Source: an uncultured virus (IMG/VR IMGVR_UViG_3300043442_000948) (lineage: Duplodnaviria > Heunggongvirae > Uroviricota > Caudoviricetes). From it: a stretch of 59,250 nucleotides of DNA. Each line of letters opens with the position of its first letter. The stretch's first letter is position 1. The notes under the pieces are model-generated. The model saw nothing but the letters and a program-made list of their open reading frames with translations, ran no database searches and was not told the DNA's origin. The translations under genes and the position numbers were made by a program. The stretch lies in IMG/VR virus record IMGVR_UViG_3300043442_000948. One strand, given 5' to 3'. Positions 1-59,250 of the stretch are shown here, one piece after another.

Positions 1-115
1 CTTCTTCAATCCAAGATTGGATGCCGGTCTCTGCGTCATTGATTAAAGTGGTGCTCATAATACTTTGAGTATTCGGTGGGGTAGGATTAACAGCTGGAGC
101 AGAAGGTTGGTTCAT
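1..115 (-). CDS. hypothetical protein, N-terminal part (runs off window start)
   Basis: ATG at 113-115 just downstream of the 126..413 stop; frame open to window edge (MNQPSAPAVNPTPP...). Confidence 0.35.
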   Translation of the reverse strand, partial: MNQPSAPAVNPTPPNTQSIMSTTLINDAETGIQSWIEE

Positions 116-125
116 CACCTTAGGT

Positions 126-413
126 TCACTCTTGGTGCTGGACTTCTTCAGGTCTACTACTGTCGGACGGACGATCATTGCTAAGCTCCTGATATTTGTT
201 TTGGATATAGTTTAGCCAAATCTCGATGGCGTTTTGATTGGCGTAAACTTCTGCTTCTACATTTCTATAGACGTCGAGTATGCGAGCTTGTTTCTCTTCA
301 GCCTGCTTTAGCTTGTTGTAGACGAAGGTAAGATACTTCTTCTCTTCGTTGTTCATTTTATCTATCAGCGGCTGTAAGTCTGACTCACTCAACGTCGACT
401 GATTCTGGCTCAT
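126..413 (-). CDS. hypothetical coiled-coil protein
   Basis: 95-aa ORF overlapping the recA 3' end, same strand; helical composition. Confidence 0.6.
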   Translation of the reverse strand: MSQNQSTLSESDLQPLIDKMNNEEKKYLTFVYNKLKQAEEKQARILDVYRNVEAEVYANQNAIEIWLNYIQNKYQELSNDRPSDSSRPEEVQHQE

Positions 414-1374
414 AGGTTAGCACTTTATCGATGAATAATTGCTTAACAGCGGGATTTTCATCTAGGAAGTCAGCGGCCCTTGCAGACCCTTGTCCTAGTT
501 GATTGCCAGTAACTCCATAATTGGATAAGTCTACGCTAGACGTATACCAACTGCCTGACTTTTTAATGATACCCAACTCCACGCAAGTCAGCACTAGCGA
601 CTCAGTGCGTTGTACAAGTCCATTAACAATAGGGATTTCACATTGTAGACCTGGGGTATAAGTCTTGTTCTTTTCTATCTTGACCTGGGTCATGATTCGA
701 CCTGGGACGTTTTGTGACCGTACCGCATGGGTTAAACGCACCCGAATGCTAGCCATGTGTTTTAAGGCATGACCGCCGGGGGTGCTGACCCCACCATGCG
801 GCGAGTTCAAGTTATCCCGAATCTGATTAATGAACACTAGCACGGCTTGGTTGTGCTCGATGTGGTCAGTAATCTTATTCTTAAGCCGGTTGATCATACC
901 AGCAGGGCCGGCTACGTCCCGGGCTTCAGAGTCGTTGTCGAACTTGTCCTGGACGGACTTCGGTAACAACATAGCTACGGTGTCGATGATAATTAACTTG
1001 CAGCCGAGCTCGGCGGCTTCTACCGCTTGGTCAATAGCCATCTCTCCGTAGACAGGACGGGTGATAACAAACTGGTCATTGTTTAGCCCGTATTGCTCTA
1101 ACGAGTCCGAAGTAACAGTCTTTTCTAAGTCTTGGTATAGGACTGAATCTCCCCGCTCAACGGCGGCTTGCGCCATTGCTAGACAGATAGATGACTTACC
1201 GGCGGACTCTGGCCCGAATAACTCAACAATCCTTCCTAATGGAAGTCCACCACCTAAAACGCGGTCTAACGTAGCTACACCGCTACTAACCCGTTCTAGT
1301 TTGGGGATGCTGTCGTGACTGTATACTCCAGTTTTGTATTTCTTCTGGAGCATCTTAAGCAGTTCTGCGCTCAT
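385..1374 (-). CDS. recA: RecA-family recombinase
   Basis: SSGVATLD..LGGGLPLGRIVELFGPESAGKS (Walker A), IIIDTVA (Walker B), FINQIR, TPGGHALK, KNK, KSGSWY. Confidence 0.95.
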   Translation of the reverse strand: MSAELLKMLQKKYKTGVYSHDSIPKLERVSSGVATLDRVLGGGLPLGRIVELFGPESAGKSSICLAMAQAAVERGDSVLYQDLEKTVTSDSLEQYGLNNDQFVITRPVYGEMAIDQAVEAAELGCKLIIIDTVAMLLPKSVQDKFDNDSEARDVAGPAGMINRLKNKITDHIEHNQAVLVFINQIRDNLNSPHGGVSTPGGHALKHMASIRVRLTHAVRSQNVPGRIMTQVKIEKNKTYTPGLQCEIPIVNGLVQRTESLVLTCVELGIIKKSGSWYTSSVDLSNYGVTGNQLGQGSARAADFLDENPAVKQLFIDKVLTYEPESVDVE

Positions 1375-1379
1375 ATTGG

Positions 1380-1571
1380 TTAGTTGTAGTAGTCTGCTTC
1401 TTTGATATCACCTAGCTTTTCAGTGTCGGCGTTGATGCAGCCTGGCTTCTTAGCAAACTGGCACACTCGAGCCCATAGCCGCTCCCGGGTACCGGATGGC
1501 CCACAGGAGAACACTACTTTAGCTCCGTCTTCAATCGTTACACCACAGGCTGGGCATATTTCTTTGGACAA
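1380..1571 (-). CDS. small Cys-rich hypothetical protein
   Basis: TTG start with GAGG upstream; CPAC and LWARVC..GCIN motifs. Confidence 0.7.
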   Translation of the reverse strand: MSKEICPACGVTIEDGAKVVFSCGPSGTRERLWARVCQFAKKPGCINADTEKLGDIKEADYYN

Positions 1572-1642
1572 GGCTCACCTCGTTTTTTTGCTTTATTGTA
1601 GCTTAATTACTGCCTTCGCTTTTCTTTTTTTCTGTCTCTACT

Positions 1643-1659
1643 GTACGAACGGTTCGTGC
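1643..1659. repeat. dispersed palindrome ACGAAC-N-GTTCGT, copy 1 (intergenic)
   Basis: GTACGAACGGTTCGTGC between divergent genes. Confidence 0.8.
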
Positions 1660-1698
1660 TCTGGTGTACTAAATGTAGGGTAGGTGTCTTTAAAAGTT

Positions 1699-2034
1699 AT
1701 GATTTACCCTATCGTTTATAACATACAGATTATCCGTCGGAGCAGTTTCGACCGTATCTTCAAAGTAAATCTTGAAGTAGACGTACCTTACGACCTTACT
1801 GGTAAGGACTTACTTTCCCAACTATGGGATCGGAAGCGGGAAGAGAAATATGCTGACTTCGATATTACTGTGATAAACGCGCCACTGGGCTCTTTTATGT
1901 TAAAGCTCACCTCGGCACAGACACTGCTGTTGCCTACGCTAGGAGTCTACGACGTCAAGGTTATCGACGGGGTTGATGAGTTCTATCTAATCAAAGGAAG
2001 CTTTAGCGTTCAAGAGGGATACACTGATGACTGA
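1699..2034 (+). CDS. putative virion/baseplate-associated beta-sandwich protein
   Basis: YDLTG, LTSAQT, GVYDV, YLIKGSF pattern resembling BppU N-terminal-like phage domains; ATG 1699 (GTG 1684 alternative). Confidence 0.55.
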   Translation: MIYPIVYNIQIIRRSSFDRIFKVNLEVDVPYDLTGKDLLSQLWDRKREEKYADFDITVINAPLGSFMLKLTSAQTLLLPTLGVYDVKVIDGVDEFYLIKGSFSVQEGYTDD

Positions 2035-2266
2035 ACCAACGGCGGTAACTCTTAACGTTTCTACCTACGTCAAATTAGGGTTGGCTGATAAGACAGTAGA
2101 GTCTGAGCCAGTTAGCTACTACAGCGCCAACTCAGAGGCTCTTACCGACGGGCTTAGCGTAGGGGACTTTTATCTGGACGGCGGCGGCAAGCTTCAAGTA
2201 GTTAGGCCTTTGAATCTATTTTTGAGTTTATCTAATCGGTATAGTCATCTCTTAAGACTTTTTTAA
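2027..2266 (+). CDS. hypothetical protein
   Basis: 79-aa ORF overlapping the upstream stop. Confidence 0.6.
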   Translation: MTEPTAVTLNVSTYVKLGLADKTVESEPVSYYSANSEALTDGLSVGDFYLDGGGKLQVVRPLNLFLSLSNRYSHLLRLF

Positions 2267-2293
2267 TATTCAACTTTATACTGAGGTTTAGGT

Positions 2294-2839
2294 ATGTTTG
2301 GATTGATAATGACCTTGCTGATTTTATTTACTCCTGCACCTGCCGGAGTAAATACTACTCAACATTACGACTGGTGGGACGAATTCTTTAAGACGGAGCT
2401 GCTGCTTGGATTAGGTATCCCCTTGGCCTCTGCTATTACGTGGCTAGCACGGGATTACATTAGCAAAGACCAAGAGGTCGGTAGAGCTAAGTTCAAGAAT
2501 GAAATTATTACTTCGTTACAGAGCACCCTGACTGCCGCGGCACAAGAAAGAGACACTGTGTTGTCGTTGAAGCTAACCCCTATGCAGAACTCTATCGACC
2601 GGCTGGGCGCTGACTACTACTCCAACCTAACGGTTCACCAGCGTATTGAAGAAAGTATCGACGAACTTTTCAAAAGCTTCAACGACCTTAACCTACGGCT
2701 CACTGTCATGGAATCTACTCTTTCTGCTACGATGTCTAAGATTAATTCGGAGCTGTCGACACTGCTGACAGCGTACATCGGTGAGTCTGTCAAGGTTAGA
2801 CTCTTTATGGATGACGACGATAAGTCTAAGCCCAAATAG
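2294..2839 (+). CDS. membrane-anchored coiled-coil protein
   Basis: GAGG upstream; N-terminal hydrophobic segment, second hydrophobic segment LLLGLGIPLASAITWLA, heptad-rich C-terminus. Confidence 0.7.
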   Translation: MFGLIMTLLILFTPAPAGVNTTQHYDWWDEFFKTELLLGLGIPLASAITWLARDYISKDQEVGRAKFKNEIITSLQSTLTAAAQERDTVLSLKLTPMQNSIDRLGADYYSNLTVHQRIEESIDELFKSFNDLNLRLTVMESTLSATMSKINSELSTLLTAYIGESVKVRLFMDDDDKSKPK

Positions 2840-3968
2840 GTTTGACTGTCAGCCCTACTCTTAAATAATGCTTCTCAATAATGTGTACCGAGTTTCCTAC
2901 CCACTGCGCTACTACAGCGGTGGGTACTCCTTTAGTAACTTGATTAGTAATAAAAGTATCCCTGCAGCAATACGGTGTCGTACCTACTAGTTTCAACTTC
3001 CGCCAGGCTCGGCAGTAGTTGTCGTAGCCTATATGTCCACCTTCAGAGTTAGGGAACAGTAGTTCATTCTCTTTGCTAAGTGAATCTAAAAATATACTCA
3101 ACTCTTCGTAGAGGGGAAATACCCGCCGCTTGTTCGTTTTGCTGGTGTCTGACTGAAACACATATTTCCCTTTCCTAACGTAGCTACGCCCTAGGATTAA
3201 GTGGTCTTCCTTGACATCCTCCCAGGTAATACCGGCCGCTTCTGATGGTCTGCAGCCTACTAAGAGGTTAAAGCGGCAGATGTCTTGGTAAGCTGGGCTT
3301 AGGTTAGCTAACACAAAAGCTACTTCAGTGTCAGTCAGTGGCCGGGGTTCTTTCTCTGGTTCGTTATCGGCAACTTCCTTAAGCTCCTTAGCTAACTCCC
3401 GGTACGGATTGGTTCCTTCAGTTAGGATGCCCTGCTTAATCGCCCAGTCGTACATCGGGGCCATCCGGGACACTACCCGGTAGGCTTGCTTAACTGTAGT
3501 CTCTTTACTAAGTTCCTCCGTTACAGCCTTAGCATTGTAAATATTCTGTTCCTTCAGGTTCCGTAGGTTATAGCCAATGGTTTCTGTCAGGAAGTGGTAG
3601 CTGGAGTCCTTTAGTTTTCCTTTGCGTTCTTCGCAATACTGTCTCCACAGTTCCTTCAGCGGGGTTTTCATTCCGACAGTACGTTCTAGTTGTTTCCGGT
3701 ACTGCTCTTTTCTATAAAGGGGGTTGTATTTCTGTAGCGTTGGGTCGAACTCTTCAAAGACAATATCGTGGTTAATCGTAGCCACGATTTTAGTTCCCTT
3801 AGCGATACCCTCTGCTGTCGCAGCTAGCCCTAATGACCAGTACTTATCCCTACCTAAGCCTACACAGTCTGGTAGGCGCACTCGAAGCATGTTGCCTCGG
3901 CGGTGTAGCGTAGCCTGCCCCTTGAACGCTTTTCTATGCTCTATGCTCTTTCTTGTTTCACTAACCAT
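2826..3968 (-). CDS. int: tyrosine recombinase / phage integrase with N-terminal arm-binding domain
   Basis: Catalytic pattern GCRPSE (R), SKT (K), PYCCRDTF (YxxR), VGNS, KHY (Y); AGGAG 9 nt before ATG 3968; adjacent to tRNA. Confidence 0.9.
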   Translation of the reverse strand: MVSETRKSIEHRKAFKGQATLHRRGNMLRVRLPDCVGLGRDKYWSLGLAATAEGIAKGTKIVATINHDIVFEEFDPTLQKYNPLYRKEQYRKQLERTVGMKTPLKELWRQYCEERKGKLKDSSYHFLTETIGYNLRNLKEQNIYNAKAVTEELSKETTVKQAYRVVSRMAPMYDWAIKQGILTEGTNPYRELAKELKEVADNEPEKEPRPLTDTEVAFVLANLSPAYQDICRFNLLVGCRPSEAAGITWEDVKEDHLILGRSYVRKGKYVFQSDTSKTNKRRVFPLYEELSIFLDSLSKENELLFPNSEGGHIGYDNYCRAWRKLKLVGTTPYCCRDTFITNQVTKGVPTAVVAQWVGNSVHIIEKHYLRVGLTVKPIWA

Positions 3969-4001
3969 ACGACCCAACTCCTACTGAGTTGACGGCCATT
4001 T

Positions 4002-4013
4002 TTGCATGACGGT
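4002..4013 (+). repeat. 12-bp direct repeat TTGCATGACGGT, copy 1 (candidate integrase arm site)
   Basis: Identical copy at 4829-4840. Confidence 0.6.
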
Positions 4014-4066
4014 CGGCGGTACATCAAGGGAGGCTGAATGTTCTAGCTATTGCTCAAGCACTTACC

Positions 4067-4108
4067 GGGCGGTTAGCTCAGTTGGTCGGCGCCTGCCTTA
4101 CAAGCCGG
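4067..4108 (+). pseudogene. 5' half tRNA-Val(TAC) fragment (candidate att-related sequence)
   Basis: GGGCGGTTAGCTCAGTTGGT identical to the first 20 nt of the tRNA at 4149, then CCTGC-CTTACAA-GCCGG anticodon arm; no T-arm or 3' acceptor strand. Confidence 0.75.
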
Positions 4109-4148
4109 CAACAGCTGATTATCGGCTTATTTTTAGTGCGTTATAAAC

Positions 4149-4221
4149 GGGCGGTTAGCTCAGTTGGTAGAGCGCTGGTTTTACACACCAATGGTCACTG
4201 GTTCGAGTCCAGTACCGCCCA
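4149..4221 (+). tRNA. trnV: tRNA-Val(TAC)
   Basis: Cloverleaf: GGGCGGT/ACCGCCC acceptor, GCTC/GAGC D-stem, TGGT/ACCA anticodon stem with loop TTTACAC, ACTGG-TTCGAGT-CCAGT T-arm; no encoded CCA. Confidence 0.93.
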
Positions 4222-4774
4222 CTTCGTCTGCAACATGCTTCCAGTTTACGTAGGTAACGATAGCATGAATTCCACCGCGTGTGCCGCCGAACTGTACTTG
4301 AAGTTCTTTAATCGGAACCCCAGTCTTATGCAGCTTACGCATCTGTCGAATTTGGTCTTCGGTATATCTAGCTCTTGGGTTGCTAGTTCCTTGCTTGGGG
4401 TAGCAGCCCACTTTCTTGTTGCGTCCCTTGCTAAACGCGTCCCTGTTGTTATCTCCTATAGTGCCTAGGAATAGATGGTTAGGGTTGATGCAAGCCGGGT
4501 TATCACAGTGATGACAAACACATAGCCCCGCTGGGTCTTTTCTATATTCGATGGCATAAGCTACCCGGTGCAGCAAAAACCTTTTCTTTTTTACACCACT
4601 TTCAGTAGCCACGGCTGTATATGTACTGGCATAGCCTTTGGTATTTGTGTAGCTAGTCCACAACCAGCAGCCGGTCGTATAGTCAATATTAATATGTCTA
4701 GTTAAAATATCTTGGAATTTCTTTAAAGGTAACTCTAACCCATTTAAGGTGAACGTCGCGGGGGAATCGTTCAT
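4181..4774 (-). CDS. HNH homing-type endonuclease with C-terminal HTH-like domain
   Basis: CWLW, LHRVAY, VCHHCDNPACINPNHLFLGT..DN; start taken at ATG 4774 (4834 alternative); last codons overlap tRNA-Val antisense. Confidence 0.88.
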   Translation of the reverse strand: MNDSPATFTLNGLELPLKKFQDILTRHINIDYTTGCWLWTSYTNTKGYASTYTAVATESGVKKKRFLLHRVAYAIEYRKDPAGLCVCHHCDNPACINPNHLFLGTIGDNNRDAFSKGRNKKVGCYPKQGTSNPRARYTEDQIRQMRKLHKTGVPIKELQVQFGGTRGGIHAIVTYVNWKHVADEVGGTGLEPVTIGV

Positions 4775-4828
4775 GGTTCTTCTGTATTGTATCTTATTTC
4801 TAAATTGGTAGAGAGTTTGCACGCCGGC

Positions 4829-4840
4829 TTGCATGACGGT
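4829..4840 (+). repeat. 12-bp direct repeat TTGCATGACGGT, copy 2
   Basis: Identical to 4002-4013; flanked by degenerate copies TTTGCACGCCGG and TTCATGAGCCGG. Confidence 0.6.
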
Positions 4841-4861
4841 TCATGAGCCGGCTTAGCTTAC

Positions 4862-5713
4862 TTAGAACAACTTCGGACGAAGTGTGGTGACTGGGTCAGG
4901 GATGAATCCCGTGATAGTAAAGTCACTGGCCTTGAACTCAGGTGTCTTCAGCAGGGGGTCGTAGCCTCCACTGAACTCATACTTTAACGTTGGGGTTATC
5001 GAGTTGTAGCGGTCTTCGGAGTTATAGATAGCCTTAGCACAATCTAAATGACTGGGGTCGTCATAGATATGAGCGTCCCCAAACGTCCAGATCAAGTCGC
5101 CCACGCTGAGGTCGGCGTGGTAAGCGAAATACATTAGCAACGCCCAGTACTGTACCCAGTTGTGCGGCACCCCTAGGAGCATATCAGCTGACCGCTGGTA
5201 GGTGTGCATGTGCAGGGTGTTATCTCTTACGAAGAGCTGAGTAATAGTCCCGTGGCAGGAAGTCGGACATGCAGGGTTCTGGTTGGTCTGAGTAATGTGG
5301 TACATGTCGTCAGGGTTCCACGTCGTCATTACCAACCGGCGGCTGTTGGGGTGGCTGAGCAGCGCGTCTAGGATAGCTCCGACTTGGTCGAAGTCGTTAG
5401 GCCCATAGTGGCGCATTTGGGTAGCGTAGCCATCTAAGTAGTTGCCATTTGGGTTGAGCTGGCTGTCCCACCAATCCTTCAGGTCGTCCGGGCATTTTGT
5501 TTCACCGGACATGAACCACTCCATCTCTTTGATGGCTTTCTTCCAAGCGGTACGTCGTAACGTTACCAATGGAAAGGAAGAGAAGGCAGCCTGCAGACCA
5601 CAGGTATGGCTGATACAGCTATGGTTCCTGGTCTCTAAAATCTCCCCGTCATTAAAGACCGTTCTTAGCAGGTTCTTATATGTTTGGTCAGCGTCTTCGT
5701 AATAGTTTGACAT
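4862..5713 (-). CDS. thyA: thymidylate synthase
   Basis: FPLVT, EMEWF, SRRLV..WNP, PTSCH (catalytic Cys), YQRSADMLLGVPHN, GDAHIY. Confidence 0.93.
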   Translation of the reverse strand: MSNYYEDADQTYKNLLRTVFNDGEILETRNHSCISHTCGLQAAFSSFPLVTLRRTAWKKAIKEMEWFMSGETKCPDDLKDWWDSQLNPNGNYLDGYATQMRHYGPNDFDQVGAILDALLSHPNSRRLVMTTWNPDDMYHITQTNQNPACPTSCHGTITQLFVRDNTLHMHTYQRSADMLLGVPHNWVQYWALLMYFAYHADLSVGDLIWTFGDAHIYDDPSHLDCAKAIYNSEDRYNSITPTLKYEFSGGYDPLLKTPEFKASDFTITGFIPDPVTTLRPKLF

Positions 5714-5874
5714 TATTGTACGTAGTAAACTAAGTGGACGGGAATAACTGGGGGCGTTGCCTTGTTTTGAGCTAACTTGGCTTCAATCATTGTGCCCATG
5801 ATAAAAATAAAATGGGCAAAGCTGCAGCCTAAGGCTACATCCCTAATAAATTCTTCCAAGGCTTTCCTGCTCAT
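5713..5874 (-). CDS. small hypothetical membrane protein (53 aa, below ORF-track cutoff)
   Basis: GGAG before ATG 5874; stop overlaps thyA start (TAATG); MSRKALEEFIRDVALGCSFAHFIFIMGTM... Confidence 0.55.
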   Translation of the reverse strand: MSRKALEEFIRDVALGCSFAHFIFIMGTMIEAKLAQNKATPPVIPVHLVYYVQ

Positions 5875-5901
5875 TGTGGTTCTCCGAATTGTGTTTTACT
5901 T

Positions 5902-6783
5902 CTATAGGTCAGCGATGATTTCCCGTAGGGGAATGTCGCCAAGTGTTTCCCAAACTAAGTTAAGCGCTTTCAGTTGGTCTTTACTAAAGACGACATTCCC
6001 ATCTTCAGCTAGGTAAGTAGCAGAAGAATCCCGGGCCCCTGTTGCGCTGATTAAATCTTCCATTAGTACTCCTAACACTGAATGGTCTAATTCAAACTTC
6101 TGCCGCTCGTCCACCCATTCCATTACGGCATCTTGGTGGATAGGTTGAACGGTAGCAGCGAACAGATGGCTAACGAAATCAGTGTTCTCCAACATCGGGA
6201 GTTTCTTACAGGTTCCTTCCATTAAGTACCACAGGTAGTCAGCAGCAAGTTTGAACTGGCCTTCTTCAGCGTACAAGTCCATACGCTCCTGCACAATTTT
6301 AATCATGCGTTCAAAGTAGCCGGGCAGGCCGATGTTGTTTTCAATGGTCTCCAGACTCCAGGCGGGGTTGTAGCTGTTCAATACTAAATAATCGTAAACT
6401 TCTTCTGGTAGTTTATCCTTCATCATTTCCATTGCTTTATCGGACAAAAAGACTTTGTTGTCTATAAAGCTGAAATCTTTGCCTATCTCTAACCCCAAAG
6501 ATAGAAACTCATTTGTTAGGTACTGCTTAGCTTTTTCTTCGATTACAGGGCCTGCGCCGTTGTTTTCGAGTTGGTTGTTTAACGTCTGCCAGTAAAAGCA
6601 GATGTCATCTAAGGTTAAGCCCCAGTCAGTTTCTAATTGCACTTGACTGGTTAGGATGTCCCCAACTATATCTTCGCCTAGGTTGTCATAGCCGTTAAAC
6701 AGCGACTGCATAAGCTTTTTGACGTCACGCTCTTTAATGGCGAGCTGGATAGAGTTGGAAAAGATTTCAGCTGTGTAGGTCAT
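5902..6783 (-). CDS. hypothetical protein
   Basis: 293-aa ORF, ATGA overlap with the upstream kinase gene. Confidence 0.8.
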   Translation of the reverse strand: MTYTAEIFSNSIQLAIKERDVKKLMQSLFNGYDNLGEDIVGDILTSQVQLETDWGLTLDDICFYWQTLNNQLENNGAGPVIEEKAKQYLTNEFLSLGLEIGKDFSFIDNKVFLSDKAMEMMKDKLPEEVYDYLVLNSYNPAWSLETIENNIGLPGYFERMIKIVQERMDLYAEEGQFKLAADYLWYLMEGTCKKLPMLENTDFVSHLFAATVQPIHQDAVMEWVDERQKFELDHSVLGVLMEDLISATGARDSSATYLAEDGNVVFSKDQLKALNLVWETLGDIPLREIIADL

Positions 6784-7367
6784 AGAATAAAATCTCTGAG
6801 AATTTCTGTGCCGGTACTTAGGAAGCCTTTTAAGTCTTTATTTGTTAAAGACGTCGACTTTACTCCTAGCTTACTTAAAAATTCGTCAGAGTAGTAAGAA
6901 CGTGAATCGTTTTTAAAGGTATACCCAGGTCGCTCTATCTTTACGACCAGTATGTTACTGGCACCGCAGTAGGCAAGCACAGGGATTAGCTCTTCTTCTA
7001 AGCCGCCATCACTTGAACTGAATGCTTGGATGGGAGCTTTTTTTTTACACTGAGCCATTTTTTGTACGAGTTGGACTCCGAAGAATTCCTTCCCGTGGGT
7101 TGGTTTGATATAAGTTTCTGACAGAGCTATGTAGGCTTGGCGTGGTGTTAAACCGTAGAAGTATTCGTAGTCGGGCTCGTCTTTAATGCTTTCAAACTGC
7201 ATGTAGTCTTCAGGGTTCGGCACGTTGTACAGCCGGTGGGTCATCACCTTTAAACTTTCAGCAAACTTAATATGCTTTACTAGTCCTAAAGATATACGGC
7301 CATAGTGGTTGGCTAAGCTATCTTTGCCACAGCCCGGCGGGCCGTTAAGAATGATTAGTTTGGTCAT
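6780..7367 (-). CDS. deoxynucleoside monophosphate kinase-like P-loop protein
   Basis: IILNGPPGCGKD, FAESLK, TPRQAYIALSE..KP.HG typical of phage dNMP kinases. Confidence 0.8.
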   Translation of the reverse strand: MTKLIILNGPPGCGKDSLANHYGRISLGLVKHIKFAESLKVMTHRLYNVPNPEDYMQFESIKDEPDYEYFYGLTPRQAYIALSETYIKPTHGKEFFGVQLVQKMAQCKKKAPIQAFSSSDGGLEEELIPVLAYCGASNILVVKIERPGYTFKNDSRSYYSDEFLSKLGVKSTSLTNKDLKGFLSTGTEILRDFIL

Positions 7368-7851
7368 GTTGTAATTGGGTTAGAAGCTGCACGAACAGTT
7401 CGTGCTGTATGCAGTCTATCACTACTGGTTTTCCGGTTTCAGGATGCTGGATCTCGATACTCCAGACTTGGATTCCCTGCCGTAAACCTTTTTCGTATTC
7501 TTTCAATGTCAGGTTCCAGCTAGCGCGGGTGCCACGGCGTTTAACTTCTGTACGGATTTCTCCTAGCAATAGTAAGTCCCCATCTCCATGAGCTGCCCCA
7601 CTCCGAAGGGTTTTAGTTACGATAGACCGCTGGATACTATCTTCTGTTTGCTCAGCTCTTCTTATGGTGGCTCTTTTCTCTTCTTGTTTATCTTTCCAAT
7701 CTTCCAAAGGATGTGGCCAAAGCTCTACGTCTATCGGGTCATAGTAGAGGTCTTTACACCCAGGTCTAAACCCGGCTACGCATTTGTGACATCGCATTTG
7801 GGCGTTGGAACAGTTAGCGTAATAAGTAGGCGGGCACTTAATCTTTTTCAT
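7345..7851 (-). CDS. PD-(D/E)xK nuclease, Holliday-junction-resolvase-like, with N-terminal Cys cluster
   Basis: RSGA..GDGD and TEVK motifs; N-terminal C..C..CHKC..C. Confidence 0.65.
   Translation of the reverse strand: MKKIKCPPTYYANCSNAQMRCHKCVAGFRPGCKDLYYDPIDVELWPHPLEDWKDKQEEKRATIRRAEQTEDSIQRSIVTKTLRSGAAHGDGDLLLLGEIRTEVKRRGTRASWNLTLKEYEKGLRQGIQVWSIEIQHPETGKPVVIDCIQHELFVQLLTQLQHDQTNHS
7389..7405. repeat. dispersed palindrome copy 2 (inside CDS)
   Basis: GCACGAACAGTTCGTGC, perfect 8-bp arms. Confidence 0.8.
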
Positions 7852-7855
7852 ATAT

Positions 7856-8335
7856 ATGTCTTATACCGTTACAGTTGTCTCCGAAAACATTTCTCGTAGT
7901 ATTACAAATACTATGGTGACCGGCGTTAAGATTACGCCAGTCACATTCAACCGTAAGTCTATTGCAGGGCAGACTTATAATATTTATCCAATGACAGTCA
8001 CCACACGGGTAGCCGCCGCTGGACAAGAAGTGGTTGATTTTAGACCTCAGCTACCTCAAGAAGACCATGTCTTAGCCGCTCTAGCGGTTAAGTCCACACG
8101 CCCTGTTGAAGTAACAGTTTCCGGGGTGTTCGCTAATATTCCTAAAGTCTTTCAGTTACCTGCGACGACTTACTACCAACAGCTATTTGACAGCAGTGAG
8201 TTCGCACAGGGTTTTGAAATCCATACGGTAACGATTAGCAACGCCGCGGCTGCTACGACAAGCCCTACTCCGTTACCACCGGCGTACCCAGCAGCTGAAG
8301 TAGAACTGTTTGCAGCAGTTTATGAACAAACATAG
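7856..8335 (+). CDS. hypothetical protein, possibly virion
   Basis: 159-aa beta-rich ORF followed by a hairpin at ~8344-8371. Confidence 0.65.
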   Translation: MSYTVTVVSENISRSITNTMVTGVKITPVTFNRKSIAGQTYNIYPMTVTTRVAAAGQEVVDFRPQLPQEDHVLAALAVKSTRPVEVTVSGVFANIPKVFQLPATTYYQQLFDSSEFAQGFEIHTVTISNAAAATTSPTPLPPAYPAAEVELFAAVYEQT

Positions 8336-8448
8336 AGACTCTTGGGTGGCCGTCGCACACGGCTTTCACCCGACTATAAAACTTAAAATAAGAACTGCAA
8401 AGTTAGTATAAAGGCAAAATCAGTGTAATGCGTTACACAGATTTTTGG

Positions 8449-9048
8449 TTAGTCTTCGTACTCAGGGTTGTGCCGAGCCATCTGATAGAACCGTTCCTTC
8501 AGCGGGGTGACTGCGGCAAGGAACTGCTCCTTGGGCAACCCCTTCCGCCCAATGTTTGCCCACGCAAAGCGCTCGGCTTGGTTCAACAACTCCTGCAGGC
8601 GGGCTTCCGGGATTTGACTAGCGACCCAATAGTAGTTCACCTCCGTCACAATACAAGCCGCCGCCAAGATAGGAAGCGGGTAACGAAGCACCAGCCCAGT
8701 GGTCGGCGCCGGGGGTTTATCTAAGCCGTATCGCTCATACAAACAGACCTGCCCGTCCCAATTCAACCAGTCGGCTAAGACAAAGTAGAGCTGCTCCGTG
8801 GGGTAGCGCCGGTCGTAGACTTGGATGAGTTCACTCCGCTGCGCGGGGCTAGAAAACTGGGCAAGAACCTCCCCGCAGGTGAGTAACTTAAATTGGTACT
8901 CGAACTGGTAACTTGGCGTAGCGAAGCACTTGTGCAGCCCCCGCCCGTGCTGGAACACCCGGTCGAGCTCCGCAATGCAGACGTTGCGGTACTCCACAGC
9001 TGGTGTGGTGATAAGAATCGTTTCATAATCAATGCTATTAGTAGACAT
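8449..9048 (-). CDS. hypothetical protein
   Basis: 199-aa ORF. Confidence 0.7.
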   Translation of the reverse strand: MSTNSIDYETILITTPAVEYRNVCIAELDRVFQHGRGLHKCFATPSYQFEYQFKLLTCGEVLAQFSSPAQRSELIQVYDRRYPTEQLYFVLADWLNWDGQVCLYERYGLDKPPAPTTGLVLRYPLPILAAACIVTEVNYYWVASQIPEARLQELLNQAERFAWANIGRKGLPKEQFLAAVTPLKERFYQMARHNPEYED

Positions 9049-9124
9049 GCGCGTTTATCGATAAAAGTTTCACTCCGAATATTGTTTGTTTCTTTATTCT
9101 TCGTTTCTTTTTTCTTTTTTCTGT

Positions 9125-9526
9125 CTATTCTAGGTCGGAGCCTAACCCTACAATAGCAACTTTTGTCGCCAGTTGGTAAGCGGAAAACAACCGTTGGGCT
9201 AAAGCCCGCTCGGCGCCGGTGTCAGTTATCTTTTTCTTTAAGTCGTCGTAGCGTTGGTTTAGAGTAGTCCACTCTTCGCTATCAGAAAGGATTAAGATAG
9301 ACGCGGCTTTCCGCTTAGCGTCGTTGCTGTAGGCCTTGTCTGCATACACGTCAGTGTTTACCGCGGCCTCGATAGTTTCTTTTTCCAACGCTACAGCGGT
9401 TAGGTCATAGTGTAGCTCGGATAGTTCTAAGTCTAACCGGTGAATCTCTTTAGCGTAATCGACCAAGGTGTCGAGTACTTGTTTAGCGCTCGACTGTGGT
9501 TGAACCTCAAATTTGATAGTTGCCAT
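9125..9526 (-). CDS. hypothetical coiled-coil protein
   Basis: 133-aa helical ORF (SNDAKRKAA motif). Confidence 0.75.
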   Translation of the reverse strand: MATIKFEVQPQSSAKQVLDTLVDYAKEIHRLDLELSELHYDLTAVALEKETIEAAVNTDVYADKAYSNDAKRKAASILILSDSEEWTTLNQRYDDLKKKITDTGAERALAQRLFSAYQLATKVAIVGLGSDLE

Positions 9527-9568
9527 GGTTTAAAGTTAAAGTAAAGGTATACTTATCTCTTCTTAGCA

Positions 9569-9931
9569 ATGCCCAATTTCAATCCAGGTACTGACCAAGG
9601 TACGTTAGAAAGCCATCCTTTATACGACTCTCCATTTAACTTAGAAGCAGGCGGGCCGTATAAGCTAACGTATAACGGATTTGTCCGTCCCAATACCGGG
9701 GTTTATGACCGGGATGGTACTGGCGACTCCGCCCGTAACGCTTGGCATTATTATCTGCAGAACCTAGACATTACAGTGAGTGTTTATGACTGCTCTGACG
9801 ACCCAGTGGCTGGTTCCGTAGCTACGCGGGATGCTGATGGGGCTCTGCACGCGACTAACTTCCATGCCGGAGACTTTAGTTTTGGAGTGGATGGCATTAA
9901 AGGTATCTTTAGTGGCGGGGCGTTCTTATAA
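9569..9931 (+). CDS. hypothetical protein, possibly virion
   Basis: 120-aa Gly/Asp-rich ORF coupled to the next gene (TAATG). Confidence 0.7.
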   Translation: MPNFNPGTDQGTLESHPLYDSPFNLEAGGPYKLTYNGFVRPNTGVYDRDGTGDSARNAWHYYLQNLDITVSVYDCSDDPVAGSVATRDADGALHATNFHAGDFSFGVDGIKGIFSGGAFL

Positions 9932-10179
9932 TGACTCAACTAGTTCCTGAAAACACCACAGCGGTTGGGCTTAAGCTAGCTGTAATGGGGGACTTTGAAG
10001 ATGACCCCTCTGCTGACACGCTGACAGAGTTTGGTGAAAAGTATAACTACAACATGGCACTGCTGGACGACACGGTTAATAAAGCGACTAACGCCTTTCG
10101 TAACATGGAGCAGGTAGAACGCTCTGGGGTTCTTAAAGGCGTTATGTACGGTGGCCGAGTTGGAGTCTTTGACATTTAG
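9931..10179 (+). CDS. hypothetical protein
   Basis: 82-aa ORF translationally coupled to the upstream gene. Confidence 0.65.
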   Translation: MTQLVPENTTAVGLKLAVMGDFEDDPSADTLTEFGEKYNYNMALLDDTVNKATNAFRNMEQVERSGVLKGVMYGGRVGVFDI

Positions 10180-10523
10180 CTACGCCAGCTAAAGCCTTTA
10201 CACATAAACTCTTTAATGTCGTTGTCGCGGTGCATTAACACCTGCATTGTTTCCAGCAGTCTGTCTTGAATGCCTTGTCTGCTTTCACCCCGCATTTCTT
10301 CTTTAGTCAGTCTTAGTTTAAGGCTTTGTTCCATAGTTAAGCTGAACGCGGCTTCTTCTAACTTCTTTGTTTTACACAAACTAAAGTACAGGTTGGTTTT
10401 GATTTGCAGCTGGCGCAGGGCCTCAATCAACAAGTCAATTAACTGGTCAAGATTCATCTGTTCGGCAGCTTGTTTCATCTGTAAAAACTGAAACTGCTGC
10501 TCCAAAGTTAAAGTAGGTAGCAT
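10176..10523 (-). CDS. nblA: phycobilisome degradation protein NblA, tandem two-domain form
   Basis: Two NblA-type units: LTLEQQFQF..MN.DQ...LLIE..RQ..IK.N and LTMEQSLKL...SR...QD.L.E..Q.LM.RDN; AAGGAG RBS. Confidence 0.85.
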   Translation of the reverse strand: MLPTLTLEQQFQFLQMKQAAEQMNLDQLIDLLIEALRQLQIKTNLYFSLCKTKKLEEAAFSLTMEQSLKLRLTKEEMRGESRQGIQDRLLETMQVLMHRDNDIKEFMCKGFSWRS

Positions 10524-10630
10524 GTTAAGCTCCTTAAATTGTGTTACTTACAGCTTATCCTAGTCTTTCTCTTTACTATTTTCTGTCTCAACAGCGTCTA
10601 AACTTAAAATAGCTTGTCGTTCGTGTAGCC

Positions 10631-13150
10631 ATGCCGGATCAATCAATCAAGACTCAAGAGACATTACGTTACATCCACCGTTCCCATAACGACCCTAAGA
10701 TGTTGCCAGGGTTGGATATCGAGTCTATCGATATCTACAAAGGTGAAATTCTTGTTAACACTTCTAACGAAAACCCAGGGATTTATATCCGCACTGGTGA
10801 AACAGACAACGAGTTCTTAACAGATAAGCTGGTCCGGATTGGTAATGTCCAGGTGTCTGATGTAGACCCCTTGGAGGGTAACTCCCAACTAGACCCTAAA
10901 GGCGTGTGGTGGTATAAAGCAGATAAAGGCTTGCTTTATCTTCACACGGGTCAGCAGTACGTCCGTGTTAACAGCGTGCAAGCGACTGAAGAAACCTTAG
11001 GGGAAGCTAAAGTAGCTACGTTTACTGACCTTCTGCAGGGGACATCAGTGACAACTATGGTCACTCCAGAGCGGTTAGAGCAGTGGCGGGACTACTATGG
11101 TTTTGTTTCCCGTAAGAAAGATACCTTCCAACTTTATGTCGATTTACAGTATGGGGATGACTCGCTAGAAAATGACGGTAGTGACCCGTACCGGCCATTC
11201 CTAACAGTTGCCCGCGCGGCTGTTGAAGTAGCTCGCCGGAGTTATAACTATCCCGAGCCATCTTTTTACAAACAACACACAATCTACGTCTTTCCTGGGC
11301 AACACTTTGTTGATAACCGTCGTGGGGTTGCCCGTTATATCTCTTTACCCCCGTTGGGCATAGATTCAAAAGGCCCTATTAATCCACAACCCCTCGACCA
11401 AGTCGTTTTAGAGGTAGACCTTACAGCACAAATCATTAAACTTAATGCTCGTACAGAAATTGAAGCCCAGCAAATTTGGGCATTACGGGAAGGCGAAGTC
11501 GTAGGTTCAGCTATTATTTCTAGGGACGTGACCTTTGATGATGAAATACCGGTGCGGAACATTAAAGGGAGCTGGCTGCCGGGCGATAAGGTTTTAATCT
11601 CTGACTTATACCTGCTAAACCCACCGACAGGGGGTGTCATTCTTCCCCGTGGCTGTTCTTTAATTGCCTTAGACCCGGACAAGACTGTTATCCGACCTAA
11701 ATACGTTAGCAACAGCGAGTCTCCGCTCTGTTCCATCTTTAAGGTTACAAACGGTTGTTATATCAACGGGATTGTCTTCACTGACTCTATTTTTGATGGC
11801 ACTCACCAGCGCTGCTCTGCTGTTGAGTATGTTGCCAAGAACGACTTGGTCAACATTGATTATGGCTACTATCCTAAGCTTTACTATATCTTTGCTAACA
11901 CCCAACTGCCTGCGCTGCTCCAAGTGGGATTAACCGCGTTACCCTCTGAGTTGGCCAACAACGACCTGGGTTACTCTATTGCTATTGATAACTGTGTTGT
12001 TAAATCCTACTATGGTATGAACGGCTTTGTTTTTGAGTACGGCGCGGTCAACGGCAATAATGAAGTGCTGCTCAAAGACTTAAAGATATATACAGAACAA
12101 TTAGACCGCAATGCCTACGTCAGTTACGAAACCAAAGAATATAAACAAGACGCTAAGAACTACGCGATTAAAGCTGACGGTAACGTCGTTGTTAAATTAG
12201 CCAACAGCCACATCAAAGGCGCACCGGAAAGTCTGGTCTGTAACAACGGGGGTCGTCAATACGTTACCAGTACCTATTTTACTGATGTTCAAACCCTAGC
12301 CGTGTCAAGGGGCTCTTTACCTAGTCAGTTACTTAAAGAGTTAGGTGGTAAGCTTACTGCTATTATCCCTCCTAAATACACTCCTACCGCGGTAAGCGAA
12401 ATCCAATACGGTTGGCTCAATAAGGACTTAACAACGGCTACTAAGATTTATGTGGAGCGTAACGCCGCCCCGCTTATGCGCTATCCATACACACTACAGA
12501 AGGATGAGTTGGTTTACGTCCGTATAGACCCGTCTAATGAATACAGCGCCCGTTTTATTGAGGCTGGTGTCGATTACATCAACGGGGAGTATGTGGAATA
12601 CCTACTAGTATCCAGCGAGCTCAACGAAATCTTCTCTAACTTGAGTTTGTTCTCCGACGTATCATTTGTTCATTTCAAGCGCCCTGACGACCGTCGTTTA
12701 GCTAAAGACAAACTATATTGGTTCGAGATTACCGATGTACGGGCTACCGCGCCGGTTCCAGGCTTGATTATGAAGTCTAGTACAAACGAAGCCCAGTTCA
12801 AGACGTATATTGTCGCTGCGGTAGAGCACATTGAAAGTAATACTTACCGAGTTGCTTTTGTCTTAGGCGGCGACACTGACCTACCTTATAACCTTTACCC
12901 TGAAGTTAACGTACCTGCACTCAATACAAACACTAAAAATAAAGAAGCAGCCGAGTGGCTACTCCGGGAGCTGGGTTATAACGAACTGGACATTACCGAA
13001 ACTTTACTAGAGTCCTCCCAAGGAACAACTTTAATCACCCAACCTCGAGTAGAGTTCGTGGAGCCTTCCATTATTGATATTCGTGGTGGTGTCTTTGACC
13101 AGGAGTATCCTACGCTGTCTGCTTATGGTGGTGTTGTGAAGCTAGGGTGA
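10631..13150 (+). CDS. tail fibre/spike-like virion protein
   Basis: ATEETLGEAKVAT..TPERL fibre repeat; LYVD..GDDS..NDG..PF.TV.RA followed by beta-helix-like region. Confidence 0.7.
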   Translation: MPDQSIKTQETLRYIHRSHNDPKMLPGLDIESIDIYKGEILVNTSNENPGIYIRTGETDNEFLTDKLVRIGNVQVSDVDPLEGNSQLDPKGVWWYKADKGLLYLHTGQQYVRVNSVQATEETLGEAKVATFTDLLQGTSVTTMVTPERLEQWRDYYGFVSRKKDTFQLYVDLQYGDDSLENDGSDPYRPFLTVARAAVEVARRSYNYPEPSFYKQHTIYVFPGQHFVDNRRGVARYISLPPLGIDSKGPINPQPLDQVVLEVDLTAQIIKLNARTEIEAQQIWALREGEVVGSAIISRDVTFDDEIPVRNIKGSWLPGDKVLISDLYLLNPPTGGVILPRGCSLIALDPDKTVIRPKYVSNSESPLCSIFKVTNGCYINGIVFTDSIFDGTHQRCSAVEYVAKNDLVNIDYGYYPKLYYIFANTQLPALLQVGLTALPSELANNDLGYSIAIDNCVVKSYYGMNGFVFEYGAVNGNNEVLLKDLKIYTEQLDRNAYVSYETKEYKQDAKNYAIKADGNVVVKLANSHIKGAPESLVCNNGGRQYVTSTYFTDVQTLAVSRGSLPSQLLKELGGKLTAIIPPKYTPTAVSEIQYGWLNKDLTTATKIYVERNAAPLMRYPYTLQKDELVYVRIDPSNEYSARFIEAGVDYINGEYVEYLLVSSELNEIFSNLSLFSDVSFVHFKRPDDRRLAKDKLYWFEITDVRATAPVPGLIMKSSTNEAQFKTYIVAAVEHIESNTYRVAFVLGGDTDLPYNLYPEVNVPALNTNTKNKEAAEWLLRELGYNELDITETLLESSQGTTLITQPRVEFVEPSIIDIRGGVFDQEYPTLSAYGGVVKLG

Positions 13151-13179
13151 GATTAGATCTATAAAGCACTGATTAGTAT

Positions 13180-14409
13180 ATGTCTACCGAGGATTCTTTA
13201 AGGTTTTTACTACGGTCTACGAACGTATTAAACGCAGTCCCTAACAAATCTTCCCTTTATCGTGGGGTTAACGGTAACCCGGGCGCAGAGTTAGCTGTCG
13301 TCCATAAGGTTGAAGAAACGGACACTGGCGGTGCGACGACCTTAGTGAATACTTCGGCGGGTTTGTTTCTTAAAGTCGGTTATACCAATTCTGACCATGT
13401 CCAAGATAAGGTTATTCGTATTGGTAACGTCTATGTAACTGAAGAGTTACGCCCAGACCAGCTCCAAACGAATAACCAGGACATGGATTACACCGGTGCT
13501 CTGTGGTACCGGCTGCTCGATAAAACCTTTCGGATTAATTTAACTGGGCAAGCGTCAGACGAAGCGTGGGCTTACCTCAACTTTCGCTACACTAACCTAG
13601 ATGAGTCCACTATTTCGGTTGGAGGTATTGCTGCTGGGACAATATTTAATGATGTTCCACTAGAGCAGCTACTTACTGACCTTTTCTATCCTTATAAACA
13701 ACCAACGTTAACAACCTTTACTATTACTCCTGACCCCACGGTCGTGGAGAACTTAGAGATAGGGGAGCCTATCCCACCTCCAGGTGGTGACAACCAACGT
13801 TACTTAGAGTTGGATGTTGATGATGACAGCAACTTACTGGAAGTTGTTTTCTACGGCGGCACAGACTTAGATAACTTAATTGAAGCCCGTAACGCCTTCG
13901 TGGGTGGGTTCTACAGTGGTGTTGGTAAAGACAGGGCTTATGTATATACCCAGGCTTACGACTTTACTTTCACTAGCCCTACAACCTATTACTGGGGAGC
14001 ACGGGTAAAGGACACCCAGGAAAACTTTACTCCTTATAAGATTAAGCACGTTAATTGGAAATACCGGTCTTATGTTTGTAGCACTTCTTTAGAAGGCTTA
14101 ACCGACCCCACAATTCTTTCAACCGGGATTACCTCCGCTCTAGACCGTCTAACCGAGGTAGCTAAAGCCGCTTCGGAAGAGGCGGAGTATATTTACATCT
14201 TTCTTCCAGTAGGAAGAACTGCAGGCACTATCCGCACCCTTGATGGCTACACCCCTTACGTTGATTTTGGGGCTGGTGCCGCTGGTGGAAAGATTGCTAT
14301 GCGTCCTAAAACAGAAGTCGTGCTGAATCGTAATGGCGTTCAAGTCATTTATGAAGTCTACCGCACTGCTTATCCGACTCACGGTGACCTCACCATTTAC
14401 ATGTATTAA
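13180..14409 (+). CDS. putative virion structural protein
   Basis: Shares DK(L/V)(V/I)RIGNV and G.(W/L)WY motifs with the N-terminus of the upstream fibre protein. Confidence 0.7.
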   Translation: MSTEDSLRFLLRSTNVLNAVPNKSSLYRGVNGNPGAELAVVHKVEETDTGGATTLVNTSAGLFLKVGYTNSDHVQDKVIRIGNVYVTEELRPDQLQTNNQDMDYTGALWYRLLDKTFRINLTGQASDEAWAYLNFRYTNLDESTISVGGIAAGTIFNDVPLEQLLTDLFYPYKQPTLTTFTITPDPTVVENLEIGEPIPPPGGDNQRYLELDVDDDSNLLEVVFYGGTDLDNLIEARNAFVGGFYSGVGKDRAYVYTQAYDFTFTSPTTYYWGARVKDTQENFTPYKIKHVNWKYRSYVCSTSLEGLTDPTILSTGITSALDRLTEVAKAASEEAEYIYIFLPVGRTAGTIRTLDGYTPYVDFGAGAAGGKIAMRPKTEVVLNRNGVQVIYEVYRTAYPTHGDLTIYMY

Positions 14410-14451
14410 TTCTTATAGTTTAAGTAGTAACTAGCAACAGCAAATTAAGCA

Positions 14452-17400
14452 ATGGCTAACTTTGAAAACACGATTGGTATAACAGGCCCTGTATCCCCGA
14501 TCGACGAGCGTGATACTTACCCAACCCATTTTGCTCGTTTAGGTAAGGGTGGATTTTATCGAGTAGCTACATTGGCTGACCGTAACCTAATCTCTGACGA
14601 CCGCCGGGAGCAGGGGTTAACGGTGCTGGTTACAGATGACTTGAATCCAGGCTTTAACCGGGCTTACACCTTAGATGGTGGTATCACTAATGACGACTGG
14701 GTAGAGTGGGTTGTTACTCCCAATTATTTAAACGATTGGAAACAAAACGGTACATTTCCCAACAACCCTAATATCATCTGCGACACCATTACAGCATCCG
14801 GTGATGGCACCTTTTATAACGTATTAGTTTATAACTCCGTTCGGCTGGGTAAGGTAGACAACCGCCTTCAAGTTGTACCGAGCGGGGTTCAACTTTTTAC
14901 TAATAACATCGCTCGGCTGACCGCTACGGAAGACGGTAAGCTGGTCACCTACTCTACCTACGTCCCAACCGAAGCTAAATCGTTGGTTACCAAAGACTTC
15001 GTAGAGCAACTGATTGGCTCTGGTGGTGGCGGCGGGGGTTCGGATATTCCTAACACTCCGATTAACCTAACCCCAACCAACGGTACGAATAACCTAGGTA
15101 CAGGGGACGCGTCCATCACCTTTACGGCTTCTGTCTACTTCAGTCCGATTGCCTCGGCAATGACCGCTAGCCAATGGCGATTCAGCACAACGGCAGACTT
15201 TACCGTGCTGCTCCATACTACGGGCGACCGGGCTGGCACCTCCACCAGTTACACGCTGAACACTCCTTTGACCGTCCTAGGTACTGGGAAGACAGTCTAC
15301 TGGCAGGTACGGTACAAAGACTCGACCAATGCTTACTCTAACTGGAGTAGCCCCACCACCTTTACAACGACGACGACTGACCCAGCTCCCAACCAGCCGA
15401 CGAACATCTCTCCGGTTAACAACGCTACAGACGTCGGCGACCGGGGTAACCCAGTTACACTAACAGGCTCGACCTACTCTAGTGCTGTTAACTCTCCGAT
15501 GACCGCTGCTCAGTGGCAGTTAACCACCACCACAGATGCTGGCTACGCTACGCCTGTTATCTCTACTGGAGACATCGGTGGTACTGCTGTTAGCTACACG
15601 ATTCCTAACCCCAACGCAGTGCTTGGCGTTAACACCACCTACCGCTGGCGTATTCGCTACAAAGACAGCGCGGGTCAGTACTCCGCTTGGTCTAGCTCCA
15701 CCACCTTTACCACAGCGTCATCCTTTACCCGTCTTCCACCCTTCACTCCGATTAATGAACTACCAGTTAACGGCGCAACAAACCAAGGGGCTAACGCAAC
15801 GGCTATCAGTTTAAAAGCAACTGCTTACAACAGCCCAGAGAGCTCCCCAATGGCAGCTGGGCAGTGGCAGATTACTTCTAGTGCTGATACCAACTTCAAC
15901 AACGTCATTGTAGACACTGGGGACATTCTAGGAACTAGCATCGAGCGGGTAATTAATAACCCTTCATCTATCCTGCAACCCAATACCGTCTATCGCTGGC
16001 GGGTACGGTACAAAGACTCTAACGGGCTGTATAGCGGCTGGAGTAGCGCTACAACCTTCACCACCGCTGGTAGCTTCGCATTGCTAGTAGCGCCCCAAAC
16101 TCCTTCTAACGTCTCCCCAGCTAACCTAGCCACCAACCTAGGTTATAACCAGGCTGCTATCGTGCTGCAGGGTTCTCCCTACCAACACACCCGCAACATT
16201 GAAATGGCAGCCCGCCAGTTCCAGATTACGTCGTCAGCTGACACTAGCTTCAACGATGTTATCGTTAACACCAACGAAATCTCTGGGAACCAGCTGACCT
16301 ATGTATTAAACGACCCCAGCCTAGTGTTGAGTACCTCTACCACTTATCGCTGGCGGGTTCGTTACAAGAGTCTGGAAGGTGTGTGGTCTAACTGGAGTAC
16401 CTCTACCCGTTTTACCACTGCTAACACGTTTGCTAACGACGTCCCGGTTATTATTACCCAACCCACTAGCATTGAAGTTGCTGTTGGTAGTACCGCTACG
16501 TTCTTTATCTCTGCGACGGGTACGAACTTAACCTATCAGTGGCGGAAGAACAACTCGAACATTACTGGCGCCACAGCCCCACTGTATACTTTCACTGCTC
16601 AAAGCGGCAGCCCTGGTGGGTATACCTGCGTGGTGTCCAACCCAGCAGGTAGTGTTACATCTGACACAGCTCAATTAACCCTCCGGTTAGACGCTCCTAC
16701 TATCATCCAACAACCACAGGACTTAACCGTCCGCTCTGGTACCACAGCTAGCTTTAACGTTGTTGTTACTGGTTCCACACCACTGTCTTATCAATGGCGT
16801 AAAAACGGGGTTAACATCTCTGGTGCTACCAACGCTAGCTACAACATTCCCTTTGCTTCAGACAACGACGCCGGAGTCTACTCCGTTGTGGTTAGCAACT
16901 CGGTAGGTTCTGTTACTAGCAGTGGCGCTACCTTAACTATCGCGGCTGTTGCTCCAACGATTACCAACCCACCCCAGAACCAAACAGTTAACCAAGGCTC
17001 CCCAGCTACGTTCTCTGTGACAGCCGTCGGGACGTCTCCTATGACTTACCAATGGCGGAAGGATGGGGTTAACATCTCTGGAGCTACCAACAACAGCTAT
17101 GTCATTAGCTCCGCTACCACCACTAATGTAGGGGCTTACTCAGTAGTAGTGACTAACTCGGCTGGTAGCGCGATCAGCTCTAGTGCGACCCTTACAGTTA
17201 ATACCCCTCCCACGATTGTGCAGCAACCCAGTAATACTGTTGTTACTCAAGGGTCTACTGCTACGTTCTCTGTTACAGCAACAGGTACCACACCTTTGTC
17301 CTACCAGTGGAAGAAATCAGTCAACGGGGTCTATACCAATATCAGTGGGGCTACCCAATCAACCTACAGCATTTCCAGTGCTGATAAAGCCGCCGACGAA

Positions 17401-19299
17401 ACAAGCTATCAAGTAGCCATCACCAACACGGTAGGGACTGTCACCAGTAACAACGTTACGTTAACTGTAAATCTAAACCCACCTGTTATCGTTGACCAAC
17501 CCCAGAACCTTACTGTCAATGAAGGTAACAACGCTACGTTTACTGTTTCTGTTAGTGGTGTCGGGCCATTCACTTATCAGTGGCGTAAAGGAACCTCTAA
17601 CATCAGTGGTGCTACTGCAAGCTCTTTGACACTAAGTAACACAACCAGTGCTGACCAGGCTAGTTACTCTGTTATCGTGAGTGGCCCTGGAGGTTCCGTA
17701 ACTAGTTCTTCTGCGAGTCTGACTGTTATCTCCAGACCAGTTATTAACACTCAACCTACCGACACAGCCCTACCCTTAAACGCTAGCGGTTCACTGTTTG
17801 TTGGTGCGACTGGGGCTAACCTAACTTATCAATGGCGGAAGGCCGGTGTTGCTATTGTTGGGGCTACATCACCCTTGTATTCCTTTGTGATGGGTAACGA
17901 CACTGCTGGCTCTTATACCTGTACCGTAACTAATTCAGCCGGCTCGGTAACTTCAAGTGCTGCTAACGTAACCTTACAAGCTACTGCCCCGGTCATTACC
18001 CAACAGCCCCAAGGCGTCACGATTGACGATGGGAATGTGGTTTATCTAACGGTTACTGCCGACAGCCTCTTGCCGTTGTCCTATCAATGGCGGCGTAACG
18101 GGTCTAACATTAGTGGTGCCACTACTAGCACCTACCAGTTTGTAGCTGCAGAGGCTAACGCTGGTACTTATTCAGTTGTTATCAGTAACTCAGCTGGCTC
18201 TACCACCAGTGCTAATGCCGTAGTTACAACCCGCCGCCGTCTGCCGGTTATCTTAGCTCCAACGGCTAACTTATCTGTTGTTGCGGGTAACAGTATTACT
18301 CTCCGCTTAGAAAATAACATTGGTACTTCGTTGAGTTATGCCGACCGTTGGTCACTGATTGATGGTACCGGTTCATTTACCTATCAGTGGGCTAAGGACG
18401 GTATTAACATTAGCGGTGCTACAAACACCACTTATACAATTACCAACGCGGATGCTGACGATGCTGGGGTTTACTCCGTTACCGTTACCAATGCGCGTGG
18501 GGATGTCAGCTCTTCTCGACAGTTGAACGTAACCGTGCCTTTAGTTATCACTCAACAACCCGCAGCTACACAGATTTGTTATCCCTCAACAAGTGAAAGC
18601 TATCCCATAGAGGTTATTTATCAAGCTAACGCTCAACAGCCCGTAACTTGGTATTCTGCTACTTACGGAAGTTCTTCGTTTTCTGTATACTCTGCGCCTA
18701 CTGGTAGCACTTACCAAACAGCCTTAGGTAATAACCTCTACAAAGCGACGTTGGTTATTCCAGCTACCACAACTAATACAGCGACCAACTTTAAAGCTCG
18801 TATTGGCGGTACCTCCTTTATAGAAAGCAACGTCTCGAAGTTATTACGGGTTAAGTGGACAACTGGGTATACAACCTGGAATTCTATCAACGAACTTAAC
18901 TATGGAGGAGTTACTTCTGCTGGTAACTTAATTTACTACGTTGGTTTCTTTGTTCCTAATACTTACTCTGAGGTTGGGACATTAAATGTAACCTTGACTG
19001 CCAGCATCGTTAGCGGTAACTTAGGAACTTATGTTCGACCTGCGACTCCGACAGAACTTAACTCTTTTTCCACCGCAGCGCCAAAATATAATGTGAATAA
19101 CGGTGGCACTGTTACCTTTACCGTCCCAGCTAATAACACTTACGCCTACGCCTTCTTTGTAGTGGACGGCACGACAGTCGCCGGGCAGTACCGGATGAAA
19201 GTTGAAATTACGACTAATTACGGTGACATAGGTTTAGGGCGGTTGTCTGATTCCGGCGGCAATACCTTTATTTATGGGCCTCTGGACTATTCCATGTAA
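14452..19299 (+). CDS. large virion fibre/adhesin with 4 FN3-like and 8-9 Ig-like domains
   Basis: 4x PxxPxNxxP...YxWxVRYK...SxWS...FTT; 8x PxI..(Q)P...YQW.K....I.GAT...Y.V.V.N plus one degenerate copy. Confidence 0.88.
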   Translation: MANFENTIGITGPVSPIDERDTYPTHFARLGKGGFYRVATLADRNLISDDRREQGLTVLVTDDLNPGFNRAYTLDGGITNDDWVEWVVTPNYLNDWKQNGTFPNNPNIICDTITASGDGTFYNVLVYNSVRLGKVDNRLQVVPSGVQLFTNNIARLTATEDGKLVTYSTYVPTEAKSLVTKDFVEQLIGSGGGGGGSDIPNTPINLTPTNGTNNLGTGDASITFTASVYFSPIASAMTASQWRFSTTADFTVLLHTTGDRAGTSTSYTLNTPLTVLGTGKTVYWQVRYKDSTNAYSNWSSPTTFTTTTTDPAPNQPTNISPVNNATDVGDRGNPVTLTGSTYSSAVNSPMTAAQWQLTTTTDAGYATPVISTGDIGGTAVSYTIPNPNAVLGVNTTYRWRIRYKDSAGQYSAWSSSTTFTTASSFTRLPPFTPINELPVNGATNQGANATAISLKATAYNSPESSPMAAGQWQITSSADTNFNNVIVDTGDILGTSIERVINNPSSILQPNTVYRWRVRYKDSNGLYSGWSSATTFTTAGSFALLVAPQTPSNVSPANLATNLGYNQAAIVLQGSPYQHTRNIEMAARQFQITSSADTSFNDVIVNTNEISGNQLTYVLNDPSLVLSTSTTYRWRVRYKSLEGVWSNWSTSTRFTTANTFANDVPVIITQPTSIEVAVGSTATFFISATGTNLTYQWRKNNSNITGATAPLYTFTAQSGSPGGYTCVVSNPAGSVTSDTAQLTLRLDAPTIIQQPQDLTVRSGTTASFNVVVTGSTPLSYQWRKNGVNISGATNASYNIPFASDNDAGVYSVVVSNSVGSVTSSGATLTIAAVAPTITNPPQNQTVNQGSPATFSVTAVGTSPMTYQWRKDGVNISGATNNSYVISSATTTNVGAYSVVVTNSAGSAISSSATLTVNTPPTIVQQPSNTVVTQGSTATFSVTATGTTPLSYQWKKSVNGVYTNISGATQSTYSISSADKAADETSYQVAITNTVGTVTSNNVTLTVNLNPPVIVDQPQNLTVNEGNNATFTVSVSGVGPFTYQWRKGTSNISGATASSLTLSNTTSADQASYSVIVSGPGGSVTSSSASLTVISRPVINTQPTDTALPLNASGSLFVGATGANLTYQWRKAGVAIVGATSPLYSFVMGNDTAGSYTCTVTNSAGSVTSSAANVTLQATAPVITQQPQGVTIDDGNVVYLTVTADSLLPLSYQWRRNGSNISGATTSTYQFVAAEANAGTYSVVISNSAGSTTSANAVVTTRRRLPVILAPTANLSVVAGNSITLRLENNIGTSLSYADRWSLIDGTGSFTYQWAKDGINISGATNTTYTITNADADDAGVYSVTVTNARGDVSSSRQLNVTVPLVITQQPAATQICYPSTSESYPIEVIYQANAQQPVTWYSATYGSSSFSVYSAPTGSTYQTALGNNLYKATLVIPATTTNTATNFKARIGGTSFIESNVSKLLRVKWTTGYTTWNSINELNYGGVTSAGNLIYYVGFFVPNTYSEVGTLNVTLTASIVSGNLGTYVRPATPTELNSFSTAAPKYNVNNGGTVTFTVPANNTYAYAFFVVDGTTVAGQYRMKVEITTNYGDIGLGRLSDSGGNTFIYGPLDYSM

Positions 19300-19313
19300 T
19301 TTAGGAGCTTTGA

Positions 19314-19802
19314 ATGTCTATTCCTGTTGAGTTTGTTAAATTAGAAGGTACAAAGGTTGTAGAGCATGAAACCTATGGCGGTTTGTTAAGTCGTTATGAA
19401 GACGTTGCGGCTTTAACAGATAAAGAGAAGCTGTCTGCTTTAGCTAAGTTAGGTTACTACCCACTGTCTGATAAGCCCGACCATCTTTACTCTGCGATTA
19501 CCTACAATCGTTTTACTGAGTGGGTTCACTTCGACGAGGTTAAAGTTGTCAAAGGCTTTGCGGTGCCCAAGTGGGTAATCGAACCCCTACCTGAAGAAGA
19601 AGTTAAGTATCTTACTGAGCTCTACGTTAAGTCCATCCGGCAGCAGCGGGATAAACTCTTAGCTGAATCCGATTGGACTCAAGTAGAAGACGTACCAGAA
19701 GAAATCAAACTGAAGTGGCGGGGTTACCGCCAAGCTCTACGGGAGTTACCAAACACTTTCTTAGAAACCAAAGAATGTGTCTGGCCTATTCCGCCTGTAT
19801 AG
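19314..19802 (+). CDS. tail fibre assembly chaperone-like protein
   Basis: C-terminal IRQQRDKLLAESDWTQ..D.....W..YRQALRELP......WP motif. Confidence 0.8.
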   Translation: MSIPVEFVKLEGTKVVEHETYGGLLSRYEDVAALTDKEKLSALAKLGYYPLSDKPDHLYSAITYNRFTEWVHFDEVKVVKGFAVPKWVIEPLPEEEVKYLTELYVKSIRQQRDKLLAESDWTQVEDVPEEIKLKWRGYRQALRELPNTFLETKECVWPIPPV

Positions 19803-20834
19803 TTACTCTAGACAACTTATAATCCTCTCTGTAACTTCTGGAACTGCGGTGAATTCTTCCCGCAGTCTTTTGATTGCTTCCCGTTCTATCTGCTTTACCC
19901 GCCCGGCGCACAGATTATACTTTTCGGCTACGTCACTACAACTCATACGTTTTCCTGTGTCTGTGAGCCCGTTTAGATCCATAACTATATTCTTGTCCCG
20001 CTCCGGCAAGCAGGATAATAAATCGTCTAGAATCACTTTGATATTTGAGTGAACGATTTCTTCTTCCCCGTTGTCGCTGGGGTCAATAACGTATTCTATA
20101 AACTCCATCATAGAGCCCGCCGTTGTCTCTACAGACATGTTTAAACTAGCAGGGCGCTTTAGATAATTTGTAATCGTAATAATATAGTCGGGGGTGAATC
20201 CTGTAATCTCACAGACTTCCCGCATCGTTGCTGGTCGACCCCTTTCTGTTAAGAATCCTTTGTTAATCTTACGGATGAGTCTTAGCTTATCTGTAACGTG
20301 CACAGGTAAACGTACCAATCGCCCGGTGCGACTAATCCCTTTATTAATAGCTTCCTTAATCCAATAGCTTACATAAGTAGATAACTTAACTCCGTAGTGC
20401 GGGTTGTATTTCTCTACCCCTTTAACCAGTCCGGCGTTACCTTCCTGCACTAAGTCATAAATGCTGAGGTTCAGGTTGTTATATCGCTTAGCCACTGACA
20501 CAACTAACCGTAAGTTATGTTCAATCAGAATCTTTCTTGCTTTATTACCAGCTTCGTAGAGGGCATTAATCTCCGCTGGGTCTAGTTCTTTAAGGATGAT
20601 ATAGCTTTCTAGTGGCACTCCAAGCTTACGTCTTTCTTCTTCATACTGCATCATCTCAAAGACTTGTCCACCGTAATACTTTTCTTGTTCTCTATCCAGC
20701 AGCGCGTAGCGTCCTATTTCACACAAATACGCGGTAAAACTGTCTGTCTGCTTCTGTTTTGTTGAGCGGGCCTGTCTTTTAGGCTCTAGAGTCATAGTCG
20801 AGTACCAGTTCCAATTCACTACTGGTACTACCAT
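19803..20834 (-). CDS. RNA polymerase sigma-70 factor (RpoD/group 2-like, cyanobacterial type)
   Basis: DS..AYL.EIGR..LL (1.2), NLRLVVSVAKRY, DLVQEG, YWI (2), VRLPVH (3), RVKQIE..A..RLR (4.2); start may be ATG 20795. Confidence 0.92.
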   Translation of the reverse strand: MVVPVVNWNWYSTMTLEPKRQARSTKQKQTDSFTAYLCEIGRYALLDREQEKYYGGQVFEMMQYEEERRKLGVPLESYIILKELDPAEINALYEAGNKARKILIEHNLRLVVSVAKRYNNLNLSIYDLVQEGNAGLVKGVEKYNPHYGVKLSTYVSYWIKEAINKGISRTGRLVRLPVHVTDKLRLIRKINKGFLTERGRPATMREVCEITGFTPDYIITITNYLKRPASLNMSVETTAGSMMEFIEYVIDPSDNGEEEIVHSNIKVILDDLLSCLPERDKNIVMDLNGLTDTGKRMSCSDVAEKYNLCAGRVKQIEREAIKRLREEFTAVPEVTERIISCLE

Positions 20835-20860
20835 ATCAAATTGTTTAATAAAAATACAAA

Positions 20861-20884
20861 TCGGCTGTTCTTAAGAACAGCCGA
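20861..20884 (-). terminator. perfect 24-bp palindrome, probable intrinsic terminator
   Basis: TCGGCTGTTCTTAAGAACAGCCGA followed by a T-rich run on the minus strand. Confidence 0.6.
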
Positions 20885-20909
20885 CTTTAGTTGAGTTTGT
20901 ATCTTTTGG

Positions 20910-22247
20910 TTAGTCGATAGACGTAACGGAAGTAAACTCCGCGCAGTTGTTGTTCTCGGCAACGGTAAACAAATGGTCGTTAATGTTGAAGTGGTCTTTT
21001 GACACGATTAAATGCAGCAGACTGTCACCGGACTCCAGTAGTGGGTTTAGGAAAACTTCAAAACACTTTTCTAAACCGGTGTGTACCGCGTCGAAACCTT
21101 CGATGGCTTCACTTTCTGTAATGTGCTTGGCCTGTTGGTCGATAGTTTGCAGGTCAGCAATCATTCCTTTAGGGGCGTTGTAAGGCCCTTTGTAAGCTAG
21201 AACCGCGAGTACAGAAGCACAGGCGATGTTAACACCGATGATGGTGCGGGTGTTACCTGGCTGGCGGCGCAGGCAGAGTACGTGTAAGGGGTTTAGATTC
21301 CCTAACGCTCCGCCGGCGTACATAATAGCCTTGTGCCCCACAGTAATAATGGCAAAACCACCTGGAACTAACACCCGCTCTAGTTCATTTGACAAGTCAT
21401 GTAGACGAGTCTCCACGTAATCAAAACGTAGTGGTGCTTCTACAAGTGCGACCTTAACACTCTCCGCCGGTACGTCAGCCAAAGAGTTGTAACTAAAGCG
21501 TTTAGTTTTTGTATAATCAACTTCAACAGTTACTGTTTCGTCAGTATCCTCTAAAGCCTCTGAGTCTTCAATCTGTTTAGAAGACTTTAAGACTTGAATA
21601 GCTTCCTTGGGTGTTTCAGCTAACCCTTCAGCGATTAACCCGGCGACTTTGACCTGAGTGGTCTTAGACATCCGTTGCATATCCCGGAGCTGTTTTGGGT
21701 CTTCAGCAACTTCAACTTTGGTTAATAGTTTTACAGCTTCAGGAGCTAAACCCGCGTGGGCTAGTTTAATCTTGCGGTAGGTTTGGATAACCTGCGCAGT
21801 TGTCCGACGGTTCATTGGTTGTTCGGCGGCTAACTCTAAAGCTGTTTCTTTAGCCGCCGGCTCAACAGCGTCTGAACCCAGTCGGTACAGCGATGCTAGG
21901 TCTAAGGCTTTTAGTCCGTCGCCGTGGGTGCTTTCATATTCCTTGTATAAGGTATAAAGCTTCATAAAGTTCTTGGCGGTGTCCTGGCTGATTTCATTGT
22001 TGAACCGCTGCTTCAACCACTTCTGCCACTGCCCCGCTGGTAAAAGGTTGTCCTTAATATAGATAAAGATTTCACCCAAGCGAACAACGTTTTCTAAGGT
22101 TTGCTTTACTAGTCCACGAATTTCTGACTCAAGACCTTCTAACTCTACAGCTACTTCTGCAGTGGTCGCTAGTAGTGTTTCAACTTGCGGGGACGTTACA
22201 GGAGGCACCTTCGCCAATTTATTAGGTCTTTCTTTAACTCTGGTCAT
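20910..22247 (-). CDS. DUF3102-like N-terminal domain fused to a degenerate methyltransferase-like domain
   Basis: LGE.....KD.L...GQW.KWL...F......A.NFM; C-terminal SVKVALVEAP and L.RVL.PGG. Confidence 0.6.
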   Translation of the reverse strand: MTRVKERPNKLAKVPPVTSPQVETLLATTAEVAVELEGLESEIRGLVKQTLENVVRLGEIFIYIKDNLLPAGQWQKWLKQRFNNEISQDTAKNFMKLYTLYKEYESTHGDGLKALDLASLYRLGSDAVEPAAKETALELAAEQPMNRRTTAQVIQTYRKIKLAHAGLAPEAVKLLTKVEVAEDPKQLRDMQRMSKTTQVKVAGLIAEGLAETPKEAIQVLKSSKQIEDSEALEDTDETVTVEVDYTKTKRFSYNSLADVPAESVKVALVEAPLRFDYVETRLHDLSNELERVLVPGGFAIITVGHKAIMYAGGALGNLNPLHVLCLRRQPGNTRTIIGVNIACASVLAVLAYKGPYNAPKGMIADLQTIDQQAKHITESEAIEGFDAVHTGLEKCFEVFLNPLLESGDSLLHLIVSKDHFNINDHLFTVAENNNCAEFTSVTSID

Positions 22248-22314
22248 CTTTGATTACTTATCCTCTTGAAGGAGTATGGTTAGTCTGTAAGCGCTCTTAA
22301 CGCTGTTGGGAACC

Positions 22315-22343
22315 ATCATAAGCCATATTTATTACCGTGACAA
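22315..22343 (-). promoter_or_regulatory. sigma70-type promoter
   Basis: TTGTCA-17 nt-TATGAT upstream of 22247. Confidence 0.55.
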
Positions 22344-22346
22344 CGG

Positions 22347-22374
22347 GAAAACCCCTTACATATAAGGGTTTTTC
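22347..22374. terminator. inverted repeat / probable terminator
   Basis: AAAACCC(C)TTA-CATA-TAAGGGTTTT. Confidence 0.45.
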
Positions 22375-22400
22375 TGTAAATATCCAATTTTGTTAGTCTT

Positions 22401-22670
22401 TTAGTTTTGACTACTGCTGAAACTTAGTGTATTGACTTTAATTTCGTTTAATTTAGCTTTTAGCAGAGCCTTGATAATGTTGGGGGTAGTATAGTTGTGA
22501 TTTTGAACACATAGGCAGAAACTATATACTAGTTCTGGAGCTCGGTCTTCTAGTGTTAATAACCAGTTGTTTATATCGTTTTCTGTAAAATTATATTCTT
22601 TTAATAATTGCTCCTCGATCAGATACATCAAATGTTGTGTAGACTCGGTGACTTGTCGTTTGGTTAGCAT
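22401..22670 (-). CDS. hypothetical protein
   Basis: 89-aa AT-rich ORF. Confidence 0.6.
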   Translation of the reverse strand: MLTKRQVTESTQHLMYLIEEQLLKEYNFTENDINNWLLTLEDRAPELVYSFCLCVQNHNYTTPNIIKALLKAKLNEIKVNTLSFSSSQN

Positions 22671-22798
22671 TGTTGGTTCGGTGCAAGGTCATATATCTAC
22701 AATACCAAATTTGTCTTGGTTAGCAAAGAGAAATTAAGGACTACTAATTCCTTTCTAGCTTTGTACAAGGTTAATTTTCTTTACAAAAGTTTATACTT

Positions 22799-22815
22799 GC
22801 ACGAACCGTTCGTGT
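22799..22815. repeat. dispersed palindrome copy 3 (intergenic)
   Basis: GCACGAACCGTTCGTGT. Confidence 0.8.
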
Positions 22816-22820
22816 TCCAG

Positions 22821-23105
22821 TTACTTAATCCAGACCACTTCAGCGAATGGCCTGCCGTGCTGTAAGGCGTCTATACAAAGGAATGGCCACACCGCCGGGC
22901 GTAGTAAGGTATACATTACTAGAATCTCCAGCTGGTCATATTTGTATCCTGTGCTACCGTAAATTGTTTCATAGACGTCATCTCTTAGATCTAGTCGTCG
23001 GATAATAAAGAACCCTATTGCTAAAAATAACGTCAATAGTAACCATACAGATAAGTAAATGTTTAGGATTGTGTAGAAAAAAGAGATGCTCATTTGGTCA
23101 ACCAA
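22821..23105 (-). CDS. hypothetical membrane protein
   Basis: GGAGG upstream, overlaps glycosyltransferase end; long hydrophobic segment. Confidence 0.65.
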   Translation of the reverse strand: MVDQMSISFFYTILNIYLSVWLLLTLFLAIGFFIIRRLDLRDDVYETIYGSTGYKYDQLEILVMYTLLRPAVWPFLCIDALQHGRPFAEVVWIK

Positions 23106-24259
23106 GCCTCCATGTCTTTGGTAATCTGAGCCCAGTCGAATTTAGATTGGTTGAAGTAACTTCGTGTTTTTGTTCCTAACTGCTGTCGCAGCGTCTGGTT
23201 CTTGTAAAGTTTGTCTAGGGTCTTGGCTAAATGGTCGACACTTATAGCACCGCGCTCTATTAAACAGTCTTTATCCGTCTGCCAATCCACAACATCTAAC
23301 AGCACACCTCGTCCTTCACCCCATAGCTCAGCACAAGCGCTATGGTTAGGTACAACTTGGGGCACACCACAGATGCTGGCTTCCATGTTGGTTAGACTCC
23401 AGCCTTCCCCTAAAGATGTGTTGACATATACATCTGCGCTGTTGTAGATAAGATTGAGCATTGCTTCAGGGACGCTCCCCGGGCGCGGTGACTTATCAGT
23501 CAAGACCAAACGATCAACAACGTTACCGTAGGCCCGCATCTCCCGCTCGAACAATGGGATAACATCCCAACCTACATCTTTGGTGCCCATGTGGAGGTAA
23601 AGCCATACATCATCTTTACCCTGGGCGAACTTAGCGAAGCCTTTAATGGTCAGGTCAATCCGTTTACGCGGCTGGTTGCGATTGGCATTGAGCACAACAA
23701 AGTCCTGCTTGAGATTACTTAACCCTAATTGATGCCGCGCTTCAAGCTTGCCCACTGGATAAAAGGTTTTGGTGTCAACACCATGGGGGAACACCTGCGC
23801 TTCACCTTTGAACTTAGCTGCTTTAAGCACATCTACCCCGAACTGGGTGTAAGTCGCAACCCCGTCTATTTCATGGAGCCACTTAACTAGAAAAGGCATG
23901 TAACCGTGGGAGTCAACTGGGAAGTAAGCAAAGAGCTTAAAGTTACCAACTTCATACTGCTTTTGAATCTGCATGTAATACTGCTCACAGACCCAGCAGT
24001 CGTTGAACAGCAGCACCACGTCCGGCTTTTCCTTAGCAATAACTTGGGGTAACTTCTGTAGCCCTAATACATCCTGCCCTTGGATACTGAACGCTGGGTA
24101 AATATAGAAAGGATAGTCGTGTCTGTCCGCCGGGTCGTTGACCCCTAGCAAGATAACCTGGTGCCCGGCGTTGTATAAACCCAAGCAGATTTGTTCACAC
24201 ACCCGGCTGAACCCGGTTTTAACCGTAGGGGAATCACCAACAACAAGAATCTTTTTCAT
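23090..24259 (-). CDS. glycosyltransferase, GT-B fold (GT4-like)
   Basis: ILVVGDS...TGF, HGVD..F, NRNQPRK, YNSADV....SLGEGW.L..MEA..CG.P. Confidence 0.88.
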   Translation of the reverse strand: MKKILVVGDSPTVKTGFSRVCEQICLGLYNAGHQVILLGVNDPADRHDYPFYIYPAFSIQGQDVLGLQKLPQVIAKEKPDVVLLFNDCWVCEQYYMQIQKQYEVGNFKLFAYFPVDSHGYMPFLVKWLHEIDGVATYTQFGVDVLKAAKFKGEAQVFPHGVDTKTFYPVGKLEARHQLGLSNLKQDFVVLNANRNQPRKRIDLTIKGFAKFAQGKDDVWLYLHMGTKDVGWDVIPLFEREMRAYGNVVDRLVLTDKSPRPGSVPEAMLNLIYNSADVYVNTSLGEGWSLTNMEASICGVPQVVPNHSACAELWGEGRGVLLDVVDWQTDKDCLIERGAISVDHLAKTLDKLYKNQTLRQQLGTKTRSYFNQSKFDWAQITKDMEAWLTK

Positions 24260-24306
24260 TGTTTTAACGTATGGGGGTTGTCATTTTAAAGGCGGCTGTT
24301 AGTAGC

Positions 24307-25719
24307 TTACATAATAGTGCTAGCACGTTGGGAAAGCGGGCTACGTTCACCTTTAATTAAAGTGATATGCCCAGCCAAAGGCTCGTCCTTCCAACAGTCA
24401 ATCGCGTAGGTCAAACCATTGCTACTAGCATCCAAGTAAGGGTCGTCAATCTGGTCAATATCCCCTAGCAGCACAACTTTTGTATCGTCGCCCGCGCGGC
24501 CAATGATTGTCTTAGCTTCTTCCGGGGTTAAGGACGCCGCTTCATCAATCAAAATGAACTTATTGTTGTACGTCACGCCCCGGATGTAGGCAAGGTGCTC
24601 TTGCTGGATAAAACCCCGCTCGATTAAGTATTCGTGGGGTTTGATTGGAACACTGTTCCGGGAGTTCCCAAAGAAAGCACCAGAGTCTTGCTTACCACCC
24701 AAGATAGCGTCTAAACAAGAAAAGAACGGCTTCATCCAAGGCTCAGACTTTTCTTCTATGTCCCCAGGTAGAAAGCCTTCTTTGACACTGTGGTGAACAA
24801 ACTTCCGGCTGATCAGAATCTGGTCGTACAGCTTAAGATCTAAGACCGCGTGTAACGCTCCTAGAAGCGCGATAAACGTCTTACCAGTACCAAGAGACCC
24901 ATTGATAGTTACAAGTGGGATACCGGGGTCTAGAAGCAGTTCTAAAGCCATTTGCTGCTCCCGGTTGCGGGCCCCTTTAGACCCCATCAAATGCTTCCGG
25001 TCTGGAATCAAACGTAGGTAAGTTTCCCCCCTTTCATTAACCTTGGCAATCGCCAGCGCGGTCTGCTTAGAATCTTCTATTGCCTCCAAACAAACCAGCT
25101 CATTAGGAAATAGTCCCATTTCATCTTCATCTTCGTCGATGGCTAATTCCTTTTCACTGTATAGATAATTGATTAACTCCTTTTCTACTTTGATGTAACG
25201 CGTGCCGGTGTATAAGTCATGCACACTGACCTTATCACTTAGATAGTCTTCCGCCACAAGCCCGTGGACTCCAGCTTTAACCCGCAGGTTAATATCCTTC
25301 GTTACTAGAATCACCGGCGCGGGGCTTTCTAAATCAAACAGCAGCCAGTACTGTAGTAACAAAAGCCGGTTGTCTACCTTTTCATCATATGCGGGCGGCA
25401 TAAATGCTAGGTCAGGTTCCCGCCCTTTACTAACATTCTCGTAAGACAATACTTTAACTAGCCCGCCGCTATCATTAGCAGTAACCCCTTCACCAAGGTC
25501 GCCGGCTAACCTTAACTCTTCCAAGTTCCGAATAGCCGCCCGCGCCGCTCTCCCTACTGCTCCATCAGCTTTCTTCTTATTATCCAACTCTTCTAGAACA
25601 TCCAACGGAATAATCACAGTGTTCTCTTCAAACAACCACAGAGCATTGGGGTCGTGGATTAAAACATTGGTGTCTAAGATAAACGTCTTAGTTAACGTGG
25701 TCGACGCGGGGCTTTCCAT
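24307..25719 (-). CDS. phoH: PIN-PhoH (PhoH2-like) protein
   Basis: ILDTNVLIHDP, VLEELD, DN, TKDINLR (PIN); GSLGTGKT, GFLPG, YIRG, IDEA, GD.DQID, ERS (PhoH). Confidence 0.92.
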   Translation of the reverse strand: MESPASTTLTKTFILDTNVLIHDPNALWLFEENTVIIPLDVLEELDNKKKADGAVGRAARAAIRNLEELRLAGDLGEGVTANDSGGLVKVLSYENVSKGREPDLAFMPPAYDEKVDNRLLLLQYWLLFDLESPAPVILVTKDINLRVKAGVHGLVAEDYLSDKVSVHDLYTGTRYIKVEKELINYLYSEKELAIDEDEDEMGLFPNELVCLEAIEDSKQTALAIAKVNERGETYLRLIPDRKHLMGSKGARNREQQMALELLLDPGIPLVTINGSLGTGKTFIALLGALHAVLDLKLYDQILISRKFVHHSVKEGFLPGDIEEKSEPWMKPFFSCLDAILGGKQDSGAFFGNSRNSVPIKPHEYLIERGFIQQEHLAYIRGVTYNNKFILIDEAASLTPEEAKTIIGRAGDDTKVVLLGDIDQIDDPYLDASSNGLTYAIDCWKDEPLAGHITLIKGERSPLSQRASTIM

Positions 25720-25866
25720 AAGTACTTAAGTAAGGACTAGTACCACAAAGATAACATGCACCAAACAGAATTACCAAAGAAAACCGCCACGTCAATGAGC
25801 AAAACGCGGCGGCTGTATGTATATAAATCCAAACAAAGGAGTTAGTCCTTTTGTAGTAAATATAAC

Positions 25867-26253
25867 TTATCCAGCAGCGTTCAAAGCCATGGCGGCTTCT
25901 TCTATCCCAACACTAGTATCCTCTAATACTTTATCCTTATCTAGAAGCTCAACTAAACACCCCGCCGCGGGGCTTTCTAAATTAACTAACTCTTTTAGCT
26001 TACTACTAGAACGAAACACCACAGCCCGCCGCGCCGGGTGCATAATCATCTCACCATTACTGGGGTTAACACCCCGCCGCGGGGCCTTATTAATAACTTT
26101 AAACTTTCCAAACCCAGACAAGAACACCGAACCCCCGGATAGTAACTCATCTGTGAATAAACCCAGTAACTCATTCACCAAACGCCCCGCGGCGGCTTTA
26201 CTAACCCCAGTACGCTCCACAATCAAACTAACTAAGTCTGCTTTAGTTACCAT
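25867..26253 (-). CDS. HU-family DNA-binding protein with C-terminal extension
   Basis: TKADLV, V.L.GFGKF, R.GVNP.NGE, V.F..S..LKELVN; extended -10 TGCTATAAT at 26293-26301. Confidence 0.9.
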   Translation of the reverse strand: MVTKADLVSLIVERTGVSKAAAGRLVNELLGLFTDELLSGGSVFLSGFGKFKVINKAPRRGVNPSNGEMIMHPARRAVVFRSSSKLKELVNLESPAAGCLVELLDKDKVLEDTSVGIEEAAMALNAAG

Positions 26254-26484
26254 TGATTTTATTCCCATTCCTACAAACAACGAATAAGCTCTATTATAGC
26301 ATTACCTAGAAGAATAGAGTAGATAGGTATTAAACAAGCAGAATAGGCCTTACCATGTATATTAGGGGGTGACCTACTGTGGGCACAGAAGGCACCCCCG
26401 AATGCAGCCCCTTTTATAGTTGTTTTACATAGGTAGACCGTTTTTTAGCTTGTAGAGCGGTTCATTTTTGTTTAGTAATGTGAA

Positions 26485-26572
26485 AATTATGAAAGAATTA
26501 TGAAAGAATTATGAAAGAATTATGAAAGAATTATGAAAGAATTATGAAAGAATTATGAAAGAATTATGAAAG
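26485..26572. repeat. tandem repeat (AATTATGAAAG)x8
   Basis: Eight exact 11-bp units in a ~600-bp non-coding gap. Confidence 0.95.
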
Positions 26573-26771
26573 CTATATTCGCAATAAGAGCCTAGTGTTC
26601 TCAACAAGCTATTGCACCCAAAAATGCCAAAGGCAACTCTCCATGGGAGACCAATTTTGTTGAGAATCAGGGCATTTTTATTGACAGTCATTTGCAATAA
26701 GGGCCTTAAAACTAGTGAAATCAGGGGTCGGGGGATGGATTTTGCCACTTTTATGGCGGCTGTTCATCCCC

Positions 26772-26831
26772 CCTTGTGTTTTGTAGGGGGTCAAAAGTAT
26801 AACCTTGTGTTTTATAGGGGTCGAAAGTATA
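26772..26831. repeat. imperfect ~30-bp tandem duplication
   Basis: CCTTGTGTTTTGTAGGGGGTCAAAAGTATA / CCTTGTGTTTTATAGGGGTCGAAAGTATA. Confidence 0.8.
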
Positions 26832-26882
26832 CTTGGGCGCATTGGTTGTAGAAAAAAGGGGGCCTATACCCCCATACTAGTA

Positions 26883-28055
26883 TCAAGCGGCTATAAACAG
26901 AAGGAGTAGGGGACGAAGTGAGTAGTCCCGGATGAGTGCTGCTATTACTAGACCCAACACACAGTAGATGAGTGCAGCGGGGCCTAGGAGCCCGAAGGCT
27001 TGGATTAGCAGCGGTATGGTTATACAAGCCCCTAGGATGCTTCGGGAGCGGGGCGTGGGCTCGGTGATATCCCGGTCTATTAGAACCGCTACCAAGGTGG
27101 TTAGGAAGAATAGCCCAAATAGCAACGCAGCGTGGAATACAGGTTCGTTTACGTTACTGGGGGTTTGGGTGACCCAGACCTGCATGAGTTCGCCCAGCAT
27201 GGTCTTACCAGTCATAGTGCCCCACATAACGATAGCCCCGGCTGACCAACCCTCCAAGATAGCCTCCTGGTGGTTATTGGTTATCTGACTAGTATTGGTG
27301 CCCAGACAGCGGCTTGCCGTGGCTACAGATAACCCTGGGCAGACCCAGCTGATTGCTATGGGGATACCCCAGCTGATTAGAGTATCAGGGTCGAACTGCA
27401 CCGGGTCGCACTGGGACACATCTTTAATCCGGTGCGCCGGGGTTTCATCTTTGATAGCGCCGGGTACATAGGTAGCTATGGACAGCGCTAAGATGACAGC
27501 GATAGCTGGGTTAAACTGCCCGCCGGTTAGTTTAGTGAAGAAGTGATTGGCTAGGGATATACTTAGCCCAAGAATGATAAGGGTCAGCAGGTCTAAGTAG
27601 ACTTGGTTGCCCGGGCGGTTTTCATTCTTGAAGGCTTGTCCTAAGGCAGCGATACCCCCCAAGATAATAGCACTGAAATACCATGGCACTTGGAAGGGTG
27701 CGGCTGGTATCTTCCAGGCTATCGCCCAGCCGACGACATACATAGCCATTCTAGCTAGGATATACAGCCGGGCTTGGACAGCAGGGATGGGCCAGCTATG
27801 TCCCTGTAGCATCTGTACGTCGCTGGTGTAAGCGAAGTTGGGGTCGCTGGACAGTTCTTGGAGTTCCAGTTGGATGGCCCCAAAGCCCGCCGTCAGGTAA
27901 CAGGCAAAGCCAGTTTCGGGGCCCCCTATTGCGGCACCAAGGATGCCGGCGATGTATTTGTTTAATACACCGAACTTACCACCCACGTAGGCTAGGGCAG
28001 TAGTTATAACACAGATAGCGAAGACTAACTTCGGTAGCACATCTTCCCAGTACAT
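26883..28055 (-). CDS. multi-pass membrane protein
   Basis: 390 aa, about ten hydrophobic segments; AGGAG RBS. Confidence 0.8.
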   Translation of the reverse strand: MYWEDVLPKLVFAICVITTALAYVGGKFGVLNKYIAGILGAAIGGPETGFACYLTAGFGAIQLELQELSSDPNFAYTSDVQMLQGHSWPIPAVQARLYILARMAMYVVGWAIAWKIPAAPFQVPWYFSAIILGGIAALGQAFKNENRPGNQVYLDLLTLIILGLSISLANHFFTKLTGGQFNPAIAVILALSIATYVPGAIKDETPAHRIKDVSQCDPVQFDPDTLISWGIPIAISWVCPGLSVATASRCLGTNTSQITNNHQEAILEGWSAGAIVMWGTMTGKTMLGELMQVWVTQTPSNVNEPVFHAALLFGLFFLTTLVAVLIDRDITEPTPRSRSILGACITIPLLIQAFGLLGPAALIYCVLGLVIAALIRDYSLRPLLLLFIAA

Positions 28056-28072
28056 CTTATTTCTCCTTTGTA

Positions 28073-28429
28073 TTAGAATTCGTCACACGTGACGATTTGG
28101 TCTATGTCAATCTTTTGCTTAGGTCCCCGCATTAGACAGGTGGTGTTGGAGTCTTTAAGAATCCATGTGTCAGCGGGGGCTACGATACTTCCTGTGCGGA
28201 GTTCACCGTTAATGACCTGCATGTTGACTATCTGCAGCCCTATGGCTCCGGCGTAGCGTTCGGGTGTCTTAGTTAGATACCGCTCGCCGGTGATAATCAC
28301 ATAGTCACCACTGACTCCTTGGATGACACCGCTGGTTACGGGTGACACGTGGCTACTGCAGCCCACGCACCCAAGCAGTACCGCTCCGAGCATCCATCTT
28401 GTAGCTGAGCGTGTAAGTTTTGTTTTCAT
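28073..28429 (-). CDS. putative lipoprotein
   Basis: Basic N-terminus, hydrophobic core, LLGC/VGC lipobox-like site. Confidence 0.6.
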   Translation of the reverse strand: MKTKLTRSATRWMLGAVLLGCVGCSSHVSPVTSGVIQGVSGDYVIITGERYLTKTPERYAGAIGLQIVNMQVINGELRTGSIVAPADTWILKDSNTTCLMRGPKQKIDIDQIVTCDEF

Positions 28430-28607
28430 CTATGATTGTTCCTTCTACTTTGACAGGTTTGCCGTCAAGGATAATGCAGCTCAAACCACAGCGGCTAGGG
28501 TTAGTTACGCTTACTTCACGAACGTTACGCTCGTCGAAGGAACCATACCCTGCTTTGCTTAGATACAACGCGGTTAGCGCTGCAGCAGTTGCTATTAGGA
28601 TTTTCAT
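28353..28607 (-). CDS. small exported hypothetical protein
   Basis: Signal-peptide-like MKILIATAAALTALYL; 77-bp overlap with the next gene. Confidence 0.5.
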   Translation of the reverse strand: MKILIATAAALTALYLSKAGYGSFDERNVREVSVTNPSRCGLSCIILDGKPVKVEGTIIDENKTYTLSYKMDARSGTAWVRGLQ

Positions 28608-28655
28608 AGGTAGGAAAAAAGTGGACTATTGGTTAGCCCACTCTTTTCTCTTTTC

Positions 28656-29228
28656 TTACGCTTTTACAGGACGCCGGGTCATTGTGCTGACCGACTCCAG
28701 TTCAGCTTCTGTTGGCTGTAGGATTTGTACGAACTTGGGGTATTTAAGTTCATGCAGAATCCGACCACCAATGTGCGGTGGCGCATGGCGACGGACAGAC
28801 CCGTCAGCACGACGCTTGGTGAACAAGTAGTCACACTGCCATTGCATGTCCAGCCGGTCTGACCGTGACCACTGGCGGTATTCACCACCAAGCCACAGGT
28901 TAGCTTCGGCTAGATTCAGGAAGTTATTCGTCGGACTGGGTACCGACTGGTTGACCTTGAGCACTTGCCCAGGTACCAGGATGTCGAGCATAAGGGTGTA
29001 GAAGGTTTTGCCTAGAACGGCGTCCTTTTCAAACACATCTTGCTCGATTTCTTCGTGGGCTACCCGGAAGCTCCGGGCTTCAAGGAGTAAACTGACGGGA
29101 ATGAAGTCCCAGGCAGTCGGATAGTACCGACGGAGGACATCATGTAGCAGTTCGCTTTGAACAGCACGGGCTTTGATTAGTCGGGTAGTGTAAATTTCCA
29201 TTGTTAGTTTCCCTATTGTTTTGGTCAT
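28656..29228 (-). CDS. hypothetical protein
   Basis: 190-aa ORF directly downstream of a promoter-like motif; start may be ATG 29201. Confidence 0.7.
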   Translation of the reverse strand: MTKTIGKLTMEIYTTRLIKARAVQSELLHDVLRRYYPTAWDFIPVSLLLEARSFRVAHEEIEQDVFEKDAVLGKTFYTLMLDILVPGQVLKVNQSVPSPTNNFLNLAEANLWLGGEYRQWSRSDRLDMQWQCDYLFTKRRADGSVRRHAPPHIGGRILHELKYPKFVQILQPTEAELESVSTMTRRPVKA

Positions 29229-29256
29229 TCTCTTTTCTTTTTTCAGGCACTAGGAC
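29229..29256 (-). promoter_or_regulatory. phage promoter-like motif
   Basis: GTCCTAGTGCCTGAAAAAAGAAAAGAG; variant of 30210-30240. Confidence 0.65.
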
Positions 29257-29300
29257 GTCAAAGTGGCTATTCAACGTGCAGTTAAGCGCCTGTTCAGTAG

Positions 29301-29342
29301 CAAAAAAGGGGACTCCACTGCATAGCGCAGCGAAGCCCTCTT
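29301..29342 (-). terminator. intrinsic terminator
   Basis: Long imperfect GC stem followed by T run on the minus strand. Confidence 0.6.
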
Positions 29343-29398
29343 AATCCACTATGGCTATCTAATCTGAGCTGGGGTGCCCCCGGGTGGGGGCTGACAGC

Positions 29399-30169
29399 TT
29401 ACTGACCGGGACGTTTGCGAGCGGTGGACTCGACAATCAGCGCGGGCGCCGTGTCGACGACAGTGCTAACGGTCCGGGTACGGTTGACGCCGCCGCCTTG
29501 CTGCATGATTTCAACAGCGCTGGCAATGGTTTCAACGACACCTCCGGTGGTGCTTCCGATGATCTGCATGTTGGCCCAACCGATGTTGGTTAGCCCTGCA
29601 GTTTGTTCTCCGTTGGTCGGATTAGTCCGATCAACATAAAAGAATTGGAAGACGGCGGAAGGGTCTTTGGCAGTTAACCACAGCCGTTTCTTGCTGTTGG
29701 ATTTGCCGTCGGCATCTTTGGCGGTGTCATAAGCTTCCGTGCCCATAGACTTCCATAACTCTTCATACTTAATAAGTGCGTAGAGTTCGTCGCCAGTGAT
29801 GTATCCGGCTTCAACCATTTTGATGTCGAACCGAAGCTCAGGGGAGTAATGCCCTTTCAGCCAGCTTTCGCCGGGATTGAGCTTGGAGTTGCCTTTGCGC
29901 ATCGGCACCAGATTGAATTCGCTATCCAAGATAGCTCGCAGCTTCAACTTAGCAGTTACGTATTCTTCCCCGAGGATGGGGTCGACACGTAGGCTGGGGT
30001 TGAAGAGTTCAATCGAAAACTTCCGGGCTAAAAATAAATCACCAGTAATCTGGTGCTTACTATACCCTTCGTTAGCTTGGTCTACGAAATACTGCGGAAT
30101 AGAGCTGTATACAGACTCAGGGCAGGCTTGTAGATAGGCGGTGGTGGCGGCAACGGTTTGGTTAGTCAT
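29399..30169 (-). CDS. hypothetical protein
   Basis: 256-aa ORF between promoter-like motif and hairpins. Confidence 0.8.
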   Translation of the reverse strand: MTNQTVAATTAYLQACPESVYSSIPQYFVDQANEGYSKHQITGDLFLARKFSIELFNPSLRVDPILGEEYVTAKLKLRAILDSEFNLVPMRKGNSKLNPGESWLKGHYSPELRFDIKMVEAGYITGDELYALIKYEELWKSMGTEAYDTAKDADGKSNSKKRLWLTAKDPSAVFQFFYVDRTNPTNGEQTAGLTNIGWANMQIIGSTTGGVVETIASAVEIMQQGGGVNRTRTVSTVVDTAPALIVESTARKRPGQ

Positions 30170-30209
30170 GGTTTTGAAGGTTCCTGTTTGATTTGGTTTG
30201 GTTTTTCTT

Positions 30210-30240
30210 CACTCCCTCTTCTATTTTCAGGCACTAGGAC
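30210..30240 (-). promoter_or_regulatory. phage promoter-like motif (reference copy)
   Basis: GTCCTAGTGCCTGAAAATAGAAGAGGGAGTG about 40 nt upstream of ATG 30169. Confidence 0.7.
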
Positions 30241-30271
30241 AGGTGACTGTCCCCGTGTAAAGAACACGTGG

Positions 30272-30454
30272 TCAGGCTGTGTATCTAGCGATGAACTCAG
30301 CCGGCGTAAGGCTTAACCATATCCCTGGCTTGTTGCGAAAAGGGGATGGATGGAATACTTGGACTGTGTCACCGACCTTGTACCAGTTCACGCGGCGGTT
30401 CAGAACTGGGTCGTAAGCGGACTGTAATGGTAAAGTTGGCATTTGTATCTCCAT
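30272..30454 (-). CDS. hypothetical protein
   Basis: 60-aa ORF; GGAG precedes alternative ATG 30442. Confidence 0.55.
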   Translation of the reverse strand: MEIQMPTLPLQSAYDPVLNRRVNWYKVGDTVQVFHPSPFRNKPGIWLSLTPAEFIARYTA

Positions 30455-30458
30455 GTAG

Positions 30459-30494
30459 CAAAAAACCCCACTCAGCGAAGCGCTAAGCAGGGTC
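30459..30494 (-). terminator. intrinsic terminator
   Basis: ACCCTGCTTAGCG-CTT-CGCTGAGTGGGGT then T run. Confidence 0.65.
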
Positions 30495-30510
30495 AGTCAA
30501 GTAGGAAAGT

Positions 30511-30759
30511 TTAGCCGCGGGTGAAGGCTTGCCCAATGCAGATAGACTGCAGGCGGGCAATGATTTCGTCTTCGTCCCAGTCGGCTCTAATGAGCTCACA
30601 AATATGCTTGGCGGCAGCTAAGCCAAGGGCATATTTGTTACGGAGAGCGCGGATTGGTAGAACCCATAGACCATCTTTGATGGCTTGTCGGGCGATGGTG
30701 ATTGACTGCTGATAGCTTTCAGCGGCGTCAATGTCTTGTTCGTAATCTGTTATGTACAT
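30511..30759 (-). CDS. small protein with ribosomal L7/L12 C-terminal-domain-like motif
   Basis: IRALRNKYALGLAAAKHICE resembles IK.VR...GLGLKEAK..VE. Confidence 0.6.
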   Translation of the reverse strand: MYITDYEQDIDAAESYQQSITIARQAIKDGLWVLPIRALRNKYALGLAAAKHICELIRADWDEDEIIARLQSICIGQAFTRG

Positions 30760-31088
30760 GCTAGCTCTCTTGCTAGTTGGTTGATTTGGTCTTGCAGCTC
30801 AGCTACACGATCGTAGGCTTCGGCAGCCATACGTTCGTGCTCTACTGCTTCTACCAGCGCCTCCTGGCGCCGATTAAGCAGTATCTGCAACTGACCTTCC
30901 CGGCTCAGCGCGGTGAACTGGTTTAACAGTTCGGCTGATGGAACCGCACGGGTTACCCACTCAGCCTGCGCAGCTTGAACAAATTCCCAGGTGTCTTTCA
31001 ACCCTGAGCCTAGCTCAGACCGGATGGTCTTGAGCGCGGCTAATGGGGTCAAGTGACGAACTAACTTCAACGCTTCATCGAATTCCAT
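30750..31088 (-). CDS. protein with L7/L12 CTD-like motif plus coiled coil
   Basis: ALKTIRSELGSGLKDTWEFVQ; AGGAG RBS. Confidence 0.55.
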   Translation of the reverse strand: MEFDEALKLVRHLTPLAALKTIRSELGSGLKDTWEFVQAAQAEWVTRAVPSAELLNQFTALSREGQLQILLNRRQEALVEAVEHERMAAEAYDRVAELQDQINQLARELACT

Positions 31089-31115
31089 TTCACTATTCTC
31101 CTGTTAACTAACTAA

Positions 31116-31607
31116 CTACAGTAAATTGCCCCACTGTTCTTCTTGGCTTTCGAGCCAATCGTTGTGGGAGTTCAGGACTTCTTCGGAGCTGCGGGGCTCT
31201 ATGTCAAAGTCCATTGGGTACACTTCTTCCGTATCTGCCAAGTGGTCTTCGTAGTCGGCTGCTTCCAGCTCACCACGAATGATATTGGCAATCCGTTCCA
31301 GGTTGGAACGGTACAGGCGGAGACGGTTGTACTCTTTGGTTAGCGACTCCTGTGTGCAAGCGCCGGGGTGGCACTCGGGATTAGGATACTCGCAAGAGTA
31401 CTTGTACTCCGGCCCCCATCCTTTGACAACAGCGTTGATGTTGGCTTCCCGGTTAAGGGAATTAACCAACATTTCTGCTACCGCTGTGGGTAGGCTTACG
31501 GCCAGCTCGTCCGGGCAGGGCACCCAACCACCTTCAGCGGTCAGGTAACCCAGTAAATCGGATGGGAACTCGGGGTCTTGTATTAAAAGCTCACGACGTA
31601 CTAACAT
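31116..31607 (-). CDS. acidic hypothetical protein
   Basis: 163 aa; AAGGAG RBS. Confidence 0.75.
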   Translation of the reverse strand: MLVRRELLIQDPEFPSDLLGYLTAEGGWVPCPDELAVSLPTAVAEMLVNSLNREANINAVVKGWGPEYKYSCEYPNPECHPGACTQESLTKEYNRLRLYRSNLERIANIIRGELEAADYEDHLADTEEVYPMDFDIEPRSSEEVLNSHNDWLESQEEQWGNLL

Positions 31608-31638
31608 GCGTTCTCCTTTATTGTTTATAAGTGGTCAA

Positions 31639-31825
31639 AAGGTGCAGCGGAGGTCGAATCCGCAAGACTCACGAATGACTAGTTCGCTAACAGCTTATCG
31701 TAATCTAGTTTCCACGCCTGCCGACCTGTACGTGGCGCCGGGAATTACCCTCTTACTACGGGAGTCACTCCGTAGCTAGGACAACTAGATTACTCACCGT
31801 CCTTACCAATTGGACGTATGCACCT
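31639..31825 (-). ncRNA. tRNA-like RNA with large multibranch insert replacing the anticodon arm
   Basis: AGGTGCA/TGCACCT acceptor, CGTCC-AATTGGTAA-GGACG D-arm, GCGGA-TTCGACC-TCCGC T-arm; internal 11-bp stem GTAATCTAGTT/AACTAGATTAC. Confidence 0.65.
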
Positions 31826-32230
31826 ACAACACCAGTTTAAAGTCATGGGTGTCATGGACATCATACAACCCAGGAGCCATTGCCGAAGCAAGAGGACTAT
31901 CCTAGGACCGTAAACCACAGTGCTGACTAACACCGTGGGGTTTTGGCGTTTCTCCGGGAAATTTTGCTAACACCAGTACCATCACGTACCAGGCTGATGT
32001 TAACTAGCCAAGCAAAGAGCCTTTATTTCTGCCGCTTACAGGGCACGGGTCTGTACGCTACCGGTCTTTCAGTCACGGGGACGACGATCCCACCTTTATA
32101 GTTTAGAGTCTGCAGGCTGACAGACTTGTTGTGTATTCAAGGGCGTTTTCGGTGACGCGCTGCCGTTCGGCAACTCGGCACGTAAGCTATTATTCCACAA
32201 CTGACCAGCCACGGTTGCCCTGGTCATTTT
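31826..32230 (-). ncRNA. candidate structured non-coding RNA(s)
   Basis: No long ORF; serial hairpins incl. TTGC-TTCG-GCAA tetraloop and pseudoknots; lies downstream of promoter-like motif 32234-32264. Confidence 0.45.
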
Positions 32231-32233
32231 GTC

Positions 32234-32264
32234 CACTCCCTCTTCTATTTTTAGGCACTAAGAC
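32234..32264 (-). promoter_or_regulatory. phage promoter-like motif
   Basis: GTCTTAGTGCCTAAAAATAGAAGAGGGAGTG (29/31 identical to 30210-30240). Confidence 0.7.
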
Positions 32265-32296
32265 ACGTGTCTTACCGTTATAGAAAAGGGGATGGT

Positions 32297-32560
32297 TTAG
32301 GACTGTTTCCAGATGTGTTTGGTCTCGTTTAAACACGCGACTGGGATGTCATCCCAGGCAGTCACAATAGTGCGACCACGGTCGCGGTTACGGAGTCTTA
32401 CCCCGAACTCACTATAGAGCTCTTCTTCAAGGTCAGCGACCTCTGCCTGAGCCTTCAGTTGGGAAAGGGTTCTGGGTTCACGGAAGCTGCAGCCCGGGTG
32501 GGCTTGTTGGCCCCAGCGGGCTTCCATAACTTTGGGGTAGGAACGGTATGTACGTGCCAT
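32297..32560 (-). CDS. hypothetical basic protein
   Basis: 87 aa, GGAG RBS; MARTYR...FREPRT...TAWDDI. Confidence 0.7.
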   Translation of the reverse strand: MARTYRSYPKVMEARWGQQAHPGCSFREPRTLSQLKAQAEVADLEEELYSEFGVRLRNRDRGRTIVTAWDDIPVACLNETKHIWKQS

Positions 32561-32582
32561 CGTTAGTCTCCACTTGTCCTAT

Positions 32583-32609
32583 CTCTCTTCTATTTTCAGG
32601 CCCCAGGAC
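32583..32609 (-). promoter_or_regulatory. phage promoter-like motif
   Basis: GTCCTGGGGCCTGAAAATAGAAGAGAG upstream of 32560. Confidence 0.65.
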
Positions 32610-32620
32610 GTATAACTAGC

Positions 32621-32701
32621 TTACTCGAAGGCCTTCTCTAATAAACCAGCTGTCGCAAGGGCGAAGCACATCAACAGAAAACCAAAGATAACGAAGTCCA
32701 T
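32621..32701 (-). CDS. 26-aa single-TM microprotein
   Basis: MDFVIFGFLLMCFALATAGLLEKAFE; GGAGG upstream; TTACTA-17-TATACT promoter-like sequence. Confidence 0.45.
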   Translation of the reverse strand: MDFVIFGFLLMCFALATAGLLEKAFE

Positions 32702-32739
32702 AGTACACCTCCAGTATACTACTCTACTATAACTGTAGT

Positions 32740-32765
32740 AAAAAAGGGGGCCCCCGAAGGAGCCA
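32740..32765 (-). terminator. intrinsic terminator
   Basis: GGCTCC-TTCG-GGGGCC hairpin then T run. Confidence 0.65.
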
Positions 32766-32772
32766 TAAGCTT

Positions 32773-33228
32773 TTAACAATCGTTGTAGGCAGCCTGCCGG
32801 AACAGGGCCAGTTCCTCCGGTGACACTCGTTCAGGTATGTCCAGCAGCCGGCTTGGCTGCGGCAGTACGAAGGGTTCCGTAATCACTTCAATTTTCACCA
32901 GGCGTTCCCACCCGGCGAAGATGAACTCAAACTCACCACCGGGCTGCCGCACCCGGTCGTTCTTGGCAAAGATAACCGGTTTATCACCAGCCACAGCCAA
33001 GAACTGCTGCTGGAGGTTGATGGGCGCCACAATGGCGACCACATCAAAGTCCTTGATTTGTTCCTTGATGGCGGGGACTTCCTGCTCGGCTCCACCATTC
33101 ACGCTGGCAGTGAACGGCACATGCACGTTTGGTGCCGACCCATTCACTTGATGAATCACAGCGTCAGGGCCGAAGACGGCACGCTGCTCAGGGCTCATTG
33201 GGTGCCGTGAAAACCAAAAGACTTTCAT
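32773..33228 (-). CDS. hypothetical protein
   Basis: MKVFWFSRH start downstream of promoter-like motif at ~33254-33282. Confidence 0.75.
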   Translation of the reverse strand: MKVFWFSRHPMSPEQRAVFGPDAVIHQVNGSAPNVHVPFTASVNGGAEQEVPAIKEQIKDFDVVAIVAPINLQQQFLAVAGDKPVIFAKNDRVRQPGGEFEFIFAGWERLVKIEVITEPFVLPQPSRLLDIPERVSPEELALFRQAAYNDC

Positions 33229-33310
33229 CTTATTATTACCAAATCTAAATTTCCACTCACTCTTCTTTTTTTCAGTGTCAAGCCGTATCATCCAGCTTTT
33301 TTAAAAGCAG

Positions 33311-33390
33311 ATTCTACCACAGTTCGTAAGCTGCTGTCCAGCGGGTTTTTATATGGAATACCCCCAAAACCTAAGCTCTGGGGGTATAAT
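33311..33390. promoter_or_regulatory. divergent sigma70-type promoters
   Basis: Minus: TGGACA-18-TAGAAT with TG extension (33340-33311); plus: TATAAT 33385-33390 next to an ACCCCCA..TGGGGGT inverted repeat. Confidence 0.45.
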
Positions 33391-33416
33391 GGTAGTGTCG
33401 TCTACCAAATCGAAAT

Positions 33417-34280
33417 ATGTCAGACTTGAACGTCTTTGAGTCCATTGTAACAGAAATCCAAGCTTTTGCATCGGAGCTTGGTATTGACTCCGATGGTAAC
33501 ACTGGTTATATGGGTGTGTTATCGATAGCAGCGCTTTGTGGTGTTTCTAAACAGGCTTTGTTAGATACACGCCCTAACTCCTTTGGGCTGTTCGCTCGAA
33601 TTCGGTCAGGGAAAAACCTTCCAGAATGCCTGAAACCTTTTGCTGGCTTTGATTACTGGCGGTCAGGGAAAGTACCTGATAGTTTAGTTGCAGCTATTGT
33701 CTACTACTACGCTATTGAATCGCGTAACCCTTCCAAAAAAGCTAAGCAGGTCCTACAGTTACTGGTTGGTAAATCTATAAAGGATTTTATTGTGGCAGCG
33801 TGTGCTCACTATGACAAAGCTTGTTCTGATATTAGTCAGGGCGATAATAAACGTAAAGCCCGCCGTTTTCTAACACCTGAAATTCTTAAGGACTTTCTTT
33901 ACACAAATGAACGAGCCTACACCGGCGCTGAAATAGCTAGCCACTTTGACGTGAGTATATCCACAGCTCGGGACACCGCCAATCTTCTTGAAGTTCAAGG
34001 TCTAATTGTGAAAACTAAAATCAAGGCTCCTGGACAACTTGTGTTTACTTATCATAAACCTGACCTTGATATCGAAGCGGTTCAACTTGCTTATACACCA
34101 GCACGAACCGTTCGTATTGATGACTCTGCAATAACTCCAACACCAGCTATTACCATTGACGAGCATACCCCGATAAATACAGGTTCTTTTGCGAAGGACT
34201 TGTTGACGCTTATCAATCAGTATGAACTTAATTCTCAGCTAAAGCTAGAACTACTAGAAGCTGTAATTAAGTATTTATAA
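33417..34280 (+). CDS. putative DNA-binding regulator with winged-HTH-like domain
   Basis: N-terminal SIAALCGVSKQAL HTH-like segment; TGAEIASHFDVSISTARD....LEVQGLI wHTH pattern; only convincing plus-strand gene in the 26.9-50.5 kb block. Confidence 0.65.
   Translation: MSDLNVFESIVTEIQAFASELGIDSDGNTGYMGVLSIAALCGVSKQALLDTRPNSFGLFARIRSGKNLPECLKPFAGFDYWRSGKVPDSLVAAIVYYYAIESRNPSKKAKQVLQLLVGKSIKDFIVAACAHYDKACSDISQGDNKRKARRFLTPEILKDFLYTNERAYTGAEIASHFDVSISTARDTANLLEVQGLIVKTKIKAPGQLVFTYHKPDLDIEAVQLAYTPARTVRIDDSAITPTPAITIDEHTPINTGSFAKDLLTLINQYELNSQLKLELLEAVIKYL
34101..34117. repeat. dispersed palindrome copy 4 (inside CDS)
   Basis: GCACGAACCGTTCGTAT. Confidence 0.8.
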
Positions 34281-34297
34281 CTCCGATTAACTGCAGC

Positions 34298-34341
34298 AAA
34301 AAAGGGGCGAAGCCCTGCATAGTGCAGAGTTTGCCCCCTTT
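34298..34341. terminator. bidirectional intrinsic terminator
   Basis: AAAAAAGGGGCGAAGCCCTGCA-TAG-TGCAGAGTTTGCCCCCTTT. Confidence 0.65.
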
Positions 34342-34355
34342 AATTAAGAAATTAA

Positions 34356-34501
34356 GCCGCGGAATTTCACTGCCGCCAACAAATTCCGGTCGGGCGCGTC
34401 GACACGCTCTAACCGGACGACCCGTCGGGGGGTCAATAACGTCCCGTCTTTCAGGCGCACTGCGCCCTTGTCGTAACGGGTATTGGGGCGGGCTAGAGCG
34501 A
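34356..34501 (-). ncRNA. candidate structured small RNA
   Basis: GC-rich nested stems closed by CGCTCTAGCC/GGTTAGAGCG, between promoter-like motif 34544-34564 and terminator 34298-34341. Confidence 0.5.
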
Positions 34502-34543
34502 GTTGTTGTTTAGTTGCCACTTTCTTAACCTCTAAATCTACTT

Positions 34544-34564
34544 CACTCCCTCTTCTATTTTCAT
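34544..34564 (-). promoter_or_regulatory. phage promoter-like motif
   Basis: TGAAAATAGAAGAGGGAGTG identical to the core of 30210-30240. Confidence 0.65.
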
Positions 34565-34675
34565 ATAGTAAGATTCATCAGCTGTAGCAAATAAAAAACC
34601 TGACCGCTAGGGAAAGTAAAACCAGCTGTGAACCTTAAAAAAGGCGCCGCCCCCGGAGGGGCGACAGCTTATTGA

Positions 34676-35344
34676 TTAGAGGAGATTGGCGACTTCAGGC
34701 TCCATGGAATAAATTCCGTCATTGACTTCAGCAGCCATGGCATGACCACTGAATTCAAGGTTATGCAACCATAAGTTTTTGATATTGATAGCAGGTCGGG
34801 TGACCTTTTGGTAGCTACCATCAGGGTTGGTCGCCCAACCACCACCGGGAGCGGGAACCTTGAATTCAGCTTCAGGCTCCAGTTCTAATTGGAAGATGAC
34901 CCGGGCGTCATCGGGGGCTGCCGACAAATCTACCCATAACGCCAGCTTTTCGATCTCTGACAATTTAACGAGCGTATGACCATCGATGATATTCCGGGCG
35001 CACCCGTCCTTGGGCTCCGAGTGGATCTTCATGAATCCGCCAAGGCGGAAATTGAAGCTACCCGGCGTTTCCTTCGGAACCCGAACTGATTGCCCGGCGA
35101 TAGTCGTTCCGCTCATAGAAAGCTGCGCTCCCGCAAAGTCGAAGCTTCCGTCCTCCCGCAAGGTGCTGAACTTGGTGTGCAGCCGCCAAATTTTGAGATT
35201 AAGCGCACGCAAATCGCCAGCTTTCAGCACAACGAACCCACTACTATTACCAATCTGCGAACGGATAGCTGCAGGGTAATCCTTGGTAAGGACGCGTAGG
35301 GTTTCGAGGTTGGAAAGAACAGTTGCTTGAGTTAAGATAGCCAT
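34676..35344 (-). CDS. hypothetical protein
   Basis: ATG 35344 (MAILTQ) downstream of motif variant GAAAATAGCAGAGTG at ~35369-35385. Confidence 0.75.
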   Translation of the reverse strand: MAILTQATVLSNLETLRVLTKDYPAAIRSQIGNSSGFVVLKAGDLRALNLKIWRLHTKFSTLREDGSFDFAGAQLSMSGTTIAGQSVRVPKETPGSFNFRLGGFMKIHSEPKDGCARNIIDGHTLVKLSEIEKLALWVDLSAAPDDARVIFQLELEPEAEFKVPAPGGGWATNPDGSYQKVTRPAINIKNLWLHNLEFSGHAMAAEVNDGIYSMEPEVANLL

Positions 35345-35427
35345 AGTTGAAAACCAAAATACATCATGCACTCTGCTATTTTCTAAACTCCATCCCTGCT
35401 CCACCCCTCCAGGGGTCTTGGCGAAAG

Positions 35428-35511
35428 GGTAGGACTATCGGCTTGCGCCGCGCCTTGGAGTTTATTAAATCAGCAGAGCTTTTTATTGTTGGTTATCCTA
35501 CCAAGGCTAAG
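35428..35511 (-). promoter_or_regulatory. conserved pseudoknotted RNA element, copy 1
   Basis: GCCTTGG/CCAAGGC stem, CGGC-GCAA-GCCG hairpin, GTAGGA/TCCTAC pseudoknot; homologue at 48030-48078. Confidence 0.55.
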
Positions 35512-35553
35512 CTACACGGACAAGAGGGCCAGCGATCTACTGACCCTTAAAAC

Positions 35554-38500
35554 CTAGTGGCGGTTAGCTTTCAGCCACTCGAAGTATTCTTTGTCAACGT
35601 GGCCTTGGCTGCCGATGAACCAGTTGACAGCGCGGGGGTCGCTGACATCAAAGTACACGTCTTCAATTTTTGTAAAGCGGCTTAGCATGACGTACAGGGC
35701 GGCTTCACGGGTCAAAGCAACAGTTTCACCTTTGATGTCTTCGAATACACCACATACGCCGGGGTTAGTTAACGTTAACCCCTGGCACGAATTGATCGTG
35801 GTGGCGAAGTCAGCGTGCAGCGGCAGCTGGATGAAGATGCCACTCAATGTGCCGTTAGGAAGACGACGACCAACGAACTCATGGGCGCCGATTGCAAGGG
35901 GTTTGCCATCACCGAAGTCCACTTCAACGTGGTTAGTGGCTAGTTTGGTCACGCGCCCACGGCTACCATTAGCAGCGATAAGAGTTTTCTTACTGTTGAT
36001 AATTTGGTAGATGTTCTTGCGTAACTTAACCGGCATCCCAATGGCTAAGGTTAAGTCCACGGGAATAGGACGGAACTCCCGTAGCCACTTGTCATTAGTA
36101 GCGGCTTTATAAACGACCTGACCACCGTAGGTACGTTTAGCTGTGGTCATCTCGGCAGTGCGACGCTCGTTAATATCTTCAACACGTTTGTTGTTGAAGT
36201 AGATATAAGTCACGTCGTCCAAGTTGCTAGGGCGTAACCCTTCTAAACACTGCTTAAAGCGCTCTAAAATGACGCCGGTAACTTCACCTGTTTCACGCAG
36301 GTGGTCAAGGGCTTCTTCAAAGGCACGATCGTCTTTTTGACGGACGCCAGTCTGAAGTTCAATGACCTTAAACTCACCAAACATGTAAGGCAGTGTGCCT
36401 AAATAGCCATCGATGACGGCTTGTTTGTAGAATTTCACTGCGTCTTCGCCGATAACTGGCAGCTGCCCACCATCACCGACCAACAGCACTTGGGCAAGCG
36501 GGTTATAGTACTTGATGATTTCCATCACGATGTAGAGTATCCGTGCGTCTAACATCGATACTTCATCAATTACAACCCGTAGCCGTCCTGTTTTACAGGT
36601 TAGGTTTTCCTTTACATAGTCGTTGACTTTGGCAAGGGCAATAAGTTTGTTAGCCCACTGCCAATCGTTTTCGTTGCCGCGGTCGTCACTATCAAAGGCG
36701 ATACCTAAAGCGAAGCCACTGTTGACAGTGCCTGACGCTTCTACTGCACCATCTTCCAGGTTACCGGCTAGGTTCATTACGCTGATACCAGTGGTACCAA
36801 ACGCAACAACCTTGTCACCAGCGGCAGCCCAACGGTGGATGCACTCACTGGTGATATAGGTCTTCCCTGTGCCAGCTTTACCAGTTAAGAAGACATGGTG
36901 CCCTTCGGCAACCAAGTCCATGAACTTCTGTTGGCAAGTGGTGTAGTTACCAGGGGTGAACTCAACCTTAACTGGCAGCGCTGGGGCTTTAACGGACATT
37001 ACAGTCATTGCTGTTGCTTCCTCGAGAGTAGGGACAATAGTCACTTCTTTTTTCTTATTGTCCACTACTGGTGTGGCTTCAACATCAATGGTCTGCACCA
37101 TGGTTACTGTACCATCTTCAGCTATTTCTTCCTCTTCCGTAGCGATAACGCCGTTCGGTGTTGGGTTAATAATAGGTTCCAACACAGAGGAAGCCCCGGA
37201 GGGCTCAGCAGATTCGTGGGAAATAGAATCTGCTGTGGTGGTGATTTGCTGAACCGGTTCAGGACTAGCGGCTTCACCACCATCGCCGCTGGGTTTGGGT
37301 TCGGGCTTAGGAGTAGGGCTACCACCAGTGGGTTCTTCGGGCTCATTCTTATCGTCAGAGCACGAACCGTTCGTGGGGTTAGTATAGCCAAACTTAGACA
37401 GCAGTTCAGCTACAGCCTCTTCTCCGAATTGAGCTCGAAGATTAGCAACGACGGCTTCTGCTTCAGCTAATCGTTTGACATAGGCTTGTTCTTCTGCTTT
37501 ACGTTTAGCTATAGCTTCCGCTTCGGCCTTGAAGTTAGCTAGCAGTTCATCACTAGTAGCAACGTGTGCTAAAGGTGACACCACAGGGCTAACAGGTTGC
37601 TGAACAACTACAACCGGCTCAGGGTCAGCTATAGGTTCAGTAGTAACCACGGCAGCAGGAGTAGTACCGTTGATGGCAGCATTGAGTTCTTCAGTGCTAA
37701 CTTCGTCGTCGAAGTAGGCAGCGTCTAACTCATCGTAAATCCGGTCATCTTGGTCTTCATCAGCAGGCTCGGGAGCTACTTCAGCTGGTTGTTCAGCAGT
37801 AGCGATAGCATTGTTGATTTCATTCCAACTAACTTCTTTACCATCATCTTCGTACTCACCACACCACCCATCGTCGTAGTCATCAGGGCAATCGGGCATT
37901 TCACGGTCATAGAAGTCTACACCTAAGTCGTCTTGGACTTCGTCAGGTACTTCTGTTTTAGGGCCATTGTTGACGTTTGTTAGCTCTTGGTTAAGCCAAG
38001 TAATCTCCTGAACGGGGGTTAGTTCAGGTTTAGACTCGACAACCGTGGCAGTGATGTCAACAATGGGGTCTAGTTCCATGTTGTTATCCTCCTGTTTACC
38101 GGCGCGTAGCTCCAGCTTGTAACGGAAGTAATCCATAGCTGGGCGCACGCCATCTTTATCGGCAAAGATATAACCAGCGCCGGGCATATGTGTTAGTACA
38201 TCGCCCAGGACTTCCGGCTGGAAGATTTTGCGCATTACCCACAGTACATGGGAGTGGTCAAAGGCGCCTTCAGGTATTTCCAACCCGTTGATGCTATTAC
38301 CAAGGGCGAACCAGTGGTATAGCTGACGGCTGATGAATTGGTGAGCACCAACTTTGCACTCGTCCCATTCGTTTTCACCGTTCAAGTAGCCTTTGAAGTA
38401 ACCAACCCACTTACCACGACCCATCTCGAATTGGGCTAGAGCGGTGTACATAATGAACTCGCTCAAACCAGCACCGGCCCAAGCGTGCTCACCGTACAGA

Positions 38501-41500
38501 TTGCCTTTCTCCCAACACTTCACGTCAGCGACTACGTTAAAGCAGTTGGCCATTGCAGCAGCAAGAGTATGGTTACAACCAATATCTTCTACTGCTTCGG
38601 CGAACGCAGGTAGCGTTGACTCAGTGATGTAATTGGCAACCTTCCGTTTTTCAATGGTTTTGGGTTTAGCAATCTTCTCCATAAAGGACTTCCACATGTG
38701 CCACGCAGCGGTACTGTAGGCACCAAGAATGGTTTCGTACAGTTCGGCTACTGCGGATACGATTAGGAAGGCCCGGTCGCTAACAGCCCATTGGAAGCGT
38801 GCAGGGACTTCAATACCAGCTTTGGTTAGTGCAGTGACGATATCTACGATGGCTTCAGCCATTTGATAGATACCATAGGATACACCAACCATAGTGGCAA
38901 AGACTTCCCGGGCACGGGCGTTGATAGCAGAGTAGCTGGTTACAGTACGCAGGACTACAGGCTGCTCTTTGCCTTTTTCGTCTTTCGTCGTGACGATGAC
39001 ACCGTTTTCCTCTTTATAAAGTTCGATGTCCTTGACGCTGTGCTGTACAGCGCCACCTACACAGATGTAAGAACCTAGCTGCTCCGCAATTTTGTAGCGG
39101 CTGCGTCCGTTCTTAGGCATCATGTAGTCGCCCCAGTAACACCCTTTGCGGAGCATTACGTCAAAGGCAGACTCACCTTCGTTCCGACCAACAGCGTTGG
39201 CACGGAATTCTAGGGCGGACTCGGCGGTGGTTAGAGCTGCGAACAGACGGGCTTTGGTGGCAGCGTCTTTCCAAGGCAGAATGGCTCCGTAGGTACCGTC
39301 ACCATCATCATCCCCAGCCGTCATCATGTTGTGCGCGATAGCACTGGTGATGCGGACATCAGGGTAGATGCTGTCAACGCGGACGATGGGCTCTTTGGTT
39401 TTACGGTCTACCAAAGGTTGTCCGTCGCGGTACTCGATGTACTCTAAATCGCTGGGAGCGTAGTAGAAGTTCTCGAGTTCCTTAACTGTGTTGGGCAGCA
39501 AGGTGGTTAGCACCAGAGGGCCGTCGGGCATCGGAGCCCGGGTTTCGTGGTTGAAGATGGGTGTCTTGTAGGCCTTGTGACCTTTGGACACGGCTTGAGC
39601 GAACGTAGGACAATCGTTCAAGCGGTGTTTAATCACGTCTTCGGTGTACTCACCTGTTTCGTGGTCGAAAGCAGGGTGTTCATACCCACGAACGTGGCGG
39701 CTCATCAAATCGAACTGGCGGCCAGTGTCGGAAATCAGCAACATCCAGGTAGGAATGTTGGGCAGCGACAGGGCCTTACCACCAACCAACGTGTCGCCGT
39801 TGATGTTCTTGGCGGTATTACCAGATTCGACTAAAGCCCGCAGCTTCCCACGGATGCGGTTGACATCAACACCATTAGGCATCTGACCAGCTAACAGCAC
39901 GATTAGGTACTGATAGAAGAGCATACCCGACATGGTGTCTAAGGATTCTTCACCAGACTTCAGTGAGTTCAGGTTGAACAACAACGGGGCGTAGATGTCA
40001 ATGTGACCTACTTTGGTTGTTGTATCTTCGCCGTACTCAGCGTCAAAGTCAGCGTCGAAGTAGACGTCTTCGTCATCCGTTTTAGGCTTAACCAAGTGGT
40101 TATCCTTCAGGGCACGGGCGCTGGTGGTTTCGACACGAAGAATGACGTTGCGAAGTGCAAAGCAAATCCGCTCGAAGAGTAGATTGTCCTCGGGGTCATT
40201 CAAATCGATACCCGCCAACAACGCGTGGACTTCAGCCAATCCTTGTTGGTTAGGAACAGCTTTAGACACGAAGTCACCACGGACTTTCTCTGTTTTCCAA
40301 GAGCAGAGGTTGATGACTTTGTTACCAGCGGTGCCCATGCTGCCGTCGTAGCCAGCGCAGAGCAGTTTTGCACGATAAGGCTCTTCCAAAGCACGGACGG
40401 CTTGACCCATCATGATTTCACGGATGGTGTCGCAGCCGAGCAAGCGGTAGTTAGAACGCATAGAGGAACCTAACTGAGTAGATTCACCAGCGGCCTCTTT
40501 AACCGTGCTGGACTCGAACAGCACCACATCATAGATGGGGCAGTCGCAATCTTCACGACCAACCATGGCCCAGCTACGTTGTTTGTAGCGTAGGACTTTA
40601 GTGTGGTTGGGGTTCATATAGAACCAGAAGATGTTGGCCCGCTCTTCAGCTTCCGTACCGTAGACCGTGGGGTCATTGAAGTTTACATCGGAGTAAACAA
40701 TAATGTCGCGGTTTAGCTCGGCGCCTTCTTCGTCCTGACGGAGGCGGGTACAGTTGGTCACGTTGTACATCTTGCCAATTTTGGTGGCAGCAGCGTACTC
40801 TTTGAGTAGTTCCGTACCGTAGTCACCGGCGCCAAGTTGTTGCCAGTCAACGGTAATCTGACGACCAAAGAACGCACAGAAGCGTTGCTGCAACTCATCA
40901 TATAGCCCGTCAGCGATAGCAACAGGGCACTCAACTAAGTAGTCAAGGTGACGACGCCCTTGTACTTCAAAGTTGATGTCCATAGCGCGGTTGACCATCC
41001 ATAGGAACTCTGGATGGACGCAGTCAGGGTTCAAGACAAACGTATGACCCATGATTGGAATTAACCAGTGTAGGGTGTCCGCTTTGATAACGTCTTGAGT
41101 GTAGACCACATCTACCAAACGCTCGGTGACGCCGGGGTTATCAGCGTTGAAGATGAATTCCTTCTTGACGCTGGCAAGCATCCCTTTGGCTACAGAAGAG
41201 CGAATCTTCGGCCAGTCTTCCTTCCAGGTGATAGCCCACTCAACGACCAGCTGAGTGCCTTCTTTCCCACCAACCATAGAGCAGACTTCGTAGGTACGAA
41301 CCCACTCTAGGTAACCCTTGATGTCGCGGGTCTGTTTAATAGCCCGGAGGTAGGGGCGGTTGCCTTCCAACATCACGCTGGTGTCGACGTGGGCTAACAC
41401 ATCACCGCAGCCTACTTCTTGCAACGCTTTGGGTCGGTAGTAGGTGTAGTTAACACCGTACTTCGACTCTTGAGTCACATCATAGCCACAGCCCATAAGG

Positions 41501-44500
41501 ATGGTGCCAGTGTCAATATGTAAACCAGCACCACGTTTGTACATCGAAGACTTGTAGGACATCTTCTTGGTTACAAACCCAGTGGGGCGGTGCTTCTTGC
41601 CACTGACGTGCCATGCTTCACCAGCAGGGCCGATGATGGTCATACCTAAGATGACACGCTGAGCAGTACCGATTAGGTCGCGTTCTTGCGTGTATGACCG
41701 GTAACCGCCGCGGATGCCGTAGAATCCAGGCGGCACAGTGCGTGCGGCTTGGTTATCATACTTAATCCCACGACCGTTTTCTAGCGCGGCAGCAAGTAAG
41801 GGACGACCTTCAACATCGATGACGCAACCGGAAGGTACAGACGTTGCTGCACGGAGCAGGATACGTTTTGAACCCTTTTCAACTTTCGTATTAAGGTTGA
41901 CAAAGAAGCCGGCTAAGTCACCAGAGTAACCAAGCTTAGCAACCCGCTTCTTCAGTCGGGCGTACCACTTCTTGGCATGCTTGGCTAGCAAACCACAGTC
42001 AACGTGGACTAGGTCACCGCGGAGGCCCGTTCCTTTGTTGAAGCTAAAGCCCATGCTATAGCATTCAGCAATACGGAAGATAACGGTCTCCAAGATACCG
42101 GAGTCTTTGACTTCCCCGCGCAAGCGGTAGCCACCGTAGTTGGTGGTCAGCTTCTCTGAACCTGCACCAGCGAAGTCCTTGACTTTTACCTTACCGTTGA
42201 CCACGGTCATTAGTTCAGGCTTGTGGATAGTCTGAACTTCCACTTCCTTACCTTCGACCTTCTTGGTTTCGGTGGTGAGCATCGTACCCACAATGTTGAA
42301 GCCACAGGCCTCAGCGTGGATAGTAGGGCCAGTCATGTTGACGGTACCGTCGCTCGTCACCGGGAAGTATTTGTCATACTTCGTGTGGAAGGCCTTCAGG
42401 TTGGAACTTATAGTGCGGCTATCCATACAGCTCATCAGCTTGCCGCTAAGCAAGGCTATGTAGCCATAATAGAAGAAGCGCATAAACGCTCCGTAGGAAG
42501 ATGTTGCCACGACGTCGTGAACAACTTTGACCATACCTTTCTTGGTCTTTTTGTTTTCCCACAGGACATCAATCACACCTTTGAACATGCGGGTGCGGTC
42601 GTTATCCACAACACCAATGTCATCAATGATGTAGACCAAACTACCATCTTCAATGTTGATGGCATTATCCACAAACTTGATAATTTTATCGGCGTTGGTG
42701 GTGTCAGTGGCATCATCCGGGTCAATTAGGTAACTCCGAATGATATTGACCAAGGCCTCAAAGTGCCCAACTTGCCAGTTGTAACCGCTCATCATGGGCA
42801 GGTTACCGATGGGGTCAACCCCGATACAGGCAGCCAAGTAAGCGTGGCAAGCGTAAGCAGCGGGACGTAGACCATAGTTAAGGTTCATAGTCCCTTCTTT
42901 GGTCACGGTATTGCTGCTAACCCAGCCAGCAAACTTCTCCATGCTAAAGTCTTGCCAGTTAACAGCGTTGAGTTGTTTAGAATCAACAGTTGTTAGGGCA
43001 GCGTAGTATGCCTTCAGCTCATCTGCCATGGAAGTATCGACGGCAGGAGGGGGAGTCAAAGCGTCAGCTAAGCTGGTCATATCTGGCTTGACTGAGGCAT
43101 TGTAGACGCTACGTTGGTACTCAGGGCCACCGTTGACCAAGTTGTCATAGGCTTTGCGAAGGGCCTGCATAAACAAACCGTCTTTACCAGTCCAACGGTC
43201 TGGAGCTTTAACAAGCTGCCCGTTCTTAATCAGGTTGTGGGTACAACCAGCTAAGAACTTAGCACCGCCGTGGTCGGAGATAGCTTGCAGTAACGGGCGG
43301 TGTTGCACCAACTTAGCTTCAAGTATCTCTACCATAAGTCCTAAGACATTGTCATCGGCTAGAGACTCCAAGCTTACCTTTGTCGCTTGGTAAGCATCTT
43401 CGGAGCGTTTGTAGTCAACGCCGAAGAACTTAATAGGCAACGCAGCAAGGTTGCTTAGCTGGTGGCCCAGCCCTGTTTCATAGGAGCTGATGTTAATCCC
43501 CACAGGAACCTCCGGTTTAGTAGGAGCAACTTCTTCTTTCTTGGTTACTTCTACTTGAGCGACAGGCGGCTTGCCAAGATTGACTTCAGTCAGGATGGAT
43601 GTCGGGCCATTCTTGAATCCTTTATCCAAACCTTCAACCAACCAGCTACGACCATATTCGCACAGGTCAAGACGTGGGTCGCCTTTGACTTTCGTATCAA
43701 CGAAGTCACTCTGCGGGAACATAGCTTTGGTTGTCTTGGTCTGACGCAAGAATCCATCACCGTACAGCGTGTCAACAATCGCTTCGTAGCAATGACTGTT
43801 GAAGTGGGTGATAGCACTGGGGTCAAACATGGCGCCTGGGTCATCCACAGACAGGAAGGTCATATGGTTGCAGTAGAAACGTGATTGAATCACTTTCTTG
43901 TGATTCTTAACGTCACCCACTACCTGGCCATTGACGACATCAACGTTGAGTTGACGCTGTTTAAAGCGCGGGTCAAACTCAGCATCTGCATCAGTCGCCT
44001 TACCAAAGCCATGTACACCATTGACTTCGGCTACGACCATAAACCAATAGCGTTTATTCGCTTCTGGCATACAGTTGAGCAGCCCGTCGGATTTGATGAC
44101 GTTGCTTCCCAACTGTTTAGGCTCAGTGCCATTTAGCAACAACTCTTTCAGCTTCCGGCGGCGGTCGGTTGATAGTACCGTGGGGGTAACGTCAACGTGA
44201 GCAGTCATCGCCAGTTTATCTTCAATTTTGTTTAGCTCATTGAAGACTAGCTGGATTTGAGCGTTACGGATGTTGGAGTTACGGTACCAGCCCTTGGTGC
44301 CAAAGAAGAAGTTGGCACAAGTCGGAGCTCCCGTCCGGTAGGCACGGGCTAGGAATACCATAACAGGTTCGTCATCACCCATTAGGTTGCCTAGGCCGGT
44401 GTGATTTAGCTTATGCTTTTCGTTTACCACATTGGGTAGACCTAACTCCTCGAAGTAGGTTTCCGTGTCGAACTGCCCACGAACCGGTAAGTTCAGGTTA

Positions 44501-47500
44501 CATGGGATAATTTCGTTGGCGTCGTTACGCATTAGGGGCACAAACCCCACAGAGTAACCCAAGACGTGGGCGTCGTTGAAAGCAAGCGTGTTGCTCATAC
44601 GTGCCACAATCTTGGTGCCAAACAAGCAATCAATGATTTCATTGACCATGTTTACCTCCTTAAGGTTAGGCTCTCCCTCTACTTTTTTCACGCCCGACTG
44701 CTGATTAACAGCGTCAGACGTTGGGGAAACGGGTCGACCTCCCGCCGTAGCACCAGCGTCAGCTGGAACCCCATTCATGTTCATTTGTAAATCACCAGCG
44801 CCGTATTTAGCTTTGGCAGAGGCCATGATAGCATCCGCTTGCGCTTGTATGGTAATTGGGACTACAGGAACCAGTGGTTCACCATCCAGGTCACCAAAGA
44901 ACCAGTCGTCCATAAACAAGTTCTCTTGGTCTAAGCCACGGTAGCGGTGTTTTGCTGGTTTATTCTCTAACAGCTGAGGACGTCCGAACTGCCAGGTATT
45001 CATTACCACTTGGAATAAGCGGTCACCGGTCGTTAAATCTATAGACCAATAACCAACTTCTTCGGTGTGATAAAGCGGCCCGTCCTCACCTGGGACACAT
45101 ATATCGAAGTAAATCGTACCTCGTACTGTGCCGCTAGCACGTCGGTTTTGGATAATAAGGCTAATACTGTCACCAGTCCAGTACTTAACCTCTTTCTCTT
45201 CCTTGGCATATATCATTTCACTGATAGTTTGGAAGAGCCAACCTTCTTGGATAGGCACCGCTTTTTCATACCCCATCTTTTCGCTGGGGCGAGCCACTTC
45301 CAACCGCTGTACGTTGTGTTGGTAGGCCAGGTAGGTGTTCCCAGCAACGTCCTCTACGTGGTAGTCATCTGTGCCAAGAGTACGCACGTAGTAGGTGAAC
45401 CCATTAACGTCCATTCCAACACGTTTGTTTTCTGGGTCATGTATAAGGTCACTATTCGGGCGACCAAAATGACCTATCAACAAGTCAATCGCACGCCGGT
45501 TAATCTGACGCCCTGGAAGTACATACTTAGGTGCCTCAATCACACCTGTTTGAGGGTTGTAAGATACTTTCTCTAACTCATGGACGTAGCATTTGCCTTG
45601 CTTGGCCCGTGTAGTATAGGTACGGTAAGTCAGACTCTTGTTAGCGCCTAAGTCGTAGACGTCGTAAGGCCCGAAACTATCACCGAAGCTATCCTGATAG
45701 CCAGCGCTATTAGACGGGCAGTACATTAAATAATGTCCGTCAGTGCGCTTTTCACCACTAAGCGGGTTTTCTGCGAGACCATCGGCGTTTACACCAACTA
45801 ACCCATACTCTCCACTGAGTATAGGTAACCCATGTTTGTAGCCGCGGGCTAAGCAAGTGCGGTGCCACCAGTCAGCAAGTTCGTGTAACTTACTGTTTAG
45901 TAATTCGACGCTTCCATAGACCCGGTCTACGAATAACCCTGATACTTCTGTGTAGTCAGCGTCAGCATACATCAACCGCAGTTTAGCGCGAGCTTGATAC
46001 CCCTTACCATCAATAGACCAAGGTTCACCAACGGTCCATAGGAACAGACTTGCTCCGTAGAACTTCTTGTCCCCATCTATTTCTATGAGGTCAAGGTCAT
46101 ACCCTTTGGGGTCAAACTCTTCTGTACGTTGGCAGCTCTTGTAATAAATACTGTTGCCTTGGTCATAAAGAGCGTACTCTTCTGTTTCCCAAACTTTGCT
46201 TTTTCCGTTAGTATCAACAGAAAGAAGCTTAGATACTTTATCAGCAGGAACACCTGCATTGATAAGTACCTTGCTAAGTTTGGGTGAACGGGAGCCTAGC
46301 TCTTTAGCACGCTCTTTGGTGAGTTGGCGGTCTTTCCATTCTTTATGGGTTAACCGAATGCCATACTGAGCCTTGATTAAAGCCAACATGGAGGCAGTTT
46401 CGTCAGGCAATGGCAATACGTCGACGATAGGAACCAATTGCATCTGAAGATCACCAACAGCGCCGTATTCACAACGGACGGTGTTGACGACTGTTTCAGC
46501 AACCATATCCTGAACGTCAACGAGCTGCCATGCAAACAACTCATCCATCACTTCGGCTGCCCGTTGATAAGCCTCTACCGCCAACTGGTGTTGGTGGTAA
46601 TCTTCTTGCCACGGTTCCAGCGGGTCGTCCCACTCATCAAACTGGTCTTCTTCACCGACCGGCCCTTCTTCAAATAAGGGCTCATACGTCCAGCAGGGCT
46701 TCCAGTCCTTCTGCTGATCACGTTTGACACCACCATAAAGATGGTTCAGGGCCGATTGACCATCTTTACGACGGTTATACGACCCGTCCGCCATCATTCG
46801 GCGGTAGTGAACTGATAAGGGGAGTTCATCTTCAGTCCGCCGAGTGCGACGGAACTTGCCAGTCTTAGCCATGGGGGTTTCGACTCCATTAGCTAACTGA
46901 AATCGTGAGTTGCCCTGGCGGAGGGCGTCGGACTTCATAGTACGGGTAACAGGCCGCTGGGTAGTCACAGTTGTGACCGTGGTCCGTTTGACCGGTGGGG
47001 TCACTACTTTATAGGTAGTGACTTTGGTTACTTGTCCGCCCCGGTGGGCATAAATACGAAGCCACTCGAAGTAGCCGAGACGGTCTGCTTTCCAGACCGT
47101 TTTGATTTTGCGCTGCTTACGTGCAGCAGCGCGCTGCTTGGTCGTCAAGGGACGACTGAGTTTGCTACCAGAATACTTTTGCCGGCGCTTGCGATTGGCG
47201 CGGGCAATCATTTGATTGATTTTGCGGGAATTCATTTGTTTAGCACGAACGGTTCGTGCGATATAGGTTTTGGCAATAAAGCCCTTACCGCCCCGACGAG
47301 GGGTGCCATTGCGGCGGGCAAGAAGGTGGGTGACTGAAACTAAACTGAAGCGGGCACGGTTCAATACACGGCGGGCTTGTTTATGGTTGTCGCGGGCAGT
47401 AGCGATGACCGTTGTGACATCATCAACTGTAGGGGTAGTAATAGTAGGGATAGTGGCCCGGACTTTCTTGACTAAAGACTCTGCCCACTCACGTCGGAGG

Positions 47501-47913
47501 TCGCAGTTATTGACGGGCTGGATACCATCACCATCAGGTAAAACATGGAATTGCACCGGCAGGGCCAGCAGAAGATTTAGAACAAGCAGCCCGCTTATGC
47601 GGGCAATGCGGGCTGGCGGGAGCGCCAGCTGGGGATTGGTAGCTGCGTCGATGGCAGCGTTAAATTCATCAAAGGTTCGCTGACGACGGGCTTCGGCATC
47701 AGCTGCCACTGCGGGGAGTCGCAGTTGGGTGGGAGCAGTGAAAGGTGTACTGCTGGGGGTAGACTCATCCCATGGTCCGAAATCACATATCGGAGTGTCC
47801 CACGGGTCGGCAATATAAATGTTTAAACAACCACCTATCAGAAAGCCGATGTGTGTGGGGCTGATTGCAGCGGTGATAGCGGAAGCAGCAACAGAGAATT
47901 GTTTGAAAGACAT
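35554..47913 (-). CDS. giant 4119-aa multidomain protein: NADAR-like domain, putative two-barrel RNA polymerase, C-terminal Pif1-like SF1B helicase
   Basis: Uninterrupted ORF, AGGA before ATG 47913; LSN..F.G..Y..SE.AYQA.K..M..IL.AK..QH (43141-43497); KIRSSVAKG..VDVVY (41101-41208); RAP (39532-39540); GDDDGD (39298-39315); GKAGTGKT (36859-36882), VIDEVSM, VGDGGQL, RQ, NG.RG, TINSCQGLT, YVMLSR. Confidence 0.8.
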   Translation of the reverse strand: MSFKQFSVAASAITAAISPTHIGFLIGGCLNIYIADPWDTPICDFGPWDESTPSSTPFTAPTQLRLPAVAADAEARRQRTFDEFNAAIDAATNPQLALPPARIARISGLLVLNLLLALPVQFHVLPDGDGIQPVNNCDLRREWAESLVKKVRATIPTITTPTVDDVTTVIATARDNHKQARRVLNRARFSLVSVTHLLARRNGTPRRGGKGFIAKTYIARTVRAKQMNSRKINQMIARANRKRRQKYSGSKLSRPLTTKQRAAARKQRKIKTVWKADRLGYFEWLRIYAHRGGQVTKVTTYKVVTPPVKRTTVTTVTTQRPVTRTMKSDALRQGNSRFQLANGVETPMAKTGKFRRTRRTEDELPLSVHYRRMMADGSYNRRKDGQSALNHLYGGVKRDQQKDWKPCWTYEPLFEEGPVGEEDQFDEWDDPLEPWQEDYHQHQLAVEAYQRAAEVMDELFAWQLVDVQDMVAETVVNTVRCEYGAVGDLQMQLVPIVDVLPLPDETASMLALIKAQYGIRLTHKEWKDRQLTKERAKELGSRSPKLSKVLINAGVPADKVSKLLSVDTNGKSKVWETEEYALYDQGNSIYYKSCQRTEEFDPKGYDLDLIEIDGDKKFYGASLFLWTVGEPWSIDGKGYQARAKLRLMYADADYTEVSGLFVDRVYGSVELLNSKLHELADWWHRTCLARGYKHGLPILSGEYGLVGVNADGLAENPLSGEKRTDGHYLMYCPSNSAGYQDSFGDSFGPYDVYDLGANKSLTYRTYTTRAKQGKCYVHELEKVSYNPQTGVIEAPKYVLPGRQINRRAIDLLIGHFGRPNSDLIHDPENKRVGMDVNGFTYYVRTLGTDDYHVEDVAGNTYLAYQHNVQRLEVARPSEKMGYEKAVPIQEGWLFQTISEMIYAKEEKEVKYWTGDSISLIIQNRRASGTVRGTIYFDICVPGEDGPLYHTEEVGYWSIDLTTGDRLFQVVMNTWQFGRPQLLENKPAKHRYRGLDQENLFMDDWFFGDLDGEPLVPVVPITIQAQADAIMASAKAKYGAGDLQMNMNGVPADAGATAGGRPVSPTSDAVNQQSGVKKVEGEPNLKEVNMVNEIIDCLFGTKIVARMSNTLAFNDAHVLGYSVGFVPLMRNDANEIIPCNLNLPVRGQFDTETYFEELGLPNVVNEKHKLNHTGLGNLMGDDEPVMVFLARAYRTGAPTCANFFFGTKGWYRNSNIRNAQIQLVFNELNKIEDKLAMTAHVDVTPTVLSTDRRRKLKELLLNGTEPKQLGSNVIKSDGLLNCMPEANKRYWFMVVAEVNGVHGFGKATDADAEFDPRFKQRQLNVDVVNGQVVGDVKNHKKVIQSRFYCNHMTFLSVDDPGAMFDPSAITHFNSHCYEAIVDTLYGDGFLRQTKTTKAMFPQSDFVDTKVKGDPRLDLCEYGRSWLVEGLDKGFKNGPTSILTEVNLGKPPVAQVEVTKKEEVAPTKPEVPVGINISSYETGLGHQLSNLAALPIKFFGVDYKRSEDAYQATKVSLESLADDNVLGLMVEILEAKLVQHRPLLQAISDHGGAKFLAGCTHNLIKNGQLVKAPDRWTGKDGLFMQALRKAYDNLVNGGPEYQRSVYNASVKPDMTSLADALTPPPAVDTSMADELKAYYAALTTVDSKQLNAVNWQDFSMEKFAGWVSSNTVTKEGTMNLNYGLRPAAYACHAYLAACIGVDPIGNLPMMSGYNWQVGHFEALVNIIRSYLIDPDDATDTTNADKIIKFVDNAINIEDGSLVYIIDDIGVVDNDRTRMFKGVIDVLWENKKTKKGMVKVVHDVVATSSYGAFMRFFYYGYIALLSGKLMSCMDSRTISSNLKAFHTKYDKYFPVTSDGTVNMTGPTIHAEACGFNIVGTMLTTETKKVEGKEVEVQTIHKPELMTVVNGKVKVKDFAGAGSEKLTTNYGGYRLRGEVKDSGILETVIFRIAECYSMGFSFNKGTGLRGDLVHVDCGLLAKHAKKWYARLKKRVAKLGYSGDLAGFFVNLNTKVEKGSKRILLRAATSVPSGCVIDVEGRPLLAAALENGRGIKYDNQAARTVPPGFYGIRGGYRSYTQERDLIGTAQRVILGMTIIGPAGEAWHVSGKKHRPTGFVTKKMSYKSSMYKRGAGLHIDTGTILMGCGYDVTQESKYGVNYTYYRPKALQEVGCGDVLAHVDTSVMLEGNRPYLRAIKQTRDIKGYLEWVRTYEVCSMVGGKEGTQLVVEWAITWKEDWPKIRSSVAKGMLASVKKEFIFNADNPGVTERLVDVVYTQDVIKADTLHWLIPIMGHTFVLNPDCVHPEFLWMVNRAMDINFEVQGRRHLDYLVECPVAIADGLYDELQQRFCAFFGRQITVDWQQLGAGDYGTELLKEYAAATKIGKMYNVTNCTRLRQDEEGAELNRDIIVYSDVNFNDPTVYGTEAEERANIFWFYMNPNHTKVLRYKQRSWAMVGREDCDCPIYDVVLFESSTVKEAAGESTQLGSSMRSNYRLLGCDTIREIMMGQAVRALEEPYRAKLLCAGYDGSMGTAGNKVINLCSWKTEKVRGDFVSKAVPNQQGLAEVHALLAGIDLNDPEDNLLFERICFALRNVILRVETTSARALKDNHLVKPKTDDEDVYFDADFDAEYGEDTTTKVGHIDIYAPLLFNLNSLKSGEESLDTMSGMLFYQYLIVLLAGQMPNGVDVNRIRGKLRALVESGNTAKNINGDTLVGGKALSLPNIPTWMLLISDTGRQFDLMSRHVRGYEHPAFDHETGEYTEDVIKHRLNDCPTFAQAVSKGHKAYKTPIFNHETRAPMPDGPLVLTTLLPNTVKELENFYYAPSDLEYIEYRDGQPLVDRKTKEPIVRVDSIYPDVRITSAIAHNMMTAGDDDGDGTYGAILPWKDAATKARLFAALTTAESALEFRANAVGRNEGESAFDVMLRKGCYWGDYMMPKNGRSRYKIAEQLGSYICVGGAVQHSVKDIELYKEENGVIVTTKDEKGKEQPVVLRTVTSYSAINARAREVFATMVGVSYGIYQMAEAIVDIVTALTKAGIEVPARFQWAVSDRAFLIVSAVAELYETILGAYSTAAWHMWKSFMEKIAKPKTIEKRKVANYITESTLPAFAEAVEDIGCNHTLAAAMANCFNVVADVKCWEKGNLYGEHAWAGAGLSEFIMYTALAQFEMGRGKWVGYFKGYLNGENEWDECKVGAHQFISRQLYHWFALGNSINGLEIPEGAFDHSHVLWVMRKIFQPEVLGDVLTHMPGAGYIFADKDGVRPAMDYFRYKLELRAGKQEDNNMELDPIVDITATVVESKPELTPVQEITWLNQELTNVNNGPKTEVPDEVQDDLGVDFYDREMPDCPDDYDDGWCGEYEDDGKEVSWNEINNAIATAEQPAEVAPEPADEDQDDRIYDELDAAYFDDEVSTEELNAAINGTTPAAVVTTEPIADPEPVVVVQQPVSPVVSPLAHVATSDELLANFKAEAEAIAKRKAEEQAYVKRLAEAEAVVANLRAQFGEEAVAELLSKFGYTNPTNGSCSDDKNEPEEPTGGSPTPKPEPKPSGDGGEAASPEPVQQITTTADSISHESAEPSGASSVLEPIINPTPNGVIATEEEEIAEDGTVTMVQTIDVEATPVVDNKKKEVTIVPTLEEATAMTVMSVKAPALPVKVEFTPGNYTTCQQKFMDLVAEGHHVFLTGKAGTGKTYITSECIHRWAAAGDKVVAFGTTGISVMNLAGNLEDGAVEASGTVNSGFALGIAFDSDDRGNENDWQWANKLIALAKVNDYVKENLTCKTGRLRVVIDEVSMLDARILYIVMEIIKYYNPLAQVLLVGDGGQLPVIGEDAVKFYKQAVIDGYLGTLPYMFGEFKVIELQTGVRQKDDRAFEEALDHLRETGEVTGVILERFKQCLEGLRPSNLDDVTYIYFNNKRVEDINERRTAEMTTAKRTYGGQVVYKAATNDKWLREFRPIPVDLTLAIGMPVKLRKNIYQIINSKKTLIAANGSRGRVTKLATNHVEVDFGDGKPLAIGAHEFVGRRLPNGTLSGIFIQLPLHADFATTINSCQGLTLTNPGVCGVFEDIKGETVALTREAALYVMLSRFTKIEDVYFDVSDPRAVNWFIGSQGHVDKEYFEWLKANRH
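37360..37376. repeat. dispersed palindrome copy 5 (inside CDS)
   Basis: GCACGAACCGTTCGTGG. Confidence 0.8.
47243..47259. repeat. dispersed palindrome copy 6 (inside CDS)
   Basis: GCACGAACGGTTCGTGC. Confidence 0.8.
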
Positions 47914-48029
47914 GATGTTTTTCCTACTTGACTTGGTTGAGTTTGGGTTAACGACGTCCATGCTTTTAACCGGAGCTTGACTGAACCGGGCGCACCTAAG
48001 CAAAAACCGACGCGGCTGTTAATTAGTGA

Positions 48030-48078
48030 TGTAATCCACTCGGCTTGCGCCGAGCCTTGATGTATTACAAAGGCTAAG
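48030..48078 (-). promoter_or_regulatory. conserved pseudoknotted RNA element, copy 2 (leader of giant ORF)
   Basis: AGCCTT/AAGGCT stem, CGGC-GCAA-GCCG hairpin, TGTAAT/ATTACA pseudoknot. Confidence 0.55.
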
Positions 48079-48201
48079 GAACAGACGAATCGGCTGTTGG
48101 TGGCATTAAAATACCCTCCAAAGGAGGGTACTCACCAAACCACCAGCAGAACCAACTCAATGAATGAGTGGGTCTACTGGTGGAAAGTGATTAGTTATTT
48201 G

Positions 48202-49206
48202 TTATTTGTCGCCCACTAATGCAGCGACTTCGTTTGGGTTGTAAACCCGCCCGTCGTCGTCCGCCCATGGGTCGTCCACGGGGGTGTCAGCTGACGGGGG
48301 TGCAGCTACTTCCCCATTACCTTTAGTTACCGTTACCACACCAGCAGGAGTAGGAGTGGTAGTAGGAGTGGTAGTAGTAGTAGCCGGCGGGTCAGTCAAG
48401 ACCGGTGCTTCCTGTTGGACGGGAGGGGCACTGGTTTCTTGGCTTGGAGTTTCAACTGGCAGGTATTTAGACCAGACGTCTTTTTTCCAGCCATGTTTTA
48501 CCATCACCACAGCAGTACGCTGCACCCACTCCAAGGCCGCAGCTGAAGCTGACGCTTTTTTGGCTAGCGTGTCCTCCCGAAGGATTAACGCGTTACCAGC
48601 GCGTTTTTGCCCGGCGTCACCGCCTTTAAAGAGTTCTGTTAACTCTTTGATCAACTCTGGTGTTGGCGTTGGATCAGCAGGACGCTGGCGTTTGTTACCA
48701 CCGCCACCATTGCTGGTTTTGGTTTCCTCCTTCTTCTGTTGCTTGGTTTCTTGCTGAACCTGTTTTACAGGTGGCGTTGGGGTTACCCCTTTTGCCATAT
48801 CTAGCAAGAACAGGTGGCGCTGTTCGGGAGTCATGGCGTGCATCGGTTTTAACGCTGCCTCTACAGCTGCCACTTTTTCGTTGTGTTGAGCTGTAACCTT
48901 GCGGTCATTCTCAATTTCAACCGTTAGCTGAAGCAAGGACTGCTGGGTTGCTTTCATACGTTCAGCCAAGCGTTTTGCTTCAGCCTTGGCTTTCGCCTCG
49001 GCTTCAGCCGTTTTCTTCACTTCCGCTTCAGCAACTACAATTAGCTGCTGGTCTGCGGTTAACTGGAGGCCTGCGTTGGGACATTCCGAAGAACGACCCC
49101 CGCGGCAGTAACCGCACTTACCGCAGGAGCGACCGCCTTTGCCTGAAGACAAAGCGGAACCGAAAGCAGAGATAGCAGAACCGAAAGCGTTTAGTAAGTT
49201 AGCCAT
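48202..49206 (-). CDS. hypothetical protein with Cys4 zinc loop, coiled coil and Pro/Thr-rich tail
   Basis: CGKCGYCRGGRSSECP; AAGGA RBS. Confidence 0.8.
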   Translation of the reverse strand: MANLLNAFGSAISAFGSALSSGKGGRSCGKCGYCRGGRSSECPNAGLQLTADQQLIVVAEAEVKKTAEAEAKAKAEAKRLAERMKATQQSLLQLTVEIENDRKVTAQHNEKVAAVEAALKPMHAMTPEQRHLFLLDMAKGVTPTPPVKQVQQETKQQKKEETKTSNGGGGNKRQRPADPTPTPELIKELTELFKGGDAGQKRAGNALILREDTLAKKASASAAALEWVQRTAVVMVKHGWKKDVWSKYLPVETPSQETSAPPVQQEAPVLTDPPATTTTTPTTTPTPAGVVTVTKGNGEVAAPPSADTPVDDPWADDDGRVYNPNEVAALVGDK

Positions 49207-49249
49207 GAGATTGTATCCTTGGCAGATGTACTGCCAATAAAGTTAATAA

Positions 49250-49325
49250 GCCACCTTCTTTAATGTCTTACAGGTGGCAAAAGACAGCACCGTACAGCTT
49301 TAAGGTCTCTGTGATGCAATAGACC
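49250..49325 (-). other. two tandem H-type pseudoknots in 5' leader
   Basis: GTCTT/AAGAC + GCCACCT/AGGTGGC; GGTCT/AGACC + ACAG/CTGT and GCATC/GGTGC. Confidence 0.5.
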
Positions 49326-49505
49326 AAATCAAACCCCCGTTTTGCACTAAAACGGGTAAAAGTCCCCACTGCCGTTGGAATCACTTCCATTGGTTTTATG
49401 CGCGCCAAGGCCCTTGCGGGCGGGTCATCACGCCTGTTTACACGGTCCAGCTGACCTACACCTCATCCCACACATGCCCGCAGCGAAGCGGTTGTCTAGG
49501 GCAAT

Positions 49506-49534
49506 AAAAAACCCACCCCCGTAAGGGGTGGGTT
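49506..49534 (-). terminator. intrinsic terminator
   Basis: AACCCACCCC-TTACG-GGGGTGGGTT then T run. Confidence 0.7.
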
Positions 49535-49539
49535 ATTCT

Positions 49540-50187
49540 TTATATTTTGAAGTTGCACTTTATTAATGCTTCTTCTAGGGTGTCTATGTACACACCCCCT
49601 ATACGCTGCTGGGTTTTCCACCAGCGACCTGGATATAGGTTCTCCCAATACCCAGTCCATGATATTCGGGTACCATTTAAATACCCATCTCCATCCTTAT
49701 CAACCCGGATGTGCTCCAGGATTGGGTAGAAGAAGATAAACATCTCTAAGGGCATGTCTTCTACCCACTTCGCCCAATTCGATAGGCCTTCCTTGAAGGT
49801 ATCGGGCGTTATTTCATCCCGAGTTTCATAGAAGACGACTTCCACTGTCGGGCCCTCCCCTACCCAGCACCCTTTTATATCAGGAGTTCGTAGGGCCCAC
49901 TCCTTATCGGAGTTGGGGTCTAATGTGTACCCCCGTAGGTCTTCGGGGAGCCGTGCTGGGCAGCACGTTAATAGTTTGGCAGTAGGGCCTGCTTCTTCAA
50001 TAGCCTTACGGAATGCAGCTGCGCACTCCAATCTTGTTACCCCTGTAACAGGGTTTAGGGCGTTGTGCCCTACGATATAGATGTTCCCATCTATATCATG
50101 TGTTATAGTTACCCCTTTCGAGGTGAACTCCTTGGCCTGTGCGGCCTGGGAGGTGGACACGTAGATGGAAGTAGATTTGGTATACAT
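49540..50187 (-). CDS. hypothetical protein
   Basis: 215-aa ORF flanked by ~31-bp direct repeats at 49489-49519 and 50219-50249. Confidence 0.75.
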   Translation of the reverse strand: MYTKSTSIYVSTSQAAQAKEFTSKGVTITHDIDGNIYIVGHNALNPVTGVTRLECAAAFRKAIEEAGPTAKLLTCCPARLPEDLRGYTLDPNSDKEWALRTPDIKGCWVGEGPTVEVVFYETRDEITPDTFKEGLSNWAKWVEDMPLEMFIFFYPILEHIRVDKDGDGYLNGTRISWTGYWENLYPGRWWKTQQRIGGVYIDTLEEALIKCNFKI

Positions 50188-50328
50188 GGTAAATCCCTAG
50201 TCCGGGGAAAAGAAGAACCGGCTGTCTAGGGCAATAAAATACCCACCCCTTGCGGAGTGGGTGGGTGGGTAGTGCAGGTATTATTAACGTCCCCCTGCAC
50301 AGGGACGGCAAGCAGCTTAGGAGGGGTA

Positions 50329-50469
50329 TTAACACCCACCCCCTAGCTGTTTGCAGATTGCATCGACGCGGCTAGGAGCCGCTTGTTGTTGTTGGAATTT
50401 AGGGGCCGCTTGGCCAAAGGCGGCCAAGATGATGATAGAAAATACAACGATCAGAGATAGACGTACCAT
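50329..50469 (-). CDS. 46-aa exported microprotein
   Basis: AGGAG RBS; MVRLSLIVVFSIIILAAFGQAAP...CKQLGGGC. Confidence 0.55.
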   Translation of the reverse strand: MVRLSLIVVFSIIILAAFGQAAPKFQQQQAAPSRVDAICKQLGGGC

Positions 50470-50570
50470 TTGGTACTCCTGGCACTCACGTAGTTCCCAC
50501 GAAGCCGTTAGTTCTGATAAGCCCGGTCTAGCTTATGACTTAGCCGTTACTAAGCCCGGAATTTCTCAAC

Positions 50571-50810
50571 TCCAAGGCGGGGTATAGGTATAAATCACAT
50601 AAACAATGTCATTTAGAAAGCTGATAAAAAAAGTCCCCAGCTCCGCCCCCTACCCCCGGAATGGAGCTCAATTCCAAGGCGGGGTATAGGTATCTCAATC
50701 ACATAAATAGAGTCACTTGGAAAATTGCAGTATTTTTGTCCCAGCTCCGCCCTACCCCTGCTGGTTATATAGAAAAAATCGTTATAAAAAAATGCAGGAG
50801 CTCCGTCCCC
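50571..50810. repeat. imperfect ~102-bp tandem repeat (two copies plus partial)
   Basis: TCCAAGGCGGGGTATAGGTAT at 50571 and 50673; AATCACATAAA in both units; CCCAGCTCCGCCC at 50636 and 50740; GAGCTCCGTCCCC ~50798. Confidence 0.8.
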
Positions 50811-50962
50811 ACTGGTTGGTTATTACTGGACTTAGACTTAATACTTCTTCACACAGTCTAAAAATAGAGGGGGTTGGTTATTACCTAGGGTGGAAGTATA
50901 CGTAGGTTGTTGGGTAGGGGGCCCTAAGGCTTATGATTTACTTTCAAGGGCTAATGATGATT

Positions 50963-51229
50963 ATGAGTAAAGTAAAAACTACAATTACGATTACAGTCCC
51001 TCTGGAAGTGGCAGAAAGATTAAAAAAGGGGGCCCAGGCTCAAAGCGCGGGCCGGATGGGGGATTATATTATTTACTTACAGGAGTTTTATGACATGCAG
51101 CACCTGGATGATTTGGCGTCGCGTTTAAGTAAAGTAGCTAAAGCTGGTTTTAACCTACAGCAGATTGCTTACTTTAGTGTCCTGCGGACGGTTGTTGATG
51201 TTATTGCGGGCCGGATGGGGGTTCGTTGA
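50963..51229 (+). CDS. ribbon-helix-helix-like DNA-binding protein
   Basis: KTTITITVPLEVAERLKKGA alternating beta strand then helix; start could be 50933-50963. Confidence 0.55.
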   Translation: MSKVKTTITITVPLEVAERLKKGAQAQSAGRMGDYIIYLQEFYDMQHLDDLASRLSKVAKAGFNLQQIAYFSVLRTVVDVIAGRMGVR

Positions 51230-52243
51230 TTAAAGGAACCGATGGAGGTATGAGCCGGCGCTGCTAAGGTTAAGTGTTAGGTTACTTTGAGTTGTTTGCT
51301 GAGCAAAGATATTAACTTTTAACTTAGTGCTGGATAGGAAGTTGGTACGAATGGGTTTTCCTAATCCACCTAACATCCGGCTCATGGGAGCAACTCGGTT
51401 AGCGGTGCCGGCGTTGATAAACATAATCTGATTGCCGGCGGGGTCTGTAATTATCTTGTGTTGCCAGGAGTCCAAACCTTCTATCTTTTGGATGCCCACC
51501 GGGCGCTTCCTGCCGTCGGCTAGTATCTGCTCTAAACACAACCAAGTGTTTTCATCAGGGCGTAGGAAAGCCGCGCGGTCGTCTGCGATATAGTCTGCAG
51601 TTAGTAGGTTTTTATTATCCAGCATGTCTTGGAGAGAAGTGACCGCGCCGAAGGGGCTGGATAAGGAATACACCCGGATGGTTCCCTGCATATCTTTGGG
51701 GAAGTAGATAAAGACTTCGTTAATATCAGTGGCTTTTTCTACAGCGACTTGGCTTTCTAGAGATGTTAGGAAGCGGTCGTTGAATTCAAGACCCATGCTT
51801 TGACAGATTAACAGTTGGGCTAGCACTGGGCCGGTGGGGCTGTTGAAACTGATAAAGTAGCGGTCGCCGTGTTTGGAGTTCTGGGCTAGCAACCGTTCTT
51901 TTTGAGTGGCTCCCCAGTAAAAAGCTTTTTCGTCTTTATAGGTACGCTCGGTACACTTACCCCGGTAAACCAACCGCCAGTCGTTGTCTAAGACGTTATA
52001 AATAACATTCTTTTGGTAGCCGAGCACACCCATGTCAAAAAGATAATATGGCAGCGGTTCTTCATCTCCGCCGCCGAAGGGAATAAACTCAAAGGGCGAA
52101 GCCGTAAAACTGTAGCCGTTGAAATTAGCGATGTCTAAGATTTGCTCTTCGGGTAATAGATACTTAACTAAATCCAGACCGCCAAAGTGTTGGAAAACGC
52201 GGTCTATCTTAGGTTTGAATACGGCAAGAGCAGAGGTAGTCAT
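51230..52243 (-). CDS. hypothetical protein, probably virion module
   Basis: 337-aa ORF at the end of an operon with baseplate-like genes. Confidence 0.75.
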   Translation of the reverse strand: MTTSALAVFKPKIDRVFQHFGGLDLVKYLLPEEQILDIANFNGYSFTASPFEFIPFGGGDEEPLPYYLFDMGVLGYQKNVIYNVLDNDWRLVYRGKCTERTYKDEKAFYWGATQKERLLAQNSKHGDRYFISFNSPTGPVLAQLLICQSMGLEFNDRFLTSLESQVAVEKATDINEVFIYFPKDMQGTIRVYSLSSPFGAVTSLQDMLDNKNLLTADYIADDRAAFLRPDENTWLCLEQILADGRKRPVGIQKIEGLDSWQHKIITDPAGNQIMFINAGTANRVAPMSRMLGGLGKPIRTNFLSSTKLKVNIFAQQTTQSNLTLNLSSAGSYLHRFL

Positions 52244-52250
52244 TGTGGTG

Positions 52251-53909
52251 CTACTTGAGGTTGTACTTAGTTATTAATAGGTCGATAGTATAAAAAGCCT
52301 TGTTTTTACGGACGGCGTAGAACTTATAGCTGATGATTACACCGGTGTAGATAATCCGTTCTGGATTCTCGGCTTTTGTGCCAGAAGCTCCAATATTAGA
52401 AGCTTGTACGGTAACCGTAACTTCCGTGCCTGGGAGTACCACTTCATCCATGAATAACTTGGCTTGGTTGTTAGCGCTGACGTCCTTGTCAAACGGTTCG
52501 GTGTAGGCTCCCATTAGCACATCGTTTTTGGATAGCGAAGCCCCGTCGCGTCCTTTATCTATATTTTCTTCGCCGGTCATTGCTCCAATTAGGTTCAGCA
52601 TGGAATTGTTAATCCCAATTGTCTGCACAACTGGGGTACAGCCAGGCACAACTATATTCTTGTGTTTGGTATCAATTCGGTGGAGTATCCCTGGCTTCAC
52701 TTCAGGGACTTCGATGTTACCAAACTTGGAGCCACCCCGGTTTTCCATTGCTGGCAGTAGGTCAAACCAGAAGGTCTTGGTTTTACCGCTAAGGTCACGG
52801 TATTTGACAGAAAATTTATCGTCTCGGTTGGCTCGGAACTTAGTATTGCTAGGAATGTTGAATCCCTTATTAGCATCAAACGGCTTGTTAGCATTAACGG
52901 CTGCTTGGGAAGCCAGTAGGAAAGACGAGTCTTCAATTGGCTGAACCGCGGTCGTGCGGGGGTTGATACCTTCTTTAGCCAGAACTTCTGTCTTCTTACC
53001 GATAAATGGAGCAATTGGTTTTGTTTCTTCTTTCTTGCCAATGAACGGGGCAATAGGGATAGTCTGCTCCTTACTATCCCATAAAGGAATAACAGGGATA
53101 GTCTGCTCCTTACTATCCCATAAAGGAATAACAGTGCTATCAATCTCAAAGGTGACTTCCCCTTTACTGCCGTCATAGGCGACCTCTTCTTTAGGCCCTA
53201 CTTTCCACAGCGGCGTCGGGCTTTTCCAGAGGGTATAAGCGCCTTGGAAAAAGCTAACGTTGTATTTGAGTCCGATTTTCAACCAAAGCCGTCTTAGCTC
53301 TTCCCGTTCCTTTGCTGGGTTATAGTTAGGCCCCGGCCATAAAGGTTTGGAACGGTTGTTGCTATCGATGGTTTTATTAACGTAGCCTTGCAGTCCAATA
53401 GCTGTCCACAATTTGATTAACTCACGGCGTTCCCGCTTTCTTTGTTCGTCAAGTCCTAAGTCCAACCAGGCTTCTTCGTTAACACCCAGCTGCGCCCAGT
53501 CGTCTTTGGTGAATCCCAACTGTTGCCAGGTCTCTTTGGTAAAGTTAAAGGCTAGTAACTCATTAGTGGTGTAGCCTAAAGCAAGAAAGTCGGCTTTCTT
53601 GAATCCCAGCTTTAACCAGTCTGCCCGCTCAAACCCATAGCGCACAAAGTCGTCTTTAACGAACCCTAGATTCAACAGCCGCTGTTTGTCAAAGACGTAT
53701 AACCAGTCTGCTTTCTGGAATCCCAACTGAACCAGTTCGTTTTTGGTTAAGTTAAGGTCTAACCAATCCTGACGGCTCTTGCCGAAACTGGCTAGCTGTT
53801 GTTTTGTAATCTTTAGCTGCCGCCAGAGTTCTTCTAACTTAAGCCGTTCTTCTTCTGCTTCATTGATTAACGGCTCGTTTGGGTCAATGATAAACTCTAG
53901 TTCGTCCAT
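52251..53909 (-). CDS. repeat-containing putative tail/baseplate-associated protein
   Basis: GGAGG RBS; ~10-aa LGFxKxD(W/F) repeats, 13-aa repeats, globular C-terminal domain. Confidence 0.7.
   Translation of the reverse strand: MDELEFIIDPNEPLINEAEEERLKLEELWRQLKITKQQLASFGKSRQDWLDLNLTKNELVQLGFQKADWLYVFDKQRLLNLGFVKDDFVRYGFERADWLKLGFKKADFLALGYTTNELLAFNFTKETWQQLGFTKDDWAQLGVNEEAWLDLGLDEQRKRERRELIKLWTAIGLQGYVNKTIDSNNRSKPLWPGPNYNPAKEREELRRLWLKIGLKYNVSFFQGAYTLWKSPTPLWKVGPKEEVAYDGSKGEVTFEIDSTVIPLWDSKEQTIPVIPLWDSKEQTIPIAPFIGKKEETKPIAPFIGKKTEVLAKEGINPRTTAVQPIEDSSFLLASQAAVNANKPFDANKGFNIPSNTKFRANRDDKFSVKYRDLSGKTKTFWFDLLPAMENRGGSKFGNIEVPEVKPGILHRIDTKHKNIVVPGCTPVVQTIGINNSMLNLIGAMTGEENIDKGRDGASLSKNDVLMGAYTEPFDKDVSANNQAKLFMDEVVLPGTEVTVTVQASNIGASGTKAENPERIIYTGVIISYKFYAVRKNKAFYTIDLLITKYNLK
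53055..53134. repeat. perfect 39-bp tandem duplication inside CDS
   Basis: AGGGATAGTCTGCTCCTTACTATCCCATAAAGGAATAAC x2 (VIPLWDSKEQTIP). Confidence 0.9.
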
Positions 53910-53910
53910 C

Positions 53911-54435
53911 CTAAACCTCCACTACTTCTTTAATATTCTCGATAGCGTTGGTTGTGATTTGAATCGGCGGGTTGTGGCGCAGGTAAAAAAGGTCAGCAGA
54001 CTCTACATCACCCGTTTGGATAAAGGAGCTGGTATCCGTGCCGTACTTAAAGACCGCATTTTTATAAAGTCCAATGCTTCGGTACGACCGGGGGATACCA
54101 TCAATAACGTCGTTGTGAATCAATGTCCCTTCTATTAGAACAAAGCGGCAGCGGGTTTTGGTTAGCAATTCCAGGTCGTTTTCAACACTAACTAAGTTAT
54201 ACCCATTGATAATTAACTCTGCGTCTTCAGGGCGGCGGGTAACCAACACAGGCCGGGCGGTGACCCGGATAAACCCAAAGCACTCTTCTTGCACGCTGGT
54301 GTACTTGTTAGGTGGGTCAGGATTTAAGTCAGCTATCCAAGGCGAAGTTCTACCAAATCCTAAGAGTAGCTTAGTGTGATTGCTTATTTCCTGAACCCGG
54401 AGGGCTTGCGCCTGTTGGACAATAATAGACTTCAT
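53911..54435 (-). CDS. putative baseplate wedge-type protein
   Basis: LGFGRTSPW..NPDPP and YRSIGL motifs resembling myovirus baseplate subunits. Confidence 0.55.
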   Translation of the reverse strand: MKSIIVQQAQALRVQEISNHTKLLLGFGRTSPWIADLNPDPPNKYTSVQEECFGFIRVTARPVLVTRRPEDAELIINGYNLVSVENDLELLTKTRCRFVLIEGTLIHNDVIDGIPRSYRSIGLYKNAVFKYGTDTSSFIQTGDVESADLFYLRHNPPIQITTNAIENIKEVVEV

Positions 54436-54468
54436 CTGTAGCAAAAATAAAACCTTACTATTATCAAC

Positions 54469-57400
54469 CTAACCGAAACCTAACAGTTGAGCGGTGGTAG
54501 GGGAATCAGTGTCTTCTGATATAACTTGTATATACTCTTGGATGGATAACGCAACGTTCGTCCCGCCTGCTGCTGACTGAACAATGTCCCCTTTATTTCG
54601 TTCCACGGAGATTGGAACACCCCCGTCGGTTTCCATAACTTCCATATCGTCAGAGTCCTCTTCGTTGCCTAGTAAGTTTTGGGATAAGTAATTATAGATA
54701 TTTTGGGCGCTGCTCATCATACTCTTGACAACGTCTGCCATAAACTCGTCTTGGCTGACGGTTGTTTCTGGTAAAGGCCGTTGGGAAATCATTCCACCTA
54801 CAGCCATACCGATCACCCCGCTGGCGACTTCCGTGACGATTCTGCCCACACCGGTTTGCCCAGCAATTCCTTCGACGCCAGCTAGACCACTTCGTCTTGA
54901 GTCGACGGCTTGACCCAGTAAGGAGCCTGTCATTACTGCCCCACTGTAGACCAATTCACTCAACGCAGCACGGGCTAAACCTTCCGTCGGGCTTTCGTAG
55001 TTCATAAGGAACTGCTGCATCCGTCCGAATTGGAACTTATTAGCCACGTTAGCCATTCGTTTAAGGGACGCGGTATCTGTGTTAGGAGACACAAAGCTCC
55101 GTAGTGCTGACTCTTCGTAGGAGTTGTACATTACCGCCGACTGAATAACATCTGCGCTCAGACTGGTTAACTGCTGGGTTATAGGAATATCCCCCTGCAT
55201 CATAGAGAACAGCAGGGGCACTGCCAAGATACTAACTCCTTCCGCTACAGTGTTCATCCGTTGCAGCTGCTGGTGCAAGGCGGCTTGCTGCTGCGCCGTT
55301 GCTCTTAACTCCATACTGCGGTCTGTTTGGTCAATAATCTTATGTACTCGGCGCATAACGTCGTTTGCTGGGCTTTCAAAGGTTCGCTCCCCTAAGTTGC
55401 GCTGCTCTTCTTCATAAGCAAGGTAACCTTCATTCAGCCTTGACTGGTTAAGAACGTCTACTTCCTTCCGTAGGTTTTCCAACTCAATAATTTGGCTTTG
55501 GGCCTCCGCAGAACTGACGTCTAACGTGGCTAGGTGCGCTGTCTTCTGGGCAATCATTTCTGTCAGAGTGTTCTGCAGGCTTGCCATGCCCATCTGAGCG
55601 TGTTGGTAAGCATTAGCACTCGCAACCTGCTCCAAGGCCCCGCGGTCAGCGGTCAGGGCCTGTATTAATTTGTTTTGGAACTCGACCCGCTCGCTGGTGT
55701 CTAAGCCTTGGGTCGTCGCTTCTATCATTGGTAGAACGTTCTGTGGAATAGCTCCCCCTAAGGACAAAGCAGCGAACACAGCTCGGGTCTCTGTTTCCGT
55801 TAAGGGAATCTTATTCCCATCGGCATCGGTGCGACCTTGGTGTTGATTCACAGCGTCTACAATATCTAACACGCTCTTAGCAAAGGCTTTAGGTAGTGAT
55901 TCGCCGACTAACTTCCCGGCGTCCAAAGCGTACTGCTGCGCTTGGAATTCTATTGCTAATGAAGAGTAGGTTTTCTGCTGGTCGATTAGTGCTTCGTGGA
56001 GCCTTGAAGTCTGTCCGTTAGCCGCGATTTCGCTTACGGCTTGGTTGAAGGCTCGTAGGTTTTCTAAAGCCGGGATTAACTGCTGGGTCTGCCCAGCAAC
56101 CGTATGCTCGATTAGACCACCGAAGACCGCTTTGGTTAAAGACTTATCGCTTAAGGAGGCAGTTTGGTCTTTAGTCTTCTGTTGGTTAATAGCACTTCTT
56201 ATAGCGTGTTGCTGGGCTGCTAGCTGTTCTTCACTTTCGCTGCGCTGGTCCGCCAGCCGTCCTTGGATATTATCCAAAGCTTCGCCAGGGCCATACTTTT
56301 GTTGCAGTAAAGTACCGGCCATTTCTTCAACAGCGGCAAGCTTTTCGTTAAGCGTTTCATAGTTACCCTCGATACCATTAAGAATACCAAAGGCAGTTTG
56401 GCTGAAGTCTTTGAACGTTTGGGGTACGTCTGCTTCGCCACCGACCTTGATGTCCAAATAAGACTGAACATTTTTGATATGGTCTTCAGCACTGGCTAAC
56501 CGTAAAGCGTTCTGGTCTACAACGGTTCCTTCAGCGTTTAGACCATAGAATTTCAAAGCCGCGTCGGTTTCTTCGTTCTTGATGTAATCCATGTTTTCCA
56601 GGTTGGCGTCAATAATAAACTGTGCCTGGAACTTGTTGAGCATATCTGCCAAAACAAAGGTGGTCAGCTTGCTATCGTTGATAGCGCCGTCGACGACAAT
56701 CTGCCGTGCTATCTCGGGGTCAAGGCTATTAGTTTCTAACGCTGCTTGGTACCGCTCTTTTACATGTTTCAGTGTTTCTCCATAGGAGCTATTGTCCATT
56801 AGATTACGAGCCGAGTTACCGGTGCCACCGACGTAGTCTGTTAGCAGTTTTAGCGCAGCAAAGGATGTCAACGCCGAAGTTTCTTCTACGGTAACTCCAG
56901 TTACGTCACCACCATAGTTGTAGGCTAACCCTTTGTTTGCCATGGTTCCTAGGAAGTCTTGGCTAATAATCTGGATGTACTTAGCTCTCTGGTCTTGGTC
57001 GGTGTACTGCGACTCCCGTTGAATAATCTCCGCGTAGCCTTTTAACGCGCTGAGTTCTTCCTGCTCGGTAACCCCAATCTTCCTGAGTTGTTCTAAAGCA
57101 GCAGGGCTGACTGTATATTCCAGTAATCGTCCGCTTAGCCCGCCGGCCTGCTTAGGTTTCAAGGCGCTATCCCGTAGATACTGTTGGGTTGTTAATAGCA
57201 GTCGGTATATAGTGCTATTCATTTCTTCTGTGTTGCGGGTGGCCATACGCCACGGCACGATTTCACCAGCGGTGACAGCGTTTTGAGTCAGCTGGTTTTT
57301 CATTAGTTCTAAAGCGTCCCCAACATTCCCGTCCGCTTCAACCTGGCTAAATCCCCGCTCTACGGACTCGTTAAAGCTCTTGACCATATCTGGGTCTAAC

Positions 57401-59250
57401 AACATTCGGTTGAAGGATATATTTGCGGACAGGCCAGCACTAATTGGCACCACAGTGTTATAGACTTTCCCTAACAGCGAGCCCCCGGTGGTACCCATAA
57501 TGGCCTGCATCGAGCCCAAGCCTTCTGGGTCTATCGTCGTACCGGAGACGTTGCCTAGGATTTTTGACATACTAAACATTGACATAACCGTAGACTCAGT
57601 CTGGGCTTGGTACTCACTGACCGCGCTGACGTAGTCTTGAGTGTTAATGCCTTGGGTTTGGCTGGCTAAGAAAGCCTGATAACTACTGGACTGCTCGAAC
57701 TGCTGCGCCCAGAACATGAAGTTACTCTGTACCCGGTTGATAGCCCGGTCGCCTAATTCGTGAATGCCAGCTGAAAAACCAATGCCTTGGATTTTGCTAT
57801 CACCATCAAAAAGAATGTTGTTAATGTAGGTGTATCGTCCAATTTCACCCCGCTGGAGTCCAGTTTCTAAACTGAAGCCGCCTAGTGTGTCTCGGAACTG
57901 CTTAACCATTCCGCGCAGCGCTTCGTCTTTGAAAACTGTGGCACCAGTAATCTGCTTGTTGCCAACTAACTGTTGGGGTAAAGCGGTATAACTACCAATG
58001 TAACTCCGCAGGCCTTCATAGGCATACTCAGCCCGACCTTGCTTAGTTCTTAACACTTCTTCTTTAGCAGCATCTATAATGCTTTCTGCTTGGGTAATAC
58101 TTCCTTTTGCTAATAGAATCTGACTTTCTAACCAAGCTCTCTGGGCGGCATACTCACTGGCGCTTACGTTTAAACCTGCGTTACTGTTTTGGTCTCTGTC
58201 CAACGACATTAACTGCCGCTCAAAGCGTTTGATTTGAACAGTATTCTCGGAGATCGTACCAGTGGCTTGGTTAATCTTACTCAGCGCAGCCTGGAAGGAG
58301 TCCCCGTCGTAGTCCCCTAAGCCGGTGAACTCAAAGCCGAAAGCGCTGAGCAACATTAATGTAGACGCTGCGCTTTCGTTAGATACGAAGTAGCTGTTTA
58401 ACTCCTGAGCCCGGCGGTTGGTTTCTGTAATCCGAATGGATTGCTTAGCGATAGCATTAAGCGCATGTCCACTGGTAGGGGAGCTGGTGCCAAAGGGAGC
58501 CCCTTGCCGGCCTGTTAGTACGGCTCCAGCACCTACTTTCTCTTCGATGCGGTCAACGACTTTATCAATCTCCATGGGGTTGAAGTCTTGACCCATAATT
58601 GTAGCCGCCACGATATAGGTCAGGTCTTCATTGTTCATCAAGCGGCGGAATAACTCCTGCTCGGTGACTGCCTGCCATTGAGGATTATCATAAAGAGCAG
58701 CATACTTTCTGAGCAGGTTAGCCCAGTGGCTTAGTTGTTTAGTTAGCTTTCCTACATCAGGGTAATTTCCATAAACGTCTGCTTCTTGACGTAGCAGCCG
58801 AACGACTTGACGCTCTTCTGTCTCGATAACGTCTTCATTGCTGTTAAGCACTGGCTGAATGTTAGCATACCCAACCCGCTGCTGTATCTGCGCTTCATAA
58901 GCCTGACGTTGTTGTTGAGTAAGTCTTGACATGCTTAAGGTAGCCTGCTCAAAAGCGGGGGTCATATTACTTAATAGTGTTTCCTGTCTTGCAAGCTCTT
59001 CACTATTAACTGTCCCTTGTTGCCCTTCCAGAGCGTTAAGTCTATCAATTTGGTTGTTGTAGTTCTGAACTGTTAGTTTGTTCTGGGCATAGGCTAACAA
59101 CCCTTCTACTTCGTTCAGCCGGACATCTAACTGTTGTTGGTTAAGGTTGTAGTCAATGTTTAGCTTGAAGTAGGACGGGCCCAGCGTCTGCGTCCGTTTG
59201 TTCTCCACAAAACTAACTGCTTCTTCTACCTGCTGAAGCCGCTGGGTTAG
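54469..59250 (-). CDS. giant virion-module protein (C-terminal >1590 aa) with GDYDGD RNA-polymerase-type motif; truncated by window end
   Basis: Frame stays open from 59208 to 59250; RQGAP (58495-58509) 65 aa before DYDGD (58300-58314); long helical, Gln/Ala-rich tape-measure-like C-terminus. Confidence 0.7.
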   Translation of the reverse strand, partial: LTQRLQQVEEAVSFVENKRTQTLGPSYFKLNIDYNLNQQQLDVRLNEVEGLLAYAQNKLTVQNYNNQIDRLNALEGQQGTVNSEELARQETLLSNMTPAFEQATLSMSRLTQQQRQAYEAQIQQRVGYANIQPVLNSNEDVIETEERQVVRLLRQEADVYGNYPDVGKLTKQLSHWANLLRKYAALYDNPQWQAVTEQELFRRLMNNEDLTYIVAATIMGQDFNPMEIDKVVDRIEEKVGAGAVLTGRQGAPFGTSSPTSGHALNAIAKQSIRITETNRRAQELNSYFVSNESAASTLMLLSAFGFEFTGLGDYDGDSFQAALSKINQATGTISENTVQIKRFERQLMSLDRDQNSNAGLNVSASEYAAQRAWLESQILLAKGSITQAESIIDAAKEEVLRTKQGRAEYAYEGLRSYIGSYTALPQQLVGNKQITGATVFKDEALRGMVKQFRDTLGGFSLETGLQRGEIGRYTYINNILFDGDSKIQGIGFSAGIHELGDRAINRVQSNFMFWAQQFEQSSSYQAFLASQTQGINTQDYVSAVSEYQAQTESTVMSMFSMSKILGNVSGTTIDPEGLGSMQAIMGTTGGSLLGKVYNTVVPISAGLSANISFNRMLLDPDMVKSFNESVERGFSQVEADGNVGDALELMKNQLTQNAVTAGEIVPWRMATRNTEEMNSTIYRLLLTTQQYLRDSALKPKQAGGLSGRLLEYTVSPAALEQLRKIGVTEQEELSALKGYAEIIQRESQYTDQDQRAKYIQIISQDFLGTMANKGLAYNYGGDVTGVTVEETSALTSFAALKLLTDYVGGTGNSARNLMDNSSYGETLKHVKERYQAALETNSLDPEIARQIVVDGAINDSKLTTFVLADMLNKFQAQFIIDANLENMDYIKNEETDAALKFYGLNAEGTVVDQNALRLASAEDHIKNVQSYLDIKVGGEADVPQTFKDFSQTAFGILNGIEGNYETLNEKLAAVEEMAGTLLQQKYGPGEALDNIQGRLADQRSESEEQLAAQQHAIRSAINQQKTKDQTASLSDKSLTKAVFGGLIEHTVAGQTQQLIPALENLRAFNQAVSEIAANGQTSRLHEALIDQQKTYSSLAIEFQAQQYALDAGKLVGESLPKAFAKSVLDIVDAVNQHQGRTDADGNKIPLTETETRAVFAALSLGGAIPQNVLPMIEATTQGLDTSERVEFQNKLIQALTADRGALEQVASANAYQHAQMGMASLQNTLTEMIAQKTAHLATLDVSSAEAQSQIIELENLRKEVDVLNQSRLNEGYLAYEEEQRNLGERTFESPANDVMRRVHKIIDQTDRSMELRATAQQQAALHQQLQRMNTVAEGVSILAVPLLFSMMQGDIPITQQLTSLSADVIQSAVMYNSYEESALRSFVSPNTDTASLKRMANVANKFQFGRMQQFLMNYESPTEGLARAALSELVYSGAVMTGSLLGQAVDSRRSGLAGVEGIAGQTGVGRIVTEVASGVIGMAVGGMISQRPLPETTVSQDEFMADVVKSMMSSAQNIYNYLSQNLLGNEEDSDDMEVMETDGGVPISVERNKGDIVQSAAGGTNVALSIQEYIQVISEDTDSPTTAQLLGFG

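Follow-up and report, generated by a model that had tools for sequence, protein, structure and literature searches.

The window, that is, the entire 59,250-nt stretch of IMGVR_UViG_3300043442_000948 to which all coordinates refer, carries on its minus strand a tRNA-like RNA situated between two ORFs of the same strand (Table 1). Homologues of the RNA were found on a 216.5-kb IMG/VR phage contig (L001/L002, below L001) and on an 84.5-kb metagenome contig (L004). The arginine-rich product of the upstream ORF had only four matching proteins in a collection of 5.8 billion proteins, the fourth relative being encoded on a 4.7-kb contig, and no match in Pfam or PHROG, and its Atlas model was of low confidence (pLDDT 0.39) and gave no functional lead. 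The acidic downstream ORF is kept in L004 and is weakly similar to a 270-aa ORF of L001. On neither strand does a conserved ORF run across the RNA.

Table 1. Positions of the tRNA-like RNA, its structural parts and its neighbours in the window.
Feature	Position	Strand	Basis or remark
ORF88, arginine-rich 87-aa ORF	32297..32560	minus	immediately upstream of the RNA in 3/3 phages; 75% and 64% identity
Upstream hairpin I, CCUAGGA...UUGC-UUCG-GCAA...UCCUGGG	31869..31906	minus	RNAalifold
Upstream hairpin II (31859-31842) and conserved linker to the RNA 5' end	31826..31868	minus	alignments, RNAalifold
tRNA-like RNA, 187 nt including discriminator U73	31639..31825	minus	sequence, fold, homologues L002 and L004
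Acceptor stem, 5' strand AGGUGCA	31825-31819	minus	7 Watson-Crick pairs with UGCACCU, 31646-31640
U8 A9	31818-31817	minus	sequence
D arm CGUCC / GGACG, 5 bp, loop AAUUGGUAA	31816-31798 (loop 31811-31803)	minus	loop includes G18 G19
GUGAGU directly 3' of the D arm	31792..31797	minus	invariant in 3/3 homologues
Four-way-junction domain (A-type)	31700..31793	minus	sequence, fold prediction, homologue comparison
11-bp stem GUAAUCUAGUU / AACUAGAUUAC	31793-31783 / 31710-31700	minus	encloses three hairpins
Hairpin 1 CUACGG/CCGUAG	31775-31770 / 31761-31756	minus	inside 11-bp stem
Hairpin 2 GGG/CCC	31750-31748 / 31742-31740	minus	inside 11-bp stem
Hairpin 3 CCACG/CGUGG	31735-31731 / 31716-31712	minus	inside 11-bp stem
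Linker GAUAAGCUG	31691..31699	minus	common to the B-type insert of L004; L001 has AAUAAGCUG
Hairpin H4 GCGAA-CUAGUCA-UUCGU	31671..31687	minus	anticodon-arm-like 5-bp / 7-nt geometry
T arm GCGGA / UCCGC, loop UUCGACC	31663-31647 (loop 31658-31652)	minus	sequence
Acceptor stem, 3' strand UGCACCU	31640..31646	minus	followed by U73 (31639) and UUU
163-aa acidic ORF	31116..31607	minus	AAAGGAG ribosome-binding site ~25 nt past the RNA

The RNA is preceded by a structured element of ca. 80 nt that is conserved together with it. Hairpin I of this element includes 14 pairs, and RNAalifold found three one-sided changes in it, all wobble-compatible on the minus strand. The linker between hairpin II and the RNA has a 45-nt hairpin insertion in L001. 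Hairpin I is present as a single copy in the window, and the interpretation of the upstream element as a repeated promoter motif was rejected, as it is repeated neither in the window nor in G001, a 96% complete relative. The scan of positions 31400-32400 for sigma-70 promoters gave no sites.

The tRNA features present include the 7-bp acceptor stem, a D arm with G18 and G19, and a T arm with a UUCRA loop. Nucleotide 26 and the anticodon arm of a tRNA are replaced by the long-range stem with its three hairpins, the GAUAAGCUG linker and one more hairpin, H4. The region separating the D and T arms measures 134 nt in the window and 134-154 nt across the homologues, and an anticodon arm of canonical form, one nucleotide away from the D stem, is absent. 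The sequence-only reading had described this architecture, including the 11-bp stem and the three hairpins, and reading the sequence again confirmed it. The D stem has five base pairs instead of four, which displaces A14. The A-type insert has GUGAGU as a direct repeat at both ends, together with a perfect 11-bp inverted repeat. CUAGU occurs at 31788-31784 and 31682-31678 on the minus strand.

The minimum free energy of the RNA was -66 kcal/mol (z = -2.14), and 4 of 200 shuffled sequences folded equally well. The acceptor, D, 11-bp, first-hairpin and T helices were all present in the centroid fold. A frame scan for a 7-bp acceptor stem combined with a T stem of 5 bp closing a TTCRANN loop and a GG-containing D arm, allowing G-U pairs and restricted to spans of more than 100 nt, detected two long tRNA frames in the window. 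One of them was the tRNA-like RNA; the other was an artefact produced by a true tRNA-Val and a partial duplicate of the 5' end of the same tRNA-Val. In 100 composition-preserving shuffles the mean number of frames was 0.08, and seven shuffles had at least one. The feature is well beyond chance because of the compensatory change and the conservation in two other phages described below.

The comparison supporting structural selection consisted of three sequences (the window, L001/L002 and L004), of which two are near-identical, so that the covariation statistics are thin; 12 of 500 shuffles matched the observed covariation score. Three of the five T-stem pairs change on both sides among the three homologues, with all 15 cells paired, and the homologue search proposed from the sequence alone yielded two homologues and a covarying T stem. 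Over the whole tRNA frame 96.1% of 51 cells were paired, as against 31-67% when the partners were slid. The acceptor stem has all seven pairs in the window and in L004, and five of seven in L001, the unpaired positions being U1-U72 and C6-A67; these mismatches could reflect a relaxed constraint on the feature that RNase P and RNase Z would rely on. The D arm is invariant in all three homologues, none of its five pairs varying, and the 5' half is identical at 34 of 34 positions in L004 and at 33 of 34 in L001. Purifying selection acts on the structure of the tRNA frame, and the invariance of the 5' half exceeds what structure alone would need.

The central insert is likewise well preserved between the window and L001. 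The 125-nt insert differs by six substitutions, of which none breaks a predicted helix: two are unpaired, two are wobble-compatible (in hairpin 1 and the 11-bp stem), and two form one compensatory change in H4, where an A-U pair in the window is replaced by a G-C pair in L001 (GCGGA / UCCGU). The insert is 95% identical between these two phages, while the adjoining HTH protein is 54% and the downstream 400 nt 51% identical. These comparisons also bear on the explanation of the RNA as a tRNA pseudogene in decay, broken up by an inserted element and retained neutrally. The acceptor mismatches of L001 would fit such decay, and the perfect inverted repeat of 11 bp and the direct repeat of GUGAGU resemble insertion scars, but the T-stem changes are fully compensated, none of the six insert substitutions is disruptive and the flanks are much less conserved than the region itself. 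The position and the leader have moreover been kept in phages that have diverged to about 50% nucleotide identity nearby, and neutral decay is very improbable.

The insert of L004 has a similar layout and a largely different sequence (B-type), and the hairpin at the place of H4, GUUGGG-UAGCU-CCCAAC, is also different. The two insert types diverge right after GUGAGU, with the joint of the contig alignment at 31792. Insert identity to the window is 95% in L001 and only 52% in L004, while the other markers show the opposite order: 80% in L004 versus 68% in L001 for the sigma factor, 75 versus 64% for ORF88, 81 versus 51% for the downstream 400 nt, and 85 versus 66% for the 3' part of the RNA. The central domain thus has its own history, since the insert of the window is nearest to L001 while the other markers are nearest to L004. 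A further form was found in a drinking-water run, with the same 5' half and T arm and with 141 other letters replacing the 125-nt core. At least two very different versions of the domain exist, and their exchange among phage lineages has been independent of the flanking genes.

The phages in which the RNA was found form a small group. The frame scan detected no further copy in the window, G001 or L004, blastn gave no match to the RNA among GenBank phages, and the IMG/VR searches with the downstream ORF or the C-terminus of the giant protein gave no relatives. The IMG/VR searches with the alignments of the HTH protein and of ORF88, as well as the leader pattern in IMG/VR, retrieved the L001 contig only. 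The A-type junction pattern had no matches in metagenome contigs, and neither the 5'-half pattern nor the leader pattern had any in genome contigs. The more distant large phage G002, with a sigma factor 47% identical, had no BLAST homologue of the RNA but a single 14-nt match inside a primase-like gene; it also lacked tRNAs, and no long tRNA frame in it was convincing. The search for antisense or target sites of both RNA types in the window, G001 and L004 gave only chance matches of 11-14 nt, and a same-sense match of 19 of 20 nt to a tail-fibre gene (E=0.016) was also judged to be due to chance.

No Rfam family was detected at the RNA locus, either at the gathering score in the window or at E<=10 in the segment 31540-31930, and 140 kb of G001 gave nothing at the locus at the gathering score. 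Both the Rfam models and the tmRNA mode of ARAGORN, the latter with all three homologues, were negative for tmRNA. The pair 3-70 is G3-C70 in all three homologues, in contrast to the G3-U70 alanine identity of tmRNA, and a short tag-like frame following a shared GUAGUAA was judged to be a coincidence of the 7-mer. The RNA resembles tmRNA in the order of its parts, from the 5' strand of the acceptor through a large structured insert to the T arm and the 3' strand of the acceptor, and would resemble it also in tRNA-like processing. It differs in having a full D stem, G3-C70, no recognised tag reading frame and a length of 187-207 nt instead of about 360 nt. Group I introns have a known minimum length of about 200 nt; the insert measures 125-145 nt, and Intron_gpI gave no match at E<=10 in 31540-31930. 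In rejecting a tmRNA on the basis of the missing alanine identity and in rejecting a group I intron, the earlier reading was borne out by these searches.

Another alternative is a genuine decoding tRNA with an extra domain, either unspliced or with a new kind of intron at the junction of the D stem and the anticodon stem, in which H4 would be the anticodon arm and the anticodon AGU (Thr) in the window and L001 and AGC (Ala) in L004. The 5-bp / 7-nt geometry of H4 with U33 in the window and L001, supported by one compensatory change, is consistent with it, and a mobile intron could have the independent history seen in the insert. Exhaustive enumeration of single deletions found H4 as the only anticodon-arm solution and no solution with the intron in the anticodon loop. 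The H4 solution, however, has an anticodon that differs between the insert types, a pyrimidine at position 37, variable loops of 7-8 nt, an unusual A34 and a deletion at position ~26, outside the anticodon loop. No single excision yields a canonical anticodon arm with a conserved anticodon that is the same across the homologues.

The tRNA search programs did not agree on a decoding tRNA either. ARAGORN at default settings found nothing at the locus, and in intron mode it assigned the three homologues three different anticodons, Thr(AGU), Pyl(CUA) and Phe(GAA), the first being the result for the window at lowered stringency. The tRNA covariance model RF00005 gave no match at the gathering score in the window and was silent even at E<=10 in 31540-31930. 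The sequence-only reading had considered, as a speculation, an intron-like excision between the two CUAGU motifs that would give a CUA loop; this splicing is not supported, as L004 lacks the CUAGU pair, the ARAGORN anticodons are discordant and the enumeration gave no in-loop solution. CUAGU...CUAGU, not conserved in L004, was rejected as a pair of splice sites, and GUGAGU...CUAG as an intron of the GU-AG type would leave no anticodon arm. Group I introns have a U-G pair at the 5' splice site and a G at their 3' end; in an inspection by eye, with the splice sites undefined, the U of the conserved GAGU faced A and not G in the only complements present. The absence of a group I intron match, the absence of the RtcB family from the near-complete relative G001 and the retention of the insert in an RNA-library contig (see below) also stand against a spliced tRNA. 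The suggestion that the RNA is a decoy for anticodon nucleases found no support, because no anticodon loop is conserved across the homologues.

The nearest precedent for an intron-bearing phage tRNA is provided by the Lak megaphages, which according to the accessible part of Devoto et al. 2019 (PMC6784885) have tRNAs with conserved "enigmatic" introns, among them a tRNA-Tyr GTA with a 93-nt intron at 37/38 (Table S6 there). As far as that part of the source extends, both cases concern tRNA-shaped phage genes with inserts of about 90-130 nt that belong to no known intron class, and the insert sequence is nearly identical wherever the same insert recurs. The Lak inserts, however, lie at the canonical position 37/38, and the exons amount to a tRNA that can be scored and whose anticodon is defined, whereas here the insert replaces or displaces the anticodon arm and no excision restores a canonical, conserved one. 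A decoding tRNA is thus improbable in spite of the Lak introns, and the RNA looks like a non-decoding RNA, not a working tRNA.

The position of the RNA between two same-strand ORFs, kept in all three phages, allows also a cis-acting explanation. The fold would then direct cleavage by RNase P/Z and/or stop or stabilise the transcript of the 87-aa ORF, uncoupling the downstream ORF, and the excised RNA would have no function. Plant mitochondrial t-elements, which are tRNA-like and form mRNA ends (PMC1920247, in the portion available), offer a precedent: they too are described there as tRNA-like folds between genes, thought to direct RNase P/Z cleavage and thereby to define mRNA ends. The t-elements are small and are not known to have a large conserved inserted domain, and the phage RNA belongs to a bacterial virus. 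At the locus itself, the strong ribosome-binding site ~25 nt past the acceptor stem and the UUUU trailer, which is kept in all three homologues, are consistent with such an element. So is a contig from a metatranscriptomic library that spans 31659-32300 with 100% identity, includes the intact insert and extends upstream through the 87-aa ORF, joining ORF, leader and RNA; the library comes from a different study than the likely source of the DNA, and the contig shows presence only, DNA carry-over being possible. The contig stops at 31659 and the run leaves 31300-31658 uncovered, which, with a single study and with contigs only, which cannot reveal RNA ends or processing, is not evidence of a 3' end or of termination. 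Another run, X8, has 31606-31843 uncovered, and this gap is uninformative. Processing, however, needs only the acceptor and T arms, and the cis-acting explanation leaves unaccounted for a core of 134-154 nt with 95% identity, in contrast to the ~54% of neighbouring proteins, as well as the invariant D arm, GUGAGU and the conserved structured leader. A purely cis-acting element is for these reasons unlikely.

The explanation proposed here, which is fairly probable, is a non-decoding tRNA-like RNA with a modular domain, whose maturation probably involves RNase P and RNase Z. It belongs to a small clade of large phages from fresh water, probably cyanophages. The RNA would be transcribed together with the upstream 87-aa ORF and the structured 80-nt leader, and the tRNA frame would direct cleavage by the host RNase P at 31825 and by RNase Z after U73 (31639). 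The sequence features of an RNase P/Z substrate are present, namely the acceptor stacked on the T arm (12 bp), no CCA and a U-rich trailer. The absence of an encoded CCA, pointed out already in the sequence-only reading, was confirmed, but it is no argument against tRNA-like maturation, as the tRNA-Val of the window also lacks it and tRNA genes without CCA are normal in this phage. The CCA-enzyme family is absent from G001, and a CCA-adding enzyme may tail the RNA after the cuts. The result would be a stable RNA of about 187 nt, presumably unable to read codons, and the upstream and downstream messages would be parted by the same cuts.

As to the function of such a non-decoding RNA, decoy and scaffold are both purely conjectural. 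The RNA would most likely be a tRNA mimic, whose elbow and acceptor end may engage a tRNA-binding factor of the host; alternatively, the tRNA frame may be a scaffold providing maturation and stability to the exchangeable central module. In a more specific form of the latter, which is possible but rather doubtful, the RNA would be a natural tRNA scaffold, in which the host RNase P, RNase Z and CCA-adding enzyme mature a swappable payload that binds or neutralises a host factor. The payload might act together with the co-conserved arginine-rich 87-aa protein, its target might be, for example, a tRNA-directed defence or a translation component, and at least two cassette types would be swapped between phage lineages. 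Ponchon and Dardel reportedly engineered tRNA scaffolds in which the anticodon arm is swapped for an arbitrary structured RNA. The architecture is the same, and maturation and stabilisation by host tRNA enzymes is a feature of those scaffolds; they are synthetic constructs, whereas the phage RNA would be natural and evolving, with exchangeable cores.

YrlA RNAs work with the Ro60/TROVE protein, their ends lie in the Ro-binding stem, and some phages encode YrlA or Y-RNA-like RNAs. RNAs of this type with a tRNA-like module are mentioned in the part of PMC7824862 that was available. They resemble the phage RNA as non-decoding RNAs that combine a tRNA-like elbow with a second functional module, but they are circularly permuted relative to it, and there is no Rfam match here. 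The TROVE family (PF05731) was absent from the 96% complete G001, while the same search was positive in 2 of 14 control genomes. Surveys of structured viral RNAs list generic "tRNA-like" candidates (PMC10690425, as far as the text was accessible). In the partly available literature no described equivalent of the RNA was found, only the Lak introns and such generic candidates.

Phage-encoded tRNAs and mimics of tRNAs currently attract attention in the study of the conflict between phages and their hosts, and the described cases are ordinary tRNAs, tmRNA or Y-RNA-type molecules, and tRNAs with unexplained introns. The phage RNA retains the part of a tRNA that is recognised by processing enzymes and many tRNA-binding proteins and has given up decoding. 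Provided that the RNA is processed and stable, the synthetic tRNA scaffold would have a natural counterpart in it, and phages would have a new way to deliver structured RNAs. Standard tRNA and Rfam scans overlook structured RNAs in large environmental phages and leave them unannotated; the RNA described here is a concrete example that lends itself to testing.

Re-reading of the minus strand confirmed all the coordinates that the sequence-only reading had assigned to the tRNA-like RNA, and the acceptor, D, 11-bp, first-hairpin and T helices were all present in the thermodynamic centroid. The folding gave z = -2.14, with equally good folds in 4 of 200 shuffles. The scan of the 59-kb window for tRNA frames (7-bp acceptor, 5-bp T stem with TTCRANN loop and GG-bearing D arm, span >100 nt) identified two places, one being the tRNA-like RNA; 100 shuffles contained on average 0.08 frames, any frame being present in seven. 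The second place was an artefact in which the genuine tRNA-Val was combined with the partial repeat of its 5' end. No conserved ORF was found across the RNA on either strand.

Positions of the features in the window, or in a homologous locus where named
Feature	Position	Strand	Detail
tRNA-like RNA	31825..31639	minus	read directly from the sequence
Acceptor stem	31825-31819 / 31646-31640	minus	AGGUGCA / UGCACCU, 7 Watson-Crick pairs
U8 A9	after acceptor 5' strand	minus	
D stem and loop		minus	CGUCC / GGACG; loop AAUUGGUAA with G18 G19
G-UGA		minus	first letters of the 134 nt between D and T arms
11-bp stem	31793-31783 / 31710-31700	minus	encloses hairpins CUACGG/CCGUAG, GGG/CCC, CCACG/CGUGG
Linker		minus	GAUAAGCUGUUA, between 11-bp-stem domain and H4
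H4 (fourth hairpin)	31687-31671	minus	GCGAA-CUAGUCA-UUCGU
GAGUCUU		minus	between H4 and T arm
T arm		minus	GCGGA-UUCGACC-UCCGC
3' end		minus	discriminator U, then UUU; CCA not encoded
Leader element	31906-31826		~80 nt, directly upstream of the RNA
Hairpin and short U-rich run	31925-31960; L004 about 2860-2905	minus (window)	between ORF88 and leader
ORF88	32297-32560; L004 2540-2806; L002 1817-2077	minus (window)	arginine-rich, 87-88 aa, always just upstream of the RNA
Hairpin insertion	L002 about 1692-1736	minus	45 nt, CUGCAUA...UAUGCAG
tRNA-Val(TAC)	4149-4222		adjoins integrase gene
Partial copy of tRNA-Val 5' end	4067-4086		GGGCGGTTAGCTCAGTTGGT, about 80 nt upstream of the tRNA
Tyrosine integrase gene	2826-3977		
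Immunoglobulin-like repeat protein	14452-19299	plus	1615 aa
PIN-PhoH fusion	24307-25719	minus	
Giant ORF	35554-48003	minus	4149 aa
Permuted tmRNA call	L016 7266-7719		locus of a 216-kb relative

Homologues were recovered from a 216.5-kb IMG/VR contig, 96% complete (locus L001/L002, genome G001), and from an 84.5-kb metagenome contig (L004). Among the public contigs aligned to the window, a subsurface run included an L001-like copy, and a drinking-water run a copy with the 5' half (31792-31824) identical to the window, five differences in the T-arm and acceptor region (31628-31666), and a different 141-letter sequence where the window has its 125-nt core between the tRNA-frame halves. IMG/VR, the metagenome contigs and the genome contigs yielded no further relatives, and a large phage at greater distance (47% identity in the sigma factor) had neither an RNA homologue nor tRNAs; the RNA family is thus small.

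The T stem (GCGGA/UCCGC, GGUGG/CCACC and GCAGG/CCUGC) covaries, with both-sided changes at three of its five pairs and all 15 cells paired, in three sequences, a set too small for strong statistics. The D arm is identical in all three, and the acceptor stem is fully paired in the window and L004 and unpaired at U1-U72 and C6-A67 in L001. Over the 17-pair frame 96.1% of the cells pair, compared with 31-67% when the partners are slid, and its covariation score was reached by 12 of 500 shuffles, a modest statistic with three sequences. A pseudogene is highly improbable. The core differs from that of L001 at six of 125 positions (119 identical), and none of the six substitutions breaks a predicted helix: two affect unpaired nucleotides, two preserve pairing as wobbles (hairpin 1, A-U to G-U; 11-bp stem, U-A to U-G), and two jointly replace one A-U pair of H4 by G-C. 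The tRNA frame is under selection and has no decoding anticodon arm.

In the window, ARAGORN called only tRNA-Val(TAC), as did Rfam 15 at the gathering score, and at E<=10 Rfam gave no matches in 31540-31930; the locus therefore matches no tRNA, tmRNA, group I intron, Y-RNA-like or ribozyme family. Group I introns have a minimum size limit above the length of this core, and the core matches no Rfam model of them, so their exclusion in the sequence-only reading was upheld. With introns allowed, ARAGORN gave three differing anticodons for the three homologues: Thr(AGU) with a 110-nt intron in the window, at lowered stringency only, Pyl(CUA) with a 91-nt intron in L001, and Phe(GAA) with a 122-nt intron in L004. 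All single contiguous deletions were also enumerated, requiring them to leave 0-2 nucleotides, a fully paired 5-bp stem with a 7-nt U33 loop, and a 3-8-nt variable loop ahead of the T stem. Every solution used H4 as the anticodon arm, with anticodon AGU in the window and L001 and AGC in L004, a pyrimidine at position 37 and variable loops of 7-8 nt, and placed the deletion at position ~26, outside the anticodon loop. By the discordant calls and the H4-only solutions, the RNA is not an ordinary tRNA with an intron. The excision between CUAGU repeats proposed earlier, leaving a CUA loop, did not hold either, since the direct repeat is missing in L004 and the loop is thus no conserved product. 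A genuine tRNA able to decode, carrying an additional domain or a novel intron at the junction, is quite unlikely. The closest published case is the tRNA introns of Lak megaphages, which are inserted at 37/38 and leave clean tRNAs after removal (PMC6784885).

Outside the core, the window is nearer to L004 than to L001 (sigma factor 80 and 68%, ORF88 75 and 64%, downstream 400 nt 81 and 51%, 3' part of the RNA 85 and 66%, respectively). The core shows the opposite, being 95% identical to that of L001, where a nearby HTH protein is 54% identical, and 52% to that of L004, about the level for unrelated sequences under the scoring used. Between the window and L001 the RNA is thus conserved far beyond the sequence around it. 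This pattern indicates that the core is swapped among phage lineages. Its break points are the edges of the tRNA frame, directly after the invariant GUGAGU and directly before CUU and the T stem. The two core types are not wholly unrelated. Both carry hairpin 1 (CUACGG...CYGUAG) followed by U-W-AG-GGGU, share the 9-mer GAUAAGCUG, and fold into a long-range stem around three hairpins with one more hairpin ahead of the T arm. The core is structured and exchangeable, and the leader and the neighbouring ORFs are conserved.

The leader is kept in all three phages and forms two hairpins, the first with 14 pairs in which all three substitutions are wobble-compatible, on the minus strand only. It is present once in the window and once in G001, and is thus not a repeated promoter motif. 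The hairpin insertion of the L001 phage sits exactly between the leader and the tRNA-like 5' end, which fits a linker joining RNA domains. ORF88 (MARTYRSYP...RLRNRDRGR...NETKHIW) is 64-75% identical among the three phages, has only four members in a collection of 5.8 billion proteins and resembles no known fold or family. It is a putative RNA-binding partner. In all three phages the RNA is followed by an acidic ORF that has a strong ribosome-binding site. The genes surrounding the RNA are orphans, none of them matching Pfam or PHROG. The hairpin between ORF88 and the leader, kept in structure and not in sequence, may be a weak terminator, in which case the leader and the tRNA-like RNA would form a read-through or separately initiated unit.

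A metatranscriptomic library, differing in sample and study from the likely DNA source, included one contig of 908 nt that matches the window at 100% identity, spanning 31659-32300 and beyond 32300. It retains the complete insert, contiguous with the leader and with at least some of the upstream ORF. The contig shows presence only, being blind to ends, strand and processing and with DNA carry-over possible.

RNase Z prefers CCA-less precursors with U following the discriminator, and the tRNA-Val of the same phage likewise has no encoded CCA. Host RNase P would cut at 31825 and RNase Z after 31639, and CCA may be added afterwards. A stable RNA of ~187 nt would be produced, and the flanking messages would come apart. 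A purely cis-acting processing element is rather unlikely. A non-decoding tRNA-like RNA, matured by RNase P and Z and working as a tRNA mimic or tRNA-scaffolded carrier of the core, is reasonably probable, and a specific scaffold or decoy function only a tentative suggestion.

The window belongs to a large phage genome, and its products include a RecA/UvsX-like recombinase, an integrase, a thymidylate synthase, a sigma-70 family factor, and tail-fibre and baseplate proteins. Among cellular proteins, those closest to the sigma factor are 35-37% identical and mostly cyanobacterial (Leptolyngbya, Thermosynechococcus-like and similar), by which the host is probably a cyanobacterium; Streptomyces factors rank close after. 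The protein with many immunoglobulin-like (I-set / Ig_3) repeats adjoins the tail-fibre genes and probably serves at the virion surface or in adhesion. The PIN-PhoH fusion, an N-terminal PIN domain with a PhoH-like ATPase (PhoH2 type), is a possible RNA helicase/RNase. In the giant ORF only a C-terminal AAA_30/PIF1-like helicase domain is recognisable (residues ~3690-3900), and its C-terminal 599 aa found no relatives in IMG/VR. The tRNA-Val, its partial copy and the integrase look like what is left of an attachment site or an integration, in a lineage of phages >200 kb in size.

tmRNA has the nearest topology, but each tested defining tmRNA feature fails here, and the ARAGORN tmRNA mode was negative in all three homologues. 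The permuted tmRNA call in the 216-kb relative is probably a false positive, since it overlaps tRNA-Met and tRNA-Trp genes. YrlA-type RNAs likewise combine a tRNA module with a second module, but are permuted in comparison and Ro60-dependent; no Ro60 gene was found in the near-complete G001. The nearest architecture is that of synthetic tRNA scaffolds. A natural phage RNA of such design was not found described in the literature, although supplements of viral structured-RNA surveys, outside the search, could list an unnamed candidate. The tRNA-like RNA is real and conserved, has a modular core and occurs in a narrow clade of large freshwater phages, the runs containing the window or its parts being labelled as freshwater, drinking-water and subsurface metagenomes, and represents a previously unclassified RNA of the tRNA-mimic kind.

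Follow-up and report, generated by a model that had tools for sequence, protein, structure and literature searches.

The window, a stretch of 59,250 nt from the uncultured virus IMGVR_UViG_3300043442_000948 (Caudoviricetes), carries on its minus strand a single open frame (35554..48003 in the ORF listing) that would encode 4,149 aa from a TTG start. An ATG at 47913 gives a 4,119-aa product and is the likelier start, since AGGA lies 8 nt 5′ of it and the homologue P0003 (75% identical) starts with the same MSFK. The 4,119-aa ORF that had been predicted at 35554-47913 proved to be genuine, and all of the motifs ascribed to it were found where claimed: YKSCQ at residue 591, ARAKL at 641, DRVYG at 663, GINISSYE at 1472, KIRSSVAKG at 2236, VDVVYTQD at 2267, TRAPMP at 2791, and GDDDGD at 2867, with those of the helicase given in Table 1. 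With 12.4 kb of open frame and 31 clusters of homologues, the gene is not a chance feature.

Table 1. Features of the giant gene and its upstream flank (residue numbers refer to the 4,119-aa product)
Feature	Coordinates	Strand	Basis
Whole gene	35554..47913	minus	4,119 codons plus stop; ATG at 47913, alternative TTG at 48003
N-terminal leader, aa 1-490	46444..47913	minus	Ala/Leu/Pro-rich start, Arg/Lys-rich stretch, acidic stretch
Accessory domain, aa 490-754 (with SC, ARAKL, DRVYG)	45652..46446	minus	phrog_29046 match
Conserved block, aa ~1020-1310	43984..44856	minus	Model pLDDT 50-80; best structural match Z ≤3.1
Candidate degenerate NADAR-like stretch, aa 1472-1592	43138..43500	minus	First ~40 residues alone match NADAR profiles
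Predicted two-barrel RNA polymerase core, aa ~1620-3440	37594..43056	minus	Structure model, structural matches, motif alignment
β-type barrel motif, aa 2236-2279	41077..41208	minus	K2236-I-R2238-S-S-V-A-K2243-G ... Q2273-D2274-x-x-K2277-x-D2279
R2792-A-P2794, β′-type RxP	39532..39540	minus	75-76 aa before metal site
G2867-D-D-D-G-D2872, putative DxDGD metal-binding motif (D2868, D2870, D2872)	39298..39315	minus	Motif alignment
Linker, aa ~3440-3640, acidic, Pro/Ala-rich	36994..37593	minus	Composition; homologue domain content
Predicted SF1B helicase, aa ~3650-4119	35557..36966	minus	Walker A (GKAGTGKT, lysine K3684) 3678, DEVSM 3783, VGDGGQLP 3812, SCQGLT 4042
Terminator-like hairpin	48105..48130	minus	TACCCTCC-TTTG-GAGGGTA, then TTTTAAT; between upstream gene and giant gene

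The central part of the protein matched no sequence profile in Pfam or PHROG when searched as a single protein (no PHROG RNAP family at E ≤ 1e-3), and PDB sequence searches with both the protein and the family profile returned matches confined to the helicase. An AlphaFold2 model was obtained for aa 2041-3240 (mean pLDDT 85.1, pTM 0.85), and all 50 Foldseek matches listed for it in the PDB were second-largest RNAP subunits (best E value, 1.6e-4). The VIA structural search, which is independent of Foldseek and covered 48,161 chains, placed QDE-1 at the top (Z 10.4, 366 residues aligned), followed by P23-45 gp96 (Z 8.9 and 8.8), P74-26 gp62 (8.0), and maize RDR2 (6.8). Two-barrel polymerases constituted 20 of the best 50 matches listed in this search, and the cellular β and β′ subunits aligned to model residues 10-613 and 661-1190, respectively. 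A second structural comparison gave Z scores of 10.4 for QDE-1, 8.8 for gp96, 8.4 for gp64, and 8.3 for AtRDR2, with a Z score of at least 5 in 505 of 997 chains; the structural tool cautions that best Z scores of 7 to 8 are frequent even for unrelated models. As these scores are middling, the case rests on the consistent list of matches together with the motifs. Residues 1627-2016 showed a weak structural match to the N-terminal halves of β subunits (7 of the best 8 rows, Z 3.2 to 4.3). The resulting layout, in which a β-like half (aa ~1627-2650) with the basic K/R barrel is followed by a β′-like half (aa ~2700-3440) with RxP and the putative DxDGD magnesium site, indicates that the central region forms a full two-barrel RNA polymerase in one chain, which would synthesize RNA. 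A long helix at model residues 951-991 is a candidate equivalent of the bridge helix. The original prediction had placed such an enzyme here, with its β-like barrel before the β′-like one, and had named comparison with two-barrel RNAP structures as a check; fold and conserved motifs bear it out, the modeled region matching QDE-1, gp96/gp64, RDR2, and cellular β/β′ subunits. PolD DP2 was also matched in the VIA search (Z 5.7), and a PolD-like DNA polymerase identity was rejected, this score being lower than those of the RNAPs.

In the family alignment, the K-x-R-S..K, QDxxKxD, RxP, and GDxDGD motifs were in register, and R2238, D2274, K2277, and D2279 were at least 90% conserved. The basic residues of the β-type barrel would face the active site, where they may contact the substrate. 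GDxDGD was present in 26 of the 31 homologue clusters, so that conservation among homologues, as well as the R-A-P motif claimed 76 aa before GDDDGD (R2792 lies at a distance of 75-76 aa), agreed with the prediction. Relatives replace the middle D of DxDGD by N, T, S, A, F, or Y; the three putative metal-binding Asp positions are thus those retained. The window protein passes the two-barrel RNAP filter [RK]xP-x(20-100)-DxDxD given in Supplementary Data 4 of PMC10770324 (R2792-A-P ... D2868-D-D-G-D2872). A motif scan found [RK]xP...DxDGD only in this ORF within the window, and the looser [RK]xP...DxDxD also in a 409-aa ORF (13180-14409) and a PhoH-like ORF (24307-25719). Phage "polyvalent" proteins are described as injected, multidomain, and equipped with swappable enzymatic modules (PMC5512222, which names neither double-psi barrels nor NADAR, with 0 occurrences each). 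The giant protein could be such an injected antidefense protein, with a polymerase-like core that has lost catalysis and serves as a scaffold or DNA clamp, as might be suggested by the many swappable enzymatic modules of the architecture and by the fragmentary homologue P0018, which carries GDFAGG instead of GDxDGD. We consider this highly improbable, since the Asp triad and the basic residues of the barrel have been retained even though the clusters are just 20 to 30% identical, which argues for selection on catalysis.

At the C terminus, the matches to AAA_30 (49.1 bits; cutoff, 27), AAA_19 (46.0; 25.1), and PIF1 (28.3; 25.9) all exceeded the Pfam gathering score. The helicase also matched phrog_325 (Dda-like helicase, 1e-39) and, by sequence, Pif1 chains in the PDB, including a Bacteroides Pif1-like protein. 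The full SF1B motif set is readable (Walker A, Walker B, and motifs III and VI). Judging from these motifs and profiles, the C terminus is an intact, active-looking SF1B helicase of the Pif1/Dda/RecD type, for which family membership predicts 5′-3′ polarity, and the proposed fusion to a Pif1-like helicase is confirmed by the Pfam, PHROG, and PDB sequence matches. This helicase occurs in 21 of the 31 homologue clusters, and giant ORFs with the helicase were present in all three IMG/VR relatives. Five sizeable GDxDGD homologues (P0010 and P0024-P0027) lack it; these may be truncated, or they may naturally exist without a helicase. The closest helicase relatives in cultured phages are stand-alone proteins with 25 to 28% identity (147 records), whereas the helicase of the window forms the C-terminal end of a 4,119-aa chain. 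No description of such an RNAP-helicase architecture was found in a literature search. The acidic, Pro-containing linker that had been noted before the helicase is evident from the composition of aa 3290-3640, which is rich in E, A, V, and P. In homologues, the linker interval holds NADAR, DUF4326, a 2OG-Fe(II) oxygenase (AlkB-like), RNase H, or DUF7831, and an amidoligase is also among the swappable inserts of the family.

The N-terminal leader fits its earlier description as a basic/acidic low-complexity region (aa 190-400 rich in R, T, and K; aa 420-490 rich in E and D), and 11 of the 31 clusters share its block at aa ~150-490. The accessory domain also matched hypothetical early-region proteins of Leptolyngbya and Phormidium podophages, e.g., Pf-WMP3 gp08, and is replaced by other modules in P0003. 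Residues 1000-2100 were modeled with a pLDDT of 56, and aa 1100-1360 gave no structural match above Z 3.1. An atlas lead (Phage_30_3/NADAR, 0.88) pointed to the stretch of the predicted NADAR-like domain (aa ~1473-1591), and its N-terminal 32 to 40 residues matched a NADAR HMM built from homologues weakly (12.8 bits, aa 1483-1514 only) and NADAR in hhalign with a probability of 70.8% across just 40 columns. NADAR (PF08719) gave no Pfam match on the whole protein (E ≤ 1) or on the aa 1460-1600 fragment (E ≤ 10), and the AlphaFold pLDDT of the stretch was below 50. The stretch is common only to the window protein and P0003. Genuine Pfam NADAR domains occur in six homologue clusters between the polymerase and the helicase, unlike aa 1472-1592; P0003, P0007, P0022, P0028, and P0029 pass PF08719 at 61 to 77 bits. 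A NADAR-like domain at aa 1472-1592 of the window protein is thus weakly supported by its partial profile matches.

Among 50,697 cultured-phage records, neither megablast of the gene nor tblastn of aa 1650-3300 (E ≤ 1e-3) gave a match. A word-indexed homologue search with the protein returned itself and one other protein, and helicases dominated when the alignment was used. The single-protein scan of viral contigs gave no match; the scans of genome contigs were likewise empty, so that no host genome was identified. The gene family occurs in phages of 100 to 216 kb that also encode a sigma factor. Among predicted viral structures (BFVD), the best match had an E value of 4.8e-15 and a TM score of 0.59 on the target over 1,142 columns. 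Judging from its length (2 × 839), this entry is probably ORF65L of Microcystis phage MaMV-DC (1,677 aa, "hypothetical protein"), which shares the motif pair (RTP1335...DADGD1372) but has no helicase and no Pfam domain. Its sequence similarity was marginal (HMM E value of 0.0017 in a two-sequence search; hhalign, 53% across 72 columns), and the family profile found no match in the whole MaMV-DC and Ma-LMM01 records. MaMV-DC is a myovirus of cyanobacteria, in keeping with the hints that the window comes from a cyanophage.

The window and all three related records have a baseplate-wedge homologue on the strand of the giant gene, 6 to 14 kb upstream of it. This position after same-strand baseplate genes in 4/4 records hints at a particle-borne enzyme; nothing was found in support of the "non-virion" label of the original prediction, and the position leans the opposite way. 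We regard it as moderately probable that the protein is a host-independent, particle-delivered two-barrel RNAP with a tethered helicase that supplies its template. The flanking ORFs of the three IMG/VR relatives had almost no PHROG annotation. The terminator-like hairpin, a member of a three-copy intergenic repeat family, and a ribosome-binding site of its own separate the giant gene from the upstream structural genes, and the genes immediately upstream are different in the closest phage relative, L001. Both observations count against delivery and would suit the same enzyme being made after infection, like YonO or gp64, and transcribing middle or late genes outside the particle, with the helicase removing roadblocks, resolving R-loops, or acting in termination/recycling. 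Just downstream of the giant gene lie small genes preceded by five copies of a conserved 30-nt motif (GTCCTAGTGCCTGAAAATAGAAGAGGGAGTG; 29.2 to 34.6 kb), which might serve any polymerase as promoters and are also compatible with this alternative; the motif was absent from loci L001 to L003. Likewise, jumbo-phage RNAPs are described as co-occurring with a separate SF2 helicase (PMC7824862). We nevertheless find expression after infection rather unlikely, given the upstream baseplate module, the long conserved leader and swappable DNA-repair-type inserts, which resemble injected multidomain proteins as described in PMC5512222, and a phage sigma factor that already offers a means of reprogramming the host RNAP after infection. 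A full sigma-70-type factor is kept in both near-complete relatives (2/2), which fits use of the host RNAP at another stage. No Rpb1-type RNAP was found in the relatives, and no T7-type RNAP (PF00940) either, the latter search having no positive control and giving weak evidence of absence.

Replication was weighed as well; here the protein would be an analogue of a primase-helicase, its polymerase making primers or R-loops at the origin and its SF1B helicase unwinding the fork. A search of the three related records, of which two are 91% complete or more, found no Pfam DnaB_C helicase, which leaves room for a replication role of the fused helicase, and Toprim_2 gave one sub-threshold match in one related record. 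The window carries RecA/UvsX-like, ThyA, and dNMP-kinase genes, and PolD, matched by the core as noted above, is described as a two-barrel core serving replication. We judge such a role improbable, because the gene adjoins tail/baseplate genes rather than the nucleotide-metabolism block, the core is closest in structure to transcriptases and RNAi polymerases, and G001 has a Toprim and a P-loop protein encoded together at another place (28.8 and 30.6 kb), next to a family A DNA polymerase.

The giant protein was compared with known enzymes. QDE-1 (Neurospora) and the plant RDR2 proteins, the best structural matches (351-366 residues aligned for QDE-1; Z 6.8-8.3 for RDR2), resemble the window protein in carrying both barrels in one chain but are eukaryotic, share 10 to 11% identity, lack the fused helicase and the upstream β-lobe-like region, and serve siRNA production. 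The Thermus phage proteins P23-45 gp96 (virion RNAP) and gp64 and P74-26 gp62 (non-virion RNAPs) are single-chain two-barrel RNAPs as well (Z 8.0-8.9; 12 to 13% identity). The gp96 protein differs in its fusion partner, which is not a helicase but the tape measure of the particle, and it is described as acting during DNA entry (PMC10770324; the word "helicase" has 0 occurrences in the main text). Another giant single-chain two-barrel RNAP, gp66 of the crAss-like phage phi14:2 (PDB 6VR4), is described as the product of a gene that closes the structural block and as being packaged in the particle; its metal site is DFDID at 1361 versus DxDGD in the window protein. The family showed no sequence-profile similarity to gp66 (hmmsearch score, −3.1; hhalign probability, 0.1%), and 6VR4 was absent from the structural matches listed for the core model. 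SPbeta YonO is a non-virion late transcriptase. It is single chain with the same motif type (RSP at 492, DNDGD at 535) but has 839 aa, no helicase, and an RxP-to-DxDGD spacing of 43 instead of 75-76 aa; the family did not match it (hmmsearch, −2.7; hhalign, 0.04%), a single-sequence target with low power. The virion RNA polymerase of coliphage N4 is described as a particle-borne protein of ~3,500 aa that is expelled into the host and starts transcription; it is also giant, but its catalytic domain is T7-like and not two-barrel (PMC7824862).

We infer RNA synthesis, virion delivery, and helicase-polymerase cooperation from these data. The phage would use the polymerase for host-independent transcription of its own. 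Most likely, the protein would be a late product that travels in the particle, enters together with the DNA, and then transcribes early genes; such delivery, which gene position suggests here, would resemble that of N4, crAss-like, and P23-45 phages. Held on a long flexible acidic linker, the helicase may open or translocate the entering duplex and thereby give the polymerase the single-stranded template that this enzyme type prefers. Cooperation of this kind is plausible because QDE-1 is described as depending on RPA and on QDE-3, a separate helicase, when its template is DNA. The inserts of relatives (NADAR, DUF4326, AlkB-like oxygenase, and RNase H) may clear host-inflicted lesions or hybrids from the template. 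A bolder version, which we put forward as doubtful, is a self-sufficient machine for transcription, entry, and repair. Here, the helicase would replace promoter-melting factors, load on the entering genome end, and strip one strand into the two-barrel active site, so that one polypeptide, needing no sigma, SSB, or gyrase, would pull the DNA in and transcribe it, while the inserts would clean the exposed strand of host ADP-ribosylation or alkylation. The protein would then belong to a distinct, undescribed two-barrel family, remotely related to proteins of Microcystis phages that are regarded as lacking a polymerase of their own.

Single-chain two-barrel RNAPs (QDE-1, crAss gp66, and P23-45 gp96) transcribe single-stranded or premelted DNA. 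The question of how such enzymes reach a duplex template becomes directly testable with this family, most members of which have the predicted 5′-3′ helicase in the polymerase chain itself. The layout is rare and may show how such polymerases open their templates without helper proteins. It also adds a polymerase family outside the reach of Pfam, PHROG, and PDB sequence profiles and draws attention to candidate polymerases, so far unannotated, of cultured Microcystis phages, for which PMC5780444 attributes all transcription to the host RNAP. The repair-type inserts suggest that early transcription may be linked to counterdefense against DNA-modifying immunity.

An uninterrupted minus-strand frame occupies window positions 35554..48003 in the ORF listing, and the ATG at 47913 yields the giant protein of 4,119 residues. 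This start, proposed in the original prediction, was kept because an AGGA lies 8 nt upstream and because P0003, a 75% identical homolog, begins at the same MSFK. The single frame and the places of all predicted motifs were likewise confirmed, and residue composition upheld the basic stretch, the acidic stretch and the acidic/Pro-rich linker.

Positions of features in the window, in the giant protein and in Microcystis phage MaMV-DC
Feature	Coordinates	Strand	Remarks
Tyrosine integrase	2826-3977	minus	
Ig-repeat protein, 1,615 aa	14452-19299	plus	many I-set/Ig_3 repeats; adjoins tail-fiber genes
Sigma-70-type factor, full length	19803-20834	minus	regions 1.2, 2, 3, 4
GC-rich hairpin repeats	25956-26107		
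11-nt tandem array	26456-26587		intergenic
Conserved ~30-46 nt motif, copies 1-5	29219-29264, 30203-30248, 32227-32272, 32572-32617, 34537-34582	minus	
35-nt element, three copies	48087-48121, 49485-49519, 50215-50249		intergenic
Module with SC, ARAKL, DRVYG	45652-46446 (aa 490-754)	minus	matches phrog_29046
N-terminal motifs, giant protein	aa 591-594, 641, 663, 1472		SC, ARAKL, DRVYG, GINISSYE
Polymerase motifs, giant protein	aa 2236, 2267, 2792, 2867		KIRSSVAKG, VDVVYTQD, RAP, GDDDGD
Helicase motifs, giant protein	aa 3678, 3783, 3812, 4042		Walker A, DEVSM, VGDGGQLP, SCQGLT
MaMV-DC ORF65L	L018 9227-14317	minus	1,677 aa, annotated hypothetical; RTP...DADGD
MaMV-DC ORF82L	L019 6655-17343	minus	3,560 aa, hypothetical; RSP...DFDGD

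Sequence profiles from Pfam, PHROG and the PDB all failed to recognize the center of the giant protein, and megablast and tblastn against 50,697 phage records gave no match to its polymerase part. Homologs were collected with HMMER, the query (aa 2100-3299) being run exhaustively against 1.84 billion representative proteins. The family is rare: 31 clusters emerged, almost all of them with giant proteins 2,000-4,500 aa long; no source offered an informative name for any member, and the cultured-phage collection gave no tblastn match. The K-x-R-S/G-x-x-K, QDxxKxD, RxP and GDxDGD blocks were all in register once the homologs had been aligned with MAFFT. DxDGD, whose conservation together with that of the KG motif had been proposed as a check, was found in 26 of the 31 clusters; it was missing from P0015 (1,663 aa) and from the shorter P0018, P0023, P0032 and P0033. 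Variation was seen at its second position (D, N, T, S, A, F, Y, C, L or W), whereas its three aspartates and its glycine were kept. Against this background, a catalytically dead scaffold is a very improbable reading of the protein.

An AlphaFold2 model of aa 2041-3240, built with the homolog alignment, reached a pLDDT of 85.1 and a pTM of 0.85. Second-largest RNAP subunits made up all of the best 50 matches listed by Foldseek against the PDB (E values from 1.6e-4). The independent VIA search placed the silencing polymerase QDE-1 at the top (Z 10.4, rmsd 4.7, 366 aligned), followed by the phage RNAPs P23-45 gp96 (8.9 and 8.8) and P74-26 gp62 (8.0), by maize RDR2 (6.8) and then by numerous RNAP beta and beta-prime subunits; these Z values are middling, going by the warning that the tool itself gives. 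Two-barrel polymerases filled 20 of the best 50 VIA rows, the other 30 being short helical matches at a long helix (model 945-1128), and a repeat search left the order of matches unchanged. Beta subunits mapped to model positions 10-613 and beta-prime subunits to 661-1190. A second model was poorer overall (pLDDT 56) yet reached 75-90 across aa 1629-2000, and aa 1627-2016 weakly resembled the N-terminal halves of beta subunits (7 of the 8 top rows, Z 3.2-4.3). On the strength of the uniform identity of the matches, the beta-then-beta-prime order and the coincidence of conserved residues with the catalytic motifs, we take aa ~1620-3440, delimited by family conservation blocks, to be a predicted complete single-chain two-barrel RNA polymerase. 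The two-barrel assignment of the original prediction, barrel order included, was thus supported, and model and alignment place the giant protein in the two-barrel RNAP superfamily by fold and motifs.

The polymerase is predicted to work like the single-chain two-barrel polymerases of other phages. Profile tests against the crAss-like phage polymerase gp66 and against YonO revealed no similarity, each target being a single sequence and the power low; gp66 also carries DFDID, unlike the DxDGD of the giant protein. In these single-target sequence tests, the family appears separate from gp66 and YonO. Among predicted viral structures, a protein of the Microcystis phage MaMV-DC matched best (E 4.8e-15, TM 0.59); from its length, it is inferred to be ORF65L. 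ORF65L and ORF82L share the RxP...DxDGD signature with the giant protein but, unlike it, lack a helicase; a Pfam scan found no domain in either, and in sequence they resemble the family only marginally. For the sister phage Ma-LMM01, PMC5780444 assigns transcription entirely to the host sigma-70 RNAP.

The predicted Pif1-like helicase was borne out. Over aa 3661-3874, Pfam matches to AAA_30 (49.1 bits), AAA_19 (46.0) and PIF1 (28.3) all exceeded their cut-offs, aa 3620-4087 matched a Dda-like helicase in PHROG (1e-39), and a PDB sequence search with the giant protein returned only Pif1-type chains (aa 3660-4084). The C-terminal module is soundly identified by sequence as an SF1B helicase with intact motifs, and 5'-3' polarity would follow from family membership. 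Its closest cultured-phage kin are stand-alone RecD/Dda-like helicases (25-28% identity, 147 records). In the giant protein, an acidic linker of ~300 residues joins the polymerase, with its catalytic signatures intact, to this motor. The proposed coupling is conserved, with a C-terminal helicase in about two thirds of the clusters (21 of 31; 20 by filter and P0011 by Pfam), and the helicase matches of three IMG/VR relatives fall within giant ORFs of 4,239, 3,452 and 3,186 aa. Five sizeable GDxDGD members without a detected helicase (P0010 and P0024-P0027) may be either truncated or naturally short forms. The portions of literature searched (PMC5512222, PMC10770324, PMC7886860, PMC7824862, PMC5780444 and a crAss preprint) yielded no description of a two-barrel RNAP-helicase fusion: PMC5512222 mentions neither double-psi nor NADAR, the main text of PMC10770324 does not contain "helicase", and PMC7824862 has jumbo-phage RNAPs accompanied only by a separately encoded SF2 helicase.

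Relatives carry inserts before the polymerase or between polymerase and helicase (NADAR, DUF4326, 2OG-Fe(II) oxygenase, RNase H, amidoligase or DUF7831). NADAR domains remove ADP-ribose from DNA bases. Pfam detected them at 61-77 bits in P0003, P0007, P0022, P0028 and P0029, always in the polymerase-helicase interval, where the giant protein has no such insert. The NADAR-like domain of the original prediction, in a stretch (aa 1472-1592) common to the giant protein and P0003 only, is possible but unproven from sequence. A NADAR profile from five homologs gave a short match (12.8 bits at aa 1483-1514), hhalign against NADAR gave 70.8% over 40 columns, and a protein atlas pointed to Phage_30_3 and NADAR clusters at 0.88, under its trust line; Pfam returned nothing even at E<=10, and the predicted model was disordered there. 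Two further N-terminal blocks are conserved (aa ~150-490 and ~1020-1310), to which modeling and structural search assigned no fold. Of the N-terminal 1,600 aa, only aa 490-754 have cultured-phage relatives: hypothetical proteins of Leptolyngbya, Phormidium and Plectonema podophages, among them Pf-WMP3 gp08 (28% identity, E 2e-12), which hint at a cyanobacterial host. These homologs are stand-alone early-region proteins in T7-like Leptolyngbya/Phormidium cyanophages (Pf-WMP3 gp08, cyanophage PP). In P0003, the corresponding stretch is exchanged for other sequence that includes HExxH.

Gene content marks the window as phage DNA, with tail fiber genes, a baseplate-wedge component, PhoH, ThyA, dNMP kinase and a RecA/UvsX-like protein. 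The Ig-repeat gene, with internal DNA repeats of period ~255-350 nt, looks like one for a Hoc-like or fiber decoration protein. The integrase and the provirus class that IMG/VR gives to a related 205-kb record (G003) hint that large phages of this group can be temperate. Upstream of the giant gene, one gene after another is followed by a 35-nt element, three copies in all; each has, on the minus strand, a GC-rich hairpin and T-run resembling an intrinsic terminator, then a conserved tail. Immediately downstream of the giant gene, small unannotated minus-strand genes are preceded by the ~30-46 nt motif (core GTCCTAGTGCCTGAAAATAGAAGAGGGAGTG; 14-nt core observed 5 times versus 0.14 expected), one copy directly after a terminator; it was not found in the relatives' loci L001-L003 and could be a promoter/leader family of the phage. 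Elsewhere, a tandem array of the 11-nt unit ATGAAAGAATT (about 9-12 copies) adjoins GC-rich hairpin repeats.

We infer that the giant protein serves the phage as its own transcriptase. Two near-complete related records retain the sigma factor (71% and 47% identity), so a sigma factor and a giant polymerase of their own coexist in these phages. In the near-complete relatives, a search for Rpb1-type RNAPs gave no match, and one for T7-type RNAPs, run without a positive control, found none. DnaB_C helicase and family B polymerase were found in none of the relatives' records, and one relative has a family A polymerase and a sub-threshold Toprim match. A minus-strand run opening with baseplate and fiber genes has the giant gene as its final large member. 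The window and all three related records, even the two at only 28% identity, have a baseplate-component homolog 6-14 kb upstream of the giant gene, on its strand. A terminator-like hairpin separates the giant gene from its upstream neighbor, and L001 shares four downstream genes with the window but not the genes immediately upstream. A non-virion transcriptase, as originally predicted, seems rather unlikely, and a replication role resembling that of a primase-helicase improbable; by analogy, we lean towards an enzyme made late and carried in the particle, which would enter the host with the DNA and transcribe early genes. Precedents for such delivery are N4 (abstracts), crAss-like phages (preprint and record annotation) and P23-45 (PMC10770324). 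On DNA, QDE-1, the best structural match, needs a separate helicase and RPA. In the giant protein, the tethered helicase would supply single-stranded template to the polymerase, and the repair-type inserts of relatives may act on the exposed strand.

Follow-up and report, generated by a model that had tools for sequence, protein, structure and literature searches.

The window, a 59,250-nucleotide stretch of an uncultured virus (IMG/VR IMGVR_UViG_3300043442_000948), ends inside a giant gene of the virion module, whose product belongs to an unannotated family with an invariant G-D-x-D-G-D motif (Table 1). Judged from the sequence, this motif is a functionally constrained site of a giant protein, and the family is a candidate very diverged, virion-delivered two-barrel polymerase, a reading whose chances we put a little below even. 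A virion-packaged RNA polymerase had been proposed in a preliminary description of this DNA. The invariant motif, the position in the virion module and an Arg/Lys block upstream speak for that proposal; the barrel and a match to a known polymerase did not emerge.

As described earlier, the open reading frame runs off the right edge of the window, with 1,593 residues free of stop codons. The closest relative (L017) is 60% identical to the window protein and has an ORF of at least 4,811 aa that is open at the start of its locus, and another close relative (L001; 50-55% identity) is 5,112 aa long. We estimate that the window holds about the last third of a protein of roughly 4,800-5,100 residues in full, the first 3,200-3,500 codons or so lying beyond the window edge. 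Family members are mostly 3,000-5,400 aa long and form 96 clusters among 1.84 billion representatives. An alignment of 10 full-length relatives retrieved 15 family loci from IMG/VR, where the window protein as a single query found no match. Six further loci occur in metagenome contigs and one in genome contigs, the latter on an 11.6-kb contig of an Actinomycetales MAG that is uninformative on the host. No match was obtained among GenBank phages by megablast or tblastn with the window part, or by tblastn with the 1,200-aa core of another relative (L015).

Table 1. Features of the giant gene and its downstream neighbours, in window coordinates and in the order of transcription.
Feature	Position	Strand	Remarks
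Giant gene, 3' part	54469..59250	-	last 1,593 codons and stop; 5' end missing
GRQGAP (aa 247-252)	58495..58512	-	R-x-G-x-P block; Asp triad follows after about 60 residues
GLGDYDGDSFQ (aa 310-320)	58291..58323	-	invariant G-D-b-D-G-D, aromatic at +2; candidate Mg2+-binding triad
Long, coiled-coil-like helical hairpin directly after the motif	58051..58293	-	helices predicted by AlphaFold
VKQFRDTLGG block (aa 449-458)	57877..57906	-	K, Q, R, D, T invariant in 10 full-length relatives
MGTTGGSLLGKVYNTVVP, glycine-rich conserved block (aa 585-602)	57445..57498	-	G, Y, N, P columns invariant
QQYLRDSALKPK, conserved block (aa 689-700)	57151..57186	-	R, D, K invariant
Poorly conserved helical stretch, Ala/Gln/Glu/Leu-rich, 'tape-measure-like' (aa 860-1330)	55261..56673	-	
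SILAVPLLFSMMQGDIPI, conserved moderately hydrophobic segment (aa 1340-1357)	55180..55233	-	S, A, P columns conserved
Second conserved hydrophobic segment, Gly-rich (aa 1472-1492)	54775..54837	-	
Acidic tail after second hydrophobic segment	54619-54666	-	
Baseplate-wedge-like virion protein, downstream neighbour	53911..54444	-	PF25691, phrog_1394
Next neighbour, 552 aa	52251..53909	-	phrog_37225 part match; syntenic in relatives
Third neighbour, 337 aa	51230..52243	-	no family; syntenic in 10 related loci

Both strings on which the polymerase proposal was built are present, GLGDYDGDSF (aa 310-319, window 58294-58323) following GRQGAP at a spacing of 63 residues rather than the 65 first reported. 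Translated in all six frames, the window contains three D.DGD strings, namely the giant's motif, a GDDDGD in a 4,149-aa ORF and an EF-hand-like DKDGDG in the ORF at 49540-50187, so that the motif by itself is unremarkable and its conservation is what is remarkable. GD.DGD is kept in 97 of the 101 family proteins examined, the other four being fragments of 303-940 aa, and in every one of the 85 members that reach 3,000 aa, although overall identity is 20-30%; a spurious low-complexity match (P0099) was excluded before the count. This conservation refutes the idea that GD.DGD arose by chance in a helical protein of low complexity, an idea that the three D.DGD of the window might have favoured and that we regard as hardly credible. 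From the composition of the window protein, 0.013 occurrences of D.DGD and 0.001 of GD.DGD would be expected. The middle residue of the motif in the 97 proteins is Y (45), F (39), N (5), W (5) or another residue (3); 84 of them have Y or F at +2. The preliminary description took GDYDGD to be the QDE-1-type catalytic loop. The passages of the QDE-1 paper name D1007, D1009 and D1011 and do not spell out the string.

The block upstream of the triad is similarly constrained. Across 17 sequences R and G of R-x-G-x-P never vary and P is conserved to 90% or more, a 57-row alignment likewise shows no change of the arginine, and the expression R.[GSA].[PL] finds a match upstream of GD.DGD in 78 of the 97 proteins. 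Just 11 columns of the 57-row alignment are invariant: this R, G-D-x-D-G-D, two G, and the R-D..K of the QQYLRDSALKPK block (R1187, D1188 and K1192), a block whose own regular expression matches 79 of the 97 proteins. Such a charged set is typical of a nucleotidyl-transfer site.

Full-length relatives place these blocks in a common architecture. An N-terminal PLD-type phosphodiesterase domain with two H-x-K motifs is followed by a conserved core of ~1,400 residues, in which G.R....KGP and S/P-Q-x-KGF are found. A variable coiled-coil linker then leads to the module present in the window (R-x-G-A-P, ~60 residues, G-D-(Y/F)-D-G-D-x-(Y/F), RDT, GxLLGxxYN and RD..KPK), and an Ala/Gln-rich helical rod with two hydrophobic segments ends the chain. 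The lysine-bearing block that was to be sought upstream has a counterpart here, as G.R....KGP and then S/P-Q-x-KGF precede the motif by 825-2,200 residues; the R and KGP are conserved in 25 of 25 aligned full-length or long relatives and to at least 90% in the 57 rows. The PLD-like domain lies outside the window and carries the features of its superfamily, two H-x-K motifs with downstream N/E, with H270/K272, H491/S492/K493, N292, N513 and E524 invariant in all 10 full-length relatives. PLDc_2 matches six of these 10 weakly (E 6.8e-5 to 2.5e-3, all below the 27-bit cut-off), and apart from this weak PLD signal no Pfam or PHROGs family matched the window protein or 22 relatives.

Beyond GLGDYDGDSF the window protein continues for 1,274 residues, in keeping with the more than 1,200 residues of helical, tape-measure-like sequence reported earlier. 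The hairpin directly after the motif is predicted as helices 197-237 and 245-303 in one AlphaFold model and 886-963 in a second, and the only PDB profile or VIA matches of this region are coiled coils and helical hairpins. Residues 860-1330 consist of 13% A, 10.7% Q and 10.7% L, and their look-alikes are weak tape-measure matches only, at noise level. The SILAVPLLFSMMQGDIPI segment reaches a transmembrane-like Kyte-Doolittle score in relatives and not in the window's own copy.

We compared the family with RNA polymerases at the level of motifs, profiles and folds. As a sequence motif, not as a barrel, the D-x-D-x-D triad has the DbDGD form of two-barrel polymerases: the E. coli beta-prime (rpoC) sequence has NADFDGD at 458, and the two P23-45 enzymes have DFDGD at 779 (gp96) and DYDGD at 326 (gp64), each with an R-x-P 39 residues earlier (FRNP at 740 and NRRP at 287, respectively). 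Unbiased local hhalign of a 1,200-column family profile with E. coli beta-prime gave a top alignment that pairs R.A.GDR....G.S.IA..S.L with residues 340-361, which hold GKRVDYSGRSVI. Aligned alone, the R.A.GDR block falls on beta-prime 334-361 with a weak P of 0.036, upstream of and collinear with the match of the Asp motif at 460-468. Block by block against E. coli beta and beta-prime, two of eight blocks landed at the places expected for a polymerase, one of them being the selecting motif. The family Arg/Lys blocks gave no hhalign alignment with GRHGNKG or PSRMN of beta, and hhalign reproduced none of the pairings made by eye (G.R..KGP and GRHGNKG; PSQ.KGF and PSRMN; RDT and the bridge helix; G.LLG..YN and the trigger loop), to which we give no weight; the best beta-prime matches of the RDT and G.LLG..YN blocks lie away from the bridge helix (785) and trigger loop (928). 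With P23-45 gp96 and gp64, 5-10 motif columns aligned and nothing else. The Arg/Lys block stands at least 825 residues before the triad in the family, and the candidate blocks, located by reading the sequences by eye, are 84 residues apart in gp64 and 231 in gp96; the wider spacing in the family, compared with these compact enzymes, weighs against the polymerase reading.

Profile searches of the PDB with four family alignments (A2, A5, A6 and A7) and one single-sequence search returned no polymerase at E values up to 10. A5 gave nothing at all, A6 one designed TPR protein (E 4.7), and A7 Spy and an archaeal Spt5 NGN domain (E 0.02-0.09), which we judged to be chance or short-hairpin likenesses. 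Neither curated polymerase families nor solved polymerases thus show similarity to the family in profile searches; passages of PMC10770324 describe missing profile similarity as usual for diverged viral families.

Two AlphaFold2 models, built from 14 and 44 alignment rows, reached mean pLDDT values of 52.8 and 64.7. They consist of helices and coil, with no barrel or strands around the motifs and with all three candidate barrel segments below pLDDT 50; the second model has four short strands ahead of the G.R....KGP and Q.KGF blocks. The helical character stated in the preliminary description agrees with these low-confidence models, which are nearly all helix, whereas the structure prediction it called for yielded no double-psi barrel at either motif with any tool, both motif regions having pLDDT <50. 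Foldseek found nothing in the PDB at E <= 0.001, and with the second model Foldseek against the PDB and a VIA-wide search drew helical noise and no polymerase (ABC transporters, Nup188, Get1 hairpins; Z <=8.9). The crAss-like phi14:2 gp66 and N. crassa QDE-1 were absent from the Foldseek and VIA matches of these models, which are poor at the motif regions, and because these regions are unmodelled, missing polymerases in the fold searches are uninformative. A two-chain prediction for the relative L015, combining the Arg/Lys region, the Asp-triad region and Mg, scored 0.01 against a mark of 0.32 with an uncertain fold of the partner, and counts neither way. The best ESM Atlas scores were 0.80 for the window part and 0.75 for a fragment (P0059), both at noise level and with no Atlas structure for either.

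A predicted, almost wholly helical protein with its motif in a helix-loop-helix setting, at this low confidence, is also what might be expected of an injected structural or 'polyvalent' giant, that is, a tape-measure or ejection protein with a nuclease- or phospholipase-type PLD cargo and a Ca2+/Mg2+ site of a non-polymerase kind. The GD-x-DGD loop could then, for instance, stabilise the fold, act as a gate or form the centre of some other hydrolase or transferase, and the protein would breach the envelope and deliver the DNA with no role in transcription. We consider this possible but somewhat doubtful. It accords with the position of the gene immediately upstream of baseplate genes, with the hydrophobic C-terminal segments, with the N-terminal PLD-like domain, which suits an envelope- or DNA-attacking cargo, and with the lack of a statistical link between the family and polymerases. 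The look-alikes that carry names in the ESM-feature and BFVD searches, all at noise level, likewise are tape-measure, minor-tail and 'large polyvalent protein associated domain' proteins. However, the window part matches no TMP, SLT, peptidase or other Pfam/PHROG family, purely structural metal sites are rarely accompanied by invariant R, R-D and K columns across 400 residues and by a second conserved Arg/Lys block, and two-barrel polymerases show exactly this G-D-bulky-D-G-D-x-aromatic form.

The genomic setting of the giant suits a particle protein. It lies within a virion morphogenesis module in every relative, adjoining genes for the portal, a protease and the major capsid protein in all 15 IMG/VR loci and in Microcystis phage Ma-LMM01. 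Its reported location upstream of baseplate-like genes is borne out by the next gene (53911-54444), which matches phrog_1394 and, with 38 bits against a cut-off of 27, PF25691 ('baseplate wedge 3 tail fiber network component'); a homologue directly follows the giant in 15 of the 19 related loci with DNA past its stop. In being placed just upstream of baseplate genes, and in its long Ala/Gln-rich helical rod and hydrophobic segments near the C-terminus, the giant resembles a tape measure protein. It differs in that portal-side genes precede it in the relatives, with no recognisable tube or chaperone genes there, and in that no TMP family of Pfam or PHROGs matches, which leaves position and composition as the sole basis of the earlier tape-measure label. 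The tail sheath family PF04984 gave a weak match in one of five relatives.

The family has a member in a cultured phage. Ma-LMM01 gp080 (BAF36171.1, 3,562 aa, 'hypothetical protein') was first met as the sole significant BFVD fold match of the second AlphaFold model (E 4.8e-4, prob 0.97), under the UniProt-derived name 'PLD phosphodiesterase domain-containing protein', and then found by profile search to be a true family member (window-region profile E 1.3e-22). Its copy of the motif reads GDFDGD (residue 2536), QQMLRDAIKPK follows at 2865, and its gene adjoins the portal gene. It is shorter than the window giant and too distant from it for tblastn or phmmer; its gene is not followed by a baseplate-wedge-like gene, and the sheath gene of Ma-LMM01 lies ~10 kb away on the opposite strand. 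The term 'cyanophage' used earlier is borne out for the family, through gp080, and not for the window's own host.

No function for gp080 and no virion proteome for the family came up in the literature searched, which did not extend to the 2008 Ma-LMM01 genome paper and its gels of virion proteins. In the Ma-LMM01 transcriptome, gp080 falls in expression subclass B5 ('middle'), with log2 FPKM of 0, 0, 7.3 and 8.5 at 0, 1, 3 and 6 h, and capsid and sheath genes fall in the late class B4 (PMC5780444 Table S3). A polymerase-like enzyme that acts in middle-phase transcription or replication, stays out of the particle and is encoded beside structural genes by chance would fit this class and the lack of a family virion proteome in the literature searched. 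We hold this to be improbable. B5 comprises 162 of the 182 Ma-LMM01 genes, terminase and lysozyme included, and is uninformative for that reason, while a gene position conserved between those of portal and baseplate, together with a hydrophobic, rod-like C-terminus, suits a particle protein.

On the reading as a virion-delivered polymerase, the giant would be made with the particle proteins and most likely enter the host with the DNA. The Asp-triad module and the upstream Arg/Lys block would together form a very diverged single-chain two-barrel nucleotide polymerase, in which the three aspartates may hold the catalytic Mg2+ and the Arg/Lys residues the product and NTP. The helical, hydrophobic C-terminus might act in the tail lumen or in ejection and take the enzyme along the tail. 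The giant would then be a virion RNA polymerase that starts early transcription, for which the preliminary description proposed the 26.9-50.5 kb block as target.

Known systems offer parallels to this reading. P23-45 gp96, a tape-measure-fused virion RNA polymerase (PMC10770324), is a giant tail-module protein of 5,002 aa with a D-F-D-G-D triad and an R-x-P ~40 residues upstream, is followed by tail-tip genes and occurs in a phage with a second polymerase; it was first recognised by its motif alone and later proven, and the rest of the protein is described in that paper as without detectable similarity to known RNAPs. The gp96 polymerase is N-terminal, with an active core at 327-1124 followed by metallopeptidase and transmembrane parts. 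The window family does not share this layout: its triad lies in the last third (~65-75% of the length), preceded by the PLD-like domain and then by over 2,000 residues of core, and the searches detected no peptidase. The arrangement would thus differ from gp96 even if the principle is the same. Activity and structure are proven for gp96, and the window family is known from its sequence. As described, phi14:2 gp66, which is packaged in the virion, and QDE-1 are large single chains whose first barrel carries basic residues and whose second carries the Asp triad, a likeness to the window family by description rather than by sequence.

Among cultured phages, Ma-LMM01 and its relatives serve as the principal models for toxic Microcystis blooms. 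These phages have been described as lacking an RNA polymerase and as depending on host sigma-70 in all three expression classes, a view that leaves the temporal programme unexplained. A sigma-70 factor is encoded by the window and by three of five relatives (tblastn with the factor pointed to no host), and sigma-70-like promoters precede all gene classes in the Ma-LMM01 transcriptome; the host polymerase is therefore certainly used by these phages, a point against the polymerase reading. In its favour, no recognisable RNA polymerase gene (PF00623, PF00940) occurs in any of five near-complete relatives of 190-217 kb. In a conserved giant of the particle module with a polymerase-type triad, a cultured phage offers a concrete candidate for a transcription enzyme delivered by injection. 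In its fullest form, which we find conceivable though open to considerable doubt, the proposal is that Ma-LMM01-like cyanomyophages and a wide clade of uncultured relatives of ~160-220 kb inject one protein of ~3,500-5,400 residues that joins a PLD nuclease or phospholipase, a new and extremely diverged lineage of single-chain two-barrel RNAP, marked by very large inserts between and within the barrels, and a tail-lumen rod, and that fires the compact early cluster (gp054-gp063 in Ma-LMM01) in place of the host sigma-70 holoenzyme. If true, this would explain early expression without a change in host transcription. Confirmation of the polymerase reading would add a third architecture of virion two-barrel polymerase to those of crAss gp66 and P23-45 gp96, and would show that such enzymes can diverge so far that today's profile and structure-prediction tools miss them. 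Should the polymerase reading be false, the family would still be a large unannotated class of delivered giants comprising 96 clusters, in which a metal site is invariant and a PLD domain is the cargo.

The preliminary description had paired the window protein with a second giant in the manner of P23-45. The second giant of the window (35554-48003) has no phmmer similarity to the family, and a paralogue pair of the P23-45 kind is unsupported. The co-occurrence of two giants itself recurs, as a second GDDDGD giant is present in four of five near-complete relatives of ~200 kb.

We translated the open reading frame at the end of the window, which had been put forward as a candidate virion RNA polymerase, and collected its motifs, its neighbours and the parts of its full-length relatives in the table below. 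Both motifs and the frame can be read directly in the window, so the observation in the preliminary description is correct: a giant ORF, open at the window edge, carries GRQGAP and an Asp triad that is a candidate Mg2+ site. Only the spacing of the two motifs needs correction, from 65 to 63 residues. The giant was also said to lie upstream of baseplate-like genes, and the family matches of the adjoining gene bear this out.

Features of the giant ORF, its neighbours and its full-length relatives
Feature	Position	Strand	Details
Target giant, C-terminal part	54469..59250	-	1,593 sense codons plus stop; frame open at last window base
GRQGAP	residues 247-252 of window protein	-	ORF translation
GLGDYDGDSF	residues 310-319 of window protein	-	ORF translation; 1,274 residues after motif
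First gene after giant, same strand		-	177 aa; PF25691 'baseplate wedge 3 tail fiber network component', 38 bits (cut-off 27); phrog_1394
Second gene after giant	52251-53909	-	552 aa; partial match to phrog_37225
Third gene after giant		-	337 aa; no family match (Pfam, PHROGs)
Relatives, N-terminal region	H270/K272 and H491/K493 (numbering of database protein P0002)		two invariant H-x-K motifs; 10 full-length relatives
Relatives, core	about 1,400 residues		conserved across 85 sequences; holds G.R....KGP, S/P-Q-x-KGF-x-F-E, G.LLGLD and R.A.GDR....G.S.IA..SFL....E...G.R
Relatives, linker	about 100 to 700 residues		between core and module seen in window
Relatives, module seen in window	after linker		contains triad

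The 552-aa protein contains LGF.K.DW-type runs, each some ten residues long, with a weak, below cut-off match to PF25296 'Decapeptide', and a duplicated KEQTIPxxPLWDS / KKEETKPIAPFIGKK stretch. Its gene is syntenic behind the baseplate-wedge-like gene in most relatives.

The window protein has no match in Pfam or PHROGs, none in GenBank phages and, as a lone query, none in IMG/VR. A word-indexed search limited to longer proteins recovered ten relatives of 3,771-4,505 aa; residues 3051-4467 of P0002 align with residues 143-1551 of the window protein at 32% identity, with the motif kept. The alignment of the ten full-length relatives, used as query, gave 15 IMG/VR loci, and a metagenome scan added six further loci. 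The ORF of the closest relative, locus L017 (60% identity), spans at least 4,811 aa and is open at the locus start, and that of the next closest, L001 (50-55% identity), spans 5,112 aa; from these sizes, the window's gene is probably about 4,800-5,100 codons long, with two thirds of it beyond the window. Searched exhaustively with a profile, 1.84 billion representatives yielded 96 clusters at E <= 0.001 (90 at <= 1e-10), and 85 of the 101 family proteins examined reach at least 3,000 aa. One database protein, P0099, was excluded as a low-complexity false match.

GD.DGD occurs in 97 of the 101 proteins, including all 85 of at least 3,000 aa; the four lacking it are fragments of 303-940 aa. Its middle residue is Y in 45, F in 39, N in 5, W in 5 and another residue in 3, and an aromatic Y/F lies two positions past the last Asp in 84 of the 97. 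Across 57 aligned rows, whose mean column identity is 12%, only eleven columns are invariant: the R of R-x-G-A-P, G-D-x-D-G-D, two G in G.LLG..YN, and the R, D and K of QQ.LRD..KPK. From composition, D.DGD would be expected 0.013 times in the window protein. The string alone is unremarkable; its family-wide invariance is not due to chance. The 'IRxxxxKG' block proposed for the upstream region has a counterpart in the Arg/Lys block G.R....KGP, present in all 25 aligned relatives and at least 90% conserved in 57 rows. The S/P-Q-x-KGF-x-F-E motif sits 30-55 residues past it. In one of our alignments (A7), the relatives' block I-[FY]-A-I-L-S-P-S-Q-I-K-G-F-N-F weakly resembles the strand-turn-strand of archaeal Spt5/NusG NGN among PDB sequences (E 0.06-0.09), probably by chance. 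PLDc_2 weakly matches the N-terminal region in six of the ten relatives, always under the cut-off.

A portal gene lies no more than about 1.5-3 kb from the giant in all 15 IMG/VR loci, upstream and divergent in 14 and downstream in L013, with protease-like and major-capsid genes farther out. Directly after the giant's stop, 15 of the 19 loci with DNA there carry a baseplate-wedge-like homologue (L013, L015, L021 and L022 do not), followed in most of these loci by homologues of the 552-aa and 337-aa genes. The target is a genuine giant of the virion module: conserved, unannotated and marked by an invariant polymerase-type Asp triad. Next to this setting, an enzyme that bears the triad and is not packaged appears improbable.

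The triad takes the polymerase form seen in E. coli beta-prime (NADFDGD at 458, NRAPTLH at 424) and in the virion and non-virion two-barrel RNA polymerases of Thermus phage P23-45, gp96 (DFDGD at 779, FRNP at 740) and gp64 (DYDGD at 326, NRRP at 287); the family's R-x-G-A-P precedes it by about 60 residues. In the best local hhalign of a 1,200-column family profile against beta-prime, the R.A.GDR..G.S.IA..S.L block pairs with residues 340-361, containing GKRVDYSGRSVI; aligned alone, the R.A.GDR block falls on 334-361 (P 0.036), upstream of the triad and in the correct order. The remaining six blocks missed the expected beta and beta-prime motifs, and alignment with gp96 and gp64 was limited to the motif columns. 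When the whole window region and three focused blocks were run as profiles against PDB, no polymerase came up, even at E as high as 10. AlphaFold2 models of window residues 120-900 (14 rows) and L015 residues 1190-2389 (44 rows) reached pLDDT 52.8 and 64.7, with the would-be barrel segments below 50 and in coil or helix, and Foldseek and VIA returned helical look-alikes only. A delivered structural or 'polyvalent' protein, whose invariant Asp residues would form a metal site of a different kind, is a serious contender that we hold to be somewhat less likely than a polymerase. Passages of the P23-45 paper (PMC10770324) describe many viral two-barrel families without significant similarity outside the motif region; the negative searches therefore tell less strongly against a polymerase than they would if the enzyme were of an ordinary kind. 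The claim rests on motifs, order and context, and we tentatively give a diverged two-barrel polymerase, delivered along with the DNA, slightly less than an even chance. Such an enzyme may transcribe the 26.9-50.5 kb block, as the preliminary description proposed. The label 'tape-measure fusion' was not established. The parts are ordered differently from those of gp96: in this family the PLD-like domain comes first and the triad only in the last third.

Sigma70_r2 was matched in three of five records searched, but not in relative contig G004 or Microcystis phage Ma-LMM01. Five relatives' contigs are 190-217 kb long and 91-100% complete (CheckV). PF00623 and PF00940 gave no match in any of the five near-complete relatives, the PF00940 blank being weak as its control gave no match anywhere.

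The sole significant match of the second model in a BFVD fold search was a chunk of a Microcystis phage LMM01 'PLD phosphodiesterase domain-containing protein' (E 4.8e-4, prob 0.97). A profile search of the Ma-LMM01 genome found a 3,565-aa open frame (E 1.3e-22). This frame is gp080, annotated as a 'hypothetical protein' of 3,562 aa, and its gene and the portal gene stand back to back. The protein carries both GDFDGD (residue 2536) and QQMLRDAIKPK (residue 2865). Because gp080 is a family member and L001 head genes fall into PHROGs founded on Ma-LMM01 proteins (phrog_30785, phrog_32941, phrog_28006), the window's lineage is related to Ma-LMM01-like cyanomyophages. This kinship to a cultured phage makes the polymerase question directly testable. 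The transcriptome paper (PMC5780444), in the portions available, places ten early genes, gp054-gp063, within one 5.8-kb block, predicts sigma-70-like promoters for every expression class and recognises no phage polymerase. Its Table S3 assigns gp080 to subclass B5, which says little, since B5 takes in 162 of 182 phage genes. The accessible part of the MaMV-DH01 paper likewise describes a genome without RNA polymerase, and names virion mass spectrometry as a task still ahead. In Ma-LMM01 (AB231700), the early block (37.5-43.2 kb) is on gp080's strand, a short way downstream of both a 42-bp tandem repeat array (43271-43551) and the 1,673-aa gp064. The window has a similar layout, in which small unknown ORFs on the minus strand (26.9-35.4 kb) lie downstream of its other giant.

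That 4,149-aa ORF (35554-48003, minus strand) bears GDDDGD (residue ~2898), and its C-terminal part is a Dda/PIF1-like helicase (phrog_325, E 1e-39). A phmmer comparison showed no similarity between it and the target family, and no homologue was found in Ma-LMM01; four of the five near-complete relatives carry homologues about 10-20 kb downstream of the target giant, on the same strand. The window's third D.DGD is an EF-hand-like DKDGDGYLNG loop in a 215-aa minus-strand ORF (49540-50187); none of the related loci searched has a homologue of this ORF. Overall gene content is phage-like, with RecA/UvsX, integrase, thymidylate synthase, tail fibre and fibre-chaperone genes, a sigma-70 factor and PhoH. 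A 1,615-aa plus-strand protein (14452-19299) has at least seven Ig I-set-like domains (PF07679, E 1.6e-62; phrog_3995 tail protein), and the next gene encodes a tail-fibre assembly chaperone, after which comes, on the opposite strand, the sigma-70 factor. The RecA/UvsX-like recombinase and tyrosine integrase (385-1374 and 2826-3977, minus strand) are both in this phage, and IMG/VR lists the contig of one relative, G002, as a provirus.
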